IMG/VR virus record: IMGVR_UViG_3300037780_000074 | Strand: one strand, 5' to 3' | DNA length: 60,569 bases | Origin: a virus | Shown here: positions 1-60,569 of the stretch, piece by piece | Numbering within the stretch: position 1 is the first letter of the stretch | How the letters are laid out: every line of letters begins with the position of its first letter | Translations under genes and position numbers: made by a program | The notes under the pieces: generated by a model | The model's input: only the letters and a program-made list of their open reading frames with translations | The model's database searches: none | Told to the model about the DNA's origin: nothing

Positions 1-127
1 ACCTATGGAGATTTGATTAAGACATGGAGAGACAAAGCTAATGACATGAAAACTGTTGTGTTTGGAATAAATATAGATCATGTCAAAAAAATAGTAAATG
101 CATTCAATGAAGAAGGAATACCTGCAG
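1..127. repeat. Left copy of exact 127-bp terminal direct repeat (identical to 60443-60569)
   Basis: Compared base by base with 60443-60569, no mismatch. It lies inside a helicase ORF that stays in frame across the junction, so the contig closes into a 60,442-bp circle. Confidence 0.95.
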
Positions 128-756
128 TTCATTTGTCATCTGATTTTGACAATAGGACTAGAGATAGAGTGATTAATGATTTCAGGGATGGTAAGGTTAA
201 GATACTAGCCAATGTGAATATTGTAACAGAAGGTTTTGATTTGCCTGCAATAGAAGCCGTAATGCTTGTAAGACCAACCAAATCACTATCATTATATTTA
301 CAGATGGTAGGAAGAGGATTAAGACCTGCAGAGGGCAAGGATAGAGCAATTATACTAGATCATGCAGATTGTGTTTTTACTCATGGTTTCCCTGAGCAAG
401 ATAGAATATGGACTCTCAAAGGGTGGAAGAAGTCAGATGGAAGAGATATACCTGCTACTAAGATAAAATTCCGTGATGTAGAAACAGGTGATGAGTATGA
501 GCCAAGAGATTTACCTCCTCATGTCACAGAAATTGAGCTAGTGGAAGTAGATGCCGATGAGTTCAGAAAAGCAGAATTAGATAAGTTATTTGAACTTCAA
601 AAAGAACAAGAATATAAACCAGGTTGGGTATGGTACCAATTCCTAGAGAAGTACAAGATACCCACTAAGAGTGAAATAAATTATGTTCAGCAGAAAGCTG
701 GATATAAAAAGAGATGGATATATTATCAAAAGAAACAATTTGGTTATACCAACTAA
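1..756 (+). CDS. SF2 (DEAD/DEAH-type) DNA helicase, C-terminal half; continuation of 59786..60569 across the circular junction
   Basis: Frame 1 is open from base 1. It carries helicase C-domain motifs (NIVTEGFDLPAIEAVMLVRPTKS, QMVGRGLRP). 60443-59786 = 657 nt, a multiple of 3, so it is in frame with the N-terminal part. Confidence 0.85.
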   Translation, partial: TYGDLIKTWRDKANDMKTVVFGINIDHVKKIVNAFNEEGIPAVHLSSDFDNRTRDRVINDFRDGKVKILANVNIVTEGFDLPAIEAVMLVRPTKSLSLYLQMVGRGLRPAEGKDRAIILDHADCVFTHGFPEQDRIWTLKGWKKSDGRDIPATKIKFRDVETGDEYEPRDLPPHVTEIELVEVDADEFRKAELDKLFELQKEQEYKPGWVWYQFLEKYKIPTKSEINYVQQKAGYKKRWIYYQKKQFGYTN

Positions 757-771
757 AAAGAGAATATATAA

Positions 772-1644
772 ATGAAAGAGAAAGAAAAGTTTTACTTTCA
801 ACATGATTATACAGCTGCATCAGATATTAAGATACAAGGATTAATGACAGAGTTCGGAGGTCTAGCGTATGCAATATTCTTTGGAACAGTTGAATTGTTA
901 CACCAAGAAACAAAACATAAGTTACCACTGAAAGAATATGTCTTTAGGACTATATCAAACATCATGGTAATAAAAGACCCTGAGCTTGTTAAAAATGTAG
1001 TAAGGAGTTGTATTGATGATTATGGACTGTTCGTTGAAAAGGATGGTTATTTCTACTCTAATAGAGTAATGCAGAACTTCAAGAAAAGAGAGGAGATAAA
1101 ACAGAAACGAGCTGAGGCTGGTAGAAGAGGTGGTAAAGCATCATCCAAGCAAGATGAATCAAGTGATGTGAAAGAGGAAAGCACACCTGAGCCAGAAGAG
1201 AAATCATCAAACCAAAACCAACCATACGGCAACCAAAAAGAAGCAAATGCTAAGCAAGTGCTTAAGCAAAATCAAGCAAATGGAAACAAAGGAAAGGAAA
1301 GGAAAGGAAAAGAAACAAAAAAGAAAGAAAATGCCTTAAGAAAAGGCAATGTACTTGATATTTTCCTCTCTGAATATCCTAAGCAGATAAACCGAGCCAA
1401 GCTTGAACCGGTACTCATGACCTTTGACGGAGACCTGCAAGAACTCGTAGATGGTGTACGGCGACTCAAAGCTTACTCTGAGGCATTGAAAACGGAGAAG
1501 CAGTTCATTCCGAATGCTGAGAACTTCATCAGGAATAAGGACTATCTGAACCCCTATGAGTTTACACCGCCAGACAATGACGATGAGTTAGAGGATGATT
1601 CTGAATTAAACTCTAAACTCGTTTATGAGCAAGGGGGTTATTAA
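772..1644 (+). CDS. Putative replication initiator/organiser (DUF4373-like N-terminus, Lys/Glu-rich linker)
   Basis: The N-terminus FYFQHDYTAASDIKIQGLMTEFGGLAYAIFFGTVELL resembles the Lin1244/DUF4373 N-terminal domain as recalled. It sits between the helicase and DnaB. Confidence 0.5.
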   Translation: MKEKEKFYFQHDYTAASDIKIQGLMTEFGGLAYAIFFGTVELLHQETKHKLPLKEYVFRTISNIMVIKDPELVKNVVRSCIDDYGLFVEKDGYFYSNRVMQNFKKREEIKQKRAEAGRRGGKASSKQDESSDVKEESTPEPEEKSSNQNQPYGNQKEANAKQVLKQNQANGNKGKERKGKETKKKENALRKGNVLDIFLSEYPKQINRAKLEPVLMTFDGDLQELVDGVRRLKAYSEALKTEKQFIPNAENFIRNKDYLNPYEFTPPDNDDELEDDSELNSKLVYEQGGY

Positions 1645-1646
1645 CC

Positions 1647-3062
1647 ATGAGCAGAAAACCACCTCCATTTTCCTATGAAGCAGAGATGATTGTCCTTAGT
1701 GCTATGATGCAAAAAGGAGAATGCATTGATATTGCTAGAGGAGAATTGGTAACATCTGATTTCTATAATGAGAAGCATTGTCTAATATTCGATGCTTTAA
1801 TTGAGATGCATGATAAAGATGAAAGGATAAACATACTTTCACTAGAGGAAAACTTAAAGAAGAGAGTTAAGTCAGATGTAGTACCAAGCAGAGTGCAATT
1901 AGCCAAAATTTTAAAAGAATCCTCAACTACACAAGATCTAAAGCAACATATTCTAATTCTATTGGAGAAGTCATTAAGAAGGCAAGTCTTAGAAGCAAGC
2001 AGAACAGCATTGCAGAAAAGCTATGAAGAACAATCAGAAATATTCGATACTATAGGAGAGTTAAGTTATAATGCAGAGCTAATACAAAGTAAGATTAAGA
2101 GTGAGAATCTACAACTTGACAACGAAAAATCAATTAATGATGCTTATGAATTTGGAAAAGGAATAATAACAGGAAAAATTCAATTACTTGATACACCTCT
2201 TCATGACCTCAATAGAAAAATGATGTTCTTACCAGGGGAGCTGTTAGTTGTTGGAGGTCGTCCATCCATGGGTAAAACTGCATTGGGTTTAACATTTGCA
2301 GAATACTGGTCTATGAAACATAAGACTGCGTTTATCTCACTAGAGATGACAGATCTAGCATTGACATTAAGAAGAATGAGTTTCTATACAGGGTATTCAA
2401 ATAGAGAATTACTGAAAGATGATGATAAGTTGAGGGAAGCTAGAAGTAAACTTATTGACATGGAGACAAACAATCTCATAATAGATGACCGATCTGATTA
2501 TCACTACAATAATCTAAAAGGAAGAATAAAGCAGTTAGTTAAGAAGTATGGTGTTAAGGTAGTAATTGCAGATTACTTGCAATTGTTTCCTAGTCAAGGA
2601 AATTCAAAGAGAGAGGAAGTAGGGAATATTTCAAACCTACTAAAAGCTATTGCTAAAGAATTAAATATCTACATGGTGTGCCTTGCTCAGTTAAGCAGAG
2701 AGAGTGCCAAAGGTGGTAAGACTCATAGTAGTTATTTCCCAAAGATGGACCACCTGAAAGAAGCTGGTGAAATCGAGCAAGATGCAGATCATATATTGTT
2801 AGTTCATAGACCCGAATACTATTTACCTAATAAAGATATTAATTTGGCTAACAGACAGGAGCCAGTTGCAAACCTTGGTATGCTTTTCTATTCAAAACAA
2901 AGAAATGGCCCAACTGGTATTATACCTATGACCTATGAAAAGCCTAGAATGAAGTTTACCAATTTTTTAAGTTGTCATGATGAAAAAGTGTATGATGAAA
3001 TAAGGAAAGAGCAGAGAAGAGACTACATGCACAAGCAAGAACAAGGAGAGAGTATTTTTTAG
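1647..3062 (+). CDS. dnaB: DnaB-like replicative DNA helicase
   Basis: The N-terminus PPFSYEAEMIVLSAMM is typical of the DnaB N-domain. Walker A is GGRPSMGKTALGL, and the C-terminal part is RecA-like (LAQLSRE, QDADHILLVHRPEYY). Confidence 0.9.
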   Translation: MSRKPPPFSYEAEMIVLSAMMQKGECIDIARGELVTSDFYNEKHCLIFDALIEMHDKDERINILSLEENLKKRVKSDVVPSRVQLAKILKESSTTQDLKQHILILLEKSLRRQVLEASRTALQKSYEEQSEIFDTIGELSYNAELIQSKIKSENLQLDNEKSINDAYEFGKGIITGKIQLLDTPLHDLNRKMMFLPGELLVVGGRPSMGKTALGLTFAEYWSMKHKTAFISLEMTDLALTLRRMSFYTGYSNRELLKDDDKLREARSKLIDMETNNLIIDDRSDYHYNNLKGRIKQLVKKYGVKVVIADYLQLFPSQGNSKREEVGNISNLLKAIAKELNIYMVCLAQLSRESAKGGKTHSSYFPKMDHLKEAGEIEQDADHILLVHRPEYYLPNKDINLANRQEPVANLGMLFYSKQRNGPTGIIPMTYEKPRMKFTNFLSCHDEKVYDEIRKEQRRDYMHKQEQGESIF

Positions 3063-3127
3063 ATATTACAAAAAATCTTATATTTGAGCTGCAACAGTAT
3101 TTACTAAATGATTTATATGGGGTAGCT

Positions 3128-4180
3128 ATGGAAATTCAAACTAAGCTCAAAGCACTAGCAGATAAGATTGACAAATTAAAAGACAAGATTGGAACAGAGG
3201 AAGCCACAAAGAATGCATTCATAATGCCGTTCTTAGATATATTAGGTTATGATATATTCAATCCCACAGAAGTAGTTCCAGAATTTATTGCAGATCAAGG
3301 CATCAAGAAAGGAGAAAAAGTTGACTATGCAATATTTCAAGATGATAATCCGATTTTAATTATTGAGTGTAAACATTGGAATTCAAAATTAGATGTTCAA
3401 CATACTCAGCTATTTAGATACTTCTCAGTATTGAAGACAAGATTTGCACTTCTTACAAATGGGATTGAGTATAGGTTTTATACTGACTTAGATAAAGCAA
3501 ATGTCATGGATTCTAAACCTTTCCTTGAATTCAATATATGTGAGCTAAAGGATTCAACAATCAAAGAAATCACAAAGTTTCAAAAGTCTTCATTTGATGT
3601 AAGTTCTATATTGGATAATGCAGGATATTTAAAACATACCAAAGAATTAAAGTCTATTCTGAATTCTGAACTTGATGAGCCAAGTCCAGAGTTTGTAAAA
3701 TTCTTCATATCTAAACTAAGCAAGTCCAAAAGAGCTACAGAAAAAGTAATTGACGAGTTCACACCACTTGTCAAAAAAGCGTTTGCCCAACTAATGAATG
3801 AGAAAGTTAATGCTAGGTTAACATCAGCTCTTACAAAAGAAGCTGAACAGCAAAAAGATGAATTAGAAGAAGAGAAACCAAAAAGTAAAATCGTAACTAC
3901 AGAAGAAGAAGAGGAAGCGTTTCAAATAGTTGTTGCAATCCTAAGAAGAAAAATTCCAAAAGAAAGAATAACGCACAGAGATACACAATCATACTTTGGC
4001 ATTCTCCTCGATGACAACAACAGAAAACCTATTTGTAGACTACATCTCAATACTGAGAATAAGTATATCAGTCTTTTTGATAAAGATAAGAATGAGAACC
4101 GCCAGCAGATGAATTCAATTGATGATATATACAAGTTTGAAAAAGAAATTCTTGATGTGGTAGACTATTATGAAGATTAG
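3128..4180 (+). CDS. HsdR_N-type PD-(D/E)xK nuclease-like protein
   Basis: NAFIMPFLDILGYD ... VDYAIFQDDNPILIIECKHWNSKL is the D...ExK core typical of the type I restriction HsdR N-terminal (HSDR_N) fold. It is followed by an acidic linker and a C-terminal domain. Confidence 0.55.
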   Translation: MEIQTKLKALADKIDKLKDKIGTEEATKNAFIMPFLDILGYDIFNPTEVVPEFIADQGIKKGEKVDYAIFQDDNPILIIECKHWNSKLDVQHTQLFRYFSVLKTRFALLTNGIEYRFYTDLDKANVMDSKPFLEFNICELKDSTIKEITKFQKSSFDVSSILDNAGYLKHTKELKSILNSELDEPSPEFVKFFISKLSKSKRATEKVIDEFTPLVKKAFAQLMNEKVNARLTSALTKEAEQQKDELEEEKPKSKIVTTEEEEEAFQIVVAILRRKIPKERITHRDTQSYFGILLDDNNRKPICRLHLNTENKYISLFDKDKNENRQQMNSIDDIYKFEKEILDVVDYYED

Positions 4181-4751
4181 TATGTTTTTCATAATTGTAT
4201 TTATTGCAAGTGCATTTAACATCTATTCCCAGACTAAAGCAACCACGGAAAACGGAACTGAGGTTATTCTTTTCGATGATGGAACCTGGGAAGATTCTAA
4301 GGTTGTTAATAGAGGAGACTGTAAAGAGTTAATAAAACTCGTCGAGACAAATGAAACTACAGGTTTCATGTCAGAGAAACCATTAAATGTAGATTCAGGC
4401 AAGTTGACATTGTCTATTACATCAGTTAAGAATGGAAACGTTATAGTTGTATCAATGACAATCGAAGGAGATAAAAAACTTATCTGTATTGGTCCAGATG
4501 ATAAAGTTGTAATTACTAAGAACAATGGAAAGGAAATTGAATTACCTAAGTTGTCTGCGAAGAATTGCAAAGGTGAATATACTTTATTCATTGGCAAACC
4601 ATGGAAGACAACTGAATTAATAGAAACTCTTTCTAGTGGTCAAATCAAATCTATAAAAGTGAAATCCTATGAGTTTGAATTTAAGTTCTACCAATCAACA
4701 CTATTTCAGAAGACACTTAATTGTTTAGATAATGTAGAAATTAATAAATGA
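4170..4751 (+). CDS. Secreted/exported protein of unknown function
   Basis: N-terminal signal peptide MKISMFFIIVFIASAFNIYSQ. Overlaps the upstream gene by 11 nt. Confidence 0.6.
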   Translation: MKISMFFIIVFIASAFNIYSQTKATTENGTEVILFDDGTWEDSKVVNRGDCKELIKLVETNETTGFMSEKPLNVDSGKLTLSITSVKNGNVIVVSMTIEGDKKLICIGPDDKVVITKNNGKEIELPKLSAKNCKGEYTLFIGKPWKTTELIETLSSGQIKSIKVKSYEFEFKFYQSTLFQKTLNCLDNVEINK

Positions 4752-4760
4752 TTTAACATA

Positions 4761-4795
4761 CCCTGCTAGTTCTCTTTAGCGGGGTTATCTTTTTT
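4761..4795 (+). terminator. Hairpin plus T-tract between convergent genes
   Basis: ccctgcta/tagcgggg forms an 8-bp stem (one G-U) followed by ttatctttttt. It overlaps the last codons of the minus-strand channel gene. Confidence 0.5.
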
Positions 4796-5533
4796 AATTC
4801 TTTCTAAATAGCCTACACTTATTAAGCCTGTAGGTAGTGCAACTACTCCAATCCCCAGTAGTGAAATAATGCCACTAACAAGTTTTCCCATTGGGGTTAT
4901 AGGGTATATGTCACCATAACCAACTGTTGTGAGAGTAGCGACAGACCACCACATAGATACTAACACATTAGAAAAAACTTCTGGTTGAGCTGGATTTTCA
5001 ATATAATACATCAGAAAACCGCTAATGAATATCATAAAGAAAGTTAAAATAAGAGTGGAGATCAATTCATTTTTCTTATCAATTATGATTTCTTTAATTA
5101 GTAAGAGTGATTTCATATACCTGTTAAGTTTAAGTATCCTAAAAAATTTAAATATTCTTAGTATTCTTATAAACCTAAAATCAACTCTTAACAAAAAGGG
5201 TAGCAAAAAGGGGAGTAATGCTAGCAAGTCAATTATTCCATAAAATGAAAAAACAAACTTTAATATTGATTTGAATTTGCTACTAGCTGGATGAGTTAAA
5301 TCAGAAATATAAACCCTCAAACAGTATTCAAAAACAAATATTGTCATTATTGACTTACTTAGTAAATCAATATATTGTCTGTATTCAGCATAAATATCAT
5401 TAATAGACTCTATAATTAAAAGGATAATACTTATAATTATTAGTATAAATATTAGAAGGTTAAATATACTATTTTTACTCTCATCTTGATAGGCTATTAG
5501 ATTAAAAATCGCCTTTTTCAACATATCCTCCAA
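4766..5533 (-). CDS. Voltage-sensor-containing (6TM, Kv-type) potassium channel
   Basis: Selectivity filter TLTTVGYGD. S4-like helix RFIRILRIFKFFRILKLNR with a basic residue at every third position. About six hydrophobic segments. Oriented opposite to the flanking genes. Confidence 0.85.
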   Translation of the reverse strand: MEDMLKKAIFNLIAYQDESKNSIFNLLIFILIIISIILLIIESINDIYAEYRQYIDLLSKSIMTIFVFEYCLRVYISDLTHPASSKFKSILKFVFSFYGIIDLLALLPFLLPFLLRVDFRFIRILRIFKFFRILKLNRYMKSLLLIKEIIIDKKNELISTLILTFFMIFISGFLMYYIENPAQPEVFSNVLVSMWWSVATLTTVGYGDIYPITPMGKLVSGIISLLGIGVVALPTGLISVGYLERIKKDNPAKEN

Positions 5534-5725
5534 CTGGATAAATTTTAGAAAATGCTTAGTTGTTAAATTATAATATAATATATATTCAACACACTTTACT
5601 ATACCCTTACTCTATCATCCCCTTATTCAAACTTAATATTTTGCGAAAAATATGATTAATATTTGATATTCGTAAATAATTTATTAATTTAGTAAAGTGT
5701 TTAAAAAAGAGTTGCTGGAACAAAT

Positions 5726-5872
5726 ATGAAAAATAAGAAAAGTGAATACGAATTTGACAAGTTTGATTTAGGAGTTGAGTTGAGAAAACTTCAGGGGTCA
5801 TTACTCATTACTGACTTGATTACTGCAGGAGTTTTATTTGTTCTTGTTATGATTGGGTATCATTTGATATGA
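5726..5872 (+). CDS. Small membrane protein (48 aa; below the ORF-track cutoff)
   Basis: ATG at 5726. C-terminal hydrophobic segment LITAGVLFVLVMIGY. Its stop overlaps the ATG of the next gene (ATGA at 5869-5872). Confidence 0.35.
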   Translation: MKNKKSEYEFDKFDLGVELRKLQGSLLITDLITAGVLFVLVMIGYHLI

Positions 5873-6357
5873 TGAAGTTGAAAGACTTTTCTAAGAAGTA
5901 TGATTATCCAGTCAGGGCAATCCGCTACTTCATGGAAACAAAGTTGACCAAAGGGAAGCACTACAAAGTAAGAGGAGGTAGGATAGTGTTACCTGAAAAA
6001 ACTCAAGAACTAATTCATCAGAGATTTAAAGCAAGGAAAGACTATCCTATATCATACAACCGAATCAATAGTGAATTTGGATATAGGATGAAAGAGCTGA
6101 AAGAGTTCACGAAAGAGGAAGAAGATTATATACTAATTGGTCAACGATATCATTTCACCAATGAGGGTTATCAAAAAGTAAAAAGATACAAAGAGGGTGA
6201 GCCAGTAAATCAACAACCAAGAAGAGTGACAGAGAGTTTACCAACAACAGAAGTTACAAGGCTAAGTAATTATTCAGAAATGTCAACAAAAGAAAAACAC
6301 AACTGGGCAGATAAGATAGGATTATCTAAAGAAGTAAGAGACTTATTATTCAAATAG
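5869..6357 (+). CDS. Hypothetical early protein (possible DNA-binding N-terminus)
   Basis: ORF of 162 aa, the first long gene after an AT-rich control region. Confidence 0.55.
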   Translation: MMKLKDFSKKYDYPVRAIRYFMETKLTKGKHYKVRGGRIVLPEKTQELIHQRFKARKDYPISYNRINSEFGYRMKELKEFTKEEEDYILIGQRYHFTNEGYQKVKRYKEGEPVNQQPRRVTESLPTTEVTRLSNYSEMSTKEKHNWADKIGLSKEVRDLLFK

Positions 6358-6365
6358 AGGAATAC

Positions 6366-6791
6366 ATGGCATCAGAGCTAATACCAAACATCACAAGAAA
6401 CCAAATAGTAGAAAATGGATTGAACATTGTAATCCTATCAGCTAAGAATAACAGTACATTCAAAGTTGGTAAACCACTTTATTTGAGAGCTTCAAGAGGC
6501 TCGAAGCCACAAGAGAAGATCTTCAATGAAATAGCTGAAGTAGACGCTATCAATGAATATAGCAGAGATGAAAATGGTGACGTTTATGCTACAATTGAGA
6601 AGGTAACAAAATTTCAAGTCTCCACTTACAACAAAGAACAAAAGCTGTATGATATATTTATCAATGATCTGTATCTATCAAGTGCCGAACAAAAGGAATT
6701 TCTAAAAGAGCAAGGATTCTCTGAGGATGAATTCCTTGATAAATATGGTGTAGGAATGTACCAGGGATATTTAATCAAGTTTAACCTATGA
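6366..6791 (+). CDS. Hypothetical protein
   Basis: ORF of 141 aa, tightly packed with its neighbours. Confidence 0.55.
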   Translation: MASELIPNITRNQIVENGLNIVILSAKNNSTFKVGKPLYLRASRGSKPQEKIFNEIAEVDAINEYSRDENGDVYATIEKVTKFQVSTYNKEQKLYDIFINDLYLSSAEQKEFLKEQGFSEDEFLDKYGVGMYQGYLIKFNL

Positions 6792-7090
6792 AGTTGAGAA
6801 TCTCACATAAGATTGCAGATAAGATTCAAAAGAGCGACTTGAGTTCTGACTTACAGTACGCTGTAGATGTGTTGGGTATTGAGCAAGTAAGAAAACTTAT
6901 AGTTGAAATGGGTGGGACTGGTAGTCCTATTTACATTCCAGATGCCTCATCATTTGATAAACCTATATACCGAATGTTAGAAGAAGATTTTAGCGGTGAT
7001 TCAATTAGAGATATTTCACTAAGAACAGGAATATCACAACGAAGACTAAAAGGAATTTATAAGAAATATAGAAAAGAGCACAGCACTTAA
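6788..7090 (+). CDS. Mor-like transcriptional activator (C-terminal HTH)
   Basis: LIVEMGGTGSPIYIPD ... FSGDSIRDISLRTGISQRRLKGIYKKY matches the GG..xYIP plus C-terminal HTH layout of the Mor family as recalled. Confidence 0.5.
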   Translation: MKLRISHKIADKIQKSDLSSDLQYAVDVLGIEQVRKLIVEMGGTGSPIYIPDASSFDKPIYRMLEEDFSGDSIRDISLRTGISQRRLKGIYKKYRKEHST

Positions 7091-7113
7091 AACTCTTAAA
7101 TGGGCTGTAGCAA

Positions 7114-7131
7114 GGGTGTTGGAATGCACCC
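7114..7131 (+). repeat. Hairpin motif gggtgNtgga(N)atgcaccc, copy 1
   Basis: gggtgttggaatgcaccc has a 5-bp GC-rich stem. A near-identical copy is at 7581-7599. Confidence 0.6.
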
Positions 7132-7138
7132 AGTCCAG

Positions 7139-7180
7139 CAGGGGTATTCATCTCTCTCAACATGGTGCCCCTGTATTTTT
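7139..7180 (+). terminator. Stem (cagggg/cccctg) plus T-tract, loop carrying ttcatctctctcaa
   Basis: 6-bp GC stem at 7139-7144/7168-7173 followed by tattttt. The 14-nt loop motif recurs at 20531-20544. Confidence 0.45.
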
Positions 7181-7200
7181 AAAAGAATACAGGAACTAAA

Positions 7201-7455
7201 ATGAATGACAAGGAATTAGAATCATTAATTGATGAAAAGGCAGATAGCTTTATTTCAGAACTTCAGTGGCACGATACATTAGATGTTCAGAACGCAGCAA
7301 AAAAAGCATTTTCAAAAGGCTTCAAGGACGGTATTGAATATAACAAAGAAAGTCTGAAGGCAACGGTTAAGGAAATGGTTAAGGAAGGTAAGCCTGAGAA
7401 AGTGAAAAGAAACACTAAGACTAAGAAGGCACCAACTAAAAGTAAGAAGAAATAA
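7201..7455 (+). CDS. Hypothetical protein with Lys-rich C-terminus
   Basis: ORF of 84 aa flanked by structured intergenic regions. Confidence 0.55.
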   Translation: MNDKELESLIDEKADSFISELQWHDTLDVQNAAKKAFSKGFKDGIEYNKESLKATVKEMVKEGKPEKVKRNTKTKKAPTKSKKK

Positions 7456-7580
7456 CAGCACCGGTAGCATAGTTTGAAAAACCCTAAAGTAGAATAAGGA
7501 CTCTATGCTATCGGATGCTTAAATAATTAAACCATACTCAAATGAGTGAATCAAAACGCAAGAAGGTCAGGTAATGCTGG

Positions 7581-7599
7581 GGGTGATGGATATGCACCC
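7581..7599 (+). repeat. Hairpin motif gggtgNtgga(N)atgcaccc, copy 2
   Basis: gggtgatggatatgcaccc, within the 178-nt ORF-free region 7456-7633. Confidence 0.6.
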
Positions 7600-7633
7600 T
7601 ACGCGCCCATAGTTGGGTATGGTTGTTTTATAA

Positions 7634-7966
7634 ATGATATATGAGATATTAGTAATGAAAAAGTTAATCCTTAACAAAGGCGAAGGGAAGACAATCAGAG
7701 CAATTAAAGAATCTGCTAACACTAGATATCCAATAGTCTGTGTCTCTTCGGCGCAATGTAAATCAATTCAGGAGATTGCCAGAAAAATGAGTTACAATAT
7801 ACCTGAGCCATTAAATTTTAAGGACTATCCCAATAACACCATTGGTCGCCAAATCAACGGTTTCATAATAGATGATGCAGATCTGTTGTTACAAGAGCTG
7901 TTCTTAAACAAAGTTTGGATGTTGACAATGAACAAAGAAAAGAATGATGAATTATGCCAAAACTAA
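7634..7966 (+). CDS. Hypothetical protein
   Basis: ORF of 110 aa. An alternative ATG at 7655 is possible. Confidence 0.5.
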   Translation: MIYEILVMKKLILNKGEGKTIRAIKESANTRYPIVCVSSAQCKSIQEIARKMSYNIPEPLNFKDYPNNTIGRQINGFIIDDADLLLQELFLNKVWMLTMNKEKNDELCQN

Positions 7967-8172
7967 CTAGAAAACAAAAGAGATTGCTCAAGTGTATCAA
8001 TGACGGTATTGTCAAAGTGAAAGAGTACACTCTAGAAGATAAGAATGTGAAGTCAAAATATGTTCTCATTGATTCAGAAGGGAATGCAGGTGTAGCTAGA
8101 CGTTCTGATGTCCAGGCATTAATTGATAACGGATTCTTGAAGATGAAAGAAAAGACTAAGGTAAATGAGTAA
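7954..8172 (+). CDS. Hypothetical protein
   Basis: ORF of 72 aa with overlapping start and stop junctions. Confidence 0.5.
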   Translation: MPKLTRKQKRLLKCINDGIVKVKEYTLEDKNVKSKYVLIDSEGNAGVARRSDVQALIDNGFLKMKEKTKVNE

Positions 8173-8371
8173 GTTTATAATAAAGAATAGCAAGGGTGTA
8201 ATGGTTGCTACACTTAATTTACACAGTCGAATGAAAGAAGAATTTAACGCTATGACCATATCGGAAAAGAATGAATATATGAGAAATATGTTAGCTAATA
8301 CTCCATACAGAGACTGCATAGTAGAAGAAATTAAATTCCCCTTTACAGTAACAATTGCAGGTAAAGAATGA
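8165..8371 (+). CDS. Hypothetical protein
   Basis: ORF of 68 aa. Confidence 0.5.
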   Translation: MSKFIIKNSKGVMVATLNLHSRMKEEFNAMTISEKNEYMRNMLANTPYRDCIVEEIKFPFTVTIAGKE

Positions 8372-8490
8372 GTAAAGACAAAATAATGACATTTAGACAA
8401 CTAGAATCCAAAGTAAACAAACTAGAATCCATAACTGTTCTGAATTCAATACTAATAGCAATGATGGCTGTCTTACTTTTAGTACTATAA
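8368..8490 (+). CDS. Small membrane protein (40 aa; below the ORF-track cutoff)
   Basis: The ATG at 8368 overlaps the upstream stop (ATGA). C-terminal hydrophobic stretch ILIAMMAVLLLVL. Confidence 0.3.
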   Translation: MSKDKIMTFRQLESKVNKLESITVLNSILIAMMAVLLLVL

Positions 8491-8493
8491 CAT

Positions 8494-8567
8494 AGCGTGG
8501 TGGAGTAAATGGTTACCTCACTTGTCTCATAAGCAAGAGATTACAGGTTCGAGTCCTGTCCACGCTA
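8494..8567 (+). tRNA. tRNA with CAT anticodon (elongator Met or Ile2-type)
   Basis: Folded by hand. Acceptor agcgtgg/ccacgct, D-arm gagt..cctc with GG in the loop, anticodon arm cttgt-ctCATaa-gcaag, T-arm acagg-ttcgagt-cctgt, discriminator A. Confidence 0.85.
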
Positions 8568-8641
8568 CAAAGTCATCTTAGAACAAACCAATAGAGGCAA
8601 CACTATGAAATAAGATAACTGAAAACAATACAATGTTGCAA

Positions 8642-8675
8642 GTGAGGGCTTCTTGATGTGCCCTCACATTTTTAT
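8642..8675 (+). terminator. Rho-independent terminator
   Basis: gtgagggc/gccctcac forms a perfect 8-bp stem with a 10-nt loop, followed by atttttat. Confidence 0.65.
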
Positions 8676-8695
8676 AACTAATAAAAGGAAATACA

Positions 8696-9109
8696 ATGAA
8701 AGAAGAGAACGAGCAAGAAGTAGCAAACAACGACACTCAGACAAAATCGACAGAACAACCAAAGGAGAATCCAACAGCAGAAACTGCTGACGGAAAAGTT
8801 ATTGAAGCTACTGCCGATGGTTATCAAGTTGATGAATCCTCTAATGTTGAAACTAATACTGAGTCTCCAAATCTTGACAACGAAATCATTGAAGACGATG
8901 GTACGAAAGATTGGATTTATACACCATATGAATTCATCTCAGGTGGTAAACATAAAGGCTTGTCAGTTGCCACTTATGGATTTCAGACTGATAAAGGAAC
9001 AACGTTAATGACAATTGTTGAGAGAGATGGAGTTATCAGCAATGATATTGAATTCATTCCTGAGGCAAGAATAATCAAACACGAAGACGGTACAAGATCA
9101 ATTAAATAG
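8696..9109 (+). CDS. Hypothetical protein with acidic N-terminal half
   Basis: ORF of 137 aa. The nested ORF 8802..9008 is ignored. Confidence 0.6.
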   Translation: MKEENEQEVANNDTQTKSTEQPKENPTAETADGKVIEATADGYQVDESSNVETNTESPNLDNEIIEDDGTKDWIYTPYEFISGGKHKGLSVATYGFQTDKGTTLMTIVERDGVISNDIEFIPEARIIKHEDGTRSIK

Positions 9110-9116
9110 AACTATT

Positions 9117-9185
9117 TCCACCTCTGTTCTACTTGCGAAGTTTCCCCCAAGAGATAAGTTCGCAAATTCCTCTGGCAGAGGTGGA
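9117..9185 (+). other. Compound nested hairpin (no T-tract)
   Basis: Outer stem tccacctctg/cagaggtgga (10 bp). Inner stem ttgcgaa/ttcgcaa (7 bp). Confidence 0.5.
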
Positions 9186-9212
9186 GTTATTAAAAGAGTA
9201 TAGGTAGAAAAC

Positions 9213-9602
9213 ATGAAAATCCAAACCACATTAGAAGAAGTTAGGTCGATTGAAAAAGGAATTAAGAAACATCACATTACCTCAGACCCAAATGGGAAAA
9301 GAAGAATAGGTAACAAGGTTGATTTCCATGTCGATGATTTAGGTAACCACAAAGAAGAAATCACTAGCAAGCAACTAATCGAAATAGCAGTTAGAAAAAA
9401 CAAAGACAATTATGAAGTAGTTTATCTGCAGATAGATAAGAAAGACCGCTCAAACAAACTCGATACTATAGCAGTGAACGAAGGATTTGAGAAAGTACAA
9501 TCTTTCCTAGAATGGGTATATAACCTAGCTGATGAGAAACCTAAAGATACTTTGAGTGTGTTACGTGGTAAAATCCTACACTGGACTAGCATAAAATACT
9601 AA
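9213..9602 (+). CDS. Hypothetical protein
   Basis: ORF of 129 aa. Confidence 0.6.
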   Translation: MKIQTTLEEVRSIEKGIKKHHITSDPNGKRRIGNKVDFHVDDLGNHKEEITSKQLIEIAVRKNKDNYEVVYLQIDKKDRSNKLDTIAVNEGFEKVQSFLEWVYNLADEKPKDTLSVLRGKILHWTSIKY

Positions 9603-9611
9603 CCTTTACAG

Positions 9612-9670
9612 CGGTGCGGTCAAGAACTTTCCTTTATGCGTGTATTTACATCCGACTGCACCGTTTGTCT
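9612..9670 (+). terminator. Long-loop hairpin followed by tttgtctt
   Basis: cggtgcggtc/gactgcaccg forms a 10-bp stem (one G-U) directly after the stop at 9602. Confidence 0.35.
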
Positions 9671-9681
9671 TACACCTATCC

Positions 9682-9759
9682 AAATTCGTAAAAATCTTAA
9701 ATCAATCTTGCATTTTAATAAATTATTTACTAAATTCGTAAAGTTCTTATGAAAATAAG
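9682..9759. promoter_or_regulatory. Candidate operator/promoter region sharing motifs with the immunity region
   Basis: aaattcgtaaaa (9682-9693), aaattcgtaaag (9732-9743) and cttatgaaaataag (9746-9759). The same aaattcgtaaag and ttatgaaaata strings occur at 54194-54241. Confidence 0.4.
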
Positions 9760-9817
9760 AAAGAGAAAGGTTTAGAGGAACCTTACATGTAAATTCACAA
9801 TCAGAGGAGTTATCAAA

Positions 9818-10105
9818 ATGACGGTAACATTTAACGAACAAATACTAACCTGTTCACCTGATAATAAGATGGTTATAGATACTGACGGACCAGCCGGAAA
9901 TGTGTTCTGGTTAATGTCTATTGCTAGCAAGTTAGGTAAAAGGTTAGGGCTCAACACAGGGGAAATAGTGAGCCAAATGCAAGAGAGTGACTACCCTCAT
10001 GCAATAGAGGTATTCAATGAACACTTCAGCGAGTATGTGATACTGGAATCACAATACGAAAACAATCTAGGCATGCAGCAAAAAGGAAAGGGGGTGAGTC
10101 AATGA
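9818..10105 (+). CDS. Hypothetical protein (first gene after the control region)
   Basis: ORF of 95 aa. Confidence 0.55.
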   Translation: MTVTFNEQILTCSPDNKMVIDTDGPAGNVFWLMSIASKLGKRLGLNTGEIVSQMQESDYPHAIEVFNEHFSEYVILESQYENNLGMQQKGKGVSQ

Positions 10106-10557
10106 ATTATTTTAGAAAGTACAAGCTTGTAGTTGAGGAAACTACAGAGTATGCTCAAAAGAAGTACAATGCTTCTCACTTTATTTTCAACAAGGCTAAA
10201 GATATAATTGGAACAGATATCAATGTTCGTGAGCACATGCTATGTTTCTTCCTCGATAGTCAATGTAATTTAACAGGTTATTCAACAATATCAATAGGTA
10301 TGGAAGAATTATGCTCAATCTCATTAAAGCAATTAGCCACTCTGGCGTTTCTATCCACTTCAACTAGAGTAGTGCTATTGCACAACCATCCAAGTGGTTC
10401 AAATAAACCAAGTGATTCAGATAAATCTGTAACTAGAGAGGTTAAAAAAAGTTTGGCAATGCTAGATATTAAGCTCTTAGACCACCTTGTAATTACTAAG
10501 GATAGTTACTATTCAATGCACGATGAAGGAGAATTATATGAGGAGGCGAACCAATGA
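10102..10557 (+). CDS. RadC-like JAB/MPN-domain protein
   Basis: VVLLHNHPSGSNKPSDSDKSVT is the HxHPSG...S..D JAMM-type motif of the RadC/DUF2466 family. Confidence 0.8.
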   Translation: MNYFRKYKLVVEETTEYAQKKYNASHFIFNKAKDIIGTDINVREHMLCFFLDSQCNLTGYSTISIGMEELCSISLKQLATLAFLSTSTRVVLLHNHPSGSNKPSDSDKSVTREVKKSLAMLDIKLLDHLVITKDSYYSMHDEGELYEEANQ

Positions 10558-10928
10558 ACTACAACACAGTAAAGCTCACAGACATGGAAGTAGACATTGT
10601 AGTTGAGTGGAAACATAACGAGTTTAATATCACTAAGGTTGAAGACTTTAAAAACTCAGCTCCTTTTCTTTGCGAAAATCTAGATCATTCAGCATTAGAA
10701 AGATTCGCTCCAAAGCATGAGCCAGGTGACCAAGAGGCATGGGAAAATGAAATGCTAGTAGCATTCCATCAACTATCTCATTATGAGCAATGCGAATTGA
10801 TGTTAGAAATATTGACTGACCCAGATACTTTTTACGATGCAATCTACGAGCAGATACAAATCAGTGAAAGCGATTATAAGGATATAATAGCTGATATAAG
10901 ATACGATTCAATGAGGGAGGAAGCATAA
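10554..10928 (+). CDS. Highly acidic small protein (candidate DNA mimic)
   Basis: Counted 29 D+E against 9 K+R in 124 aa. It lies between the RadC-like and methyltransferase genes, with ATGA/TAATG coupling. Confidence 0.6.
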   Translation: MNYNTVKLTDMEVDIVVEWKHNEFNITKVEDFKNSAPFLCENLDHSALERFAPKHEPGDQEAWENEMLVAFHQLSHYEQCELMLEILTDPDTFYDAIYEQIQISESDYKDIIADIRYDSMREEA

Positions 10929-12421
10929 TGTTTAATGATGAATTCTTCCCAACTCCAAAGGAAGTAATTGAGAAGATGGTTCTTGAAGCAGATCTAAATA
11001 AAGAACACTACATTTTAGACCCATCAGCAGGGAAAGGAGATATACTAGAATATATAAAGTCAGACTTTACCACATTCGGTAACAACTACAATTACCTTGA
11101 AGATAGAAAACTATACGGAATTGAGTTAAATCAAGACTTAGCTACTATCCTAAAAGAAAAAGAAGTAAGGGTGTTAGCGGATGACTTCTTAGAATATGAA
11201 CCATCTATGAGTTTTGATAGGATACTAATGAACCCACCTTTTTCAAATGGAGATGAACATTTATTGAAAGCATGGGAAATATTAGATTCAGGGAAAATAG
11301 TTTGTCTTCTCAATGCAGAGACTATTAAAAATCCATATACAAAGAAGCGAAAATTATTATTAGAAATCATATCTAAAAACGGATATGCAAAGGAAATGGG
11401 TCAGTGTTTCAAAACTGCAGAAAGGAAAACCAATGTAGAAGTTGTTATGGTGGTATTGGAAAAAACATCAGGAAGTAGATTTGAGTTTGATATTGAATAC
11501 GATAAAGAGAAAAACACTCAAATCAATTCAGAAGTGCTTAATAATCAGATAGCTACCAATGATGCTATTGGGAACATAGTTAAGTATTACCAATTAAGTA
11601 GAGATGCAGGTATTGAACTTGTTAAGGCGATGGATAAATTTATTTATTACTCTGACCCTCTAAAAAGTGGGCACTATATGTATGGGCTCGATGAGATAAT
11701 GAAAGACTTCAATAATAACAGCAATACAAAAAGACATAATAAGCTAATGAGTATGTTAAAAAAGGAAGTCTGGGAAAAAATCCTTGACCAAGATGACTTG
11801 AAAAAAGTAATGAGCTCAAGTGTAAGGGAAACTCTAAATAAATTCATTCAGCAGAACTCATCAATGGATATTACTGAAAAGAATATAAAAAGAGTGATAT
11901 ATGAGTTAATCTCAAACAGAGAATCAATCTATTATCAAACTATAACTTCAGTATTTGAAACAATGACTTCATTTCACAAGGACAATAAAGTACACGTTGA
12001 GGGATGGAAAACAAATTCTGCTTATAAAGTAAATAAAAGGATTATTCTACCCTATGGGATAGATTATAATGATTGGGGAAGTTGGAATATTAACTATAGA
12101 GGTGGTAATAGACCAGCTGTTTCAGATATTGATTTAGCTATATCTATGATCGATGGTAAAGACGTAAATGAGATTGATAAAATATATGACAGCATATATC
12201 AACAGTTTAAAGTAATCGAAACCCATGGCTATAAAATGGGCCACACTAATAAATGTGAATCGGAATATTTCAATATCAAATTCTACAAAAAAGGAACACT
12301 CCATCTGCAGTTCAAAGATGACAAGCTTTGGGAGTTATTCAATGTAACCGCTGCTCAAGGTAAGAACTGGATAGGAACAGAAGATCATGAAGAATACAAA
12401 CAACTAATACAGGGGGATTAA
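10928..12421 (+). CDS. Orphan N6-adenine DNA methyltransferase with a long C-terminal domain (DUF4942-like)
   Basis: FFPTPKEVIEKM, motif I LDPSAGKGDIL and motif IV ILMNPPFS. No adjacent restriction endonuclease is recognisable. Confidence 0.8.
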   Translation: MFNDEFFPTPKEVIEKMVLEADLNKEHYILDPSAGKGDILEYIKSDFTTFGNNYNYLEDRKLYGIELNQDLATILKEKEVRVLADDFLEYEPSMSFDRILMNPPFSNGDEHLLKAWEILDSGKIVCLLNAETIKNPYTKKRKLLLEIISKNGYAKEMGQCFKTAERKTNVEVVMVVLEKTSGSRFEFDIEYDKEKNTQINSEVLNNQIATNDAIGNIVKYYQLSRDAGIELVKAMDKFIYYSDPLKSGHYMYGLDEIMKDFNNNSNTKRHNKLMSMLKKEVWEKILDQDDLKKVMSSSVRETLNKFIQQNSSMDITEKNIKRVIYELISNRESIYYQTITSVFETMTSFHKDNKVHVEGWKTNSAYKVNKRIILPYGIDYNDWGSWNINYRGGNRPAVSDIDLAISMIDGKDVNEIDKIYDSIYQQFKVIETHGYKMGHTNKCESEYFNIKFYKKGTLHLQFKDDKLWELFNVTAAQGKNWIGTEDHEEYKQLIQGD

Positions 12422-12422
12422 C

Positions 12423-12668
12423 ATGAAAGTCAGAAAAGAATTCAGATCTGAAATACAACAAAGGATATTTGCTAAACTATTTGTTTACTGGACAGCATAT
12501 CACAATGATAAGCATTATTCAGAATTTCCTGACCAGGAAGTAAATGTTGTATTCTTCGACTATATCAATGACCGGATTAAGAATCACTTACATCTTCCTG
12601 ACGGTTGGCAAGATATAACAAATTACAAAGACCTAAAGAAATGGTATTTAGCACATGTCAATGGATAG
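12423..12668 (+). CDS. Hypothetical protein
   Basis: ORF of 81 aa. Confidence 0.55.
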   Translation: MKVRKEFRSEIQQRIFAKLFVYWTAYHNDKHYSEFPDQEVNVVFFDYINDRIKNHLHLPDGWQDITNYKDLKKWYLAHVNG

Positions 12669-12963
12669 AATGCAAATACTTATGAATTCAATCAGTGAGT
12701 GGTCCACCAAAACTTTAAATCAGAATAAAGACACTATTCTTGAAAAGTTAGAGGAGGAGCTCACTGAATTAAAGGATTCTAAGCGTTCTACAATCGAGGA
12801 AGTATATGAGGTAGTAGATATGTTTCATTTACTGCTAGACTACGCAGAGAAGTGCGGTATTGATGCTGAAACTGTACTTTTACTCACAGAACGAAAACAC
12901 AGTATCAACAAACAGAGGAATTGGGTTTCTGTTAATGGAGTATGGAAACATGAAAAGGAATAA
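12655..12963 (+). CDS. MazG-like nucleotide pyrophosphohydrolase
   Basis: ISEWS...LEKLEEELTELKD...EVVDMFHLLLDYAEKCGID...KHSINKQRNW matches the all-alpha MazG/NTP-PPase pattern as recalled. Confidence 0.5.
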   Translation: MSMDRMQILMNSISEWSTKTLNQNKDTILEKLEEELTELKDSKRSTIEEVYEVVDMFHLLLDYAEKCGIDAETVLLLTERKHSINKQRNWVSVNGVWKHEKE

Positions 12964-13225
12964 CCATCCACCTACAAAAGAGGAGTTTCATTTAGGGCAG
13001 AGAGTAAAGTATTTGGCTACTCAACATGTTGATGTACTTGGTGAGTGTAAATACAAGAGTGATTTCTTAATCTCTGCTTATATGGAAAATGGTTTTATTC
13101 TTGACAAGTATGTTCTGAAGACTAAGAATAAGAAGCTGATAAGAACAAGATACTACGCTTACTTCATGAAGAGATTCAATCAGATTGAAAAGAAATATAA
13201 AATTAAAATTAATAGGGTGAACTAA
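12950..13225 (+). CDS. Hypothetical protein
   Basis: The track ORF starts at 12860. The ATG at 12950 is preferred because it removes most of the overlap with the upstream gene. Confidence 0.5.
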   Translation: MKRNNHPPTKEEFHLGQRVKYLATQHVDVLGECKYKSDFLISAYMENGFILDKYVLKTKNKKLIRTRYYAYFMKRFNQIEKKYKIKINRVN

Positions 13226-13746
13226 TGGGAACAAGACATATAACAATAGTAATCGATGAACAAGGAAACAAAAAGGTTTCACAATATGGTCAATGGGATG
13301 GTTATCCTGAAGGGCAAGGCTACAATATTTTAGAAACTCTTAAAGATGAGAGCATTGTTTCAAAGCTAAAAGAAAACCTCAACAAATGTAGGTTTATTGA
13401 TGTGGAAGGAAAGGATAAAAAATTCATAGAATCCTATAATGCTAATGCGCCAACTTGGTCGAACGAACCCGACAAAAGAACTGATGAGCAAAAAAGATGG
13501 TTTGGTACTTACATCCATAGAGATGTAGGTTCTGATATACTCAGAAATATTGCAGAATCTAAGGACGAAGAAATCTTGATTGGTGAACATGAATCATTAA
13601 AATGGATTGACTATTGGTATGAGATAAACTTTCAAACTAAGAAGCTAAAAGTATGTGATACTATTGAATTCGATTTAAAAAACTTACCTAAACCGAAGAA
13701 GTTCAAAAAGCAGATATATAAAGCTTTAGAGGAAGAAGAGGAATAA
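13225..13746 (+). CDS. Hypothetical protein
   Basis: ORF of 173 aa. Confidence 0.6.
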   Translation: MGTRHITIVIDEQGNKKVSQYGQWDGYPEGQGYNILETLKDESIVSKLKENLNKCRFIDVEGKDKKFIESYNANAPTWSNEPDKRTDEQKRWFGTYIHRDVGSDILRNIAESKDEEILIGEHESLKWIDYWYEINFQTKKLKVCDTIEFDLKNLPKPKKFKKQIYKALEEEEE

Positions 13747-13756
13747 TAAAATCATA

Positions 13757-13869
13757 GGCGAGGTGGCGGAATTGGTAGACGCATATTTCAAAAAAGGTGC
13801 TGAAATACGTAATGATTGGATAACTGGTAAATAGATAAGCTGGTGCAGGTTCAACTCCTGCCCTCGCCT
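13757..13869 (+). tRNA. Atypical 113-nt tRNA-like element (type-II-like acceptor, D and T arms; no canonical anticodon arm)
   Basis: Acceptor ggcgagg/cctcgcc, D-arm gcgg-aattggtaga-cgc and T-arm gcagg-ttcaact-cctgc are canonical. The 62 nt between the D and T arms contain no 5-7-5 anticodon arm. The only hairpin there is tatttc/gaaata with a 12-nt loop. Confidence 0.5.
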
Positions 13870-13892
13870 CAATTTAAAATTGAGAAAAAGAA

Positions 13893-14216
13893 ATGACCAT
13901 CAACGAATACATAAAACGCAAAGACACTGACAGAGACTCAGGCAAAATGAAGAACAATCTTCATTGCAAGAGTGGTCTAACTATGTCTGTACAAGCAAGC
14001 GGTTCTCATAAATGTGAGCCGAAAATAGATAATGCAGATCATTATAGAACTGTAGAGATTGGATTGTTAAGTAGAAGAGTTGAAGACTTTGACCCTTATA
14101 CTGAGATGGTTCGAAGAAAGCCAAGGATAGTGATATATCCCAATGTGCCAGTATCTATTGTTGACAAAGTCATAAGGGATAATGGTGGAATTGATTTGTC
14201 GAGGTGTGTGAAATGA
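13893..14216 (+). CDS. Hypothetical protein
   Basis: ORF of 107 aa. Confidence 0.55.
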   Translation: MTINEYIKRKDTDRDSGKMKNNLHCKSGLTMSVQASGSHKCEPKIDNADHYRTVEIGLLSRRVEDFDPYTEMVRRKPRIVIYPNVPVSIVDKVIRDNGGIDLSRCVK

Positions 14217-14557
14217 AAAACATACCAAAGAAAATATATCTGAATCTAGGAATGGATGAGATAGAATCAGAAAACGTAAAAGACTTTAATGAACTAAGAG
14301 AAGTTACTTGGTGTGAAGATAGACAAAGTGAATCAGATATTGAGTATCAATTATTTGATAACCATTTGCTAATAGCTGAAATCAAAGGCTGGGTAAGAGC
14401 ATTAAAACATAAAGCAAGGGAATTAGAAGATAGTATAGAAGCGGGATTATCATATGATGAGCAGGCAGAAAGAAGTGATAATGCAACTGATATGAGGTTA
14501 GAGGCTTTGCACTATGAGAGATGTTTAAAACTGTTGGAGCAAACAAATGAGAGATAA
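14204..14557 (+). CDS. Hypothetical protein
   Basis: ORF of 117 aa. Confidence 0.55.
   Translation: MCEMKNIPKKIYLNLGMDEIESENVKDFNELREVTWCEDRQSESDIEYQLFDNHLLIAEIKGWVRALKHKARELEDSIEAGLSYDEQAERSDNATDMRLEALHYERCLKLLEQTNER
14536..14550 (+). repeat. Gene-junction repeat ggagcaaacaaATGa, copy 1
   Basis: Identical 15-mer at 14823-14837 and 15214-15228, each containing the start codon of the next gene. Confidence 0.9.
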
Positions 14558-14837
14558 AGAACACTATTGTCAAGAATGTTTAAGCTACAGTAAGCGCAAA
14601 CTGACCCAGCAAGGATGGTTGTGTGATTATTGTATTAACAAGAATGATGTTTTGGAAGCCAATAATAGAGCAGGAAAAAAACGGATAATTCGATTAATCA
14701 AAGGTAGGTTAAAAGGGCTTGAACTATACCTATCTCATATACCTGCTGACAAGATAATAACACCATTTGACATTGATGTAAGAACTGAGTTTTACAGATT
14801 AGAAGCGGAATTGAAACAATTTGGAGCAAACAAATGA
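14547..14837 (+). CDS. Hypothetical Cys-pair (zinc-ribbon-like) protein
   Basis: CQEC ... CDYC pairs near the N-terminus. Confidence 0.55.
   Translation: MRDKEHYCQECLSYSKRKLTQQGWLCDYCINKNDVLEANNRAGKKRIIRLIKGRLKGLELYLSHIPADKIITPFDIDVRTEFYRLEAELKQFGANK
14823..14837 (+). repeat. Gene-junction repeat ggagcaaacaaATGa, copy 2
   Basis: Exact copy. ATG at 14834. Confidence 0.9.
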
Positions 14838-15214
14838 AAGTCAGAGACCTTAAAAACATAATCAATAGGAACTTCACCAATATAGATAAAAAAATTGGTG
14901 TTGAGTTAGTTGATACGGGATTTCTGAAGTACACAAAACTAACTCCAGAGAATTATTACCACTGGTGGTATGAGGTAGAAAACAAAAAGGAAGTAGACCC
15001 TAAAAATTATACTTATGATTGGAATGACCTGCAGCCTACTTATAAGATGGAGACGATTAAATATTTAATCACTAGGCACGAAGATTACGAAAGTGCTTAC
15101 AAGTTAATTGACAAGGTTTTGCAATTACACTCATCACAGCACGATGGACTAAGTACAATTTTAGACGTGTACGATACACTATACAATAACAGATTTGACA
15201 AACAACTATTTTAG
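14834..15214 (+). CDS. Hypothetical protein
   Basis: ORF of 126 aa. Confidence 0.55.
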   Translation: MKVRDLKNIINRNFTNIDKKIGVELVDTGFLKYTKLTPENYYHWWYEVENKKEVDPKNYTYDWNDLQPTYKMETIKYLITRHEDYESAYKLIDKVLQLHSSQHDGLSTILDVYDTLYNNRFDKQLF

Positions 15215-15228
15215 GAGCAAACAAATGA
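15214..15228 (+). repeat. Gene-junction repeat ggagcaaacaaATGa, copy 3
   Basis: Exact copy. ATG at 15225. Confidence 0.9.
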
Positions 15229-15509
15229 AAGTGATTAGGAAAGAGCGTGAGCAATATGATGCTTTCAAGTGGGAAGGTGTCACATTTAAAGACTACGAGC
15301 GGTTTTTAGCCAAAATAGGAGCGGTTAGATATATAAGAAGTAGTAAGAATAATTTTGATTTTTCTATAATATATTTTAAACGTGGTCAAACTATATACGG
15401 AATGAAAAGGGGAGAATATTATATAAAGGCAGTTAATTATAATATATTTAATCGCCCTGAAGTTTTATCCGAAAAAGAATTTAAAGAACAATACGAGGTT
15501 ATAGAATGA
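15225..15509 (+). CDS. Hypothetical protein
   Basis: The track ORF starts at 15195. The ATG at 15225 is preceded by the conserved ggag junction motif. Confidence 0.55.
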   Translation: MKVIRKEREQYDAFKWEGVTFKDYERFLAKIGAVRYIRSSKNNFDFSIIYFKRGQTIYGMKRGEYYIKAVNYNIFNRPEVLSEKEFKEQYEVIE

Positions 15510-15661
15510 GCAAAATACAATTCAGAAAACTACTAGGAATATCAATATGTAAATTATTAGGTCACAAAAGGGAATACCCTATGTGTGCTCCACCTAGACA
15601 AAGAATAAAGTTAATCTCACATTGTACAAGATGTTATAAAAATTTAGAGGGAACCAAATGA
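15506..15661 (+). CDS. Small Cys/His-containing protein (51 aa; below the ORF-track cutoff)
   Basis: ATGA overlaps at both ends (15506-15509 and 15658-15661) fill an otherwise non-coding gap. Confidence 0.35.
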   Translation: MSKIQFRKLLGISICKLLGHKREYPMCAPPRQRIKLISHCTRCYKNLEGTK

Positions 15662-15948
15662 AACAATTCACCGAACAAGAAGCTATTAAATTAGGCGAAT
15701 CTAAATTCTATGAAGATTTGACAGCTAAAGAAATAGTAGCCTTTCAACTATATCAAGATAAGTTATGTATGCCGTTTGATGTATTCCATAAAGCAATTAC
15801 AGAAGCATTAGATAGACCTGTATATACTCATGAATTTGTAGATTATAAGAGATTACGGTTAGAATTTGAAGGCAGGGTAGACAAACCAACATTAGAAGAT
15901 ATAATCAACATAATTCCAAAAGAAAAAAGAATACTTATAGGATGTTAA
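15658..15948 (+). CDS. Hypothetical protein
   Basis: ORF of 96 aa. Confidence 0.55.
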   Translation: MKQFTEQEAIKLGESKFYEDLTAKEIVAFQLYQDKLCMPFDVFHKAITEALDRPVYTHEFVDYKRLRLEFEGRVDKPTLEDIINIIPKEKRILIGC

Positions 15949-15949
15949 A

Positions 15950-16330
15950 ATGAGCAAAGTACTAAAACTAGAAGGTATGGGTATGGGTTCGTCAGACGAC
16001 ATAGAACTCATTAAATCTGGTCTAGGTGAAGACGTTGAAATAATCACTTATGGGAACTTATACTACGATCCAAAACAGCTGAATAAAATCACAGTTGACA
16101 ATCCTGATTATATCTATATCAATTCTACAGGACTGTATAAGGATGGAATCAAAGAGTTAATCAATCGGTTCAAGGATACAGGATTCATTCCTAAGAATGT
16201 AATCTTCGGATGGATTGAGAACTCTAGTAAATCAATTCCTACAGAAATCATTGATTATTACAAAGAGCAAGGGACTAAGTTCTGGGAAGTTGATGAAACT
16301 AATGGAAAATTAATTGAGGTGTTTAAATGA
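15950..16330 (+). CDS. Hypothetical protein
   Basis: ORF of 126 aa. Confidence 0.55.
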   Translation: MSKVLKLEGMGMGSSDDIELIKSGLGEDVEIITYGNLYYDPKQLNKITVDNPDYIYINSTGLYKDGIKELINRFKDTGFIPKNVIFGWIENSSKSIPTEIIDYYKEQGTKFWEVDETNGKLIEVFK

Positions 16331-16779
16331 GTGAATTGAAAAGCTTTAAAACAAGTAAATGGCAGATAAAACTGAAATACGATGAAGATTTTCAGATATT
16401 AATGTGGAAAGCTAAGAATGGTAGGATTCCAGCGAGTACAGTTGAGCCTATAAATCCTATTATCGAAAAGATAAATACAAATAAAGACCGATGGGAATTG
16501 TATTGTAAGCCAAAAGAGTATGAATATTTGATTTACCACTTAAACTCAACAGCTAAAAAAGAGCATGAGGCGACTGAACTTACTTACGAGAAGGTTTACG
16601 AGGAGCTAAATGGGTTGAGAGGTATTCAGTTAGTACAAGCTATGAATAAATTTGAATGGTCAATGATTGATGAGGATAACAATGCACATCATTGGCACAA
16701 ATTAACATCTTTATTCTTTGGTATGCGTGAAGCTGTTGAACGTGGTTTAATGAAAATAAAGAGGGTCAACGATGAGTGA
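16327..16779 (+). CDS. Hypothetical protein, tandem paralogue A
   Basis: The N-terminus MSELKSFKTSKWQIKLKYDEDFQILMWKAKNGRI parallels that of the next gene. Confidence 0.6.
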   Translation: MSELKSFKTSKWQIKLKYDEDFQILMWKAKNGRIPASTVEPINPIIEKINTNKDRWELYCKPKEYEYLIYHLNSTAKKEHEATELTYEKVYEELNGLRGIQLVQAMNKFEWSMIDEDNNAHHWHKLTSLFFGMREAVERGLMKIKRVNDE

Positions 16780-17116
16780 ACTAAAACACTTTAAAGGAAA
16801 AGATTGGGAGATCAAGGTTAAGTATGACGAAGATATGGAGATGGTGCTATGGAAAGAGAGGAAAGGACAAATAGAAAGAAGCATTCCTTTTCATCACGTT
16901 GATATGTTATTAGTTGTGATAAATGAGAATGAGAGTTATTCAGCAATCTTTGAGAAAGAAGTTTATAATCAGCTAATTGAACATCTTAGCACAATAGAAA
17001 GATTAGAGCTGGAAGATAATCAACCAGAACTGACATTGAAAGATTGGTTACAGGAAATGTACAATCTCACTAAGAAATATGCTGATTATTTTGAAAGGCA
17101 GGGTGAGGAGGGCTAA
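16772..17116 (+). CDS. Hypothetical protein, tandem paralogue B
   Basis: N-terminus MSELKHFKGKDWEIKVKYDEDMEMVLWKERKGQI. Confidence 0.6.
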   Translation: MSELKHFKGKDWEIKVKYDEDMEMVLWKERKGQIERSIPFHHVDMLLVVINENESYSAIFEKEVYNQLIEHLSTIERLELEDNQPELTLKDWLQEMYNLTKKYADYFERQGEEG

Positions 17117-17350
17117 GTGAGTACAAAACACGAAATAAAGACAATTGATGACCTTGTTACACTGGTAACTTATGATAACAGACGGGAGTTTATAGATGCT
17201 ATTACTCATCTATTAGACCAAACATTAATTCTGAAAGCTATAGGAGGTAAGTTTGACCAAAGCAATCCAATCAAAGGTGTTGGGTTTACTTGGGTTGAAG
17301 ATGGAAAACAGAATTTTACAACAACAGTTGAGGCAACCAATGAAAATTGA
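17117..17350 (+). CDS. Hypothetical protein (GTG start)
   Basis: ORF of 77 aa starting at a GTG directly after the upstream stop. Confidence 0.45.
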   Translation: MSTKHEIKTIDDLVTLVTYDNRREFIDAITHLLDQTLILKAIGGKFDQSNPIKGVGFTWVEDGKQNFTTTVEATNEN

Positions 17351-17558
17351 AGTTGAAATACTAAAACCCAAAATGCCAAATTTTATTAGGTATAAGACTA
17401 AGAATTCCTTTAAGAAACAAGACGGAATAAACCCACAAGGTTCTGACAATACTATTCCAGTTGGCGAGCTAACTGAAAGACAAGCGGAGGAATACGCTAA
17501 TTTACTTTCACTTACCTTCTTACAGCATTGGGAGAATCAGAAGAGAGGTAACAAATGA
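17340..17558 (+). CDS. Hypothetical protein
   Basis: The track ORF starts at 17253. The ATG at 17340 overlaps the upstream stop region. Confidence 0.45.
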   Translation: MKIEVEILKPKMPNFIRYKTKNSFKKQDGINPQGSDNTIPVGELTERQAEEYANLLSLTFLQHWENQKRGNK

Positions 17559-17848
17559 GTTTAAATGAAAATGAGCATGGGTATTCCTTTAAATGGAGCA
17601 AGTACAAAGGAGACTATGATAAATACGAATATGATATTAAGACGAAGTCAGGTGAAGTGATTCTAAACTGCTACCCAAACGCTGGAAAGTTCAATCTAAA
17701 CTGGGGTGTCAGAAAACAAGTGCATGAAGAGGATGTAAGTGAGATAAAAATCAGTACCAAACCGCAATTGGGTATTAATCCTAGGTACTGGTATAATGAT
17801 GATTATAAGGGGAATTTCAGAAAGTGGAAGGAGAAACATGATGACTAA
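17555..17848 (+). CDS. Hypothetical protein
   Basis: ORF of 97 aa. Confidence 0.55.
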   Translation: MSLNENEHGYSFKWSKYKGDYDKYEYDIKTKSGEVILNCYPNAGKFNLNWGVRKQVHEEDVSEIKISTKPQLGINPRYWYNDDYKGNFRKWKEKHDD

Positions 17849-18005
17849 AGAGGATATAAATAACAAGATACAGCTAAAGGTTGAAAAGTTATTCTACAGC
17901 CCTGAACCTTTTACAGATTGGGATATACTAAAACTTACATTGTTATTTATTGTATGGATTCCCTTTGCATATCAAAACTATTACAGGGAGAAGTATGATG
18001 ACTAA
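17838..18005 (+). CDS. Small membrane protein
   Basis: The ATG at 17838 is preferred over 17796. Hydrophobic segment LLFIVWIPFAY. Confidence 0.4.
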   Translation: MMTKEDINNKIQLKVEKLFYSPEPFTDWDILKLTLLFIVWIPFAYQNYYREKYDD

Positions 18006-18033
18006 AGAAGTAGAACAATCAAAGAGATAGAGA

Positions 18034-18423
18034 ATGAACATAGACGAGATAAATGAATTAATTACTGAAAATCAGTTAATGACTGCAAGGGAATTTTATT
18101 ATGATTCTGGTGGCTGTGGTTGTGATGTTGACTCAACAATTAGCTTTGCTGAAGATTATATTGACTATACAAATATAACAAAATCTAAGTTAAGAACACT
18201 CACAGCTAAGCGGAATAAGTTGATAAGAATTGAGATTTATAGTTATTTAGACGTCAATAGAGAAATAATTTTTAGCTCTAACTATCCAGCATCAACAGCA
18301 TCAGAGCTACTACATAACGAGTACTTAGACAAATATAGTGTGTGCGATTATAAATTCATTCGTAATACCTGTATTAAATGGAGTAAAAAGATAGGTGCTT
18401 ATTTGAATATGGAGAATTTTTAA
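18034..18423 (+). CDS. Hypothetical protein
   Basis: ORF of 129 aa. Its first 12 nt (atgaacatagac) are identical to those of the next gene. Confidence 0.55.
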   Translation: MNIDEINELITENQLMTAREFYYDSGGCGCDVDSTISFAEDYIDYTNITKSKLRTLTAKRNKLIRIEIYSYLDVNREIIFSSNYPASTASELLHNEYLDKYSVCDYKFIRNTCIKWSKKIGAYLNMENF

Positions 18424-18812
18424 TGAACATAGACAAGATAGTTAAAGAGTGCCCTGACGCGTGGAGTGAGTGGTTGGAGTATAAATATCCTAACTTTAAA
18501 CAAGTATACAATGGCATTTACAAAGTCAGCATTCAAGACAGTTTTATTTGGATAACAACAACAACGTACCAACGCTTGTATGTCCATTTAAGAGAGTTGT
18601 TCGACTACTTCGATAGTGTGGGGATAGAGATATACCCTTTTAATGATTTCACAACAGGCAATGGGTGTAGAATATATATAAGATTTAGGAATGGTAGATT
18701 AAATCTTGTTAGAACATTAACTGGAAAAGACAACCGCACCGAAGCGGAATTTGAGGCAATACCAAAAGCCTTTGAGATTAGACAACAACAAATTGAGCAA
18801 AAGAATGATTAA
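18423..18812 (+). CDS. Hypothetical protein
   Basis: ORF of 129 aa. Confidence 0.55.
   Translation: MNIDKIVKECPDAWSEWLEYKYPNFKQVYNGIYKVSIQDSFIWITTTTYQRLYVHLRELFDYFDSVGIEIYPFNDFTTGNGCRIYIRFRNGRLNLVRTLTGKDNRTEAEFEAIPKAFEIRQQQIEQKND
18787..18808 (+). repeat. Gene-junction repeat aacaaattgagcaaaagaATGa, copy 1
   Basis: An exact 22-mer also occurs at 18995-19016. A degenerate copy is at about 19354-19373. Confidence 0.9.
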
Positions 18813-19026
18813 AGACATTGGAATTATATTATTTATGGTGCTATTAGTGTTAAGTGTTATATTTTTCAGCAGTTATATAGTATTGCCAAGCAACTGGATA
18901 ACTGCAATAGGATTACCTGAAATTGAATTGAATATAGTTACATTGATACTAACTCCATTAGTAGGCATTAGCGCTTTTATAATTGTAGGTAGCAAACAAA
19001 TTGAGCAAAAGAATGAGACTAACTAA
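18805..19026 (+). CDS. Small membrane protein
   Basis: The ATG at 18805 lies inside the junction repeat. Two hydrophobic segments (IILFMVLLVLSVIFF, LILTPLVGISAFIIV). Confidence 0.5.
   Translation: MIKDIGIILFMVLLVLSVIFFSSYIVLPSNWITAIGLPEIELNIVTLILTPLVGISAFIIVGSKQIEQKNETN
18995..19016 (+). repeat. Gene-junction repeat aacaaattgagcaaaagaATGa, copy 2
   Basis: Exact copy. ATG at 19013. Confidence 0.9.
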
Positions 19027-19384
19027 AAAGCAGAGAGAAGAATTAAAACAAAAGTATGGTGGTAGGTGTGCTTATTGCGGATGTGAACTACCAAAGAGAT
19101 GGCACGCAGACCATATTGAGCCTGTTAGGCGTTTAGGCGGTAGAATAGAGTTTCCAGAAAGACACTACATGGAAAATTTAAATCCATCATGTCCTAGCTG
19201 TAACATCCAAAAACATTCAGAAACATTAGAAAACTTCAGATGGAATATAGAACATTTTATTCATAGTCTTAACTCCTATCACAATCAATACAAGTTTGCT
19301 AAGAAATTCGGACTAGTAAAGGAAACAGGGAATAAAGTAGTTTTCTACTTCGAGCAATTTGAGCAAAATAATCAGGAGAATTGA
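19013..19384 (+). CDS. HNH endonuclease
   Basis: CAYCGCEL ... WHADHIEPV ... NLNPSCPSCNIQKH (Cys pairs plus H-N-H residues). Confidence 0.8.
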   Translation: MRLTKKQREELKQKYGGRCAYCGCELPKRWHADHIEPVRRLGGRIEFPERHYMENLNPSCPSCNIQKHSETLENFRWNIEHFIHSLNSYHNQYKFAKKFGLVKETGNKVVFYFEQFEQNNQEN

Positions 19385-19389
19385 GTAAA

Positions 19390-19881
19390 ATGAAAAAGCA
19401 CACATTGAATATAGCTAAATATGAAGAAGGACTAAAGGTCACATTCAACAATCAGAATGATTCGACTGTTGCAAGTAAATCTCTAAATAAAGCAATAAGT
19501 AAATTCAAAGAGCAATGGGAGACAGAAATAGGTTATGTCCACCTTAAAGCATTGCCAATTTTCAAGAACACTATGCTAACTATTGACTGGATTATATTTA
19601 AGCGGTTCGGAGATGAGATTGGCTTTAGATGTAAGTCATCATTTAAAACACCAGGCTATGAAGATAAGCATAAGACTGAGCTAACAGATGGTGAATGGTG
19701 GTTATTTAGTAGTGAAATATTTAGTGAGGAGGAAGTAGAGAAAAATGAGATGAAAATAGATTATATGAGAGACTCATTAGTGCCACTTGCTTATGATCTG
19801 TTAGTAGAAATTGAGGCATGTATGAATGGTTATGATGCTAATATGAAAATGTTCAACAATCCAATAAGTGAGACTGAATGA
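19390..19881 (+). CDS. Hypothetical protein
   Basis: The ATG at 19390 is preceded by aggag. The track ORF starts at a TTG at 19381. Confidence 0.55.
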   Translation: MKKHTLNIAKYEEGLKVTFNNQNDSTVASKSLNKAISKFKEQWETEIGYVHLKALPIFKNTMLTIDWIIFKRFGDEIGFRCKSSFKTPGYEDKHKTELTDGEWWLFSSEIFSEEEVEKNEMKIDYMRDSLVPLAYDLLVEIEACMNGYDANMKMFNNPISETE

Positions 19882-19882
19882 G

Positions 19883-20215
19883 ATGGGAGGTCTTATTGCA
19901 GCTCTAATTATACTAACACCTGGCACAATCCTTTTTCTTTTATTCCATTGGGCCACTAAAGAATGGGAAAAAGAATATAGAATGAGTAATTCTAAATATA
20001 GCGAGACACCTCTTACCTTTGAAGAAGTGAGAATGGGTACAAAATTCTATGACCCATCACTAGATATGATTGTGGAAGTAGAATCAATAGACGATATACA
20101 TAATGTTTGGGCGCATAGTTGTTACAGTAAAACTGGAGCATCAATGTCTTTAGGAGTTTATTGCTTTGAAAAGGAATGTAATTTATATGATGAAGTGTTT
20201 GAAGTAACTGTATAA
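19883..20215 (+). CDS. Hypothetical membrane-anchored protein
   Basis: N-terminal hydrophobic segment GGLIAALIILTPGTILFLLF. Confidence 0.5.
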   Translation: MGGLIAALIILTPGTILFLLFHWATKEWEKEYRMSNSKYSETPLTFEEVRMGTKFYDPSLDMIVEVESIDDIHNVWAHSCYSKTGASMSLGVYCFEKECNLYDEVFEVTV

Positions 20216-20262
20216 TTTCAATTATAATCATTAACTTGCCTTGCAACAAAAAGATTATATTG

Positions 20263-20481
20263 ATGAAGCCACGCAGACTAACACCTGAAGAAATACATAG
20301 ATATGACTATATTGAGCACTCTGATGATGAGTATATAGCTAATATCAACGATGAAGACGTACAGATCACAAAAGAGCAGTACAAAGAGCTGAGGATAGAG
20401 GAGATTAATCAGGAAATTAAGGAAGTGGAATCTCATTTAGCTAATCTGAAACAGCAAAAGAAAGAGATAGAGGATTTGTAG
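20263..20481 (+). CDS. Hypothetical coiled-coil protein
   Basis: The ATG at 20263 is preferred over the TTG at 20236. Confidence 0.5.
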   Translation: MKPRRLTPEEIHRYDYIEHSDDEYIANINDEDVQITKEQYKELRIEEINQEIKEVESHLANLKQQKKEIEDL

Positions 20482-20499
20482 AGAGTGGATTAATAACAC

Positions 20500-20575
20500 G
20501 GGCAAACCTACTAGTACAAATCATCGCGACGTTCATCTCTCTCAAAAGCCATCACTATTGCATCTTCAATTTGCC
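20500..20575 (+). other. Structured element: stem gggcaaa/tttgccc enclosing the ttcatctctctcaa motif
   Basis: 7-bp closing stem. The 14-nt motif at 20531-20544 is identical to 7147-7160. It lies directly after the stop at 20481. Confidence 0.4.
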
Positions 20576-20700
20576 CTGTTCTAATTAGAACTGATGTAGC
20601 AAAACAAATCTAAACAAAACAAAATTATAATTCAAGATTATTGAAAGTTATTTCTAATTTCGATATATTGGACTTCTAAGAAACAACTATTGGAATCACA

Positions 20701-21111
20701 TTGGATAATAGAGTATACCTCAAACTAAATGAATCATTTGAAGACAAGCTACCTACATTATTAAATGAGCTAGATACTCTCAGAGGGATTTCATTAAAGG
20801 ATATCGAAGATATTAAAAAGCTGAAGAAAGCAGTTGAGTTTATGATGCTCAATGAAGAACATGGAGAAAACGTGGTAACCTATGAAATACCTATAGAGAT
20901 TTGCATTGAGTTTCAGGAAGCATTGTATTTATTCGGATTTGGTGGTTCTCACCTTGCTCAATTATTGAGTTCTGAAACACAATCTGATCTAAGGAATATA
21001 GTTATGGCCATGAATGAGTCTATAAATAGAAATCAGAATATTCCTCAGGAATACAAAGAGGAATATTTTGAAAGTTTTGGGTATGTGAAATTAATATTAG
21101 AGAGGACGTAA
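20701..21111 (+). CDS. Hypothetical protein (TTG start as given in the track)
   Basis: ORF of 136 aa after a 219-nt AT-rich intergenic region. The start codon is uncertain. Confidence 0.45.
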   Translation: MDNRVYLKLNESFEDKLPTLLNELDTLRGISLKDIEDIKKLKKAVEFMMLNEEHGENVVTYEIPIEICIEFQEALYLFGFGGSHLAQLLSSETQSDLRNIVMAMNESINRNQNIPQEYKEEYFESFGYVKLILERT

Positions 21112-21344
21112 TGACAAATGAAAAGAAAATGGAACTATTGGGCTCTGCATATAAAAAACTAACTATAGAGGAATTCGTAGTTTTAAGTCAAGATGTAGTT
21201 GCTAAGTACAAAGCATCTGAAAGAGAAAGGCATGAGTTATATATGAATTTAAGCAGATTTGGAGAAAACTCTGGAGTCAGTTTTAAAGAAGCTGCACTTA
21301 ATTTCAGCAATACCGTGAGCACGTTAAACAATGTTGAGGCATAG
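21111..21344 (+). CDS. Hypothetical protein
   Basis: ORF of 77 aa. Confidence 0.5.
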   Translation: MTNEKKMELLGSAYKKLTIEEFVVLSQDVVAKYKASERERHELYMNLSRFGENSGVSFKEAALNFSNTVSTLNNVEA

Positions 21345-21346
21345 AT

Positions 21347-21574
21347 ATGGACAACCAAAAAATTATAAATGCTATTAAAGAACATAGTCCAGAACTGATG
21401 GATAAGCATACAGAGAAGCAAATAGACGACGTTCTGACAGGGGTTCAAATAATTTCAGATGTGATGGTAGAGGTAGTACATAATGCTATAGAGGCTATTA
21501 ATGAAATGCGTAAAAATCCAGAGTTCAACCAGTTGGTAGAGGCTAGTATTAAGATGAATGAGGCGAGAGGATGA
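21347..21574 (+). CDS. Hypothetical protein
   Basis: ORF of 75 aa. Confidence 0.5.
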   Translation: MDNQKIINAIKEHSPELMDKHTEKQIDDVLTGVQIISDVMVEVVHNAIEAINEMRKNPEFNQLVEASIKMNEARG

Positions 21575-21960
21575 TAGAAGGGAATACAAACTATAACCAT
21601 AAGATAGATTTTGAGAAGGTTTATAAGATTTTAGAAATATTAGAATCCTTACCAGGAGATAATTTTGAAATCGAATACTTTAGAGAACTAGATATAAATG
21701 ATAATTCAAATAAATTAGCTTACTATTTAGAACGAATGGATGAAGCGGGCTTTGTTATACTAAAAGGTCGGCAAGATGAGGGTGGTAATGTTTATTTGGA
21801 ATATCCAATAATCACTTACAAAGGTCATGAGTATTTGGCCAACCTCAGGAATGACACTATTCGTAACAAAGTAAAAGAGAAAATTGCTAAGATTGGTGGT
21901 TCTGTATCTATAAATCTCATCACCAAAATAGTTACTGAGATAGTTATGAGAGGAATCTAA
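21571..21960 (+). CDS. Winged-helix (DUF2513/YjcQ-like) protein
   Basis: AYYLERMDEAGFV ... ITYKGHEYLANL resembles DUF2513 proteins as recalled. Confidence 0.4.
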   Translation: MIEGNTNYNHKIDFEKVYKILEILESLPGDNFEIEYFRELDINDNSNKLAYYLERMDEAGFVILKGRQDEGGNVYLEYPIITYKGHEYLANLRNDTIRNKVKEKIAKIGGSVSINLITKIVTEIVMRGI

Positions 21961-22628
21961 CGTAGATTCGTTGGTTGTGGAATATTTACCAATTCTCTAA
22001 ACTGACAATCTATAAGTGAAGCGATTTGAGATATAATCTTTTCCTCATCTACATTTAAGGCTTCACCCATTTCCAAATTGATTAGTCTTTTGAGAATACT
22101 TTCATCTACATTTATTTCTTTTGAAATAATAGAAACTATGTATCTTTTCTCTTTACTTGTAAGCTTACCTAAGTTCCTGAACAGGTATTTTAGGTTATAT
22201 TTATACTTATACTTCGTAGGCAAATAGTCAATATATTCTTGCAAATCGTACTTTTCTGATTTATCTCTTAACTCTTTTAGAAGCTTTGGAGCAGTGTTTA
22301 CCATCTGATACTCTTTTTCATAGATATTAAATCTACAATTTATATCATCTCTTTTGATCTTGAAACCTTCTAAAGCCATAGCGTAAATAAACTCACCATT
22401 CGAAATGTAATGTTTGCGGTCAGTGTATCTTTGGAATATTTTTTTTATGCCATAAGATGTATGATTATAGTTGTACCTATCGGACTTATGGAAATACTTT
22501 CTAATTAATGGTCTAACCCAAATGACATTTGAATTTTGTTCTGATATACCACCACTAATACCCTTAAGGTTTACAAAGCCTTTTTGTGTTAAACCAGCTA
22601 AATCTTTTTCAATATTTTTCATCTTCAA
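21957..22628 (-). CDS. Hypothetical protein (last gene of the leftward operon)
   Basis: ORF of 223 aa, convergent with 21571..21960 (4-nt overlap). Confidence 0.55.
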   Translation of the reverse strand: MKMKNIEKDLAGLTQKGFVNLKGISGGISEQNSNVIWVRPLIRKYFHKSDRYNYNHTSYGIKKIFQRYTDRKHYISNGEFIYAMALEGFKIKRDDINCRFNIYEKEYQMVNTAPKLLKELRDKSEKYDLQEYIDYLPTKYKYKYNLKYLFRNLGKLTSKEKRYIVSIISKEINVDESILKRLINLEMGEALNVDEEKIISQIASLIDCQFRELVNIPQPTNLR

Positions 22629-22681
22629 TTCCTCTTTTGTACAATGATAATGAAAAATAATTTGTAGTTATTAACAAGTTT

Positions 22682-23230
22682 TCAAAACAACTGACTCTCA
22701 ATAAATTCGATAATCTCAATAATATCATCATCAGTAAGAGTTAGAAACGGTGAAGCAGGCACATTCATTTCACGTGTATGTGCCTTTACTTCATATTCTT
22801 TGCCGGACTTGTTCTTCCTCAAATGTTGAACTACACTCACCTTTCCTTTAAATCCAAAGTTATGTGCGGCACCATAAGGAGAAGCCATTCTAATTGATAT
22901 TTGAGAATTGCCATGAGGTGTTACATTGATGGAATCACGCATATTTGCAGTTCTATCTAATGTTCTTTTTAGTGGGTTTATCCCTCTTCGCTTGTAGACT
23001 TTTATTGTGCTAGTCGCTAGTGGCTTCCATCGGCTATTTCCACCTGAGAATAAATCTACAGAACTAGAGTTTCCATTCCACCTACCATAGTTACTGAAAT
23101 TTTGGTCAATTGCTTGTTCAATTATCTCGGCAATGGTATCGAGTAGAGGGGTTAGGTCTGAATACTGTTCCTGAACAGAAGAGTAGACAGAATTCATCCT
23201 ATCTATTAATTGCTTTCTTTCTAAATCCAT
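22682..23230 (-). CDS. Mu G-like virion morphogenesis protein
   Basis: WKPLATSTIKVYKRRG ... YGAAHNFG ... VPASPFLTLTDDD fits the virion morphogenesis (Mu gpG) family. It lies directly after the MuF-like gene. Confidence 0.65.
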   Translation of the reverse strand: MDLERKQLIDRMNSVYSSVQEQYSDLTPLLDTIAEIIEQAIDQNFSNYGRWNGNSSSVDLFSGGNSRWKPLATSTIKVYKRRGINPLKRTLDRTANMRDSINVTPHGNSQISIRMASPYGAAHNFGFKGKVSVVQHLRKNKSGKEYEVKAHTREMNVPASPFLTLTDDDIIEIIEFIESQLF

Positions 23231-24585
23231 TATAGTATCTCCTCTAGAGTTATTATTAATCGCGCCTCATTATCCTCAACATTAACAACTTTGAATAGCT
23301 TATTACGACCAATAATTCTATTATCACTCGTTTCTGATAAATCACTGATGTCAACGGCGTTTTTACTGCTGTATTTAAATACTAAGTTTCCAGAGCCTAG
23401 AGTGTCAGAAGCTAAAATATAATTTCTTTCTTCAATCACCTCATCAATAGAATACTTCTTTTTGAATTCATTTAGTTCATCAGGAGAGACAGATTTACTT
23501 TTATAGATATACTGATTCCTACTTGTTGGTGATTTCACAGCTTTATCAATAGCAGTATCTAACACTTTTTTGTAACCAGTGAGTATTTTTCCTGAAGAAC
23601 CACCAACTGACTTTAACATCTCTTGCATTTTTTCTGTAGTAATTGCATTCAGAGAAGACTTTTCTTCTTCAGATAGGTTCTTGTGTGCATTTCTCTTTTG
23701 CTTATCTGTGGTGGTCTTTTTGATTGATTCTTTCATAATTTTGGAACGCTTAGCATCTGCTAATTCCCGTTTAGTATATTTTGCCTTTGATTTTAGAAGC
23801 TCTCTAGCTTGGTCTCTTAATTCTCTAGAGTATTTCTTCATATCTTTTTCAAAATCTGTTCCTCTTGGGTCAAATCTGTCCATTTCATCCAAATCAATCT
23901 GCTTTACATCTTTGTCAAGTTTCAGTTCTTTCAGCACATTACCTACAGATTCAACTTTCCCATTCATGTTTTTGAGTTGTCTTTCTGAAAGTGACCTCAT
24001 TCGACAATGACACCCAAAACCATTGGGTGGATAAATCCTGTGTATCTCTGGGTCATCAGCTCTAAATATTCTACCATCTAATTTAGCATGAGTTTCTCTT
24101 TTCGTATTCCTTTCCTTTTGCATGTAAAATAAGTAAGGTCTAGCTTTACTAGCTTTCATCTGTTGCTTAAATCTAGCTTGGGATTGGGCTACTCTAATAT
24201 TAGTTCTCAGTATAAGATTGAGCCTACTCTCAGAACCTAACTGAATGGTTTTCATTTCACCAGTTTTTGGGTCCTTTATTGTATGTTTTCCCCACCATCC
24301 CTTTTTCTGAAGAATTGGAATGATTTGTTCTTTAAATTCCTTAACGGATTTACCAGAAGTTTTAAAGTCTTCAATTGCTTTAAAAATATCATCGAGTAAA
24401 TCCAACTGTGAAACCTTAGCCACTGTAAATGCCTTAGCATGAGCATCGCCACTCAGGGCATCATAACTATCAGTTATACGCTTGTTATTTCCTTTCTTCT
24501 TTAATGCGTCTAAACCTTTGTCAGCACCTTTTTTAGTCGCCTTCTTTAGTGCATCAGCTAAAGTATTTGAAAGTAATCTAGGCAT
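23230..24585 (-). CDS. Head morphogenesis protein, MuF / SPP1 gp7 family, with a long C-terminal extension
   Basis: RTNIRVAQSQARF ... HAKLDGRIFRADDP ... YPPNGFGCHCR is the family signature. About 230 extra C-terminal residues. Confidence 0.8.
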   Translation of the reverse strand: MPRLLSNTLADALKKATKKGADKGLDALKKKGNNKRITDSYDALSGDAHAKAFTVAKVSQLDLLDDIFKAIEDFKTSGKSVKEFKEQIIPILQKKGWWGKHTIKDPKTGEMKTIQLGSESRLNLILRTNIRVAQSQARFKQQMKASKARPYLFYMQKERNTKRETHAKLDGRIFRADDPEIHRIYPPNGFGCHCRMRSLSERQLKNMNGKVESVGNVLKELKLDKDVKQIDLDEMDRFDPRGTDFEKDMKKYSRELRDQARELLKSKAKYTKRELADAKRSKIMKESIKKTTTDKQKRNAHKNLSEEEKSSLNAITTEKMQEMLKSVGGSSGKILTGYKKVLDTAIDKAVKSPTSRNQYIYKSKSVSPDELNEFKKKYSIDEVIEERNYILASDTLGSGNLVFKYSSKNAVDISDLSETSDNRIIGRNKLFKVVNVEDNEARLIITLEEIL

Positions 24586-26024
24586 TAATCTTCCTCAGAT
24601 ACTTGTGTAACTGCAATCACATCAGATATTAATGCTTCTAATTCAGTAGTATCTAGATCTGCATTTATCTCGAGAATACTCTTTTTGATTTCATCAAAGG
24701 ACTTTCCTTTTCCTAATTGGTCAATAATTGGTTGTACTACTTCTTGAAACTTCTCTGCCATTTCATCTTGGATATCATCCTTAGCAGAGAAACTATTAGT
24801 AGGTTCTGGTGGAGTATTGCTAGTACTAGAAATTTCAAACTCTGTATCTTGCAATGAGTATGTTTTCTTGATATACTCTTCAGTAAATTTAACGCCTAGA
24901 CCATTAAGCATTGTATCAACTTCAGCTTGTGCTTTCATTTCAACTGTTTGACCTTTTGCTGTTAAATCGAACATTGGAATTTCAACTTCATCAACTTTTC
25001 CGTAGTTCATGTATACCATCTTAGTGATAATATCGTTCATGTTTCCTATTACTAGCTTTGCATCTGAATCACGAATGATATTGATAGATTGAATTATTTG
25101 CTCCCTGTTGCCTAATGCACCTGCAACACTATCAACTGCAGATGAGTGGGAAAGAATTGCTTTTGATATTTGCTTGTCACAAACTTCAATAAAACCTTTG
25201 TAAATTTCACTTGAAGCCTGATTGTTTCCTGCAATCACTAAAACATCATCCGAACCAGGTATCGCTCCTGTGCCATCTTGAAATAAGCCATCTAATGCAG
25301 TAACCATTTTATCGATTTGAGTATCACTTGGTTCAGTTGTTGGGTCATCTTTAGCGTTTTTACCTATCTGACCTAATAGATGAATCATTCCATATTTTTC
25401 TACAAACTTTGCAAAGAACTTTAAACCTCCTTTCTTAAATGTAACTGGCCAATAGCACTTTTTAAATACTGCATTCCCATAAGGATTAAGATAAGTCGGA
25501 TAGTTCTGAACTACTGTAAATTTATTTTTGGAAAGCAACTTACCTTCAGCTCCGTAGTTCTTTCCAATAAATCGTAGCCTATTATTAGTATCAAATTTGA
25601 ACCAGTGAGGAGGCTTCCCAACAACACTTGACACATAGACAAAACCATTAGAATCTTCGAGCCAAATTAATTCCATAACAGAATAACCGTAAGCAATAGC
25701 ATCAAGCATTTCTCCAATTATCTTTTCCATATCCCATTTCTTAATCACATTGTTTACAAATTGGAATATATCAGCTCTTGTTTTACTTGGTCTTAATTCC
25801 CATTCCATAGACTTGACATTGTCTTTTCTTAATTGGAATGCTGCGGAAACTTGGTCGTCTATATCCAAATCATAGTATACAGAAATATCTAGACCTAGAC
25901 CTTTAAGAACTTTGTCAGGATTGGGGAGTGAGCTAAGGACAGAGCTATATATCTGCATATCTTTTGCATCAGCATCTACTCCAAACAGTTCTTTCATTAT
26001 TATTTCTTTATTTATATCACCCAT
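24585..26024 (-). CDS. Portal protein (Mu gp29/DUF935-like)
   Basis: 479 aa, located between TerL and the MuF-like gene. Acidic C-terminus. Confidence 0.7.
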   Translation of the reverse strand: MGDINKEIIMKELFGVDADAKDMQIYSSVLSSLPNPDKVLKGLGLDISVYYDLDIDDQVSAAFQLRKDNVKSMEWELRPSKTRADIFQFVNNVIKKWDMEKIIGEMLDAIAYGYSVMELIWLEDSNGFVYVSSVVGKPPHWFKFDTNNRLRFIGKNYGAEGKLLSKNKFTVVQNYPTYLNPYGNAVFKKCYWPVTFKKGGLKFFAKFVEKYGMIHLLGQIGKNAKDDPTTEPSDTQIDKMVTALDGLFQDGTGAIPGSDDVLVIAGNNQASSEIYKGFIEVCDKQISKAILSHSSAVDSVAGALGNREQIIQSINIIRDSDAKLVIGNMNDIITKMVYMNYGKVDEVEIPMFDLTAKGQTVEMKAQAEVDTMLNGLGVKFTEEYIKKTYSLQDTEFEISSTSNTPPEPTNSFSAKDDIQDEMAEKFQEVVQPIIDQLGKGKSFDEIKKSILEINADLDTTELEALISDVIAVTQVSEED

Positions 26025-27460
26025 TACATGAACCCTTCAGTTATTGATTTTTTATTTATTTTCTTAGGAGTGCTGTAGCGTTTAGCCCCTTTGTTCATCG
26101 TCTTAATTATCTTCATTAAAATTTGCATTGCCATTGTATAAACATCAACTTGGTCATCAAACTTACCACTCGGAAATCTTGCTAACTCATTTATGAAATC
26201 AGTTAGCCAACTCATGCCTTTAGGTAAATAAACTGATTTATTCTCCAATGGACTTGATACCATATTAGCTCTAACTACTTTGTTCATCGCTTTAACACCC
26301 TTAATACTAATCTTATGTCTGTAGGGCATAACTTGTATTAATGATTGACCACTTCCTGCATCCTCAACATACACTTTATTTGGTTCCCAAAATTCATACA
26401 ATCGTACAACATTTCTTTCAAGAGCATTAAAGTTTATCTTAGCACGATAAACATCAAGCAGATAGTAGTTATCTTTATCAATACCAACAGTCAAACAAAC
26501 TGAGTAATCATTAGTTTCACTTTCTTTGAAAGCCGTATCCCATACTTGAATAACGAAGTCTAACTTCTTTCTCATTTCAATTGGTTTCTCATTGTAATAT
26601 TGCCAATTGCTTGGGTCAAATATTATTGAGTTTGTTAGAACAGGCTTTTGTTGATAAAGTGAAGTGAAAAAGCTACCTTGTATTTCTTTCTGTTCCTGAA
26701 TATATTCTTCATCAAATCTTTGTGGCCATAGTACATCGCCTTTCTTCCTACCTAATACATCATCCTCTTCTGCAATAGCAGGGAAATTTACAACTTCCCA
26801 ACTGTCAGGATATGTTTCTTGTAAGTAACCTGCTATATCATCGTAATGCCATCTAGTCATTACAACTATCACTATCCCATTGGGAGACAACCTAGAAAAT
26901 GCTGTAGATGCAAACCAATTTTTCATTGACTCCCTATAAGTAGGTGAGAAAGCTTCTTCATGGTTTTTTATCAAATCATCAATAATTAAAAGGTCTGCAC
27001 CTTTACCAGTTATTGAACCTTTCCAGCCATGAGCCTCAACTCCACCACTATGCCTTGATATTTCCCAACTCGACTTTGATTTAGTGCTTTTGCTTACATC
27101 TAATCCAAAGAGATTTTTACCATGATCTAAAAATAAATCCCTTGTCCATCCACCATATTTATTAGCTAAATCGGATGAGTGCATAGTTATAAAAACTTTC
27201 TTATCTGGGTTGTTACCCAAATACCACACAGGGAAATATTTGCAAATCAATTCTGACTTCCCATGTCTTGGAGGCATATTAATTATAATACGTCTCTTTT
27301 TTTTTGCAACAGCATCCAGTAAAATGTTATTTACATACAATAAATGCTTTGCTAAATGGTACTTCCCACCTGACATATAATATGCCATTGAGATAGGAGT
27401 ACCAGTAGCAAACTCTACACTATTAGTCACGGATGTTGTCAAGATTCTGCATTCCCTCAA
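26024..27460 (-). CDS. terL: Terminase large subunit
   Basis: Walker A-like MPPRHGKSE, Walker B LLIIDDL, and C-terminal nuclease motif FDDQVDVYTMA. Confidence 0.85.
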   Translation of the reverse strand: MRECRILTTSVTNSVEFATGTPISMAYYMSGGKYHLAKHLLYVNNILLDAVAKKKRRIIINMPPRHGKSELICKYFPVWYLGNNPDKKVFITMHSSDLANKYGGWTRDLFLDHGKNLFGLDVSKSTKSKSSWEISRHSGGVEAHGWKGSITGKGADLLIIDDLIKNHEEAFSPTYRESMKNWFASTAFSRLSPNGIVIVVMTRWHYDDIAGYLQETYPDSWEVVNFPAIAEEDDVLGRKKGDVLWPQRFDEEYIQEQKEIQGSFFTSLYQQKPVLTNSIIFDPSNWQYYNEKPIEMRKKLDFVIQVWDTAFKESETNDYSVCLTVGIDKDNYYLLDVYRAKINFNALERNVVRLYEFWEPNKVYVEDAGSGQSLIQVMPYRHKISIKGVKAMNKVVRANMVSSPLENKSVYLPKGMSWLTDFINELARFPSGKFDDQVDVYTMAMQILMKIIKTMNKGAKRYSTPKKINKKSITEGFM

Positions 27461-28052
27461 TTTCTTGTAACAACTTATTGAAGTTTTCTCTCATCTTATC
27501 ATTTTCAGCTATGACATTGCCAATACGTCTTTTCGCATCTTCATCTTCACCAAATCTATTCTCAATTATCTCACCTGCTAGCCCTAGAATATTCCTTTCT
27601 GTATTAATAAGGTTAATCATAAACTTAGATGAGTCTTTAGTCATTTCGAACAATTCAGCAACTGTCAAATCTTCTAATGCACTCAAATCATATTTCATGT
27701 TGCCCTCTTCATCCTTAGTATACAACTTATTATGTAGTGCAAGTTTTGCTAAGGAGATGAGTTTTTGATATGACTGTAGCTCTAATAAATGTGATTTCTC
27801 TCGTGATTCTAAAGCCTTTTGCTTTGCTTCCATAGTTGCTTGCAGTTCAATCTTTTGCAACTCAACTATCCTTTCTCTCCATTGATATTTATCACGCCAA
27901 TCATACAAATGAGTTTTTGATTTGAGTCCAAGCTTATCTTTCAGCATATCCATGTTTCGTTTGGGGCCCAAGTCACGAAATATTCCCCATGCCTCATAAG
28001 CTTTGTCTGACTCATCATCTCTTCTATGCAGTATGCTATTTTCGTCTATCAT
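27423..28052 (-). CDS. terS: Putative terminase small subunit
   Basis: Lies directly upstream of terL and overlaps it. Helical, with an HTH-like N-terminus (KAYEAWGIFRDLGPKRNMDML). Confidence 0.5.
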   Translation of the reverse strand: MIDENSILHRRDDESDKAYEAWGIFRDLGPKRNMDMLKDKLGLKSKTHLYDWRDKYQWRERIVELQKIELQATMEAKQKALESREKSHLLELQSYQKLISLAKLALHNKLYTKDEEGNMKYDLSALEDLTVAELFEMTKDSSKFMINLINTERNILGLAGEIIENRFGEDEDAKRRIGNVIAENDKMRENFNKLLQEIEGMQNLDNIRD

Positions 28053-28554
28053 CAGAACCCCATGCTTTACTGAATTTGTGTTCTTTGATTATTTTCTCTT
28101 TAGGTATACCCTCAGAAATTCCAAGCTTTACAACTTCCTCTTCTTCCATTTGTAGTCTTCTCATTATCTCTTGAACAGGGACTTTATCTTTTATCATGTC
28201 ACCTACAATCTTAGACATCTTAAATACACCATGTGTACCCTTTGCTCTGTTGTGCCTTATGGTACTCATCTGTTGAGATACTATGTCAGTTGGATTTGTA
28301 GTTGTTACAGGGACTCTACCACCATCTCTTTCACGGATTCGTGGGTCATCTGAAGCTAACCACCTATGGTAACCATCAACTATTTCATTATTCGGGTTTC
28401 TAATTACTGGTTGCGTCCACCCATCTTCTAGAATTGATATTACTAATAATTCAAAATCATACTTAGTCATAGAGTTTGGATTGTAGTTGTTTGGTTTAAT
28501 TAACTCTCTATCAATCCATTCCACATTATCTATTGGTTGTTTAAACTTGCTCAT
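28036..28554 (-). CDS. ParB-like nuclease-domain protein (IbrB/DndB-like)
   Basis: NPNSM ... ILEDGWTQPVI ... IVDGYHRW ... IRHNRAKGTH. Confidence 0.7.
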   Translation of the reverse strand: MSKFKQPIDNVEWIDRELIKPNNYNPNSMTKYDFELLVISILEDGWTQPVIRNPNNEIVDGYHRWLASDDPRIRERDGGRVPVTTTNPTDIVSQQMSTIRHNRAKGTHGVFKMSKIVGDMIKDKVPVQEIMRRLQMEEEEVVKLGISEGIPKEKIIKEHKFSKAWGSDDRRK

Positions 28555-29686
28555 TCACAACCTCCATTTTCTTTCCTTTTTTAAATTTCATTGTAGCTGA
28601 TTTACGTTTTTTAAAATCTCCTCTGATTGCACAGTCACATAAAAACTTCCAGCTACAACCAGTTTTATAATGATTGTTTGCATCAGGTATCTTGTCATTT
28701 GTGTCTTTGTAATGTAGTTTGATAGAGGCATTAATTCCTTTTTGTACAACAGAGCGATAAGGTTCTTCGTATCCAGTCATAATTACTTTATAATATTCTT
28801 CCCACGTTTTGTAAGCAGGAGGTAATACTTTCCCAGTATATAAACCGACATTGGAATATCTAAGAGCTGTTCGTGCCCCTCTAACTCTATCTTGCATTTT
28901 CTCCCATAGGTCTGAATCAATTAATTGATATTCAGCTATACCTCTTAGAGGTTCTTCACCGAAAGCATTACTCACCCTTTGTTTCAAGAATCGATTGTGG
29001 TAACCAGGTAACTTATCTAATGCATCGTAAAACTTGTTATAATCCCATTCGAACTTCTGAATTGCTGACCAAACATCTTCACTTGTCCAATCATAAATTG
29101 GATGAGCTATATGGATATTACCATATCGATGAGAAATATAGTTGTCTGCTTTCTTTCTCAGAACAGCCATTCTTCTTCTTAAGCTTTCTTGAGCTCGTAT
29201 ACCTGTCAAAAAACAAACATTACCATTGTAGTCTTGATACATTTCATCACAGAATTGAGGCATAGTTTGGCCAGGAACAAATCTCCTATGCAGAGTGATT
29301 GCATTGTCAGGCAAATTCCTACACCATAACTGTTTCTTTGCAGGTTCCCATGGGTACCACCATGGCTCGTTGTTACTACAAGCATTTCTATGTCGAATAG
29401 GAATACAGTACCATTTAAAGTCTAAGTCTGCATTAGAAGATACTCTTTCTACGTATTCAACTGTTTGTGAAGTTATTGCCTCTTCGTCGATATATATTAC
29501 CTCAAGTGGTAGCTTTTTTAATTCTCTAGCTACTTCTAAAGCAAGGTTTAGAGCAATAGTAGAATCTTTACCACCTGAGAATGAAACAACAACTTTGTCA
29601 AAACGATTGAAACAGTCTTTAATCCTTTGCTTTGCTTCATCTAAAACATTTGTATTATATTCTATTCTATCGTGTGTTCTACTCAT
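28541..29686 (-). CDS. PP-loop ATPase of the PAPS-reductase family with a C-terminal extension (IbrA/DUF3440-like)
   Basis: PP-loop VVVSFSGGKDST. 381 aa with a conserved-looking Trp/Cys-rich C-terminal half. Confidence 0.7.
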   Translation of the reverse strand: MSRTHDRIEYNTNVLDEAKQRIKDCFNRFDKVVVSFSGGKDSTIALNLALEVARELKKLPLEVIYIDEEAITSQTVEYVERVSSNADLDFKWYCIPIRHRNACSNNEPWWYPWEPAKKQLWCRNLPDNAITLHRRFVPGQTMPQFCDEMYQDYNGNVCFLTGIRAQESLRRRMAVLRKKADNYISHRYGNIHIAHPIYDWTSEDVWSAIQKFEWDYNKFYDALDKLPGYHNRFLKQRVSNAFGEEPLRGIAEYQLIDSDLWEKMQDRVRGARTALRYSNVGLYTGKVLPPAYKTWEEYYKVIMTGYEEPYRSVVQKGINASIKLHYKDTNDKIPDANNHYKTGCSWKFLCDCAIRGDFKKRKSATMKFKKGKKMEVVNEQV

Positions 29687-30501
29687 TAGCCCACCTCATC
29701 TAAAAGTATCTTTGCTTCATCGAAATAATAAGAGGCCTCTATTACTGTTTCTTTTTCTATATTCAGCACCTCTTTCCATGTCTCAATTCGAGAATCATTT
29801 TCCTTGTCATTTGGATGCAAATCTCTAAACGCCCAAGGATGTGTACCTAAATAGAAAGCACGAGGCATTTCATAAAATGGAGCTATCGGTAAATTATAAT
29901 ATCTGATTGCAGCAATTACTTCCTCGTGAGACCATTCGGAAATCGGAGAATAACGAGTAATACCCTTTTTGTTAGTATATATGTTCTCACCATTTCTCCC
30001 TACATAATTACTATCTGCTTTGCGTCTTCCTAATAGGATAATATCCAGTTTCTTCTCATTGAAATATATATCTTGCGAGCGTTGCTGAACGAACTTGTAC
30101 CATCTAGAAGATATTTGATTAGTAGCAGGAAAAAGAAAGTGCTCATTCTCTACTAACCAGTTTAAGTCATGCCCTGTATTTATTTTGGAAATACCTTTTG
30201 GAGCGTTTTTAGCTAACCAATCCATATACAGTTTATATTCAAGATTAGTATAACCAATGACACTATCAGTTATACCAGCTTGTTCAGCAACTAATCTAAG
30301 TGCGACTGAATCCTTACCACCACTCCAAGCAATTGCACAACTTTTCCCTTTTGTGATTCTTAAGATGTCACTGCAGGTTCTGTCAATGAGTTTAGTTATA
30401 TGATTGTGACTTACATATTCTTCAATATTATTAAATACGTGTCTAAATAAATCCTCATTATGAGAATTGAATGCTCTGTTTTTTAAGACTCTGTTATTCA
30501 T
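29686..30501 (-). CDS. Second PAPS-reductase-family PP-loop ATPase
   Basis: PP-loop CAIAWSGGKDSVAL. 271 aa. Confidence 0.7.
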   Translation of the reverse strand: MNNRVLKNRAFNSHNEDLFRHVFNNIEEYVSHNHITKLIDRTCSDILRITKGKSCAIAWSGGKDSVALRLVAEQAGITDSVIGYTNLEYKLYMDWLAKNAPKGISKINTGHDLNWLVENEHFLFPATNQISSRWYKFVQQRSQDIYFNEKKLDIILLGRRKADSNYVGRNGENIYTNKKGITRYSPISEWSHEEVIAAIRYYNLPIAPFYEMPRAFYLGTHPWAFRDLHPNDKENDSRIETWKEVLNIEKETVIEASYYFDEAKILLDEVG

Positions 30502-30953
30502 TTAGAAACCTCCAAAGTCTTTTTATATCCAACTGCAGGTAAGGAATTAAAAAAATCATGTACATTAGGCATCTTGTTAAGCTTATCTGCTAATAGTTTT
30601 GCATGATATTTTAACTTTGAAATTGCTAATGGGCATTTAGTAGACCTTTGCTTATCTACTGAATGCACTTTAAACATTGAAACTTTCCCATTTTTAAACT
30701 TTGGTAGTAGTGGGTACATTTGACAATCTAATGGCTTATATCCACCATCACAAGTAGCCGTATCCTTAGCCTTGCATTTTGCTAAACGCCCACCCTTGTA
30801 TTCTTTTCCTAATTCCAAATGTTTAATCTCAACATCAGAAACATTTTTTAATTCCTCAGGATATAAAATGACTCCACTTACTCTTGCCGTTTTGGTGCAA
30901 CATCTAAAACCGCATCCAGCACTAGGGCAATGATCTATTAGTCCTTTACTCAT
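30498..30953 (-). CDS. YkgJ/UPF0153-like Cys-rich (putative Fe-S or Zn) protein
   Basis: CPSAGCGFRCC plus YKPLDCQMYPLLP fit the CxxCxxCC family. The ATG at 30953 is preferred over the track start at 30998. Confidence 0.55.
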   Translation of the reverse strand: MSKGLIDHCPSAGCGFRCCTKTARVSGVILYPEELKNVSDVEIKHLELGKEYKGGRLAKCKAKDTATCDGGYKPLDCQMYPLLPKFKNGKVSMFKVHSVDKQRSTKCPLAISKLKYHAKLLADKLNKMPNVHDFFNSLPAVGYKKTLEVSK

Positions 30954-30954
30954 T

Positions 30955-31701
30955 TTACACCGTCCTGATATCTTTAAGGTTCTTAGCTGAAACACCATTT
31001 ACAATAGTTCGGTTTATCATAGGATGTTCCTCATCAACAGGACCATAATCGGAAGTAGGGTGAAAAGCGACAACTCTCATCTCACTATCTTTAGTTTCAA
31101 AAGAATGGGTACCGGTTAAAGCATATATTCCATCATGCTGTATTTTCTTTCCTTCTTCATGAATGATGAAAACTTGACCCGGTATTAAATCTATCTTACC
31201 CCATGGAGTAATACATTTACCTTTACCAGATACTATCATTCCAACTCTTATGTCAGGATGAGTGTGTTGAGTTTGGGAAATGTTTTTAGGAAAATATAAA
31301 AGATTGAAACATGGGTCACCTTTCTTCACTGGTGGTATTAAAAGAGAGTCTGTACAACCATCAATATATTTAAGTCTTCCTTTTCGTTCTAGCTTACCAC
31401 CAATATGGAAAAAGCCATTATACTTTATGCTTTGTATTACAATACCATTACCACCAATGACTTCCACTTTATTAGGTACAGAAGCGTACATTTCTGGTTG
31501 TAATGTAAATTCTCCTTCATTAGTTTTAATCACAGTCTCTCCGCTATGATTAAAAATGAAAAACGTGTCTCCCTCTGAAGTTAATGCTAATGACTTGCTC
31601 TCAACATAGCCAAATAACTTAGTTGGATTAATATTGTCTGAATCATTAAACAGTAAACCTGTTTTAATTAACTCAAACGGACTGTAGCTTGGATTCTTCA
31701 T
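30955..31701 (-). CDS. Cupin-fold protein
   Basis: Metal-site-like QHTHPDIRVGMIVSGKG and PGQVFIIHEEG...H. 248 aa, possibly a bicupin. Confidence 0.55.
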   Translation of the reverse strand: MKNPSYSPFELIKTGLLFNDSDNINPTKLFGYVESKSLALTSEGDTFFIFNHSGETVIKTNEGEFTLQPEMYASVPNKVEVIGGNGIVIQSIKYNGFFHIGGKLERKGRLKYIDGCTDSLLIPPVKKGDPCFNLLYFPKNISQTQHTHPDIRVGMIVSGKGKCITPWGKIDLIPGQVFIIHEEGKKIQHDGIYALTGTHSFETKDSEMRVVAFHPTSDYGPVDEEHPMINRTIVNGVSAKNLKDIRTV

Positions 31702-32368
31702 AATGCTCCATAATTTTAATTAAACATTCAGGAGTGCTATTGGAATTGATAACACTCTTAGCTCTATTTATAATATCTGTGATTTTAGCTCTGTCTTTTT
31801 CTTTCATTAAGCAACTGAAAAGAACATTGTCATCTTCAGTTATCTTCAATTTGTTATCCTTGTCTCTATCGTCAGGGTATGCTTTTTTCTCTTCTACTTC
31901 ATCAGGAAAGCTCATGTCAGGTATCGAAGTTTCTTTGGATAGTTCAATCATTGAATTATCTACAGTATTCATATCATTTATTTGCTTGAATATGGCCAAG
32001 TGTTCCTGATTATTTCCTAACTCTACAATCTCTGTAGGTGAAAACAATTCTGCTAACTTATCCTTATTCCATTTACCTGCTATGTTTTGATTTAACCTGT
32101 AGTTAAGTCTCTTAAACTGTTCTTCATTCAGTTTTTTAGTTGGTCTCTTAATGTCGACCTCTTTATCTCCTCCCTCAATCAGACATTCTAGAGATTTATG
32201 ACCACCACATATAGTATAGTCTTTATTAGTAACTATAACACCAGCAAACCCAAACTCATCAAAGCTCTCTTTCAAGTATTTGACGTTTTCTTCATCCGTA
32301 TCTCTAGGATTATCTTTCCATGGTTTAAGCTTGTCAATGCTTACTCTTTCAGTTACCCACTTAATCAT
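31673..32368 (-). CDS. Second ParB-like N-terminal-domain protein
   Basis: IDKLKPWKDNPRD ... LKESFDEFGFAGVIVT ... ICGGHKSLECL. Confidence 0.6.
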   Translation of the reverse strand: MIKWVTERVSIDKLKPWKDNPRDTDEENVKYLKESFDEFGFAGVIVTNKDYTICGGHKSLECLIEGGDKEVDIKRPTKKLNEEQFKRLNYRLNQNIAGKWNKDKLAELFSPTEIVELGNNQEHLAIFKQINDMNTVDNSMIELSKETSIPDMSFPDEVEEKKAYPDDRDKDNKLKITEDDNVLFSCLMKEKDRAKITDIINRAKSVINSNSTPECLIKIMEHYEESKLQSV

Positions 32369-32537
32369 TTCTCACCTTTTATTTGTTGAACTGTAGCAAT
32401 GGTTCACAAATTAGTAAGCAATAATTGCAATGTTCTTTACAGTCTGCATAGCAGATTGCATTTCTATTGTGTTGGCAGTCACCGAAGTGTTTTGAATTAT
32501 GTAAATCAGAAGTTGCACATATCAAAGAATAAACGGT
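32369..32537. promoter_or_regulatory. Divergent control region between the leftward packaging and rightward capsid operons
   Basis: 169-nt ORF-free gap between divergent genes. Palindrome tctgcatagcaga (32443-32455) and repeated ttgca pentamers. Confidence 0.4.
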
Positions 32538-32543
32538 TTGTAT

Positions 32544-33647
32544 ATGTGGATTTCAGTATTTAGAGCAGGTAAGCATCAGGATAACAAAGGAAATGATTTA
32601 GAATTTTCAGTTGATGATCTGAATGTTATTGCAAACAAGTATAATAACCAACCAAAAGAATCAAAAAGAATTGCCCCCTTAATACCTGGTGGGCATGAGA
32701 AGCTTTACTACTCTGACGGTCAGTTGATGATTAAACCTAGTATGGGCTGGGTTGAAAAGCTTAAAGTTGAAGGCGAGAAATTACTAGCCAAGATAGACCC
32801 AACACAAAAATTCACAGAAGCTGTCAAAGGGAAATACTATAGGGGAGTGTCTATCTCATTATTAGAAGATAAAATGCTTGACCATATAGCTGTTTTAGGA
32901 GCTGTAAAACCTGCTGTAGCTGGATTACCTGATATGGTTTCATCTTTCACTATGGGAGTGAAAGAGCTAACTGATATTGAATCTTATGAGTTCTCTTTAG
33001 AAGAAACCAATCCAAAACCTGATACAGGTACAAAACCAAAAGAAAATTTCGAAGAACCAAATACAAATTCAAATAATAACCAAACAGGTGAAAACATGAA
33101 ACTGTTGTTAGATACAGTAAAACTAATCGAATGGGTAAAAGCCGAATTCGGAGATGAGACAGCGACTAAGATTCAGGAAAAACTTCCAGAGTTTAAAGCT
33201 GAGGAAGAAGAGAGCAATGATGGAGAAGGTGACACAGGAGAGGGAGATGACTCTACTGGTGGTCAAGACTCACAAGAAGGAAATTTCTCTGAATCAGAGG
33301 ACAAAGAAAAGACAGAATTGCAAAATAGAATCAATGCACTAGAAGCAAAGAACAGATTGTATGAATTCAATCAGTTTATAGGAACTACTAATGTTCCAGA
33401 AGGTGTGAAACTGAAAGCTGTTAATGCATTAGAGATTGCACATACTGCTGAAGCTACAAACTTCTCAGTAAAAGATGAGAAAGGTGCTGAGACTAATCCA
33501 ACTTCATTAATGAAATCATTATTGAAAGCATGGCCTGAATTAGTTGAGCTGGGTGCTGATGGTGATGTTAATGCAAGTAACTTCTCTTCACCTGATAAAG
33601 ATGAAGCTATATCTAGTGCGGCAAAGAAGTACAACGAAAATAGATAA
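32544..33647 (+). CDS. Mu gpI-like head protease/scaffold
   Basis: The N-terminus WISVFRAGKHQDNKGNDLEFSVDDLNVIANKYN is typical of the Mu I family, followed by an acidic coiled-coil C-terminal half. The ATG at 32544 is preferred to the TTG at 32538. Confidence 0.6.
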   Translation: MWISVFRAGKHQDNKGNDLEFSVDDLNVIANKYNNQPKESKRIAPLIPGGHEKLYYSDGQLMIKPSMGWVEKLKVEGEKLLAKIDPTQKFTEAVKGKYYRGVSISLLEDKMLDHIAVLGAVKPAVAGLPDMVSSFTMGVKELTDIESYEFSLEETNPKPDTGTKPKENFEEPNTNSNNNQTGENMKLLLDTVKLIEWVKAEFGDETATKIQEKLPEFKAEEEESNDGEGDTGEGDDSTGGQDSQEGNFSESEDKEKTELQNRINALEAKNRLYEFNQFIGTTNVPEGVKLKAVNALEIAHTAEATNFSVKDEKGAETNPTSLMKSLLKAWPELVELGADGDVNASNFSSPDKDEAISSAAKKYNENR

Positions 33648-33677
33648 TAAAATTAACTTTTAAATGGAGGTCTCATC

Positions 33678-34049
33678 ATGGGACAAAATGATTTAGGTGT
33701 TTCAGATTTAGAAACGCAATCAATACAAGAACTATTAGCAGGTGATGAACTCACTCCTGTAAGTATTCCAGCAGTCTTAACTACTGGTACTACTTATAAA
33801 AGAGGAGAAGTTCTTGCCTTGAATTCAAGTACAAATAAGTACGTGAAGTTCGATGCTGATGGTACTAATGACACTGATAAAATTGCAGGTATACTTATCG
33901 AAGATGTTGATGCATCTTCTGGGGATGTTAAATCTACAATATATATTGTTGGTGTTTTCGATAAAGCTGCCTTAGTAACTGCTGAATCATTTGATGCAGG
34001 AGTGCACAACTCAAATGGATTATTAATTATTAAGGAGTTAGACGACTAA
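33678..34049 (+). CDS. Head decoration protein (lambda gpD/DUF2190-like)
   Basis: 123 aa, directly upstream of the capsid gene. TGTTYKRGEVLAL...KYVKFDADG...AGILIEDVDA pattern. Confidence 0.55.
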   Translation: MGQNDLGVSDLETQSIQELLAGDELTPVSIPAVLTTGTTYKRGEVLALNSSTNKYVKFDADGTNDTDKIAGILIEDVDASSGDVKSTIYIVGVFDKAALVTAESFDAGVHNSNGLLIIKELDD

Positions 34050-34050
34050 A

Positions 34051-35109
34051 ATGGGAACTATAAGTTTATACGAATCACGTTCACTTACGGCTGCAGTTAA
34101 TCAGATCAAACCTGTGAATACAGAGCTTATCAAATTGTTAGGCTTTAAGAATGAAAATCACAGTTCTGATATTATCGACTGGGAGGTAATCTCTGACGAT
34201 AAGCGAATTGCACAGTTTGTTTCTAGAGAAGCAACTGAAGCAAAGCCAGTAAAGAAAACTGCTAGGAGTGCAAAAACAGCAAGAATTCCTAGAACATGGG
34301 AAGAGAAAGTCTTCACTGCTCAAGAAATGAAAGACTTTAGTGTTCTTGGAAATATTTATGCAGCATCAGCTAAAGAAAGAGATGATGCTATAAACTCTAG
34401 AATCTTCGAAGAGCTTGATGTCTTACAAGCAAGAGCTATTAGAAGAAGAGTTCAAATGATTACCTCAATCCTTTCTACAGGAAAAGTAATTATCGACCAA
34501 GAAGATTATCAAGCAGAAATTGATTCTGGTATGATAACAGGTACACTTGCTAATGGTGGACACTTGGTTGATGTATCTGGTTCATTGGATTGGTCATCTT
34601 CGACTGCTTCAATTGATACATTTATTCACCAAGTTAGACAAACAATGTCTAAAAGAGGTAAGACTTCAAGGGTGTGTATCCTAGGTTCTGAGGCATCAGT
34701 ATCATTCATGGCAAATGAGAAAGTGAAAAAAGTGTTAGATAATAACAATGTTCAAGCAGGTAGATTAAGCATGAATTCTCCACAGGATTCATCATTAATC
34801 CCTGTTGGTTCTTTCTATGGCGTTCAGTTCTACGAGCATTCAGAAGAATACAAGAATGATGCAGGTAGTATTGTTCCAATGATTGACCCTAAGAAAGCAA
34901 TCTTTGTTGACCCTAACTCTAATAACAAAATGCATCTTGCTCCAATTCATAGATTTGAAGGTGAGAAGCATGTATCGCATCAAGCAGAATTCTTTATCAG
35001 TTCACGTGTAGAGAAAAATCAGACTTTGGCATGGGACATTGAGCAAAAAGCTCTCCCTCAAATCAAAGACATTGATTCAGTATTATCAGTTAAGGTGATA
35101 CCAGGGTAA
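34051..35109 (+). CDS. Major capsid protein (lambda gpE-like family)
   Basis: 352 aa. N-terminal LYESRSLTAAVNQIKPVNTELIKLLGF pattern and position after the protease and decoration genes. Confidence 0.75.
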   Translation: MGTISLYESRSLTAAVNQIKPVNTELIKLLGFKNENHSSDIIDWEVISDDKRIAQFVSREATEAKPVKKTARSAKTARIPRTWEEKVFTAQEMKDFSVLGNIYAASAKERDDAINSRIFEELDVLQARAIRRRVQMITSILSTGKVIIDQEDYQAEIDSGMITGTLANGGHLVDVSGSLDWSSSTASIDTFIHQVRQTMSKRGKTSRVCILGSEASVSFMANEKVKKVLDNNNVQAGRLSMNSPQDSSLIPVGSFYGVQFYEHSEEYKNDAGSIVPMIDPKKAIFVDPNSNNKMHLAPIHRFEGEKHVSHQAEFFISSRVEKNQTLAWDIEQKALPQIKDIDSVLSVKVIPG

Positions 35110-35543
35110 TGAGTTACTGTGCTGTCAATGATATCAAAACTCCTGAGGGCTTCTTAACTGAAGAAGTCCTCGCAGAGTTAACAACTGAAAAAGGCGAAAC
35201 TGTACAAGTTCGCAATGATAGAGTTGAAGCACTTATAGTAGATAGAAGTGAGTTCATTGACAATCACTTGAGAGATAGGTATTTAGTACCAGTTCCTACT
35301 AATGAAACGATTAAGAATATCTGTGTTAAACTTGTTACTTATGACTTAAAAAAGAAAAGACTAGGTACAAGGCTAAAAGCACCATTTAGCACTTTTGAAA
35401 AGGAAGCGATAAATGAACTTAATCAAATCAAAAAAGGTTCTGTTCAATTGAATGTTGGTGATAGTAATGATAGACCACCATTCATAACTGTGAAGAAAAA
35501 GAAAAGAGAATTTCCGAACGATTTACTTGACAAAATGCCATGA
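35109..35543 (+). CDS. Head-tail connector (Mu gp36/DUF1320-like)
   Basis: MSYCAVNDI ... RVEALIVDRSEFIDNHLRDRYLVPVP. Confidence 0.6.
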   Translation: MSYCAVNDIKTPEGFLTEEVLAELTTEKGETVQVRNDRVEALIVDRSEFIDNHLRDRYLVPVPTNETIKNICVKLVTYDLKKKRLGTRLKAPFSTFEKEAINELNQIKKGSVQLNVGDSNDRPPFITVKKKKREFPNDLLDKMP

Positions 35544-35956
35544 AGAACGAAAACGAATTAGTAGATGAGATAGTACAAACACTCAATGATGAGCTAAACC
35601 CATCAGGGAACAATTATAAAGTTGAAGCATTTCCTGAAGCACCATCTGAGTATGAATTAAATCATCCTAATGGAGCGGTTCTAGTAAGAATGGGTAGTTA
35701 CAGACCAAGCATTCTTAATGGCAATAGACAAAGCGACTTTACTGATGTAATAGTGACTCTATTAGCGAATGGACTCAAAGGAGACATAGGAATCTATTCG
35801 CTAACAGAGGAAGTTAGAAAGGCAATGGCTACTATTTATAAAAAAGGTGCAAGGTTTTACATAACAGGTGCAACTCCACCTGATATATTTCAAGATGACA
35901 TCTGGACAAGGGATATGACATTTACCTTACCTGGTGTCCATATAGTGGGTAATTAA
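35540..35956 (+). CDS. Head completion/neck protein (possibly Mu gp37-like)
   Basis: Call is based on position after the DUF1320-like gene. Confidence 0.4.
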   Translation: MKNENELVDEIVQTLNDELNPSGNNYKVEAFPEAPSEYELNHPNGAVLVRMGSYRPSILNGNRQSDFTDVIVTLLANGLKGDIGIYSLTEEVRKAMATIYKKGARFYITGATPPDIFQDDIWTRDMTFTLPGVHIVGN

Positions 35957-35971
35957 AAACGATATAGTGAG

Positions 35972-36238
35972 ATGATGATACGCATGGAAGAAAGTGCAGA
36001 AAAATGGATAAAAACTATTCTTGTAACTATTGTTACAACAGCTCTTCTTGGGTTGGGGACTTCTCATATTCTTATGATGAGCCGAATGAGTGTTCTTGAA
36101 AACAGAGTACAAAGCAACACACAATCTGTTAAGCAAATAAATGAAAAAATGGATGTCCTCATTGAGTCAATGAATAAATTGACTCAAGAAACTATTAAGC
36201 TACAGCAACAATTTAAGTATTTAGAAAAGGGAAAGTAA
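35972..36238 (+). CDS. Candidate holin
   Basis: 88 aa, one TM segment (ILVTIVTTALLGLGTSHILMM) plus a coiled coil. Lies immediately upstream of the endolysin. Confidence 0.45.
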   Translation: MMIRMEESAEKWIKTILVTIVTTALLGLGTSHILMMSRMSVLENRVQSNTQSVKQINEKMDVLIESMNKLTQETIKLQQQFKYLEKGK

Positions 36239-36648
36239 TGTATAAATACTCAAAAAGAAGTAAAAAGAATTATGATGAATTGCACCCAGATTTGCAGTTG
36301 ATACTAGATCATGCTATTAAAGTGGTAGACCACTCAATCATTGAAGGTCACAGACCAATTGAAGAACAACTCAAAGCATATAATGAAGGTTTCAGCAAAG
36401 TAAAGCGTGGCAAACATAATGAACTACCATCATTGGCGGTTGATGTTCAACCTTACCCACTTTCTAAAAACGAAAGAGAGAAAAGAGAGCAGTTTTATTG
36501 GTTATGCGGAATTCTTTATGGAATTGGTAAAACATTAAAAGCAGAGGGGAAAATATCTCATGATGTTAGGTTCGGAGGAGACTGGGATAAAGACGGTGAC
36601 ATTACTGATAATGGATTCGATGATTTATACCATTTAGAGTTGGTATGA
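36238..36648 (+). CDS. Endolysin, peptidase M15 (VanY / L-Ala-D-Glu peptidase-like)
   Basis: EGHRPIEEQ ... HNELPSLAVDVQPYP ... DDLYHLEL, an H..D...H zinc-site pattern. Confidence 0.75.
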   Translation: MYKYSKRSKKNYDELHPDLQLILDHAIKVVDHSIIEGHRPIEEQLKAYNEGFSKVKRGKHNELPSLAVDVQPYPLSKNEREKREQFYWLCGILYGIGKTLKAEGKISHDVRFGGDWDKDGDITDNGFDDLYHLELV

Positions 36649-37277
36649 TACAAATAACCAAAGCAAAAAGAGAGAAACAAAAATTTAATTTAAAAAGAGG
36701 TTTTAAAATGCCAACAGCAATGCAAAAACTACAGAACAAATACGGAACAGACAGCCTAATGGCTATCAATGAAAACACAGAAAAGATAGTACAGGTAATA
36801 ATCAATAAACTATCGGATGGTTTTCAGCTTACAGATGGTTTCGCTGCATTCTCTCTAATTTCTCCACTAAAAGCAGTTGGAGACAATTGGGAAATGGCTA
36901 AGAAAGAGTACAACGATTTAGTACCCGAAGAGTCGGCAATTGTCTTTACTGATTTAGCAAATAGAGGTTTGAAGTTAGTAGGCGTTGACTTGAACGATAC
37001 TGGTAAAAGAGGTATAGATGACTTGATGATTGTGCTTACATACATTGCAGATCTATATGATTTAATTGATGAAAAGCTAGCCGATGGATATCAAGCTGAG
37101 GACTTAGAATCACTTCCTGAAGTTACTGGTGTAATGCTAAAGATTTTCCAACATCTTGAAGATGTAATTCTGGATATAAAAGACTTATCTGGAAGAGAGT
37201 ACACTGAAGCAATCAGATACTTGACATTGAGAGTTCACACTGCATTAGCAAAACCAAAGGTGAGAATAAGTGCCTAG
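36645..37277 (+). CDS. Hypothetical virion-associated protein
   Basis: ORF of 210 aa with an ATGA overlap with the endolysin stop. Confidence 0.5.
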   Translation: MIQITKAKREKQKFNLKRGFKMPTAMQKLQNKYGTDSLMAINENTEKIVQVIINKLSDGFQLTDGFAAFSLISPLKAVGDNWEMAKKEYNDLVPEESAIVFTDLANRGLKLVGVDLNDTGKRGIDDLMIVLTYIADLYDLIDEKLADGYQAEDLESLPEVTGVMLKIFQHLEDVILDIKDLSGREYTEAIRYLTLRVHTALAKPKVRISA

Positions 37278-37500
37278 GTGGATAAAAATATTGTTTGCTC
37301 TCTTGCCAAAAAAGGCAATTGCAGAGCTAGTACTTTCAGGTCTTAAGAAATTAGCAGAGAAAACAGAAACTACAATTGATGATGAAATACTTAGGAATAT
37401 AGAAAGATGGTTAAGAGAGAACAAGATTTTAGACGAAATCCAAATGAAGAAGCTAAAGAGTATTTCGACGACAGACCAGACGTTGGACAAACAGAAGTAA
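37270..37500 (+). CDS. Hypothetical small protein (GTG start)
   Basis: ORF of 76 aa with a hydrophobic N-terminus (WIKILFALL). Confidence 0.4.
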   Translation: MPRWIKILFALLPKKAIAELVLSGLKKLAEKTETTIDDEILRNIERWLRENKILDEIQMKKLKSISTTDQTLDKQK

Positions 37501-37611
37501 CCATTAAATGGTCATTTCTTCAGAAGCTAATTAAGGTTCTGAAAGACGCACGGATTAATAGAATACAACGAGCTAAGAACAGAATAAAGAACAAAATAAG
37601 AAGAAAGAATA

Positions 37612-38913
37612 ATGGGAATACAAAGGTTTCCAGAGATAGAAAACAATAGTAGTGGTAGCACAACTGGATTGCAAGGAACTTGGAATGCCTCAACAAATAC
37701 ACCTTCATTAGCTAATACTGATACAGGTAAGACTGGTTTAATGTATCAAGTTAGCGTTGGTGGAACGGTTGATTTTGGTGCTGGGAATATCACGTTTGAA
37801 GCTAAGGATATTGTCGTTAACAATGGTGTTATCTGGGATAAGATAGATGCTACGGATGCTGTTCATAGTGTAAATGGGAATACAGGAGCAGTTAATTTAG
37901 ATGCTGATGATATAGATGACACTTCGACTACAAAAAAGTTTACGTCTGCTACTGAAAAAACCAAGCTTTCAGGTATTGCAGAAAATGCAACTGCAAATCC
38001 GAATGCATTTGACAAAACAGCGGATGATACTGACGACTTGACTGAGGGAGCATCTAATAAGTTTTTATCTACAGCCGTTCAAAATCAAATTTCAAGTTTA
38101 GAGTTGCAGTCAGCTAATCAATTTGTTAGCGTATGGAAAACTGATAACACAGGTTTTACCAATGATGACCAAATAAAACTCCCATTAACATCAGGTGGTA
38201 GTTACGATTTTCTAGTTGATTGGGGTGACGGAAAGCAAGATAGAATAACAGCATATAATCAAGCAGAAGTCACGCATACTTATGCAAGTGCAGGGAGTTA
38301 TACCGTTACTATAAGTGGGGAATGTGACGGATGGAGATTTAACAATTCTTCATATACAGACAAAGAGAAACTCATAGAAATTAAGAATTGTGGCTGTTTA
38401 AATATAAGTAATGATAATGCATTCTATGGTTGTAAAAAACTTTTATTCACTTGTTCCGATGAACTTAATGTTGTTGGTTTAACTAATGCTGGTGCTCTGT
38501 TCAGAGATTGTGAACTTACTGAAAAAGTTCCATACTTCGATTTCAGTAATATTACTTCTGCACGTTATATGATGTACGAGTGCCATGCTTTAACTGAGGT
38601 ACCATTTTACAATACTAGTGCATTAGTAGATGGGCTTGGAATGATGGAAAGATGTTACAACTTAACTGAAGTTCCAATGTTTGATTTTAGTGCTTTAACA
38701 AATGGTACTAATATAATGAAATCTGTAGGAGCATTAGCAGGTGGTTTTTCCACTCAAAACTATTCAGATCTACTTATACACTTAGATACATTAACATTAC
38801 AAAATAGTGTGAATTTTTATGTTAATGCAAATTATAATAGTGCTGGCTCTACGGCTAAATCAAATATTATATCGAACCATAGTTGGAACTTCACAGATGC
38901 AGGATTAGAATAA
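37612..38913 (+). CDS. Tail fibre / receptor-binding protein with BspA-type leucine-rich repeats (DUF285-like)
   Basis: N-terminal GTWNASTNTPSLANTDTGKTGLMYQVSVGGTVDFG fibre motif. C-terminal repeats FYGCKKL.., FRDCELTEKVPYFDFSNITSARYMMYECHALTEVP, MERCYNLTEVPMFDFSALTNG. Confidence 0.65.
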   Translation: MGIQRFPEIENNSSGSTTGLQGTWNASTNTPSLANTDTGKTGLMYQVSVGGTVDFGAGNITFEAKDIVVNNGVIWDKIDATDAVHSVNGNTGAVNLDADDIDDTSTTKKFTSATEKTKLSGIAENATANPNAFDKTADDTDDLTEGASNKFLSTAVQNQISSLELQSANQFVSVWKTDNTGFTNDDQIKLPLTSGGSYDFLVDWGDGKQDRITAYNQAEVTHTYASAGSYTVTISGECDGWRFNNSSYTDKEKLIEIKNCGCLNISNDNAFYGCKKLLFTCSDELNVVGLTNAGALFRDCELTEKVPYFDFSNITSARYMMYECHALTEVPFYNTSALVDGLGMMERCYNLTEVPMFDFSALTNGTNIMKSVGALAGGFSTQNYSDLLIHLDTLTLQNSVNFYVNANYNSAGSTAKSNIISNHSWNFTDAGLE

Positions 38914-39395
38914 TGAATACATTTAAAGCAACACAGCAATCATATTGGATTAATGGAGATAAGTACGGAGTTCTAGAAGAGGGTGCAGTATTGACAACTA
39001 AAGAGAAGGCATTTGTTACAACTGATTTAAAAGAGTGGTTGTCAAAGCTTGGTGTTAATACGGAGCAAGAATTACTTGATATCGAGTCTGAGAAAATTGC
39101 AACTCAGAACATAGAATCATTAAAAAAAGAATTAATAAGTAGGGTGAAAACTCTTGTTAAAGAATTGCTTTCAGCTACAGACTACAAGGTAACTAGACAT
39201 CAAGGGCAATCATATCTAGTTCAAAATAATGAATTAGAGTCTACTAGCTTAACCGATGAAGAATACAAAGCTTTTGAGAAAGGAAGGCAGTCAATAAGAG
39301 ACTGGAGCAACGCTAAAGAAATTGAGATTAACAATGCAACCACTATTGAAGAATTAAAAAATATAGATACTAATTATGAAAATGCTAGAATTTGA
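38913..39395 (+). CDS. Hypothetical tail-associated protein
   Basis: The ATG at 38913 overlaps the upstream stop. The track ORF starts at 38883. Confidence 0.5.
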   Translation: MNTFKATQQSYWINGDKYGVLEEGAVLTTKEKAFVTTDLKEWLSKLGVNTEQELLDIESEKIATQNIESLKKELISRVKTLVKELLSATDYKVTRHQGQSYLVQNNELESTSLTDEEYKAFEKGRQSIRDWSNAKEIEINNATTIEELKNIDTNYENARI

Positions 39396-39759
39396 TTTAA
39401 GCCAAGCAATACCAGACCCTGAGTGGAATATATATGGTGCAGAATACTCAAAGAGAAGTCCTAGGCTTGTATCCCTACAAATCCAATGGGATGGATTAAC
39501 AGGAACCTTGGACGGAACACTAGAACTTGAAGTGTCAAATATGGTAACGAGAGGAGAGGGTGAAGAAGACGAGTTTGTAACTCAGGTACCACTGAAGAAA
39601 GATAATGGTGACCCATTAGTGCTTGATTCAGCTAGCAATAAAGATAATTGCAAAATGGTATTGATTGAAGCACCTCACGCAAGTTGGAGACTAAAAGTAA
39701 ACAAAGGTGGTATTACTGCCGGTATTATAAAAGCATTAATGATTGAGCCAAGTGAGTAG
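39376..39759 (+). CDS. Hypothetical tail-associated protein
   Basis: ORF of 127 aa. Confidence 0.5.
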   Translation: MKMLEFDLSQAIPDPEWNIYGAEYSKRSPRLVSLQIQWDGLTGTLDGTLELEVSNMVTRGEGEEDEFVTQVPLKKDNGDPLVLDSASNKDNCKMVLIEAPHASWRLKVNKGGITAGIIKALMIEPSE

Positions 39760-41014
39760 TGGAAGATACATAAAGGGAGTTGATGTCTCTTCTACAGATG
39801 TAGAAGATGAAGTACTGATTCCAATTAATAGTATTGGTGGAGCACCATCACGAAATTTATTGCTCAATTCAAACTTTGATATTTGGCAACGAAGAGCTAC
39901 TAAGTTAGAAGTAAGTAGTAGAAGTAGAACAGCAAATGTAGCTACTATTAATACAAACTATGACCATGGTTACGAGACAGGCGATGAAGTGCAAATATCT
40001 AACATGGATAGTTCAGGATATAATGAAGAAATAGCAACTATTACAGTTACAGGAGCAAATTCATTTACATATCCAAATAGTGGAAGTGATGAAGTTTCAA
40101 CTGCCGAGCCAAGCGGTTTTGTGATTCTTATTAACCGAATAGCAATGACTGTATTTGACCAAGATTACTTAGCCGATAGATGGGTATCACTTAAGAGCAG
40201 TTCAGATGAGACCTTAGTTAAAAAAGGTGACGGTCTAACATTCGAACATGGAAGCAGTCAATATAGTGGATTTGTTCAAGTGGTCCCAAGTCGATATTTC
40301 ATAGGTGATGTGTTTTCTATTGCGTTAAAAGCTAAGACTAGTTCTGGAAGTCCAAAGTTAAGAATAGCACTTTTGAAATGGAATAGTGACTTAGACCAAA
40401 TTGATTTTGATGTAGTAGATACATGGGGTTCTGACCCAACTCTAGAATCTGACTGGTCTTATGCAGGTAAGAGTGACCAAGCAACACTAACAACAGATTA
40501 TCAGACAATCTCAAAAGAGAATATATCTGTTTCAGGTAGTAATAATATTGCGTTTGCAATCTTTACTCAGAGTGTATCAGCAGGTCAAATAATAGATGTG
40601 AAAGAGTGCCAGTTGCTAGTAAGTCAGACTATTGAAGATTACGAGCAACCAAATATTGAATATGAGCTTAATGAGTGCCGAAAGTTCTATCGTAGTAGTT
40701 ACGCATTAGACGAACCAGCTCAACTTATAACAGAGCAAGGTCTAATAAAGTTTCCTGCTTCATTTGGTATCTCGAATGGTAACACGATTGGTACAATGAG
40801 TTTTGAGAGAATGTACGATGTGCCAGTTGTGACTCTATATAGTTCACTTGAACCGCCTGTTGCTAATAAATGGGAAGTATCCACAGGAGTTCAAGTAGGA
40901 ATTACAACTAGCAACGAGGGAGAAAACAGTTTTGTATTAGTAAATGATAGTGGATTTTCAATATCCACATCTAGTGTAAACGGACATTATGTCTGCGAAG
41001 TAACAACAATTTAA
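39743..41014 (+). CDS. Putative tail fibre/structural protein (non-ATG start)
   Basis: 423-aa ORF with no in-frame ATG near its 5' end. Candidate starts are TTG at 39743 or GTG at 39752. Confidence 0.5.
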   Translation: MSQVSSGRYIKGVDVSSTDVEDEVLIPINSIGGAPSRNLLLNSNFDIWQRRATKLEVSSRSRTANVATINTNYDHGYETGDEVQISNMDSSGYNEEIATITVTGANSFTYPNSGSDEVSTAEPSGFVILINRIAMTVFDQDYLADRWVSLKSSSDETLVKKGDGLTFEHGSSQYSGFVQVVPSRYFIGDVFSIALKAKTSSGSPKLRIALLKWNSDLDQIDFDVVDTWGSDPTLESDWSYAGKSDQATLTTDYQTISKENISVSGSNNIAFAIFTQSVSAGQIIDVKECQLLVSQTIEDYEQPNIEYELNECRKFYRSSYALDEPAQLITEQGLIKFPASFGISNGNTIGTMSFERMYDVPVVTLYSSLEPPVANKWEVSTGVQVGITTSNEGENSFVLVNDSGFSISTSSVNGHYVCEVTTI

Positions 41015-41052
41015 AAAGAAAAATAATTATCTAATTTTAAGGAGATTTAACA

Positions 41053-42024
41053 ATGGCTAAAGAAGACGTATCAAAAAGAACCCTAGTATCAGGTATTCCT
41101 GTTGCTTTCTTACTAGGTGTTGTATTCAACTCATTTAGTGGTAAAGTAGGAACAGGTGGTATTGATGATATAGTTACTACTATTCCATTATCTGATGACT
41201 CAGGTAGACTAGCAGACGGCTCAACAATTCAGATTGGTTCTGAGCAAATAACAGTTGGAACTTATGACTCTGACAACAACCAACTTACAGGTTGTACACG
41301 TGGAGCAAACGCAACAACTGCAGCTGCTCATTCAGTAGGTGATGGTATTGTGGTACTGACTGGTGGTATTCAAATTGCTGAGGCAGATTTCAATACACCT
41401 GAATCAAACGACTATCCTAGATTCGGATTTGACAACTTAGGTCAAAATTCAGATTTCATTGCATTCTTACCGTCTAATGCTGAGGCAGGAAGTGGAGAGA
41501 ATACGGAAATAGTATTAGCTGATAATACCAAATTATCACATCCAAAGAACACTAAAGCTTACAAATTGTCAGACGGAACAGAAATTACATCTGTTGAAAG
41601 TGATACTAATAACACCAACTTAGGTAAGGTTAAACTTATTGTTACTGGTGGTGATGTTGAGTCTGCAACTCTTACAGCATTTGAGAAAAAAATAATTGAT
41701 GTTCCAAATCAAGTATTCTTAATTGCTGTTCCTAGAGGTTGGAATGCTAATTCAGAAAACGATACTCCAGATGGTTGGGTTTATATGACTGGTAAGAGAT
41801 CTATTGATTATACAGGCGTTCAAAATGCTGGTGATATAACTCTTGAGTTTAACTCTTATAAGTTACCAGGTTCTGAATCAGAACACCAAACTGCATTCAC
41901 TGGTATTTCTTGGGGTGCATTGACTACATCAGGTCAAAAGCAAAACTTCACACCTCCAACATTGACTAATGACGATGCAGCGAAATTAGGAAAAGGCGAG
42001 ATTGTGCTAAAGGCAGCAGCATAA
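41053..42024 (+). CDS. Abundant virion structural protein (function unassigned)
   Basis: Strong SD (taaggag), own terminator, and the motif LTGCTRGANATTAAAHSVGDGIVVL, which is common in phage tail/fibre proteins. Confidence 0.55.
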   Translation: MAKEDVSKRTLVSGIPVAFLLGVVFNSFSGKVGTGGIDDIVTTIPLSDDSGRLADGSTIQIGSEQITVGTYDSDNNQLTGCTRGANATTAAAHSVGDGIVVLTGGIQIAEADFNTPESNDYPRFGFDNLGQNSDFIAFLPSNAEAGSGENTEIVLADNTKLSHPKNTKAYKLSDGTEITSVESDTNNTNLGKVKLIVTGGDVESATLTAFEKKIIDVPNQVFLIAVPRGWNANSENDTPDGWVYMTGKRSIDYTGVQNAGDITLEFNSYKLPGSESEHQTAFTGISWGALTTSGQKQNFTPPTLTNDDAAKLGKGEIVLKAAA

Positions 42025-42052
42025 TTAGGGTATAGCTCCTAGCTAATTCCAG

Positions 42053-42089
42053 ATAGCAGGCGGAATCTAAAACCTGCCTGCTATTTTTA
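42053..42089 (+). terminator. Rho-independent terminator
   Basis: atagcaggc/gcctgctat forms a 9-bp stem followed by ttttat. Confidence 0.7.
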
Positions 42090-42104
42090 TATAGAGGAAG
42101 TAAG

Positions 42105-44630
42105 ATGATATTTGTTCAAGAATCCATATACCAAGATTACATATTTGGAAAGCAAATCATAAGATTTGTTGTTTCTGATAATTATGATGATCTATTCAAA
42201 ACAGATGCACAAATTGTGTCTGATTTGTCTATTCAAACTGCTGATTTTAGAACTAATATATTCAACTTAGGCAAATCCAAAGAAACTCTAAAAAAGGATA
42301 AAGGCTCTTTTTCTATGAGTGAGTTAGGATTCACAGTTACTACATCAGCAGTAAAAAACATAACAGATAAAAGAGCAATGTTCTTTTGTCTTCACGCAAA
42401 CAATTTCAGAAAGCATAGATATTGTGCCACGTTTCTATATCCATTAGGTAGTAGCTTTGATGAATCTGATAGAACCTTTACAGGTAAGTTGAGTTCCACT
42501 ATCACTGGTGATGAATTCGATTGGAAAAATGCTTCTCCATGGGATTTTGAAATAGAAGCTGATATGGAGATTAACTTCAAAGCATTCCAATTTGATTTGT
42601 CAATCATGAACGAATGTTTATTAGATGAGGATATCCTATTACCTGACGGTACTGAAACTGGTTCTATTTATTCAAGATTGACCGATAAAGACGGTGGTAA
42701 TGGAGACCTTGAGACTGCATTTAAACATAAACCTAGTTATATATATGGTAAAACTGGTGGTAGTGACGGTTTTATAATTTATACTTCACCTCAGGGTACT
42801 ATATATGATTCTTTAATGATGCTTTTAGATAAGACATCTGAAGTGTTAGATGAAATGCTAGGCACTACTTTCTCATTTGATATTGTAGAAACAGATTTAG
42901 GTATAAGTGTAAGAACAGCTTACTATGAATTAAAAGACCAAGCAAATGGCCATGAAATAAGTGAACTAAAAACTGATGGAGATATAATTGACTTACATAT
43001 TGCTCCTACAGGTTCACCGAATTATGATAAAAATCCATATATAAGTAGCACTCTACTAAAACCAGTGTTTGGTACAGCTACTGACATACACACAACCAAA
43101 GAAAACATGCCTGAAATTTACAGGTATCACGAATCTAATTCATTTCTTGGAGCAAAAAATATAACTACAGTTCTAGCTGAAGTAGCAAGGGCATTAGGTT
43201 GTGTGGTTGTTACTAGATTTGTATCAGGTACCGGAATAGAAATAGAATTTGTTTCAAAAAATACTCTAGCAGGCTCATCTAATGTTTACATCATTGGAGC
43301 TAATAATTCAAGTTTCGATTCATCCTCTATAGCACTTGAAGATCAGATTGTCTACTATGCAGAAGCTAATCGATTAATATTAGAAGGTGGTCCAGATAGA
43401 GAAATTGCAGGAGATGAAGAAAATACATATAAGTACCAACAATTTGACCCTGGTGCAAAAGACTATTTCGGTAATTTCAAACCAACACCTGCATTAGAAG
43501 AGTTTCGAGATAAGATTAGAACAGATTCTTTAATAGAATATAAAAGACTAATCTTGTCAACTTCATACCCAGTTACTCAAATAAGATTTGATGGTGGTGT
43601 GGTGAGGTCAACCCCATTGAATCACGGAGTGTTATTTACTACTCCTTATGAGAGTACACCCTATTCTGAATTCTATGACCCAAGCAAGTATACAACTAGA
43701 TCGCTTGACACATTATTAAATTCTGGGATTATGGTAAAAACAACACCTCAGTCTAATGAACAAGTTACCTTACTAGGAGCATCGACACCAGTGTGGCAAC
43801 CTGCCTCTGATGTTGTAGTTAACATTAATGGAGAGAATGTAACATACAAAACATTGTCTGAATATGTGACATCATTAAATGATAGTGATAAACTCTATTA
43901 TGAAAATACTAGAAAAATTACTGTGCCAACATGGAATGGTTTCTCCGCTAGTACTGATGGTTCAAATCCTAGTTGGAAAAACATAAAGATAGGTCAAAAA
44001 TTACCATTGAAAGTGAAAACACTAGAATATGATGAAGTGGCAGATGAATGGAATGAAGTATGGTCTCCTGTAACGAACTGGTCTATAGTTAGCTTAGAAA
44101 GGTCAATGGATAAACCTGAGACCACTATAGAATTAGTTGATGAATCTGTTCACAGCATCTATGGTAATTATGATTCAGGAAAAGGTTCTTCACAAGTTCA
44201 AGGCACAGTAAATCAAAGTCCTCTGAGAAATGGGACAGTTGGTGGTGAGATTAGTGAAACATGGGTATTCAAATGCAATGAAGTAATAAAAGCAGATTAT
44301 GCAGTTGCATTAAGAGATGATGGAAGAATAGAAAAATTCCAACCTCTTAAAAGTACTCATTATAACAAGTTCATTGGTATCGCTAAACAAGATGGTATCA
44401 CCAATGATGTTATTAGAGTTCAAACAAGTGGAATAGTAGTATTAGAAAACTTGACAATAGATGAGAATAAGAGTCTCTTTGTAAGATATGCCACAGGAAA
44501 TAATGCCAACCTGCAACAAACTATTCTTGAATCGAAAACAGCTGATGAAGACATGATATTTAGGTTGTGTAGGAAACCGTTGAATAATAGAGCTTTTCAT
44601 TTAAAACCAGAATACATGATTTATGGCTAA
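42105..44630 (+). CDS. Large tail/baseplate-type structural protein
   Basis: 841-aa ORF within the tail gene block. Confidence 0.5.
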   Translation: MIFVQESIYQDYIFGKQIIRFVVSDNYDDLFKTDAQIVSDLSIQTADFRTNIFNLGKSKETLKKDKGSFSMSELGFTVTTSAVKNITDKRAMFFCLHANNFRKHRYCATFLYPLGSSFDESDRTFTGKLSSTITGDEFDWKNASPWDFEIEADMEINFKAFQFDLSIMNECLLDEDILLPDGTETGSIYSRLTDKDGGNGDLETAFKHKPSYIYGKTGGSDGFIIYTSPQGTIYDSLMMLLDKTSEVLDEMLGTTFSFDIVETDLGISVRTAYYELKDQANGHEISELKTDGDIIDLHIAPTGSPNYDKNPYISSTLLKPVFGTATDIHTTKENMPEIYRYHESNSFLGAKNITTVLAEVARALGCVVVTRFVSGTGIEIEFVSKNTLAGSSNVYIIGANNSSFDSSSIALEDQIVYYAEANRLILEGGPDREIAGDEENTYKYQQFDPGAKDYFGNFKPTPALEEFRDKIRTDSLIEYKRLILSTSYPVTQIRFDGGVVRSTPLNHGVLFTTPYESTPYSEFYDPSKYTTRSLDTLLNSGIMVKTTPQSNEQVTLLGASTPVWQPASDVVVNINGENVTYKTLSEYVTSLNDSDKLYYENTRKITVPTWNGFSASTDGSNPSWKNIKIGQKLPLKVKTLEYDEVADEWNEVWSPVTNWSIVSLERSMDKPETTIELVDESVHSIYGNYDSGKGSSQVQGTVNQSPLRNGTVGGEISETWVFKCNEVIKADYAVALRDDGRIEKFQPLKSTHYNKFIGIAKQDGITNDVIRVQTSGIVVLENLTIDENKSLFVRYATGNNANLQQTILESKTADEDMIFRLCRKPLNNRAFHLKPEYMIYG

Positions 44631-45072
44631 TCAAATAAGACTATACTATACAAAAGACTATCCTAGACCTGCTGATGGTAATCTTACAGGTGCTGCCCCT
44701 GGGGGTGGAGATATAACAGGAGACGATGTCGTTCTTGCCCCACTAAGAATGCAACCATTTCTAGTTGAAACAAATGAAGACTCAGGGAGAATGCATGGTG
44801 GTATATTATATAGTAATATCCTTGATGCCAGATATTCACACTCTATTTACCTACAACCTAAAATCCTTACACAAACAGTAAGAGATTTCTTAAATGAGTT
44901 CTGGATGGCTGATTTCAAATATATTCAGTTCCCAAATGAAAGCCCAGGGAAGAATGATGTAAGACAAGTAAATACAAGTGGTGGGAAAATACCTCTAAGT
45001 AGAATCAATGACAACAAATACCTAAATGAGATTACTCTAGAACTAACTGAGGTGTTACCAAATGGGAACTAA
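44623..45072 (+). CDS. Tail completion/terminator-type protein (by position)
   Basis: 149 aa, overlapping both neighbours. Confidence 0.35.
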   Translation: MANQIRLYYTKDYPRPADGNLTGAAPGGGDITGDDVVLAPLRMQPFLVETNEDSGRMHGGILYSNILDARYSHSIYLQPKILTQTVRDFLNEFWMADFKYIQFPNESPGKNDVRQVNTSGGKIPLSRINDNKYLNEITLELTEVLPNGN

Positions 45073-45601
45073 TTTCACAGGATATTTTGAGCTCGGTAGT
45101 TTAGATACTATAAGAATAGCACCGATTAAATTCTTTGCTATTACTAGTGATAATCCTGCAAAGGAAGGTTTAGTAGCACCATTCGTTGAAGCTGGTAGTA
45201 CATGGAAACTTGACCCAATAGTATTGCCTAATGATTCAGGTGGAGAGGAGACACAAGCATATAATTTAGAAGTAACTATTATTATCCCAAATAGTGAACA
45301 TTTAAGAGTTGAGCAGATCATTAAACACTTTCAAAACACACCAGAAGATTTGGATTATATAACTATTGGATTCTCTCAATCAGGTGAGGAAGTAAAAGGG
45401 TTCTACTTGCCAGGTCTCGATTATAATAATCCTCTAAACAGCTTCCCTGTTGAAAACAATGAAATGATAATACTACCAGAATTAACTATGACATTAAATG
45501 TAGAACCTGCAGATATGAGAAACAGAACAAAAATTATAATTAAAAAATTCATCCCTCTCGATGAAGAATACGCACATATTTTAACATCAGATAGATTATA
45601 G
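45062..45601 (+). CDS. Putative major tail (tube) protein (by position)
   Basis: 179 aa, immediately upstream of the chaperone pair and the tape measure. Confidence 0.4.
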   Translation: MGTNFTGYFELGSLDTIRIAPIKFFAITSDNPAKEGLVAPFVEAGSTWKLDPIVLPNDSGGEETQAYNLEVTIIIPNSEHLRVEQIIKHFQNTPEDLDYITIGFSQSGEEVKGFYLPGLDYNNPLNSFPVENNEMIILPELTMTLNVEPADMRNRTKIIIKKFIPLDEEYAHILTSDRL

Positions 45602-45612
45602 GAGCTATACAA

Positions 45613-46152
45613 ATGAAGAAAAATGCAAATGCAGAAAAGAAGAATAAAAACATTGATATTGAGTTCAATGGGAAGAAATATAGATATGAGTACCATACTA
45701 TAAAGTCATTACCTGCGGAAACAGCAAATGAAATTATGCAGTGGTATAACGATGCTAAGAACCGACAAAAACAAGTTAATCTTAAAGAGGTTCATAGAAG
45801 TGATTTAGGCGAAGTAAAAGATACAGTAGTTGCTCACCTTGTAAGAGAGGTGTCAGAGAAAGGTGTTATGCTGGATTATGATTCAGCAGAAGCCAGAAGC
45901 TCTGTAAAAGAATTTATGATGGGTTTACCACATGACGAATTCTCAAGTATTAAAGATGAGATAATCAAGGATTTTTTTTTAAGTCAGGGGAAATTACATC
46001 TCGCTATGCAAATCTTGCGAGAAGAGCCAAAGAAATCCTCGAATCCAGAAAGCCTGATGTTATTGGCACAGTTGATAACAGCTTCAAAGAACTTGACAGA
46101 ATCGCCAGAAAAGAAGAACTTAGAATCAGCTCCCTCGAAAGCGGTGAGTTAG
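45613..46152 (+). CDS. Tail assembly chaperone (gpG-like, zero-frame product)
   Basis: Lies directly upstream of the tape measure and contains the slippery T_TTT_TTA at 45975-45981. Confidence 0.65.
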   Translation: MKKNANAEKKNKNIDIEFNGKKYRYEYHTIKSLPAETANEIMQWYNDAKNRQKQVNLKEVHRSDLGEVKDTVVAHLVREVSEKGVMLDYDSAEARSSVKEFMMGLPHDEFSSIKDEIIKDFFLSQGKLHLAMQILREEPKKSSNPESLMLLAQLITASKNLTESPEKKNLESAPSKAVS

Positions 46153-46307
46153 AAAGACGAATTGAAGAAATATATCACACAATTTGGTATGTGCCAATAT
46201 TAGCTAAAGAATGGAACTGCAAGCCAAGTGATATAAGGAATACTGATTATTTAGATTGTTTGTATAGCTTAATAGATAGAGTGAAAAGTATAGTAGATGG
46301 CAACTAG
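45613..46307 (+). CDS. Tail assembly chaperone -1 frameshift product (gpGT-like)
   Basis: Translated by hand. The -1 frame is open from the T-run (45972) to the TAG at 46305-46307 and reads FFFKSGEITSRYANLARRAKEILES...SLIDRVKSIVDGN. It overlaps the tape-measure ATG. Confidence 0.6.
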
Positions 46308-49300
46308 AGAACATGAAATATTACTAAACCTGGTAGCTTCCTTTAAGACTGAGAAAGGGGGAGTGAATAAGTTTGTTTCTGAGATTGAGAAGCAAATGAA
46401 AACTATCCAACCAGACATTGATTTAAATTCAGATGAGTTTAAGAAGAAAGCTGAGAATGTAATTGCAGAGTTCAACAAACTTAAAAATTCCACTAAAGGT
46501 GTTGAGGATATTGAAATTGCATTAAATTCAGATGAAGCACAAGCAGAGCTTTCTAGTCTTACAGATGCATTAGACCAGTTAATAGAAGAGACTGAAAAAA
46601 TAGACACATCATTAATTGATGATGCATTTGGAGATATTGATACTAAAACACTTAATGACCTATCAAAAGCATTAGATGACTTAAATAAAAACGTTGATTT
46701 CAATGAAGCATCAAAACAATTCGAAAATTTAGTTGACGACTTTGAGCAAGGAACAGTTGAGACTAAAAAATTACTCGAAGCACAAAAAGATACTCTGAAA
46801 GAACTTGAAAAAACTGGTAAAGTTGGCACCAAGGGATATGATAATCTACAGGCAGAAATCAAAGAAACTGAGGGAATGTTAGGTCAGTATGAAGAGGCAC
46901 TAAAGAAAGTAAAAGATACTACTGACGAAAACTCTAAAGGTGGTAATTCTTTCCTAGAGACATTTTTCAAAGCAGAAGCAATAGCAACCGCAGGCGAATA
47001 CTTGTCAGAATTTGCAGAATCAGGTAAAGAAGTAAACAAAGCTCTCAAAGTAGTACAAGCACAAGCTGGGCTGACTGAGGCAGAGGTAGCTAGTTTAAAG
47101 GATTCAGCAACAGAATTGTTCCAAGCAGGAGTAGGCGAGACATTGTCAGACACTATAAGGGCTTTAGGAACAGCTCAACAACAGTTAGGGAGCTTCTTAC
47201 CAAAAGAAGACTTAGACGACTTTGTCAAAGGTGCTGGTGCAATTGCTAATGTAATGGATGTAGAAGTTAATGAAGTAATTGGTAAGTCAAGGACTTTCTT
47301 GCAGAACTTTGCATTAGATGGACAGAAAGGGTTTGAGTTAATTGCATTTGCTTCCAAGGAAACTAATACATCAATGGCTGATACACTGGATACATTAGAT
47401 GAATATTCAGGAGTAATTAGTGACTTTGGTGCATCCGCTGAGTCCTTTGTTGGTAGGTTAGCAGTAGGTGTAGAACAGGGAGCTAGGGATACAGACAAGT
47501 TAGCTGATGCAATGAAAGAGACTGCAATTAGAATAAATGCAGGAGACTTTACAACACCGTTTGAAGAGATGAAAGATGGTGCTAACGAAGCAGAGGGAGC
47601 AATAGTCCAAAGTGTTGAAGCCTTACTTAAACAAGCACAAACTGGTGACATCTCTATTGAAGCAGCACTAAACCAATCACAGAAATTAATCAAAGAAGGT
47701 GTTGATGCTGGCGAAATAAATGAGGCACTTAGAAACAAACTTAACGTAGCTATTTCTGGTACTATGGCTGAAGAAATTGGTGGAGAATTATTCACTAATA
47801 TATTCTCTGCTGATGTTGACACAACAGCAGTTGCAAATTCAGCTAAAGAAATTGGTCAGACATTCTCAGATACAATTGGACCAGTTACAACTTTTGATAA
47901 ACTTGAATTGAAATTCAAAGCGTTTGCTACAAAAGCTTCTTCATTCTTTGCACCAGTTGCATCTACTCTAGGTGGTGTTATAACAACTGCAGGTCAATTA
48001 GCACCTGCAGTATCAGCTCTTAATTCTGTTGATTTAAGTAAGATTAAAGACCAAGTGTCTTCTATACAATCAGGTATTTCAGGATTAGGAGATAAAGTAC
48101 CATTTATAAAATCACAATTGGGAAGTTTAGGAAAGAGTGCAACTGGTTTAACTGGTATAGCTAGCAAAATTGGGGCATTGGGTCCTATTGCAATGAACCC
48201 ATGGGTAATTGGTGGAGCGGCCGCAGTTGGTGCATTAACATTGTTCTTAACTAAAACAGAAAAAGGGCAAGCAATACTAGAGAATGCATCTAAAGGATTT
48301 CAAAACTTCATCAAACAAGCAGAACCTGTTCTTGATTCATTAAAAGACCTTGGTGGTGAAACTATAGATTTACTCATTGAAGTAGGTAAAATCATATTTG
48401 AAGTTGTCATTTTACCGTTTGAAATCTTGTACGAGGTAATTAATGCGGGTATATCTATAGTAAATGAATGGACTGGTGGTTTACTTGGAGCGACTGATAT
48501 ATTTGAGCTTATTGCAAAAGGTATTGATGTAGTTTCGCAAGGATTCAGTTCTGCAGGAGATTTTTTGTCAGGTTTACTAGGATATATAAAGGCGGCCAAA
48601 GAGGGAATATTTGGTCTTATACGTGAAGCCCCTGAACTTCTTTCAAATCTTGCTGAGCTAGGAGCTCATTACTTAAATCCTGCAAACTGGTTTGGAGATG
48701 ATGAGGAAGGAGACGCACTTAAACAGAAGATTGCAGATTCTGTAAACCGTGCAATGAGTGGGGCAGTAAGAGTGTTTGAACAAACAAACATAGGTAATTC
48801 AATAGAAAAAGCTTTTGAAATTAAAGGTAGCTTGGACAAGCAGGATGAGATTGGTAAACTAGTAGCTAAATATGAAAACGCTACAGATGAATTAGAAAAA
48901 GCTTCACTTGCTCAACAAATAAACAAAGAAATACCTGGTGTAGTTTCTGGGTATAAGAAAATCATTGATGAAAATGGCAATGTTACTACTGCTATGGAAA
49001 TTAATGTAGATCAGGCAAAGAAATTAAATGAGGCACAAAGGGAAGCATTTAGTGAAGAAATCAAAACTAAGCAAAAAGAATTCACTAATGGGTTAATCAA
49101 GCAGGCTAACCAATACCAAGAGAATGAAGCAAAGATTGCTAAATTAAATGAACAGATAGTTAATGCCAATACTATTGAGAAATCTCAAGAATTACTAAAA
49201 GAAAGGGATAAATTAGTTGAGTCTCAAAAGAAAGAAGCCGAGAATGTGCTAGGTCTATTGGAAGATGCTAATGAAAAGGGTGTTATCACTGAAGAGTCTT

Positions 49301-51672
49301 ATGAGGCAGTTGCCAAAGCAATGGGTAAGACTACTGATGAGCTGAAAGAAGTTGTAAAACAACAAACAAAATCAGAAGAAATAGCCAAAGATCAAAAGCG
49401 TTCGGTTGAAGATTTAGCAGCCGCTTGGAATAGTGTTAATGATAAATTAAGTAAAACTGTAACCGAACAAACAGAAGGACTATCGGAACTCAAAAGACTT
49501 GTTAGAGAAGCTGATGATCCTGAAGAAAGAGCAAGAGCACGTGAACAATACCAAAAACTTCTTCAAGATACTCGTGATAATGTAAGGGAACAGAAAAAGC
49601 TTAATGCAATTAATGAACAGATACTAATTGCTACTGGCCAGAAAATCATTGAAGGAAAATCACTTTTCGAATTAGCAAAAGAGGAAATTGCACTTCGTGA
49701 ACGTGATATCCAAGCTACAGAACAATTACGTGAAATTGATAAAGAAAGATTACTGTTAGCAGAAGGTCGAGAAGCTAATGCTTATGATGAAATACAAGTA
49801 GGCAAGTTGCAATTACAAAGCATTGAATACCAACGTAAAGCATGGTTAGAAGTGTTATCTGCAAAAGGTCTAGTTTCCGAGGTGAATTTTGAAACTGGAG
49901 ATGTTGAATTTTCACCTAAACTTAAGAAAGAAGAAAAAGCAGAAGTAGAAGATGCAATTCTTAGATTTAACCAACAAATTGCTCAACAGGAAACTAATCT
50001 TGAGAAACTTAGTCTTTCAATAAAAGCCGACTCACAAACTTTGGAACGTGAGCTAGCTGAGTTAGAAATATCTCAAATCGAATTTGAAATTGAAGCAGGT
50101 ATAAGAGGAGCTTCTGGTTTTGAAGAAATAATTGACATGTTGAGTGAAAGACTAGAAAAACAAAAAACAGAAGTAGAAGACTATAATAATGAGATTGTTA
50201 AACTAGAAGAAGAGAAGAATGCAAAACTTCTAGCATTACAAACAACTGGTAGTGATACAGAAGAAATCGAAGCCATCAAGAACCAATATAATGTTCTAAT
50301 AAATGAGCAGAGAAGACTATATATAGAGGCAGAGGCAAAGGAAACTGAAACTTACAAAAGAATAAGACAGAATGTCAGAGAGAATTTAGACTACAGACTA
50401 GAAAAATTACAGACTGGTTTGGAAAGAGAAACAGATCTCCTAAATGAAAGATATGATAAAGAGATTGAAAAAATCAGCACAGTAAATGAGTTGTATTTTG
50501 GATTAAGAGATTCTGTAAGTCAAGAAACATTAGATACAGACCTATCAAATATTGATGAAGAGTTTAATGTAAGAAAGGAAAAATTAGAAGAATTCAAAGA
50601 ACTTGAGTTTCTAACTGAGGATGAATATAATAGAAAAATTGAAGCACTTGAGAAAGAGTCATTACAAAGAAGAGAAAACCTGCAGGAAGAATTCCGAAAG
50701 AAACAATTAATAGAAAACGAGATTCATGCAGAGCTTAACGCTATTGTAGAACGAGAAAAACAAGTAGCTGTTCTTGAATCTGAGCAAGAATCATTTAATA
50801 AGAAATTAGAGATATTCAGAGAAAATGTTCAAATTACAGATGAACAATATGAGCAACTATTCAACGCTCAGCAAGAATACCTTAAAGCTAGACAATTAGC
50901 AGAGGATAATGCGAATGATGAAAAACTACAGAAGGCATCTGAAGATGCGGCTGCTAATTTAGAAGCTATAAATAAAGAACTACTAAAGACTGGTAACTTT
51001 GACAAACAAGAATTTGAAATATTTTCTAATATAACTGAAGGATTAAGTAAGACTACAGGAGAGTTAGAAGAAAAAGGTAATGATCTGAATATAGCATTGC
51101 AAGATGTAACGGATTCAGCGGTTAATATTCTACCTGCTATTATAGCTGGTGCAGACCAACAAGCAGAAGACCAGTTTAGAGCCTTAATGGCTAGAAGAGT
51201 AACATTTATTCAAAAGGAAATAGAAGCATTTGTTCTTCAGTTGCTATTAAGCGAGTCCGTTGTTAATTATTTAAGTGGTCTTCCTTACCCATTAAATTTA
51301 GCGGCATTGCCTTTAGTTCAGCAAGGATTAAGTGCAGCGATTAAACAAATCACAACTCCAACTCTTACAAGTCTGTTATCATTTTCAGAAGGTGGAGACA
51401 TAACTGGTTTATATACTAGTCCTACTGCAATTCAGGTTGGAGATGCAACTCAGTCAGGCAATGCTAACAATAGAGAATGGGTTGCAAATGATAGAAATAT
51501 TAGAGAAATTGTAGAATTGTCAATTGCACTTCAAGTTAGAAATATGATGGCTGGTTTTGCTATGTTAGAAAATGCGATCAATGGTTTGTCTATTTCAACA
51601 AAACTTTCAGGAGAAGATATCGAAGTAGTTCTCCAAAGAAGACAGCAAGTTAAGAAACGTAGAAAGTTTTAA
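46297..51672 (+). CDS. Tape measure protein
   Basis: 1791 aa. Long coiled coils, Gly/Ala-rich hydrophobic central segments, and position after the G/GT genes. Confidence 0.85.
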   Translation: MATREHEILLNLVASFKTEKGGVNKFVSEIEKQMKTIQPDIDLNSDEFKKKAENVIAEFNKLKNSTKGVEDIEIALNSDEAQAELSSLTDALDQLIEETEKIDTSLIDDAFGDIDTKTLNDLSKALDDLNKNVDFNEASKQFENLVDDFEQGTVETKKLLEAQKDTLKELEKTGKVGTKGYDNLQAEIKETEGMLGQYEEALKKVKDTTDENSKGGNSFLETFFKAEAIATAGEYLSEFAESGKEVNKALKVVQAQAGLTEAEVASLKDSATELFQAGVGETLSDTIRALGTAQQQLGSFLPKEDLDDFVKGAGAIANVMDVEVNEVIGKSRTFLQNFALDGQKGFELIAFASKETNTSMADTLDTLDEYSGVISDFGASAESFVGRLAVGVEQGARDTDKLADAMKETAIRINAGDFTTPFEEMKDGANEAEGAIVQSVEALLKQAQTGDISIEAALNQSQKLIKEGVDAGEINEALRNKLNVAISGTMAEEIGGELFTNIFSADVDTTAVANSAKEIGQTFSDTIGPVTTFDKLELKFKAFATKASSFFAPVASTLGGVITTAGQLAPAVSALNSVDLSKIKDQVSSIQSGISGLGDKVPFIKSQLGSLGKSATGLTGIASKIGALGPIAMNPWVIGGAAAVGALTLFLTKTEKGQAILENASKGFQNFIKQAEPVLDSLKDLGGETIDLLIEVGKIIFEVVILPFEILYEVINAGISIVNEWTGGLLGATDIFELIAKGIDVVSQGFSSAGDFLSGLLGYIKAAKEGIFGLIREAPELLSNLAELGAHYLNPANWFGDDEEGDALKQKIADSVNRAMSGAVRVFEQTNIGNSIEKAFEIKGSLDKQDEIGKLVAKYENATDELEKASLAQQINKEIPGVVSGYKKIIDENGNVTTAMEINVDQAKKLNEAQREAFSEEIKTKQKEFTNGLIKQANQYQENEAKIAKLNEQIVNANTIEKSQELLKERDKLVESQKKEAENVLGLLEDANEKGVITEESYEAVAKAMGKTTDELKEVVKQQTKSEEIAKDQKRSVEDLAAAWNSVNDKLSKTVTEQTEGLSELKRLVREADDPEERARAREQYQKLLQDTRDNVREQKKLNAINEQILIATGQKIIEGKSLFELAKEEIALRERDIQATEQLREIDKERLLLAEGREANAYDEIQVGKLQLQSIEYQRKAWLEVLSAKGLVSEVNFETGDVEFSPKLKKEEKAEVEDAILRFNQQIAQQETNLEKLSLSIKADSQTLERELAELEISQIEFEIEAGIRGASGFEEIIDMLSERLEKQKTEVEDYNNEIVKLEEEKNAKLLALQTTGSDTEEIEAIKNQYNVLINEQRRLYIEAEAKETETYKRIRQNVRENLDYRLEKLQTGLERETDLLNERYDKEIEKISTVNELYFGLRDSVSQETLDTDLSNIDEEFNVRKEKLEEFKELEFLTEDEYNRKIEALEKESLQRRENLQEEFRKKQLIENEIHAELNAIVEREKQVAVLESEQESFNKKLEIFRENVQITDEQYEQLFNAQQEYLKARQLAEDNANDEKLQKASEDAAANLEAINKELLKTGNFDKQEFEIFSNITEGLSKTTGELEEKGNDLNIALQDVTDSAVNILPAIIAGADQQAEDQFRALMARRVTFIQKEIEAFVLQLLLSESVVNYLSGLPYPLNLAALPLVQQGLSAAIKQITTPTLTSLLSFSEGGDITGLYTSPTAIQVGDATQSGNANNREWVANDRNIREIVELSIALQVRNMMAGFAMLENAINGLSISTKLSGEDIEVVLQRRQQVKKRRKF

Positions 51673-51894
51673 CGTGCAAGAAACGTGCAATAAATATATA
51701 AAAATAAATAATCTTAAACTTTATTATATTAAAAAAAAGATACTATAGTTAGGACATTCGAGCTGTTACTAAATGGTTCCAATGTTTGGAAATAATTCTT
51801 ATTAAATAGTGAATAAAGTCTCATAAAGCTATAAGAAATAGCGATATAAGAGAAATAAATAATTATAAAGTGCAAATAATGTGTAATAAATGCA
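51671..51894. promoter_or_regulatory. Candidate attP region with repeated arm-type motifs
   Basis: aacgtgcaa occurs twice (51671-51679, 51682-51690), with related gtgcaaataat/gtgtaataaat at 51870-51891. AT-rich, ORF-free and adjacent to the integrase 3' end. Confidence 0.4.
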
Positions 51895-53028
51895 TTATTT
51901 TGAGCTGTTTCGATTGAATTTAATTACCTCTTCAATATCCTCAGCACTCATTTTGTTCAAGTAATGTTTTGATTGTGTTTGAATACTATGACCAATTAAC
52001 GAACGTACGACATTATCATTTAATCTATAATCGTTCATCATCTCATTTTCTACTAATTTTCTAATTGCGTGGAATTTAACTTCTTCAACATTTTGAATGT
52101 TGAGCATTTTTCTATAGTTGTTTATATACACTCCCATTGAACCTGATGTTTTGAATCCTAGCAAAGAATTCTCACTCATGAAATATTTACTTTTAAATTC
52201 AAGTATCTCATCTAACAACTCTTTTAGACTTGGGTTGATTGAATAAGGGAATTCTCTCCACTTTTCATTTTTACCATGTATTAAGAGTTTGTTCTTCTGA
52301 ATATGCCAATCTTCCATTTTGAAAACTTCATCCCTTCTCATACCTGTAATACCAATCAACCTTAATGTGTACATTAATCTTAATGCTGCCATTTTACTCT
52401 TTGGCTTGGTGCATTCATTTATATAATTATTAAGTGTCTCTATGTAGTGATTTAATTGGTCTCTTGAGCATATAGTAAATTTGTAATTAGTGTTCTTGAT
52501 TTTCAACCAAGGCTTAATAGGGTTTGATAGTATAATGTCTGACTCTATACCAAAGTTGAAAACTGTTCTTAACTGGGTAAGTGAATTGTTGATAGTGGAG
52601 TCAGAATATCCCTCTTTGAATTTTAAATCTTTTACTCTGGAATCAATATATTTTGTTATCTCAAAAATATCGTTTAGGTAAAAGTCATTATTCTGCATTA
52701 GTAGCTTAATACCATTTATAAATGTAACTTTAGATATTTTTTTTAACCTCGAGAGTTTCAACTCTTTATATTGCAAGAATAATTCAGAGAAAGTATCAAT
52801 TCTATTAGAGTTAATCCCATTCTCTCTTTCAAAATATTCTCTGACTCTCTTGTCCAGAACTTGAATAGCAAACTCTTTGTTTGTTTTGTTCCAGGGTAAA
52901 TTTTTTATTGACTTCCTGTCACCAAATATATATGTATGTATATAGCCGTCCCTCTCAAAACAATATACTCCTTTCTTATAGTCAGGATGGTCCCATCGTT
53001 TTCCTTTTCTCTTTCTAGTCTTTCCCAT
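51895..53028 (-). CDS. int: Tyrosine integrase
   Basis: TGMRRDE (box I Arg), HAIRKLV (H-x-x-R), LIGHSIQTQSKHYL (His and the catalytic Tyr). Confidence 0.85.
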   Translation of the reverse strand: MGKTRKRKGKRWDHPDYKKGVYCFERDGYIHTYIFGDRKSIKNLPWNKTNKEFAIQVLDKRVREYFERENGINSNRIDTFSELFLQYKELKLSRLKKISKVTFINGIKLLMQNNDFYLNDIFEITKYIDSRVKDLKFKEGYSDSTINNSLTQLRTVFNFGIESDIILSNPIKPWLKIKNTNYKFTICSRDQLNHYIETLNNYINECTKPKSKMAALRLMYTLRLIGITGMRRDEVFKMEDWHIQKNKLLIHGKNEKWREFPYSINPSLKELLDEILEFKSKYFMSENSLLGFKTSGSMGVYINNYRKMLNIQNVEEVKFHAIRKLVENEMMNDYRLNDNVVRSLIGHSIQTQSKHYLNKMSAEDIEEVIKFNRNSSK

Positions 53029-53425
53029 CTTTAGTTTTTTCTTTCAGTTTCTTAGCAAGTAGTTTAATGTATTCATGAGTTTCTTCATCTTCAGCTACAT
53101 TACTCTCATCTGTAAAAAAAGATAATAAAGTGTTAAGTGTGTCCGGAAACCAACTAAAGTCATTTAATAATTGAGGAACTGCAAAGTGTCTTTCTATATA
53201 TGAAAGTGTCGGAAATATAATTTCATAATCTAGTGAGCACTCATATAATGTTTGAAGTTCTAATAAGCAGAATTTATAAAAATTCTCAGTGTGTTCGAAA
53301 AGTGCATTGTATTCAATAATAGCCTGTTCTGCAGTTATATCTTCATTAGAAAACACAACACGTTCAGCAATTCTTAAGCATCTAACTCTAAGTCTGAACT
53401 CAATTTTTCTTTCCAGCTGGAGCAT
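53015..53425 (-). CDS. Hypothetical protein in the lysogeny module
   Basis: 136-aa ORF between the repressor and the integrase. Confidence 0.5.
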   Translation of the reverse strand: MLQLERKIEFRLRVRCLRIAERVVFSNEDITAEQAIIEYNALFEHTENFYKFCLLELQTLYECSLDYEIIFPTLSYIERHFAVPQLLNDFSWFPDTLNTLLSFFTDESNVAEDEETHEYIKLLAKKLKEKTKDGKD

Positions 53426-54158
53426 AGTCCTTTATAACCTTTTTTACTATTCCAAAAATTATAAAATCTTCCATATCACCTAACTTTATATCTTTCACAC
53501 CAACGGAATCAGACTTTAGGATAATACTCCCATTCTTTTGATGAACAAGGTGCTTAACGATCGGCATTCCATTCAGAGCACCAACAATGGTGCAATCATA
53601 GTTTGGCTTATTAGTACACACCTCAAATATTATTATGTCACCAGAATTAACTCCTGCATCTTGCATAGAGTCACCATTAACATAGATTGCATCATGAGAC
53701 TTTTCATCAATACTCATGCCTAATGCTAAAGGCATATATGTAGTAGGTAAATCATTAAGGTCTGTTAATGTACCTGTAGCAGCACTTGCACTCATAATGT
53801 GAAGCTTAATGTTTGCGAGCATACCTTGAAATTCTTTTGGTATTCTATATACCTCTTCTTTGTATTTTTCATGTGTATCTTCTACTCTATTATTGAATAT
53901 GTCCTTCTTCTTACCAGAACCTCTAACTGGTAAGTTTTCTAATACGGCTGGTTCACCAACCCCATGAAGATACCATTCAATATTTATACCAGTTTTACTC
54001 AGTCTGTTCAAAGAAGACTTATTAGTATAAACTCTATCAGTATTTAAATATGTATTTAATGTAGATGGAGTCACTCCTAGAGTGTCTGCAAAATGAGTCA
54101 GATTATTATAGTAATCCTCAATGAACTGTCTTAATCTTTCCTGCGGTGTGTCTGCCAT
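53400..54158 (-). CDS. CI/LexA-like repressor (HTH plus S24 peptidase)
   Basis: N-terminal HTH (LTHFADTLGVTPSTLNTYL). C-terminal YVNGDSMQDAGVNSGDIIIFE ... IVKHL (Ser and Lys of the S24 family). Confidence 0.85.
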   Translation of the reverse strand: MADTPQERLRQFIEDYYNNLTHFADTLGVTPSTLNTYLNTDRVYTNKSSLNRLSKTGINIEWYLHGVGEPAVLENLPVRGSGKKKDIFNNRVEDTHEKYKEEVYRIPKEFQGMLANIKLHIMSASAATGTLTDLNDLPTTYMPLALGMSIDEKSHDAIYVNGDSMQDAGVNSGDIIIFEVCTNKPNYDCTIVGALNGMPIVKHLVHQKNGSIILKSDSVGVKDIKLGDMEDFIIFGIVKKVIKDYAPAGKKN

Positions 54159-54183
54159 AAATAGAACCTAATTATTAGAAAAA

Positions 54184-54264
54184 TACGAAAAATTTTATGA
54201 AAATATTTGTTTTTCATAAATTAATTATTAAATTCGTAAAGATAATACGATAATGATACGAAAA
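54184..54264. promoter_or_regulatory. Candidate operators in the divergent immunity control region
   Basis: 10-bp perfect inverted repeat tttatgaaaa/ttttcataaa (54194-54203/54211-54220). tacga(a) is repeated at 54184, 54246 and 54257, and in inverted form as ttcgta at 54234-54239. Confidence 0.5.
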
Positions 54265-54287
54265 TTATTAACAAAGCGAGATTCAAA

Positions 54288-54497
54288 ATGCCAAACTATA
54301 TGATAAAATCAGTAACCTTAGACCCTGATATATTCAACTATATCTGTGATACAGTAGATGGTAAAGACGATGAGAGAAAGAGTTTTTCAGCCGCAGTCAA
54401 CTATCTAATAAAGTCACAAATAGCCTTAAAGAATGAATTAAAGAATCTAAAGGAAGAACTTATAATTAAAAATGACAAAGAACCTGCAGGAATCTAA
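54288..54497 (+). CDS. Ribbon-helix-helix-like small protein (Cro analogue by position)
   Basis: First gene divergent from the repressor. KSVTLDPDIFNYI beta-strand-then-helix pattern. Confidence 0.45.
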   Translation: MPNYMIKSVTLDPDIFNYICDTVDGKDDERKSFSAAVNYLIKSQIALKNELKNLKEELIIKNDKEPAGI

Positions 54498-54569
54498 TTA
54501 AAGAAAATTAGAAATGCAAAGTAAAATTAATACACATTTTAAGAAAAATAAGAAAATCTATATTAAAAC

Positions 54570-54776
54570 ATGAAAGTGACAATAAAGAAAAATGATAGAA
54601 AACAAAAGTCTGTAAGGCTCAACGAAGATGAAAGAAGAGATTTGCACACAGTAGCAAAATGTGTACTTGGTAAGACTGAGTCCGATGCAGTTGCAATCAT
54701 CTTTTCTGAAATAGCAAAAGAGTATAGAAAGAATAAAGATTCTAAAGAATTGATAATAAAAATAGAAATGGGATAA
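54570..54776 (+). CDS. Ribbon-helix-helix-like small protein
   Basis: KSVRLNEDERRDLHTVAK. Confidence 0.4.
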   Translation: MKVTIKKNDRKQKSVRLNEDERRDLHTVAKCVLGKTESDAVAIIFSEIAKEYRKNKDSKELIIKIEMG

Positions 54777-54861
54777 CTCTGGAAAGTTACCCCATTAAAG
54801 AGTTGCATAGAGTATGAGGCTCTATTGCCATGTAAATTCACAACAAATATAAGGAGAAGTT

Positions 54862-55143
54862 ATGGAACTTCAAAATTATTTCGCGCAAGTCGGCATGAGA
54901 AAGAAAGTGAAAGATGTCGCAAAGTATATAGCTGAGGAAGTCCGTCCGGATGAAAGAGATGAAGCTCTCTTTGCTATATTCTTAGAAGTAGAGGATGTTC
55001 TAAAGAAAAAGGGTGACTCATTTTCATCCCAATTTACCTGTTCTGAACTGTTAGAGAAATTATTTGATAAATCAAGAGATGGGAGATACCTAGTCGCAGT
55101 TAAAGATGGTTCTTCTGTGAAACTAATGAATCAACATGTCTGA
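54862..55143 (+). CDS. Hypothetical protein
   Basis: ORF of 93 aa. Confidence 0.5.
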   Translation: MELQNYFAQVGMRKKVKDVAKYIAEEVRPDERDEALFAIFLEVEDVLKKKGDSFSSQFTCSELLEKLFDKSRDGRYLVAVKDGSSVKLMNQHV

Positions 55144-55405
55144 AAATGAAGAACTATATAGACTGCTAAGTATACCTGAGGCACAGGAAAAGTTCAAGAT
55201 AAGTAGAAAAGAACTTAACCTATGTTTTCAAAGAGGTTTGAAGTTCCAAAGGGTTGGAACTAGGAAAAAAGTGTGTCTTAGATGGTGGATAGACTATTTA
55301 GAAAGTGATAGTAAAAACAGACAATTACACAGTTCAGTCCGAACAAAGAAACGTGGCCATTTTAAAATGGACTCAAAAACAAAACAATCAATTTATTCAA
55401 TATAG
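55136..55405 (+). CDS. HTH DNA-binding protein (excisionase-like)
   Basis: LLSIPEAQEKFKISRKELNLCFQRGLKFQRVGTRKKV. Confidence 0.4.
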   Translation: MSENEELYRLLSIPEAQEKFKISRKELNLCFQRGLKFQRVGTRKKVCLRWWIDYLESDSKNRQLHSSVRTKKRGHFKMDSKTKQSIYSI

Positions 55406-55415
55406 AGGAAAGAAA

Positions 55416-56444
55416 ATGTCATTAAATATTATTAACGCAAATGATGAAATTAAAATAAATAGAATAGTGGGATTACTTTATGGTTTCCCAGGTAGTGGTA
55501 AAACATCTACTGCTAATACTTCAAACAATCCTATAACATTAGATTTTGACAATGGCTCTCACCGTTCAGGATTTAGAAAAGATGTTATTAGAATTGACAG
55601 ATGGGAAGATATTCAATCTGATATGAAGCAATTCTTCAAAGTGATTGACAAGTACGATACAGTAATAATAGATACAATCTCGACATGTTTGGAATATATA
55701 GGTGAGTATATAGTAAGAAATGACCCAAAATTGGGTAGAAATAAGTTAAGATTTTACGGTGAATTAAAAGATGTCTTTGGAAAGTTTGTTCAATCATTAA
55801 AAACAAATGGTAAAGACTTAATATTCATTGCTCAAGTCAAAGAAAAAGAAGAAAACGGTGTATCAATTAAGCGACCTGATATCACTGGTGGTTCTTACGA
55901 TATAGTTACTTCACTATGTGACTTCATAGGATATCAATATTATAAGGACAAGATAAGAGAGTTAGACTTTGACCCAACAGAGGAATACATTGGTAAGAAC
56001 CCAATGAGTTTTGACAAGATTGACTTACCTAACTTCGCTACTGAGCCAGACTTCTTCACTCATAGAGTTGAGGAAATCAAAGAAAGGTTAGGTAACATCT
56101 CACAAGAACAAAAAGATGCAGCTGACACAGTCAAAAATCTAATATTAGAAATTAAATCCGTAAAATCAGTAGATGATCTAAACACAGTAGTTTCTGATAT
56201 AACTAATGCAGACTATCCAAAAGCTATTACCGCTCAGCTCAGAGAATCAATATCAAACAAGATGAAAGAGATAGATGCTCACTTAAACAAAGAAACTGGT
56301 AAATACGAGTTGAATGTCAAAGAAGAACCTAAGCCTAATAAAGAAAAGAAATCTACTAAACCTAAAGCAGAAAAAGCACCTGAGGAAAAGAAAGAGGTAG
56401 AAGAAGTAGCTGAGTCTGAAAAAGAAGAGGAGCCATTGTTTTGA
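55416..56444 (+). CDS. Sak4-like / AAA_24 RecA-fold ATPase
   Basis: Walker A GLLYGFPGSGKTSTA, Walker B YDTVIIDTIS. The ATG at 55416 is preferred to the track start at 55305. Confidence 0.6.
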   Translation: MSLNIINANDEIKINRIVGLLYGFPGSGKTSTANTSNNPITLDFDNGSHRSGFRKDVIRIDRWEDIQSDMKQFFKVIDKYDTVIIDTISTCLEYIGEYIVRNDPKLGRNKLRFYGELKDVFGKFVQSLKTNGKDLIFIAQVKEKEENGVSIKRPDITGGSYDIVTSLCDFIGYQYYKDKIRELDFDPTEEYIGKNPMSFDKIDLPNFATEPDFFTHRVEEIKERLGNISQEQKDAADTVKNLILEIKSVKSVDDLNTVVSDITNADYPKAITAQLRESISNKMKEIDAHLNKETGKYELNVKEEPKPNKEKKSTKPKAEKAPEEKKEVEEVAESEKEEEPLF

Positions 56445-57124
56445 TAAAGATTTCAGTATCAGTACTAGACGCATTTAATAAGTATATAAATGAACATCAA
56501 AAGCTTAGTGGTGATTTGATATATCCAGATGGAGATAGTTTTCTAGAATACTTTGATAAGGAATTCAAACAGACAGTTGACATGCAATATGGTTCTGCAG
56601 TAGATGCTATAATTGAAAATCCAGAGAAATACTGGAGTCCTGAACATCAGGAATATATCTACGATGGGATTGCATTTCCGAATGATTACATCAATAGCAT
56701 TTCGCAATTCTTTGATTACTCATTCCCATTTCAAGTTAATGGAAGCACCATCTTTAAGATAGGTGATACAGAAGTACTCCTATCTGCTAGGGTGGACCAG
56801 TTGCACGGAATGGAAGTAGTTGAATTCAAAACGGTCTGGTCATCATACTTATATGAGAAATTCGCAAAGTCTATGCAGTGGAAGTGTTATAATATCATAT
56901 TTGAAACTCCTAGGACAAAATACATAGTTGCTGTTTCTAAAAGGAGTGCAGGTGGTGAAGTGAAACTAAAACAAATACATCAATTCTATCTGTATCATTC
57001 AGAAGAGAATTTATTAGAAGTGAGTCAGTTACTTTCTCAATTAGTTGACTTCCTAAAATCAAAGAATCGATTAAATGAAATGGAGATTAAATATGACAGA
57101 AGCAAGTCCAAGGAAACTGCCTAA
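56441..57124 (+). CDS. PD-(D/E)xK (RecB/Cas4-like) nuclease
   Basis: RVDQLHGMEVVEFKT (D...ExK) and MQWKCYNI (QxxxY). Confidence 0.6.
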   Translation: MIKISVSVLDAFNKYINEHQKLSGDLIYPDGDSFLEYFDKEFKQTVDMQYGSAVDAIIENPEKYWSPEHQEYIYDGIAFPNDYINSISQFFDYSFPFQVNGSTIFKIGDTEVLLSARVDQLHGMEVVEFKTVWSSYLYEKFAKSMQWKCYNIIFETPRTKYIVAVSKRSAGGEVKLKQIHQFYLYHSEENLLEVSQLLSQLVDFLKSKNRLNEMEIKYDRSKSKETA

Positions 57125-57281
57125 ATACTTTGTAGTCTCACATGTAACTCATAGTCCCAAAGTAGCAAAACATTACACAGTTAAAAGTGGAATAGTTGAA
57201 AGGGAAGTAAAAGGGTATTATGACATGAGACCCATAAATATGATGGACATAATCTACAGAGTAAAAAAAGAGTACGCATAG
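57093..57281 (+). CDS. Hypothetical small protein
   Basis: The ATG at 57093 is preferred to 57075. Overlaps the upstream gene. Confidence 0.35.
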   Translation: MTEASPRKLPKYFVVSHVTHSPKVAKHYTVKSGIVEREVKGYYDMRPINMMDIIYRVKKEYA

Positions 57282-57403
57282 ACTCAGTAGAGGACGCAGA
57301 GAACTTAGCAGTAAAAATGATTGAAAGTGATAAAGAAATAGCCATTGATGCTCTGGAAACATCAGTGAAATTATTAAAATTAAATTAAGAGGTAATTGAA
57401 GCC

Positions 57404-58690
57404 ATGCAAATTCAAAAAATCAAAATCAATTCCGTATTGGGAATTGAGAATATAGAAATCTTCCCTGGTAAGATTAATAAAATATCAGGAAAAAACGGCA
57501 GAGGGAAAACATCATTCATTGAGGCAATCAAAACTGCTCTAGGTGGTGGAAACGATGCTGAGCTGATTCACAAAGGAAGTGATGAGGGAGAAGTTGTTAT
57601 CATATTTGACAATAACATGCATCTTAAAAGAAGAATCCGTGGTCCCAAAAGAGGAGTGATTGAACTTCATGATGGAGAGGGTAGAGAATTAAAAGCACCA
57701 CAAAAGGAACTGAATAAACTATATGATGCTATTGCAGTTAATCCAGTTGAGTTTATCAACGTCAAGGATAAGGAAAGAGTTGAATTACTACTCGAAGCTC
57801 TGCCTGTAGATCTAGAATTGAATGAATTACTTAAGCATATCTTATGTGATATAGACTTATTAGGAGTTACATCAGACAACCGCGAAGATTTGCAGAAAGT
57901 ATATGATTCTAAATATACAAATACATTAGAATTCATTGATGATATAATCAGCCAAATAGCAGATGAGAGAAGGTTTGTGAAACGCTCATTAGATGAAGCA
58001 AAAGCATCTATTAAACCACTCAAAGAGTCAATTGTTGAACTTGATGTAGATGCAGATGAGACTAAAGAAGAGATATCAAAGATTGATGAACTTCTTGAAA
58101 AAGCATCAAATCAATATCAGTCTCAAGTAAGTGCTATTGAATCTAAATTTCAGGAAGAAATTGAACAATTAAGACAGAAGAAGGACTCTAAAAAAGAAGA
58201 GATAAAGGATAGGTTCAATGAGTTTAAGAACAGTAAAACCAACGAAAGAACAAGTTTGCAAGAAAGACTTGATACTTCAGCCGCACTTTTAAAAACCAAA
58301 GAGGAGATAGAAAACCAAGAAAAGAAAGCAAAGAAGTATGAAACTATATGGGAAGCTACTGATACTTCAATTAGGAGCCTGAGAGAATACAAAACCACAT
58401 TATTGAATTCGATACCAATTGATGGATTAGAACTGAAAGATGGTGTTATCTACAGAAATGATATTCCTTACTCTAAACTTAACAAAGCACAACAACTTGA
58501 AATAGCCATTGAAGTTGCTAAACTGAGAACAAAGGATATTGGAATTATCTGTGTCGATGGTATAGAGATATTGGATTCAGAAAGTCAGAAAGTATTGTTC
58601 AACAAATTTAAAGATTCAGATATTCAATTCTTCCTCACAGAAGTTACTGACGGGGAAGAGTTAAATATTGCTACTACGGAGGAGAAATGA
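57404..58690 (+). CDS. SMC/Rad50/RecF-like ATPase
   Basis: Walker A GKNGRGKTSFIEAIKTALGG, a central coiled coil, and C-terminal Walker B/D-loop IICVDGIEILD. Confidence 0.7.
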   Translation: MQIQKIKINSVLGIENIEIFPGKINKISGKNGRGKTSFIEAIKTALGGGNDAELIHKGSDEGEVVIIFDNNMHLKRRIRGPKRGVIELHDGEGRELKAPQKELNKLYDAIAVNPVEFINVKDKERVELLLEALPVDLELNELLKHILCDIDLLGVTSDNREDLQKVYDSKYTNTLEFIDDIISQIADERRFVKRSLDEAKASIKPLKESIVELDVDADETKEEISKIDELLEKASNQYQSQVSAIESKFQEEIEQLRQKKDSKKEEIKDRFNEFKNSKTNERTSLQERLDTSAALLKTKEEIENQEKKAKKYETIWEATDTSIRSLREYKTTLLNSIPIDGLELKDGVIYRNDIPYSKLNKAQQLEIAIEVAKLRTKDIGIICVDGIEILDSESQKVLFNKFKDSDIQFFLTEVTDGEELNIATTEEK

Positions 58691-59772
58691 TTAACTTTTT
58701 TGATGTAAACTTTGATAGAATAATTGTACATAAAATTATCCCAAAGACACCAGATACAGATGCAGGAAATGTTCTTAGATCAGAAACCTTAGTAGATGTT
58801 CCAATAGGTACATTACAAACAATTCAAGATAGGTTATACGATGCTTCTATGTCTCAAAAATATTTTCAATTAGCTATTGAAGATAGCACTGAGTCAGGAT
58901 TCTATGGTATTGTTAAAAACTTACATAATCATAATGATGAGATGTTCATTAAAAATACTGGTGATGTAGCAGAGCTGTTAGCACAATCACTAAAAACAAG
59001 TTCAATATCAGGTGGATATTTGGTCCTATTACAAGGTATGACTGATAGGACTAACAAGAAAGTAATTGTGGCCATAAAAGCCGAAATGCATAATGCTATG
59101 TCAATGAATAATAATACTATCAAATTGATTCAAGATGTGTTTCTATCCCCATCGAAGAAGTTCCTAAAGTTTGGTTTATTATTCGAATATAATGCACCTC
59201 AAAAAGAAGAGTTCGAGGAAATGGAATATCCAAACGATACATGGGGAGCATTCATATTTGACCAGCAATTCAAACCTAACTCATCATTAGCAGAGTATTT
59301 CTTTAGAGACTTCCTAGGATTCACAACTGAATTCAATGGAAAGATTCAATCTCATAGGTTCTATAAAGATACTGAAAAGTTCATATTAGATAATATTATA
59401 GATCTGAATGAAAAAACTGATATGCTAAAGTTACTAGACTATGAGTTCACTCAGAACAACCAGGAAATAGATTTATCTCCTAAAGAGTTTGCTGACTCCT
59501 ATATCCATGATGAGAAGCTTAATAAAGATTACAAGGATGATGTATCTGATTATCTCCCTCCTGTAATTGAGAAAGATTCAACATTGATAAGGAACCCTTT
59601 ATTCAATAAGAAAGTTTTCTTTCCAAATGGAATTAAGGTGACTGGCTCTAAGGATGCCATAGAAGCTAATGTAGAAATCATTCAGACACAAGAACAGCTA
59701 TCAGAACTCTCAACTCTTCAGGAAGGATATACTATAGTGAAGATTAAAGGAAAACCTTATAGAGATAATTAA
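58687..59772 (+). CDS. NA37/YejK (NdpA)-like nucleoid-associated protein
   Basis: FDRIIVHKII, ISGGYLVLLQG...VIVAIKAEM and EYFFRDFLGF parallel the conserved blocks of E. coli YejK as recalled. ATGA overlap with the ATPase gene. Confidence 0.55.
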   Translation: MINFFDVNFDRIIVHKIIPKTPDTDAGNVLRSETLVDVPIGTLQTIQDRLYDASMSQKYFQLAIEDSTESGFYGIVKNLHNHNDEMFIKNTGDVAELLAQSLKTSSISGGYLVLLQGMTDRTNKKVIVAIKAEMHNAMSMNNNTIKLIQDVFLSPSKKFLKFGLLFEYNAPQKEEFEEMEYPNDTWGAFIFDQQFKPNSSLAEYFFRDFLGFTTEFNGKIQSHRFYKDTEKFILDNIIDLNEKTDMLKLLDYEFTQNNQEIDLSPKEFADSYIHDEKLNKDYKDDVSDYLPPVIEKDSTLIRNPLFNKKVFFPNGIKVTGSKDAIEANVEIIQTQEQLSELSTLQEGYTIVKIKGKPYRDN

Positions 59773-59785
59773 TATAGGATAATCG

Positions 59786-60569
59786 ATGAAACTAAGAGAT
59801 TATCAGGAGCAAGCAAAAAAGAAAATAAGAGAATCGTTCCAAAAGGGTAATAGGAGTGTCATGCTCCAATTACCCACAGGAGCAGGTAAGACGGTATCGT
59901 TTGTTAATATAGCTAAAGACGTAATTGATAAAGGTAGAAGTGTTCTTATACTCGTTCATCGACTTGAATTAATTAAACAGACGTTTGAAAAGTGTGCAAG
60001 GCATAACCTACAAGTATCTGTTATTCATAGTGACTTTGTTTATAAGAAATATTGCAAACTTCAAATTGCATCTGTGGCCACTTTAGCAAATAGAGTAAGA
60101 AGTTCTAAATCAAAATCATTACCTGAGGATATAGACTTAATTATAATTGATGAAGCTCATCATGCTACAGCTAATAGTTGGAGAGATATAATAAAGTTCT
60201 ATCCTGAGGCAAAGATACTAGGAGTAACAGCTACACCAGTTCGTTCAAATGGTGAAGGGTTTGAAGATCTATTTGATGACTTAGTAGTAGGAGTAACACC
60301 CAAATATCTAATTGAAAAAGGTTATTTAGCAAAGCCAAAGCTATTTGTAAATAAACTAAGATTTGATTTATCTAAAGTTAAAGTTAAATCTACTGGCGAT
60401 TACAACGAAAGAGACTTAGTAAATAGTTATGAGCAGTCTACCACCTATGGAGATTTGATTAAGACATGGAGAGACAAAGCTAATGACATGAAAACTGTTG
60501 TGTTTGGAATAAATATAGATCATGTCAAAAAAATAGTAAATGCATTCAATGAAGAAGGAATACCTGCAG
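59786..60569 (+). CDS. SF2 (DEAD/DEAH-type) DNA helicase, N-terminal half; continues at base 128 after circular closure
   Basis: ATG at 59786, open to the window end. Motif I LPTGAGKT, motif II IIIDEAHHA, motif III GVTATP. Absent from the ORF track because there is no stop in the window. Confidence 0.85.
   Translation, partial: MKLRDYQEQAKKKIRESFQKGNRSVMLQLPTGAGKTVSFVNIAKDVIDKGRSVLILVHRLELIKQTFEKCARHNLQVSVIHSDFVYKKYCKLQIASVATLANRVRSSKSKSLPEDIDLIIIDEAHHATANSWRDIIKFYPEAKILGVTATPVRSNGEGFEDLFDDLVVGVTPKYLIEKGYLAKPKLFVNKLRFDLSKVKVKSTGDYNERDLVNSYEQSTTYGDLIKTWRDKANDMKTVVFGINIDHVKKIVNAFNEEGIPA
60443..60569. repeat. Right copy of exact 127-bp terminal direct repeat
   Basis: Identical to bases 1-127. 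Confidence 0.95.

Follow-up and report, generated by a model that had tools for sequence, protein, structure and literature searches.

Work on viral K+ channels has dealt almost exclusively with the minimal, pore-only proteins that algal viruses encode, and the physiological role of prokaryotic voltage-gated K+ channels is poorly understood. A phage gene for a K+ channel with a complete voltage sensor bears on both. The first-pass annotation of the stretch of viral DNA analysed here (60,569 nucleotides; IMG/VR record IMGVR_UViG_3300037780_000074, hereafter the window) had proposed such a channel, encoded on the strand opposite to its surroundings in a temperate phage. The window proved to be a complete circular genome of 60.4 kb, with a 127-nt overlap of its ends and a helicase ORF that runs across the junction. 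Its modules for structure, replication and lysogeny are complete, with genes for portal, large terminase, major capsid and tape measure, and the same phage assembles in several samples at about 60.5 kb. A tyrosine integrase (51895..53028, minus strand; phrog_1, with a weak match to PF00589) and a CI/LexA-like S24-peptidase repressor (53400..54158, minus strand; phrog_4, Peptidase_S24 and an NCBIfam model of UmuD/LexA type) lie on the same strand as the channel gene, and by its gene content the window is a temperate tailed phage with an integrase and a CI-like repressor. Contigs matching the integrase represented the excised form only, at about 60 kb. A near-identity DNA search of positions 1-25000 against GenBank phages returned no match. 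From the distribution of homologues and the GC content of 34% we infer a Bacteroidota-like host.

The channel had been described as a 255-aa ORF carrying a K+ selectivity filter, and this ORF (4766..5533, minus strand) opens with a TTG codon. The ATG at 5524 is the likelier start, because it equals the JGI call P0001 and fits the N-termini of the relatives; the coding sequence then spans 4766..5524 (minus strand) and yields a protein of 252 aa, identical to P0001, which is annotated as a 'voltage-gated potassium channel'. Residue numbers given here are nevertheless those of the 255-aa ORF. Pfam Ion_trans (PF00520) matches residues 22-241 with 92 bits against a cut-off of 25 (profile positions 2-232 of 241), Ion_trans_2 matches residues 164-236 with 55 bits, and phrog_7872, a phage family whose function is not annotated, matches residues 14-250 with E=1.3e-50 (profile positions 5-222 of 254). 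The filter TLTTVGYGD is present at residues 200-208 (nt 4910-4936), follows a pore helix predicted by AlphaFold2 at residues 190-201 and is invariant in an alignment of 18 homologues.

The voltage sensor is equally well marked. An S4-like helix with seven basic residues at every third position had been noticed, and these are found in RFIRILRIFKFFRILKLNR (residues 120-138) as R120, R123, R126, K129, R132, K135 and R138. R123, R126 and K135 do not vary across the 18 aligned homologues, R120 and R138 hardly do, and the charge ladder is also kept in phage-borne copies of the channel. The same alignment has invariant sensor residues in each of the preceding segments, namely E42 in S1, F66, E69 and R73 in S2 and D102 in S3. 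Going by motif spacing, we take F66, E69 and D102 to sit at the positions of Shaker F290, E293 and D316. Conservation and spacing point to E42, F66, E69 and D102 as the acidic counter-charges and the aromatic, charge-transfer-type residue of the sensor.

The predicted fold agrees with this assignment. About six hydrophobic helices had originally been counted, and the AlphaFold2 monomer (mean pLDDT 81.6) has six transmembrane helices and a pore helix. The voltage-sensor domain (residues 23-138; 5120..5467, minus strand), delimited by the AlphaFold2 helices, the S4 charges and the invariant residues, consists of S1 (23-43), S2 (52-75), S3 (86-114) and S4 (120-133), with the S4 segment at nt 5120-5182 on the minus strand. 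A helical S4-S5 linker (136-152) leads into the pore domain (residues 154-249; 4787..5074, minus strand), defined by Ion_trans_2 and AlphaFold2 and made up of S5 (154-179), the pore helix, the filter and S6 (214-249). The monomer model therefore contains the four-helix sensor, the linker helix and the S5-P-S6 pore. Comparison of the predicted structure with known channels, which had been suggested as a check, placed Kv7, Kv4, Kv2, Kv1 or Shaker channels at every one of the best 50 Foldseek matches, with about 255 aligned columns and TM-scores of 0.55-0.69. Sequence searches of the PDB likewise gave KCNQ2/5 (E=7e-23 over residues 22-250) and KvAP (E=6e-17 over residues 23-240), the 'LPTG' of S6 being aligned with the 'LPAG' of KCNQ.

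Taken together, sequence and model indicate that the gene product is a K+-selective-type, six-transmembrane (6TM) voltage-gated channel of the Kv/KvAP/KvLm kind, presumably assembled as a tetramer. The Ion_trans match, the filter, S4, the fold and the integrase and repressor genes all bear out the proposal of a complete voltage-sensor-plus-pore channel in a temperate phage. Other channel classes fit less well. At 252 aa and with a voltage sensor, the protein does not belong to the Kcv-like, pore-only 2TM class of 80-130 aa. The model for MVP-type hyperpolarisation-activated channels (NF040645) is the closest in NCBIfam, although its score of 47 bits falls far under the cut-off of 300, and the Kch-type model PRK10537 (6TM plus RCK) reaches 30 bits against a cut-off of 425 and covers the pore region only; the protein ends soon after S6 and so has no C-terminal RCK domain. 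A search of BFVD gave no full-length structural match, the viral matches there being pore-only with E values of 0.018 or worse. Gating polarity is not readable from the sequence and activation by depolarisation is something that we infer, a caveat that is also made in the KvLm paper (PMC2151562).

How the gene is placed bears on when it might be expressed. It had been described as the sole minus-strand gene of a 22-kb plus-strand block, and among ORFs of 90 aa or more between positions 13 and 21960 this description holds well: all others are on the plus strand save two, one of which (4223-4597) lies inside a plus-strand gene and the other (8119-8400) is without a counterpart in relatives. On one side of the channel is the replication module, on the other a Mor-like activator operon. 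The left anchor of its slot is an HSDR_N-type endonuclease (3128..4180, plus strand; phrog_4225 with E=2e-129, PF04313), which is 80% identical in each of two related phages (L001 and L005). Between the two genes, and convergent with the channel, is a gene for a 193-aa protein with an N-terminal signal-peptide-like segment (4170..4751, plus strand), which is syntenic in both relatives but fast-evolving (38-41% identity) and for which Pfam, PHROG and PADLOC gave no match.

A G+C-rich hairpin (4760..4785) separates the convergent genes, as seen from a terminator scan, folding and the conservation of its arms. It has a 10-bp stem with five G-C pairs, overlaps the stop codon and last codons of the channel, and keeps its arms (ACCCC.../...CAGGGT) in both relatives. 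The suggestion that it bounds the 3' end of the channel stands as far as its presence and conservation go; its T-run is on the plus strand, however, and it is therefore foremost a terminator of the plus-strand gene at 4170-4751, which may act in both directions. On the other side of the channel lies an AT-rich divergent intergenic region (5525..5725), presumed to hold the promoter and regulatory sites of both the channel and the operon that starts at 5726 on the plus strand. The AT-rich 5' region of about 190 nt that had been reported corresponds to 5534-5725 (192 nt), with 21.9% GC compared with 34.3% for the genome. The intergenic region retains 72% column identity over the three phages, although synonymous sites of the adjacent coding sequence are saturated. 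Individual control elements were less apparent. The region contained no Rfam family at gathering score, and a sub-threshold snoRNA match in AT-rich sequence was dismissed. Sigma-70-like sites were not enriched (8 found, 10 expected), and the single upstream copy of the Bacteroidota -7 motif TAnnTTTG (5628-5635) is not conserved in the relatives; the motif is not enriched in the window either, with 62 found for 80 expected. As regards operators common to this region and the repressor/Cro switch, three shared 9-mers were found, a number equalled by 11% of random windows. Opposite strand, conserved 3' hairpin and conserved upstream region are nonetheless what would be expected of a gene with its own transcription unit, as had been proposed.

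Two of these features also lend themselves to a reading in which the channel serves the lytic cycle. It would then be produced soon after infection or induction and would regulate host K+, turgor and membrane potential during replication, whether by restoring the potential after the depolarisation of entry or by delaying premature holin triggering and so tuning the timing of lysis. The gene does lie where the replication module gives way to the Mor-like activator operon, outside the lysogeny operon, and it shares its conserved divergent control region with the operon from 5726(+). Infection is known to bring depolarisation and K+ efflux (PMC10274716), and the K+ channels of algal viruses work during infection (PMC6163359). 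Tailed phages, however, have no membrane with which to deliver a channel at entry, and the gene is oriented against every lytic gene of the 22-kb block. Given these points and the placement of homologues in other viruses described below, we regard a lytic role as possible but rather doubtful.

The gene had been called a 'moron', and it does not look like a recent insertion, given that L001 and L005 carry it in the corresponding slot and that it has diverged together with its neighbours and has a phage-like GC3 (0.245, inside the phage range). The channel is 74% identical in L001 and 69% identical in L005, with neighbouring genes spanning 38-88%. Its pN is 0.14-0.18 against a saturated pS of 0.73-0.80 and its dN/dS about 0.1 or less, and by this measure the channel is under strong purifying selection in the phage lineage. 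A survey of the insertion point for presence or absence of the gene had also been recommended. Both of the relatives that were found carry it in the same slot and no empty site was seen. Anchoring the survey on the flanking endonuclease brought up 160 IMG/VR and metagenome loci, which were unrelated phages with the channel or other neighbours in none; this endonuclease is common to many phages, and the anchored survey consequently gave no empty-site comparison.

Bacterial homologues run into the thousands. The closest matches are from Bacteroidota; among chromosomal homologues the highest identities are 61-63%, and these genes stand in ordinary chromosomal contexts, in contrast with the phage context of the window channel. 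Full-length members of this chromosomal family, such as those of Fulvivirga ligni, Sunxiuqinia indica and Ancylomarina euxinus (about 263 aa), share 48-63% identity with the phage protein and have the same invariant sensor and pore residues. They end in a CPHCG motif or in an extension of about 70 aa, whereas the phage clade (the window protein and P0002-P0004) has neither and stops about 15 residues past S6. These comparisons suggest that the channel derives from a very common bacterial family, was captured by an ancestor of the phage lineage and was inherited vertically thereafter. It might be argued instead that the gene is a passenger, host DNA that was recently picked up or mis-assembled and is without function for the phage, in view of its identity of about 50-63% to chromosomal proteins and an AT-rich composition like that of the chromosomal homologues. 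Such an origin is very improbable, and we reject it: phage genes flank the channel on a circular contig, the same phage was assembled from several samples, two diverged relatives carry the channel in this slot at an identity on a par with that of its neighbours, the hairpin and the upstream region next to it are conserved, and selection on the channel is strong. Relatives lacking the gene, or carrying it disrupted, were not seen.

A channel of this type in a temperate phage had been called unusual, which is true of the searchable literature, where phage K+ channels are described as 2TM or 4TM only, and of BFVD. Greiner 2018, for instance, lists phage K+ channels as 2TM and one '4TM' (PMC6163359). 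It is not true of sequence collections, given the existence of phrog_7872, of full-length relatives in at least three deposited viral genomes and of 24 IMG/VR contigs, the last being recovered with an alignment query where a single-protein query had given no match. The deposited relatives are Lactobacillus phage PLE2 gp27, Dulem virus 33 XCD07631 and Halorubrum virus Humcor1 HrrHm1_130, all from temperate viruses and all with a full-length Ion_trans match, the S4 charge ladder and the filter. They are only 29-32% identical to the window protein, which argues for captures independent of its own, and the PLE2 channel has an additional SHOCT tail; a paper on PLE2 vesicles does not cover its expression. 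The viral relatives include an 11-member clade of viral sequences only, which may be phage-specific. Channel records of 'Listeria phage LM' were discounted as phage evidence, being unverified fragments of 6-8 kb without annotation.

Within the flanks that were fetched, an integrase accompanies the channel at 14 of 31 viral loci compared with 2 of 48 chromosomal loci, and an XRE/CI-like repressor at 14 of 31 compared with none of 48. Repressor, channel and integrase follow one another on one strand at 10 viral loci, among them those in the complete genomes of Dulem virus 33 and Lactobacillus phage PLE2. This is a position typical of genes expressed from the prophage; it speaks against a lytic role and supports prophage-state expression of the channel class. 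The recurrent placement beside repressor and integrase genes suggests, by analogy, a role in the dormant (lysogenic) state and makes it plausible that the window channel is made from the prophage too. The analogy is not complete, since the gene is inside the repressor-integrase operon in Dulem virus 33 and PLE2 and is a separate early-region unit in the window phage, whose own repressor-integrase slot holds a soluble 136-aa protein with the channel about 12 kb off.

A lysogeny-operon position would fit equally well with lysogenic conversion for the benefit of the host, in which the extra K+ conductance helps cells to balance K+ or osmolarity, or to signal electrically within communities, and has no direct anti-phage role. 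Bacteria retain this family on their chromosomes, and the phage channel is an unremarkable member of it; bacterial K+ channels have also been linked to biofilm membrane-potential dynamics (PMC11928028). Relatives within the likely host group already have a chromosomal copy, however, which makes the added value of a phage copy less evident, and the phage copies have lost the chromosomal C-terminal tail, suggesting altered regulation rather than simple duplication. We consider this explanation unlikely.

Our best explanation, to which as a whole we assign a probability of roughly 60%, is that the gene encodes a Kv-type channel which was captured, is kept by selection, is made in the lysogen, opens on depolarisation and protects the prophage. 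In the protein the helical linker connects the S1-S4 sensor with a KcsA-like pore, and there is hardly any cytoplasmic tail. The gene, a self-contained unit that runs against the early and middle lytic operons and in the direction of the integrase and repressor, would be expressed in the lysogen and possibly early in infection too, on the model of at least 10 other viral loci. At a strongly negative resting potential the channel would be closed and might then cost the lysogen little. Depolarisation would open it, whether this comes from another phage that adsorbs or brings in its DNA, from agents that damage the membrane or from approaching holin triggering, and the outflow of K+ would bring the potential back towards the K+ equilibrium and drain the cell of K+. 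Phage adsorption brings about depolarisation and K+ efflux, and depolarisation hinders further phage entry (PMC10274716). The prophage might thus benefit from the buffering of depolarisation or from interference with superinfecting phages.

A broader and more tentative proposal is that voltage-sensor K+ channels are a widespread, hitherto unrecognised kind of cargo of lysogeny modules, giving bacterial and archaeal temperate phages a one-protein, voltage-triggered form of protection. The sensor would detect the depolarisation caused by an incoming phage or another attack and the pore would release K+, which could block or abort superinfection or rescue the potential of the lysogen, much as RexB does but with no need of RexA; the window lineage would have shifted its channel from the immunity operon to a transcription unit of its own. 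We consider this proposal unlikely. A small, tail-less, full-sensor channel of 252 aa that is under selection in a phage allows one to ask, in a concrete case, what bacterial voltage gating is for, and its relatives in the repressor-integrase operons of many temperate phages pose the same question. Biophysics also gains compact natural Kv proteins from the phage channels. Should the gene contribute no more than a redundant K+ conductance, it is a routine case of host-gene capture.

Among known systems, the lambda RexB and RexB-like proteins offer a functional parallel, being prophage-encoded membrane proteins that form an ion pathway and are placed with the repressor (cI-rexA-rexB in lambda). 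RexB-like abortive infection shares with our working hypothesis the idea that ion flux governs the fate of a superinfecting phage (PMC7542560). The parallel is an analogy for that hypothesis only, as there is no homology: RexB-like proteins have four transmembrane helices, are not K+-selective channels and require a cytoplasmic RexA-like sensor, and PADLOC defence models matched neither the channel nor nine neighbouring and lysogeny-region proteins, giving no RexA-like partner. Moreover, K+-selective efflux repolarises the membrane instead of collapsing its potential, and a RexB-like abortive-infection effect is therefore not obvious. In architecture there is a likeness with KvAP from Aeropyrum pernix and KvLm from Listeria monocytogenes, which likewise have about 250-300 aa, S1-S4 and a pore, a TVGYGD-type filter and no large cytoplasmic domain; KvLm is a minimal bacterial 6TM channel that is K+-selective and activated by depolarisation (PMC2151562). 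Those channels are encoded by cells, whereas the window channel is phage-encoded and predicted from sequence. Eukaryotic Kv7 (KCNQ) channels gave the best PDB matches in sequence and fold across S1-S6, a likeness confined to the transmembrane core at 21-23% identity, the window channel being without the calmodulin-binding and tetramerisation helices that follow S6. With the chlorovirus Kcv and the channels of Vibrio, Mycobacterium, Acinetobacter and Pseudomonas phages it has in common that it is virus-encoded and carries the K+ signature and pore module (PMC6163359; BFVD). The viral and phage channels so far described consist of the pore alone, with 2TM and about 80-230 aa, and to this plan the window channel adds a complete voltage sensor.

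The gene on the minus strand at 4766..5533 comprises 255 codons from a TTG start, and an ATG at 5524, three codons inside the ORF, would give a 252-aa product with 100% identity to P0001, the JGI protein for this gene, called 'voltage-gated potassium channel'. Judged from sequence, the ATG at 5524 is the likelier start, agreeing with the N-termini of relatives and with the JGI call. Pfam Ion_trans covers residues 22-241 at 92 bits against a cut-off of 25, Ion_trans_2 scores 55 bits, and a PDB sequence search aligns residues 22-250 to KCNQ2/KCNQ5 (E=7e-23), with further matches to Kv2, Kv4, Kv1/Shaker and KvAP (6e-17 for KvAP). The first-pass annotation had described about six hydrophobic helices, an S4-like helix with seven basic residues at every third position and the filter TLTTVGYGD, all of which are borne out. 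An AlphaFold2 model using 18 homologues as input (mean pLDDT 81.6) places S1 at residues 23-43, S2 at 52-75, S3 at 86-114, S4 at 120-133, a helical S4-S5 linker at 136-152, S5 at 154-179, the pore helix at 190-201 and S6 at 214-249; the filter occupies residues 200-208 and the S4 basic residues fall at positions 120/123/126/129/132/135/138. The structural comparison proposed at that stage returned, as the best 50 Foldseek matches in the PDB, solely Kv7, Kv4, Kv2 and Kv1/Shaker chains (about 255 columns, TM-score 0.55-0.69), KvAP having been matched by sequence. Across an alignment of 18 phage and chromosomal homologues (A1), E42 in S1, F66-x-x-E69-x-x-x-R73 in S2 and D102 in S3 are invariant, with an S2/S3 spacing that we take to be that of the counter-charges and charge-transfer centre of Shaker-type sensors, and the 'LPAG' of KCNQ aligns with 'LPTG' in S6 of the channel. 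With all functional residues in place, the earlier sequence observations were correct, and we regard the assignment of a predicted complete Kv-type voltage sensor and K+ pore as secure.

Positions 1-127 of the window repeat 60443-60569 exactly (127 nt), and the junction is crossed by an ORF for a DEAD/SNF2-type helicase that runs from 59783 to 756, which makes the window a complete, circularly closed sequence of about 60,442 bp. In JGI it is listed as contig Ga0394804_000318 of metagenome 3300037790, and the same phage recurs in other samples as ~60.5-kb contigs, in the excised arrangement every time. In PHROG scans, helicase, initiator, DnaB and a Sak4-like protein make up the replication module. 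Also recognised were a methyltransferase, a Mor-like regulator and an HSDR_N endonuclease. Packaging genes (large terminase, portal, minor head protein, neck) form a block on the minus strand, and genes for head and tail (protease, major capsid, tape measure) form one on the plus strand. The minus strand further carries a tyrosine integrase (51895-53028) and a CI/LexA-like S24 repressor (53400-54158); the window is a temperate tailed phage of 34% GC. Between the repressor gene and divergent small genes lies a palindrome (54194-54220) with 10-nt arms, TTTATGAAAA ... TTTTCATAAA, a candidate switch operator. Elsewhere, a PAPS-reductase/DUF3440 protein (phrog_2302; 28541-29686, minus strand) sits in the packaging block beside the terminase genes, a tRNA-Met at 8494-8568 was found by both Rfam and ARAGORN, and an unusually long, 113-nt tRNA-like element (13757-13869, plus strand; Rfam 40.8 bits) was not called by ARAGORN. 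The channel had been singled out as the only minus-strand gene in a 22-kb plus-strand block, and from 13 to 21960 it is indeed the sole credible gene off the plus strand, an orientation that it therefore shares with the integrase and repressor.

The signals flanking the gene required some reinterpretation. A hairpin with a 10-bp stem had been assigned to the channel's 3' end. It is present at 4760-4785, where it overlaps the last codons, but the plus strand carries its T-run, making it primarily the terminator of the convergent gene at 4170-4751. Its arms are kept in both of two diverged related phages, as would suit a terminator that is shared and may work in both directions. The product of that convergent gene (plus strand) is a 193-aa protein that begins with a signal-peptide-like segment and has no family match; the gene is syntenic in the relatives, where its product is just 38-41% identical, and is the fastest-evolving one of the neighbourhood. 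The AT-rich region of about 190 nt reported 5' of the channel measures 192 nt at 21.9% GC (5534-5725). Over 5525-5725 the three phages are 72% identical, with long invariant blocks, despite saturated synonymous sites in the adjoining coding sequence, which argues that this is a selected control region. Promoters, operators and known RNAs were sought upstream of the channel and none was assignable; an 11-nt perfect inverted repeat, ACACTTTACTA (5591-5601) and TAGTAAAGTGT (5690-5700), is not kept in the relatives.

By homology, the channel is a member of a bacterial protein family of very large size: out of 8,000 scored candidates, 6,129 had E below 1e-10. Typical members are ~263 aa long, ~50% identical and carry Bacteroidota names (e.g. 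Fulvivirga, Sunxiuqinia, Ancylomarina), and in GTDB genomes relatives are spread over many phyla. P0005 and P0006, the chromosomal proteins closest to the channel (61-63% identity), have ordinary housekeeping-gene surroundings and bear a C-terminal extension of ~70 aa, and most other chromosomal homologues (alignment A1, P0007-P0091) have CPHCG as a conserved terminal motif. Neither feature occurs in the phage clade (window, P0002-P0004), whose proteins end ~15 residues past S6. Other C-termini include a SHOCT domain on the channel of Lactobacillus phage PLE2 and a CPxCG motif retained in Halorubrum virus Humcor1 and IMG/VR loci L054 and L062.

The closest proteins with readable context, P0002 (74%) and P0004 (69%), each lie in a related phage, one of which is found on 146- and 293-kb contigs and is thus integrated. 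The same insertion point recurs in both, where an endonuclease and a 189-aa secreted-type protein are followed by the opposite-strand channel and then by a 49/153/142/100-aa gene set. The genes around it show 38-88% identity to their window counterparts, which puts the channel's divergence in line with that of the backbone. Comparison of the phage copies gives pN of 0.14-0.18, pS of 0.73-0.80 (saturated) and dN/dS of roughly 0.1 or less, and the channel's GC3 of 0.245 is within the values of the remaining phage genes. On these sequence comparisons the lineage has long carried the gene, passing it on vertically under selection as an accessory gene. The slot shared with two relatives, the co-divergence, the purifying selection and the phage-like GC3 argue strongly against a recent insertion and against misassembly. 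The replication module is mosaic (window 772-3062 vs L001:11038-14036 and L005:14295-17293 in the relatives), with an initiator and DnaB helicase in the window, a Lin1244_N protein and primase-helicase fusion in the relatives, and flanking genes common to all. For the HSDR_N endonuclease beside the channel (phrog_4225), relatives with 50-67% identity number in the hundreds on unrelated viral contigs, including human-gut and marine (TARA) ones; none of the loci L084-L243 shares any other window neighbour, so the endonuclease gene is apparently mobile or passed widely between phages.

The most informative result, which goes beyond the first-pass finding, is the recurrent placement of such channels between repressor and integrase. 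In six IMG/VR loci, PHROG scans of the flanks found phage genes on either side of the channel. In a profile search of all ORFs of the fetched loci (31 viral, 48 chromosomal), an integrase lay inside the fetched flanks of 14/31 viral loci vs 2/48 chromosomal, and an XRE/CI-like repressor was present in 14/31 vs 0/48. Repressor, channel and integrase occur in that order on one strand in ten loci (L055, L056, L057, L059, L063, L064, L068, L074, Dulem virus 33 (L081) and PLE2 (L083)). The repressor stop overlaps the channel start in Dulem virus 33, with a second XRE gene divergent from the repressor, and PLE2 has the order HTH repressor, ImmA-like protease, channel, integrase, with a Cro-like gene and antirepressor opposite; in both, the channel's position is that of lysogen-made genes. 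The system is of interest mainly because it ties voltage-gated K+ channels to lysogeny in a way that can be put to the test.

We favour a model in which the lysogen would express the channel, which would stay shut at resting potential and open on depolarisation, K+ efflux then dragging the potential back towards the K+ equilibrium potential whilst depleting K+. Phage adsorption depolarises cells and releases K+, and depolarisation hinders further phage entry (PMC10274716); KvLm, a minimal bacterial relative, is K+-selective and depolarisation-activated (PMC2151562). Taken together, a voltage-gated K+ path could guard the energisation of the lysogen membrane or disturb superinfection. Three points qualify this model. 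The window channel lies ~12 kb from the immunity operon, where a soluble 136-aa protein fills the equivalent slot. Conserved charges do not reveal gating polarity, and the nearest NCBIfam model is of the hyperpolarisation-activated MVP type, though far below cut-off. Finally, PADLOC-DB defence-system models matched neither the channel nor nine neighbouring or lysogeny-region proteins. Two other readings seem less probable but have some weight: the channel may act early in the lytic cycle, managing K+ and membrane potential or timing lysis, or it may be a plain K+ conductance of benefit to the host.

Such channels had been thought unusual in phages, and relative to the searchable literature, in which phage K+ channels are treated as pore-only, this holds; the databases, however, contain many. 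The full-length match to phrog_7872 ('unknown function') has E=1.3e-50, near-full-length relatives occur on 24 IMG/VR contigs, whose viruses range from 33 to 70% GC, and full-length Ion_trans proteins occur in the deposited genomes of Dulem virus 33, PLE2 and Humcor1, the last annotated 'pfam00520 ... six predicted transmembrane domains'. All these viral relatives retain the S4 ladder, the S2/S3 residues and the filter; the BFVD viral structure library gave pore-only matches and nothing else. In a distance tree phage-borne copies fall in about ten separate groups, one of them viral-only (n=11; L054-L064, L068), with 60-68% identity inside and ~50% to sampled cellular sequences, although that sampling is biased towards the window protein and the group's phage-specificity is provisional. 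The description of an unusual moron is only partly right: the gene probably forms an autonomous antisense unit, but it is long-standing in its lineage and one of a recurrent class. Greiner et al. 2018 (PMC6163359) listed 2TM channels in Mycobacterium, Vibrio, Acinetobacter, Pseudomonas and Streptomyces phages and a single '4 TM' protein, from Lactobacillus phage PLE, with voltage sensors unmentioned. In PLE2 gp27 (L083:2839-3618), Ion_trans spans residues 14-218 (profile positions 1-234 of 241) and an S4 charge ladder is present, so that the PLE channel, given four predicted TM in that survey, is probably, from its sequence, a 6TM sensor-plus-pore protein. Set against the pore-only phage channels described to date, the channel studied here is an instance of a recurrent, catalogued and essentially unstudied class of phage cargo.

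Follow-up and report, generated by a model that had tools for sequence, protein, structure and literature searches.

The six genes at the head of the packaging operon of this temperate phage are best explained as an IbrA/IbrB module in an enlarged phage form, co-transcribed and co-translated with the terminase genes. We tentatively regard them as a ParB-guided and PP-loop-dependent cassette for the modification of nucleic acids (probability roughly 0.4), which would carry swappable tailoring enzymes and be expressed together with the packaging genes. The window, i.e. the whole stretch of viral DNA analyzed here, was 60,569 nucleotides long (IMG/VR record IMGVR_UViG_3300037780_000074).

Genetic composition and arrangement of the cluster

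A preliminary description of the window had reported six co-oriented, coupled genes running into terS and terL. These genes were found at the same coordinates, all on the minus strand (Table 1). Overlaps of 29, 4, 1, 14 and 17 nt were present along the cluster, the last of which translationally couples terS/terL to IbrB. According to the homologues P0121-P0126 and the gene calls, the Cys-rich protein starts at Met16 (position 30953), 1 nt past the cupin stop, so that the 44-nt overlap of the longest ORFs (30955-30998) is an artefact. With this corrected start the junctions varied between 29 nt of overlap and a gap of 1 nt, straight into terS/terL, which are followed by a Mu-type portal gene. 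No terminator-like sites were found on the minus strand inside the cluster.

Table 1. Features of the cluster and the adjacent regions (positions within the window)
Feature	Position	Strand	Description
Divergent intergenic region	32369-32537		between leftward operon (six genes, terminase, portal) and rightward head/tail operon
ParB1	31673-32368	-	231 aa; first operon gene; phrog_498 2e-18, phrog_620 7e-17
Bicupin	30955-31701	-	248 aa; 3-His site H146/H148/H199, high confidence
Cys-rich protein	30498-30953	-	151 aa from Met16; longest ORF 30498-30998
PP-loop2	29686-30501	-	271 aa; SGGKDS; PF01507 4.4e-8 (33.8 bits, cut-off 22.5), phrog_424 2e-20
IbrA orthologue	28541-29686	-	381 aa; PF01507 1.8e-18, PF11922 (DUF3440) 5.5e-9, phrog_2302 6e-86
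IbrB orthologue	28036-28554	-	172 aa; phrog_2159 7e-57, PF02195 2e-4 (weak)
terS	27423-28052	-	phrog_6299 at 1.5e-10
terL	26024-27460	-	phrog_38 at 3e-106; Terminase_6N/6C

All six genes were under equal purifying selection (pN 0.08-0.19 vs. a saturated pS of 0.63-0.84), with the same result for terS and terL. The identical gene order was found again in the loci L004-L007, L019-L022 and L035. Because this order recurs and pN is far below pS, the cluster is more than a chance arrangement.

The region between the two divergent operons likely represents their shared control region. It contained no ORF of at least 90 aa (between 32368 and 32538), and promoter-like matches were no more frequent in it than expected from shuffled sequence. 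The surroundings of the cluster showed no array of parS-like repeats.

The IbrA/IbrB pair

The last two genes, which match phrog_2302 and phrog_2159, are orthologues of the named pair IbrA/IbrB, a relationship that had been recognized correctly before. IbrA consists of a PAPS-reductase-type PP-loop domain and a helical DUF3440 domain and shared 29% identity over 98% of its length with the annotated IbrA of Escherichia phage PhiR5_2. It has 3,593 homologues, and more than 70 of its positions were invariant, including the PP-loop. IbrB carries an N-terminal domain of the ParB/Srx fold with the motifs VDGxHR and HNRAxGxH (family conservation profile) and a short C-terminal helical segment which may be an HTH. 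It adjoined IbrA in 61 of the 75 viral loci and likewise in E. coli; its PGAP annotation there is 'IbrB-like domain-containing protein' and sometimes a partition protein. The pair is widespread, being found in over 3,500 protein clusters, in 223 phages of GenBank and in 36% of the complete E. coli genomes, in which it forms a stand-alone unit.

The AF2 model of IbrA (pLDDT 84) was closest to the PAPS domain of FAD synthase, APS/PAPS reductase, FMNAT and CysD among PDB folds. By sequence and fold, IbrA is as close to the small-molecule adenylyltransferases FMNAT and CysD as to anything else. The resemblance to the DndB/DndC pairing had been seen rightly, and none of DndA, DndD and DndE was present, as stated earlier. 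A Dnd phosphorothioation system was nevertheless rejected, and the term Dnd-like does not hold as a claim of membership: IbrA reached 29.5 bits vs. the DndC cut-off of 290 and, unlike DndC, has a single invariant Cys and no Fe-S motif.

The CysH models excluded IbrA as well. Both PP-loop proteins scored 22-29 bits with the NCBIfam CysH, PAPS-reductase and APS-reductase models, for which the cut-offs are 165-254. The C-terminal catalytic cysteine motif of CysH is ECGLH; it was absent from the sequences of both. We therefore consider it extremely unlikely that they are viral cysH copies boosting host sulfate reduction, which is further opposed by the lack of any conserved Cys in PP-loop2 and by the pairing of IbrA with ParB-like genes in 61 of 75 loci. 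Such a role is suggested by the PHROG label 'phosphoadenosine phosphosulfate reductase' and by studies which counted phage PF01507 proteins, including a DUF3440 clade, as cysH auxiliary metabolic genes (bioRxiv 10.1101/2021.01.05.425418; PMC12323421).

A regulatory module would be a different explanation. Here IbrB would be a DNA-bound switch of the ParB/KorB/VirB type which, together with IbrA, turns on the late (packaging/head) operon or prophage genes, and the other four genes would be passengers. Late activators are usually located at the head of the late operon near the control region, and the module indeed heads the late operon beside the divergent control region. Besides the stand-alone occurrence in E. 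coli, where the island pair is followed by a PerC-family regulator, this is supported by the activation of prophage eib genes by ibrAB, which is the sole phenotype published so far and a regulatory one (Sandt et al. 2002, as cited in PMC10434257). This activation, however, could be secondary to DNA modification, and the strong constraint on IbrA would be unusual for a transcription co-factor. Additionally, the pair is found in non-packaging regions and not upstream of late genes in isolated phages of S. thermophilus, Microcystis and E. coli, and the cargo genes for enzymes are closely fitted in between ParB and IbrA. A regulatory function is therefore unlikely in our opinion.

ParB1 and the cargo proteins

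Of the family labels assigned in the preliminary description, those of the two ParB-like proteins, the two PAPS-reductase-type PP-loop proteins (both matching PF01507) and the cupin were retained, whereas the YkgJ label could not be confirmed. ParB1 has a divergent stand-alone ParB N-terminal domain, which is followed by an acidic linker and, at the C-terminus, by a helical part. Its best profile matches were ParB domains of phage ParB-methyltransferase fusions, and PADLOC MTase_II was matched through its ParB domain (8e-10). PF02195 was matched by 41 of 46 family members and not by the copy of the window, which has GGHKS in place of the consensus GHxR of the family. The ParB-like label thus rests on phrog_498/620 and the family matches for ParB1, and on phrog_2159 and a weak PF02195 match for IbrB.

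The bicupin fold was supported by the AF2 model (pLDDT 95.3) and by Foldseek (E 1e-9), with EF2996, YlbA/DUF861, ureidoglycine aminohydrolase, quercetinase and BacB as top PDB matches. The metal-site-like motif HTHPD noticed earlier is the HxH portion of the invariant 3-His site; C116, C131, C163, D114 and D118 were invariant as well (alignment A1). No Tet_JBP match was obtained for the bicupin, and a TET/JBP dioxygenase was rejected. The family has more than 1,000 homologues, mostly outside of phages and without IbrAB: approximately 50% identical copies were present in many bacterial genomes, 74 of 80 genome loci had no adjacent IbrAB, one copy was located inside a P. syringae NRPS cluster, and the family was absent from 50,697 GenBank phage records.

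The Cys-rich protein has seven or eight conserved Cys (C-x4-C-x3-CC ... C ... C ... C-x2-YP ... CP) and 158 representative relatives. In other proteins its domain forms fusions with APH kinase, dTMP-kinase-like, ATP-grasp and GNAT domains. The protein of the window had no Pfam match, the family matched only marginally (DUF3109, CxxCxxCC), a single one of 60 relatives matched PF03692 (E 0.017), and the hhalign comparison with E. coli YkgJ gave no significant result. Within the cassette the gene is an accessory confined to the clade of the window. PP-loop2 is a short PAPS-reductase-family ATP pyrophosphatase without conserved Cys (alignment A5). It was found in L004-L007, L016-L018, L035 and some ten others, and is likewise an optional member. 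In L147, L155 and L158 a class-II GATase gene comes after it.

A conserved core and a variable slot

In total, 92 related viral or prophage loci were compared, 17 of them linked to the bicupin and 75 further IbrA loci. They shared a core of an upstream ParB and IbrA-IbrB, almost always directly before terS/terL. All 17 bicupin-linked loci were arranged as ParB-bicupin-(x)-IbrA-IbrB, with a ParB1 homologue of approximately 200 aa directly upstream of the bicupin. Among the 75 further loci, 55 had the ParB1 homologue near IbrA, 61 had IbrB and 30 had the bicupin. A large ORF followed within 3.5 kb in 45 of the 49 loci with at least 2.5 kb of downstream sequence, and at least 38 of these ORFs were TerL, belonging to at least four PHROG families (phrog_2, 15, 38 and 9).

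The slot between the upstream ParB gene and IbrA differed widely in content among phages. Besides the bicupin and a short PP-loop gene with or without a class-II GATase, it contained SAM methyltransferases (L157, L172, L180), DPPW N6/N4 DNA methyltransferase-like genes (L159, L180), GNAT and PD-(D/E)XK genes, and metabolic genes for a Na+/solute symporter (SSF), a TctC binding protein, an aldehyde dehydrogenase and an SDR. These cargo genes overlapped their neighbours (e.g. L144, L141) and were not separate transcription units.

The earlier view of one six-gene system goes too far: L004 and L035 have no Cys-rich gene, and other members of the family can do without PP-loop2 or the bicupin. One might go further and restrict the true unit to ParB ... 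IbrA-IbrB, with the bicupin, the Cys-rich protein and PP-loop2 each being a separate moron or auxiliary metabolic gene at a hot spot for insertion by the terminase. This concerns composition and is compatible with any functional reading. The varying slot points in this direction, as do the absence of the Cys-rich gene in L004 and L035 next to a bicupin 83-91% identical and flanking genes 72-91% identical, the L035 PP-loop2 with only 55% identity vs. 84-91% for its neighbours, and the changing position of the bicupin, which may precede IbrA-IbrB or come behind IbrB, as in L120, L123, L146, L148 and L156. Nevertheless, IbrAB occurs together with the bicupin in 30 of the 75 divergent loci and 17 others, invariably with ParB directly upstream in the latter, the overlapping cargo lacks separate promoters or terminators, and selection on all six genes is equal. 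On balance, independent insertion seems somewhat unlikely.

The position next to the terminase also suggests a packaging accessory, in which the ParB-like proteins, whose relatives include some nucleases, would act with IbrA to assist the terminase in recognizing or cutting the pac/cos site, a part played by HNH proteins in cos phages. In the window the module directly precedes terS and overlaps it, and elsewhere it is located upstream of TerL of several families. Families labelled 'ParB-like partition nuclease' are among the PHROG neighbours of ParB1. However, IbrAB is common without a terminase, the module is probably missing from most phages with the same TerL families, and to our knowledge PP-loop enzymes have no known role in packaging. 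We consider this very improbable.

Proposed mechanism

From the domain identities and the gene context alone we infer all chemical steps of the modification that we favour. IbrB, as a ParB/Srx-fold NTP-binding protein, would load onto DNA and recruit IbrA. IbrA, as a PP-loop ATP pyrophosphatase of the PAPS-reductase/FMN-adenylyltransferase/CysD/DndC clade, would use ATP to adenylylate a nucleic-acid oxygen, either that of a backbone phosphate, as in its clade, or that of a base carbonyl, on the model of PP-loop enzymes acting on tRNA. A nucleophile would then displace the AMP. The genes of the variable slot would encode interchangeable tailoring or donor-supply enzymes, i.e. the 3-His bicupin, the Cys-rich protein and the Cys-less second PP-loop protein in the window, and GATase, methyltransferases, GNAT and dehydrogenases elsewhere. 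ParB1 may serve the bicupin as phage ParBs serve thymine dioxygenases.

The role in DNA modification that had been suggested before can be upheld in part. It is supported since the core precedes the terminase genes across unrelated TerL families, and since DNA methyltransferase-like, SAM methyltransferase, GATase and GNAT genes share the slot. The domain identities, the close coupling of the genes, the selection on all six and the match of ParB1 to ParB-methyltransferase fusions are in its favour as well. Precedents of a ParB with a DNA-modifying enzyme are DndB/DndC and DpdB/DpdA (PMC12839542) and the ParB-dependent T-dioxygenases (ParB/5mYOX), with which terminases co-occur as well (PMC13229309). 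On the other hand, the bicupin is not phage-specific, and IbrAB is not tied to packaging everywhere, being located in E. coli islands without packaging genes and in non-packaging phage regions. The symporter, TctC, aldehyde dehydrogenase and SDR genes in the slot fit better with small-molecule metabolism or moron insertion. The differences between IbrA and DndC, the regulatory phenotype of ibrAB and the lack of a parS-like array near the cluster also speak against the modification.

In a small-molecule or nucleotide pathway, a ParB/Srx-fold kinase or NTPase (as SerK or sulfiredoxin) and IbrA as an adenylyltransferase (as FMNAT or CysD) would produce an AMP- or ADP-linked metabolite from a substrate imported or tailored by the cargo, for use in counter-defence, defence or host manipulation. 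The nearest folds of IbrA, the transporter, dehydrogenase, GNAT and GATase cargo, the occurrence of the bicupin in bacterial metabolism including the NRPS cluster, the fusions of the Cys-rich domain to small-molecule kinases, ATP-grasp and GNAT, and the location of E. coli copies beside Zorya II are in agreement with this. Furthermore, the ParB fold binds ATP, GTP or CTP and catalyses small-molecule reactions (PMC12704722), and the PANGU survey contains operon clusters with a nucleoid-associated protein (NAP) and a PAPS reductase, one with ParBc and Arc added. We consider such a pathway quite doubtful, however, since IbrB keeps a ParB-type N-domain and a C-terminal helical segment and is sometimes called a partition protein by PGAP, the slot contains DNA methyltransferase-like cargo, and the link to terminases across TerL families is hard to account for by a metabolite pathway.

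If the nucleic-acid modification proposed here is true, the phage DNA would receive a covalent mark after its replication, shortly before packaging or in the course of it, presumably as a means of evading host restriction.

Organization of the cluster and of the phage genome

The six genes at 28036-32368 represent an expanded phage form of the known IbrA/IbrB module. All of them are consistently orientated on the minus strand, and they lead directly into the terminase genes. Within the cluster the genes overlap by 29, 4, 1 and 14 nt (see table).

Features of the cluster and its surroundings
Feature	Position	Strand	Length	Remark
ParB1	31673-32368	-	231 aa	
Cupin (bicupin)	30955-31701	-	248 aa	
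Cys-rich protein	30498-30998 (longest ORF)	-	166 aa	real start Met16 at 30953
PP-loop2	29686-30501	-	271 aa	
IbrA-like	28541-29686	-	381 aa	
IbrB-like	28036-28554	-	172 aa	
terS	27423-28052	-		17-nt overlap with IbrB
terL	26024-27460	-		followed by Mu-type portal and Mu-F-like gene
Divergent intergenic region	32369-32537		169 bp	upstream of the cluster, facing the head/tail operon
DnaB	1647-3062			

The preliminary description had reported six coupled genes. This observation was confirmed with two exceptions, namely the YkgJ label of the Cys-rich protein and its start codon. The overlap of 30955-30998 with the cupin gene is an artefact of the longest ORF; according to homologues and gene calls, translation starts at Met16, 1 nt past the cupin stop. 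No terminator-like sites were present on the minus strand within the cluster. In scans for promoters and terminators, counts did not exceed the shuffled expectation; promoters of the host are probably not of the sigma-70 type.

Compared with the related loci L007 and L004, all six genes showed a pN of 0.08-0.19 and a saturated pS of 0.63-0.84, and the values for terS and terL were alike. Given the low pN against saturated pS, the six genes are real and under purifying selection.

A DEAD/SNF2-type helicase gene is split across the ends of the window (1-756 and 59786-60569) and is intact in the matching JGI metagenome contig Ga0394804_000318. The window thus represents a probably circular and complete genome of 60,569 bp in rotated form. 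The phage is temperate, carrying an integrase (51895-53028) and an S24 repressor (53400-54158). A comparison of 12 kb around the cluster with 50,697 GenBank phage records gave no match at the nucleotide level. The bicupin of locus L035, a prophage in a 1.0-Mb Chlorobiota MAG contig, is 91% identical to that of the window, and a 56% relative was found in an Ignavibacteriaceae MAG. The host probably belongs to the Chlorobiota/Ignavibacteriaceae group.

Some further genes of the phage are worth recording. The single tRNA gene (8494-8568, plus strand) has a CAT anticodon, which would fit tRNA-Met as well as a lysidine-dependent tRNA-Ile2. A TilS-type PP-loop enzyme would be needed for tRNA-Ile2, and nothing was found that connects the tRNA gene with the cluster. 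In the early region on the plus strand, a 497-aa DUF4942 protein is encoded at 10928-12421, a domain which may be methyltransferase-associated. RadC-like and HNH endonuclease genes are located there as well (10102-10557, 19013-19384). On the opposite strand of this region lies a gene for an ion-channel-like protein of approximately 116 aa (PF00520/PF07885 Ion_trans, approximately 4766-5116, minus strand).

The IbrA-like and IbrB-like proteins

The IbrA-like protein consists of a PP-loop domain (PF01507, 1.8e-18, 67.6 bits with a cut-off of 22.5) and, downstream of it, DUF3440 (PF11922, 5.5e-9, 36.5 bits with a cut-off of 25), and matched phrog_2302 over its full length (6e-86). Phage proteins annotated as IbrA or PAPS reductase, from phages of E. 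coli, Streptococcus, Mycobacterium, Fusobacterium and others, shared 27-33% identity over 82-98% of the length; for the annotated IbrA of Escherichia phage PhiR5_2 the values were 29% and 98%. The same two-domain architecture is found in the IbrA of the E. coli ECOR-9 IbrAB island (COG3969-type). Motifs invariant within the family are SGGKDS, DEEA, HRNA and GEEP. C94 is the sole cysteine invariant across 45 homologues, C103 being invariant only in an alignment of 12 sequences.

The IbrA family profile matched only CysD (3e-4) and APS reductase in the PDB. In the AF2 model (pLDDT 84) the first ~230 residues matched the PAPS domain of human FAD synthase (2e-7), followed by APS and PAPS reductases, yeast FMN adenylyltransferase, CysD and, more weakly, TtuA. 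No structural match was obtained for the helical DUF3440 domain. CysD, FMNAT and CysH have in common the transfer of an adenylyl group to or from a phosphate or sulfate oxygen.

The IbrB-like gene is adjacent and co-oriented, overlapping the 3' end of the IbrA gene. Its product matched phrog_2159 (7e-57) and retains the VDGxHR and HNRAxGxH motifs, which are kept across 46 relatives. The pair of IbrA-type PP-loop and IbrB-type ParB proteins recognized earlier from the sequence is well founded on these profile matches. A ParB CTPase clamp of the partition type was considered for IbrB and ParB1 and is not supported: IbrB scored 18.3 with TIGR00180 (cut-off 58.45), no parA gene is present in the cluster, and searches for parS-like or other repeat arrays around it yielded only pairs at chance level.

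Relation to DndC and CysH

DndB/DndC, SspD and BrxP likewise involve a ParB-fold protein and a PP-loop ATP pyrophosphatase of the PAPS reductase family, and the PADLOC profiles of DndC, BrxP and SspD matched IbrA weakly (5e-10 to 5e-4). However, IbrA reached just 29.5 bits with the DndC model TIGR03183 (cut-off 290.4), covering only profile positions 129-201 of 447, and carries DUF3440 where DndC has its own C-terminal region. DndC requires a [4Fe-4S] cluster (PMC12839542). The one invariant cysteine among the 45 IbrA homologues falls short of the set for such a cluster, and the 4Fe-4S motif is lacking. Additionally, no DndC chains were among the top 50 structural neighbours of the IbrA model.

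The absence of DndA, DndD and DndE, noted previously, was borne out: searches with PADLOC, Pfam and NCBIfam gave no match to DndA/IscS, DndD/SspC (SMC-like ATPase), DndE or SspB among the six proteins. The designation "Dnd-like" is unsupported as stated, since IbrA misses the DndC cut-off and cysteine set and the Dnd/Ssp partner genes are absent. Nor is the distant protein at 57404, previously regarded as SMC-like, a DndD/SMC partner of the cluster. This protein of 428 aa without a Pfam match (57404-58690, plus strand) has a 4-nt overlap with the gene of a nucleoid-associated protein that is NA37/YejK-like and 361 aa long (58687-59772). The gene pair at 57404-59772 resembles the two-gene "PANGU" defence operons composed of a nucleoid-associated protein (NAP) as sensor and an effector (2026 preprint). 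Operon clusters combining a NAP with a PAPS reductase have also been listed as candidate defence variants, and one of these includes ParBc and Arc proteins as well (2026 preprint).

IbrA has been counted as viral cysH (bioRxiv 10.1101/2021.01.05.425418; PMC12323421). The PHROG label of phosphoadenosine phosphosulfate reductase is on the side of such an auxiliary metabolic gene. The curated models for CysH and PAPS/APS reductases are on the other side (TIGR00434 27.6 versus 165, TIGR02057 29.1 versus 254, TIGR02055 21.8 versus 235), and an ECGLH-like C-terminal motif is absent from the sequences of both IbrA and PP-loop2. The DndC and CysH identities are thus rejected on the basis of curated cut-offs, cysteine content and structural neighbours, and we consider a cysH auxiliary metabolic gene extremely improbable.

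ParB1 and the bicupin

ParB1, the second ParB-like protein of the preliminary description, could be verified as such by matches to phrog_620, phrog_930 and phrog_498 (1e-12 to 2e-18). PF02195 was matched by 41 of 46 family members (best E 1.4e-13) but not by the window copy alone, and a match to TIGR00180 was not obtained. The window protein keeps NPR and has GGHKS in place of the consensus GHxR. Among the profiles, it was matched best by the ParB domains that form the N-terminus of phage ParB-methyltransferase fusions (phrog_498; PADLOC MTase_II). In contrast to these fusions, the ParB domain of the window stands alone and is followed by the bicupin instead of a methyltransferase. In the loci L159 and L180, a gene for a DPPW methyltransferase-like protein fills the slot downstream of the ParB gene.

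The cupin is a bicupin of the cupin superfamily, with a predicted metal site. Its AF2 model (pLDDT 95.3) is all-beta, and the closest PDB neighbours in Foldseek were EF2996, YlbA/DUF861, ureidoglycine aminohydrolase, quercetinase and BacB at 11% identity (probability 1.0, E 1e-9 to 1e-7, TM ~0.6 to bicupins of 245-260 aa). A fold search in BFVD with the cupin returned nothing specific. H146, H148 and H199 are invariant in the family, as are C116, C131, C163, D114 and D118. The HTHPD sequence, described earlier as similar to a metal site, is the HxH part of the histidine triad.

A TET/JBP 5mYOX dioxygenase was rejected as an identity for the cupin: PF12851 was not matched at E 0.1 or better, the putative site is HxH...H, and classical cupins and bicupins make up the top 50 PDB neighbours. 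The ParB-dependent thymine dioxygenases (5mYOX/TET-JBP) are 2OG/Fe(II) enzymes with an HxD...H site in a double-stranded beta-helix, whereas here the site is HxH...H and neither a 5-hmdU kinase nor an aGPT-Pplase is present. In phages, GATases, kinases, methyltransferases and terminases abound in the neighbourhoods of these dioxygenases (PNAS 2026, PMC13229309).

The bicupin family comprises more than 1,000 matches, most of which are not phage-linked, and was not found in GenBank phages. In 74 of 80 bacterial genome loci, including those of Maricaulis, Lewinella, Pyrinomonadaceae and cyanobacteria, IbrAB is absent beside the bicupin. A copy with 52% identity is located in an NRPS cluster of Pseudomonas syringae, between a free-standing adenylation (AMP-binding) enzyme and a TauD oxygenase (L001-L003, 8001-8708). 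This position hints that the bicupin family acts on an amino-acid-like small molecule. The bacterial neighbourhoods of Maricaulis, Neolewinella, Pyrinomonadaceae and Fischerella had no common operon pointing to a substrate. A small-molecule or nucleotide pathway as the function of the whole cassette would be in line with the position in the NRPS cluster; we regard such a pathway as distinctly unlikely.

The Cys-rich protein and PP-loop2

The Cys-rich protein had no match in PHROG, nor in Pfam even at E values up to 10. Its family consists of 158 representatives. Pfam searches with 60 relatives gave PF03692 in one (E 0.017) and DUF3109 in five (best E 0.024), all of them marginal, and those with nine close relatives were marginal at best. 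In hhalign the family reached a probability of 0.7% against E. coli YkgJ, with only the CxxC..CC motif aligned. The gene is limited to the clade of the window. It is missing from two loci with closely similar bicupins, L004 (83% identity) and L035 (91%), and the proposed "six-gene system" is therefore unsupported as stated.

In other proteins, the Cys-rich domain forms an N-terminal fusion with APH-type kinase, thymidylate-kinase-like P-loop, ATP-grasp or GNAT domains (P0133, P0137, P0139, P0161, P0163 and P0182). These fusions suggest a reusable metal- or substrate-binding module of enzymes that modify small molecules or nucleotides.

PP-loop2 matched PF01507 above the cut-off (33.8 versus 22.5 bits) as well as phrog_424 (2e-20) and contains SGGKDS, in agreement with its earlier designation as a second PP-loop protein. 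A conserved Cys was not found. As a single query in viral contigs it retrieved close relatives only. In three loci (L147, L155, L158) a class-II GATase gene comes after that of the PP-loop2 orthologue, an arrangement that resembles the pairs of an asparagine-synthetase-like or Gat-QueC-like PP-loop enzyme and a glutamine amidotransferase. By analogy, adenylation and subsequent amidation are suggested for these three loci. In contrast to AsnB/QueC-type pairs, the window has no GATase, and its PP-loop2 belongs to the PAPS reductase clade rather than to AsnB or QueC.

A conserved core upstream of the terminase genes

The neighbourhood search proposed in the preliminary description covered 17 bicupin-linked loci and 75 further IbrA loci and revealed a conserved core. 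The 17 bicupin-linked loci were obtained from viral contigs and from genome loci resembling prophages. All of them share the order ParB (~200 aa), bicupin, IbrA and IbrB; between bicupin and IbrA there is a small ORF, a short PP-loop gene or no gene at all. An alignment search with IbrA added 78 viral loci, in 75 of which IbrA was recognized by HMM labelling. These contained the upstream ParB (55/75), IbrB (61/75) and the bicupin (30/75, in five of these after IbrB).

The next genes in five distant loci tested were terS and a phrog_2-type TerL, the TerL of the window being of the phrog_38 type. Downstream sequence of 2.5 kb or more was available for 49 loci, and 45 of these have an ORF of at least 350 aa within 3.5 kb. 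These ORFs match the TerL PHROGs phrog_2 (29), phrog_15 (9), phrog_38 (9) and phrog_9 (4), and an iterated TerL HMM made for this analysis reached 38 of the 45. Since several TerL PHROGs are matched, the core is anchored just upstream of the packaging genes in several unrelated lineages. A role as packaging accessory would accord with this location; E. coli copies stand alone in islands, and we regard this role as very improbable.

The stretch between the upstream ParB gene and IbrA is a variable enzyme slot, and the slot genes overlap their neighbours. Besides the bicupin and the short PP-loop gene it may contain SAM methyltransferases, GNAT, SDR, small DPPW N6/N4 DNA methyltransferase-like proteins (L159, L180), an aldehyde dehydrogenase with a mono-cupin, a TctC binding protein or a Na+/solute symporter. 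In L117 a PD-(D/E)XK protein is inserted between IbrA and IbrB. Putative GT-A-like glycosyltransferases with DxD motifs could not be confirmed as slot content (Pfam negative, best PDB E 0.6).

A symporter, TctC-type protein or aldehyde dehydrogenase between ParB and IbrA, overlapping both, was seen in L141 (4599-6035), L153 (919-2343), L127 (2756-3598) and L144 (4602-6008). This is an unusual cargo for a late phage operon.

A question separate from function is whether the bicupin, PP-loop2 and the Cys-rich gene are independent cargo. The PP-loop2 of L035 is just 55% identical to that of the window, its neighbours 84-91%, which would suit independent exchange; the bicupin keeps its place in all 17 bicupin-linked loci. 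Independent cargo appears unlikely to us.

Occurrence of IbrA/IbrB in other genomes

IbrA/IbrB comprise more than 3,500 protein clusters and occur in 223 GenBank phage records and in 1,930 of 5,426 complete E. coli genomes (36%). The E. coli pair stands alone in islands beside Zorya II, PerC-family regulators and IS elements, whereas the pair of the window is preceded by four more coupled genes and joined to the terminase operon. In E. coli, IbrA-IbrB may be followed by a PerC-family regulator, and in one strain the pair directly follows a type II Zorya system (L188 3078-9139; L189 5936-8139). Streptococcus thermophilus phage CHPC1062 carries IbrAB in the lysogeny-replacement region, Escherichia phage PhiR5_2 beside antirepressors and a Microcystis phage beside two ParB/Srx genes and RecT.

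The name of the pair goes back to a phenotype reportedly described by Sandt et al. in 2002 (cited in PMC10434257), in which IbrAB activates the expression of prophage eib genes. From this phenotype it has been termed a "co-activator of prophage gene expression". In the literature searched, the eib phenotype was the only functional work on IbrA/IbrB; biochemical studies of the pair and reports of a cassette linked to the bicupin were not found. That the cassette is a regulatory module would agree with this phenotype and with the neighbouring PerC-family regulators; enzymes such as DNA methyltransferase-like proteins and GNAT fill its slot, and we consider a regulatory module unlikely.

Proposed function

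The preferred reading is a ParB-guided, PP-loop-dependent mark on phage DNA placed at packaging, to which we assign a probability of about 0.4. IbrB would target IbrA to nucleic acid, IbrA would adenylylate an oxygen, and displacement by a nucleophile would follow. Enzymes of the slot would tailor or supply the transferred group, and the product would be a phage DNA mark made when packaging occurs.

A modification best explains why the core is linked to the terminase and why the slot may hold DNA methyltransferase-like, GATase and GNAT genes, and it agrees best with the precedents of ParB-enzyme combinations, namely DndB/C and DpdB/A (PMC12839542) and ParB/5mYOX (PMC13229309). However, the transporters, the dehydrogenases and the stand-alone E. 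coli copies do not easily fit. The role in nucleic-acid modification envisaged in the preliminary description is plausible and now better framed; its Dnd-like and six-gene character is not retained.

A more far-reaching proposal, possible if doubtful, is that IbrA/IbrB form the core of an unrecognized class of ParB-guided, adenylylation-dependent covalent DNA modification of base or backbone, put on by phages at packaging and diversified by swapped enzymes. The swapped components would be the bicupin, methyltransferases, GNAT, dehydrogenases, a second PP-loop protein with or without GATase, and even transporters. Thousands of phages and roughly one in three E. coli genomes would then share this chemistry, and the old prophage-activation phenotype would be an epigenetic effect.

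Few gene pairs of phages and prophages that lack an assigned biochemical function are as common as IbrA/IbrB, which are routinely mis-counted as a viral cysH gene of sulfur assimilation. Our analysis adds that the pair usually resides in a larger cassette directly upstream of the terminase across unrelated packaging systems, and that this cassette contains a hypervariable enzyme slot. An ATP-dependent nucleic-acid modification with swappable tailoring enzymes is a testable hypothesis, for which E. coli, S. thermophilus and Flavobacterium phages are tractable systems. If DNA is the substrate, the pair would represent a new enzyme class for phage anti-restriction chemistry and for DNA-modification tools; if it is not, a widespread annotation would be corrected and a new phage-encoded pathway revealed.
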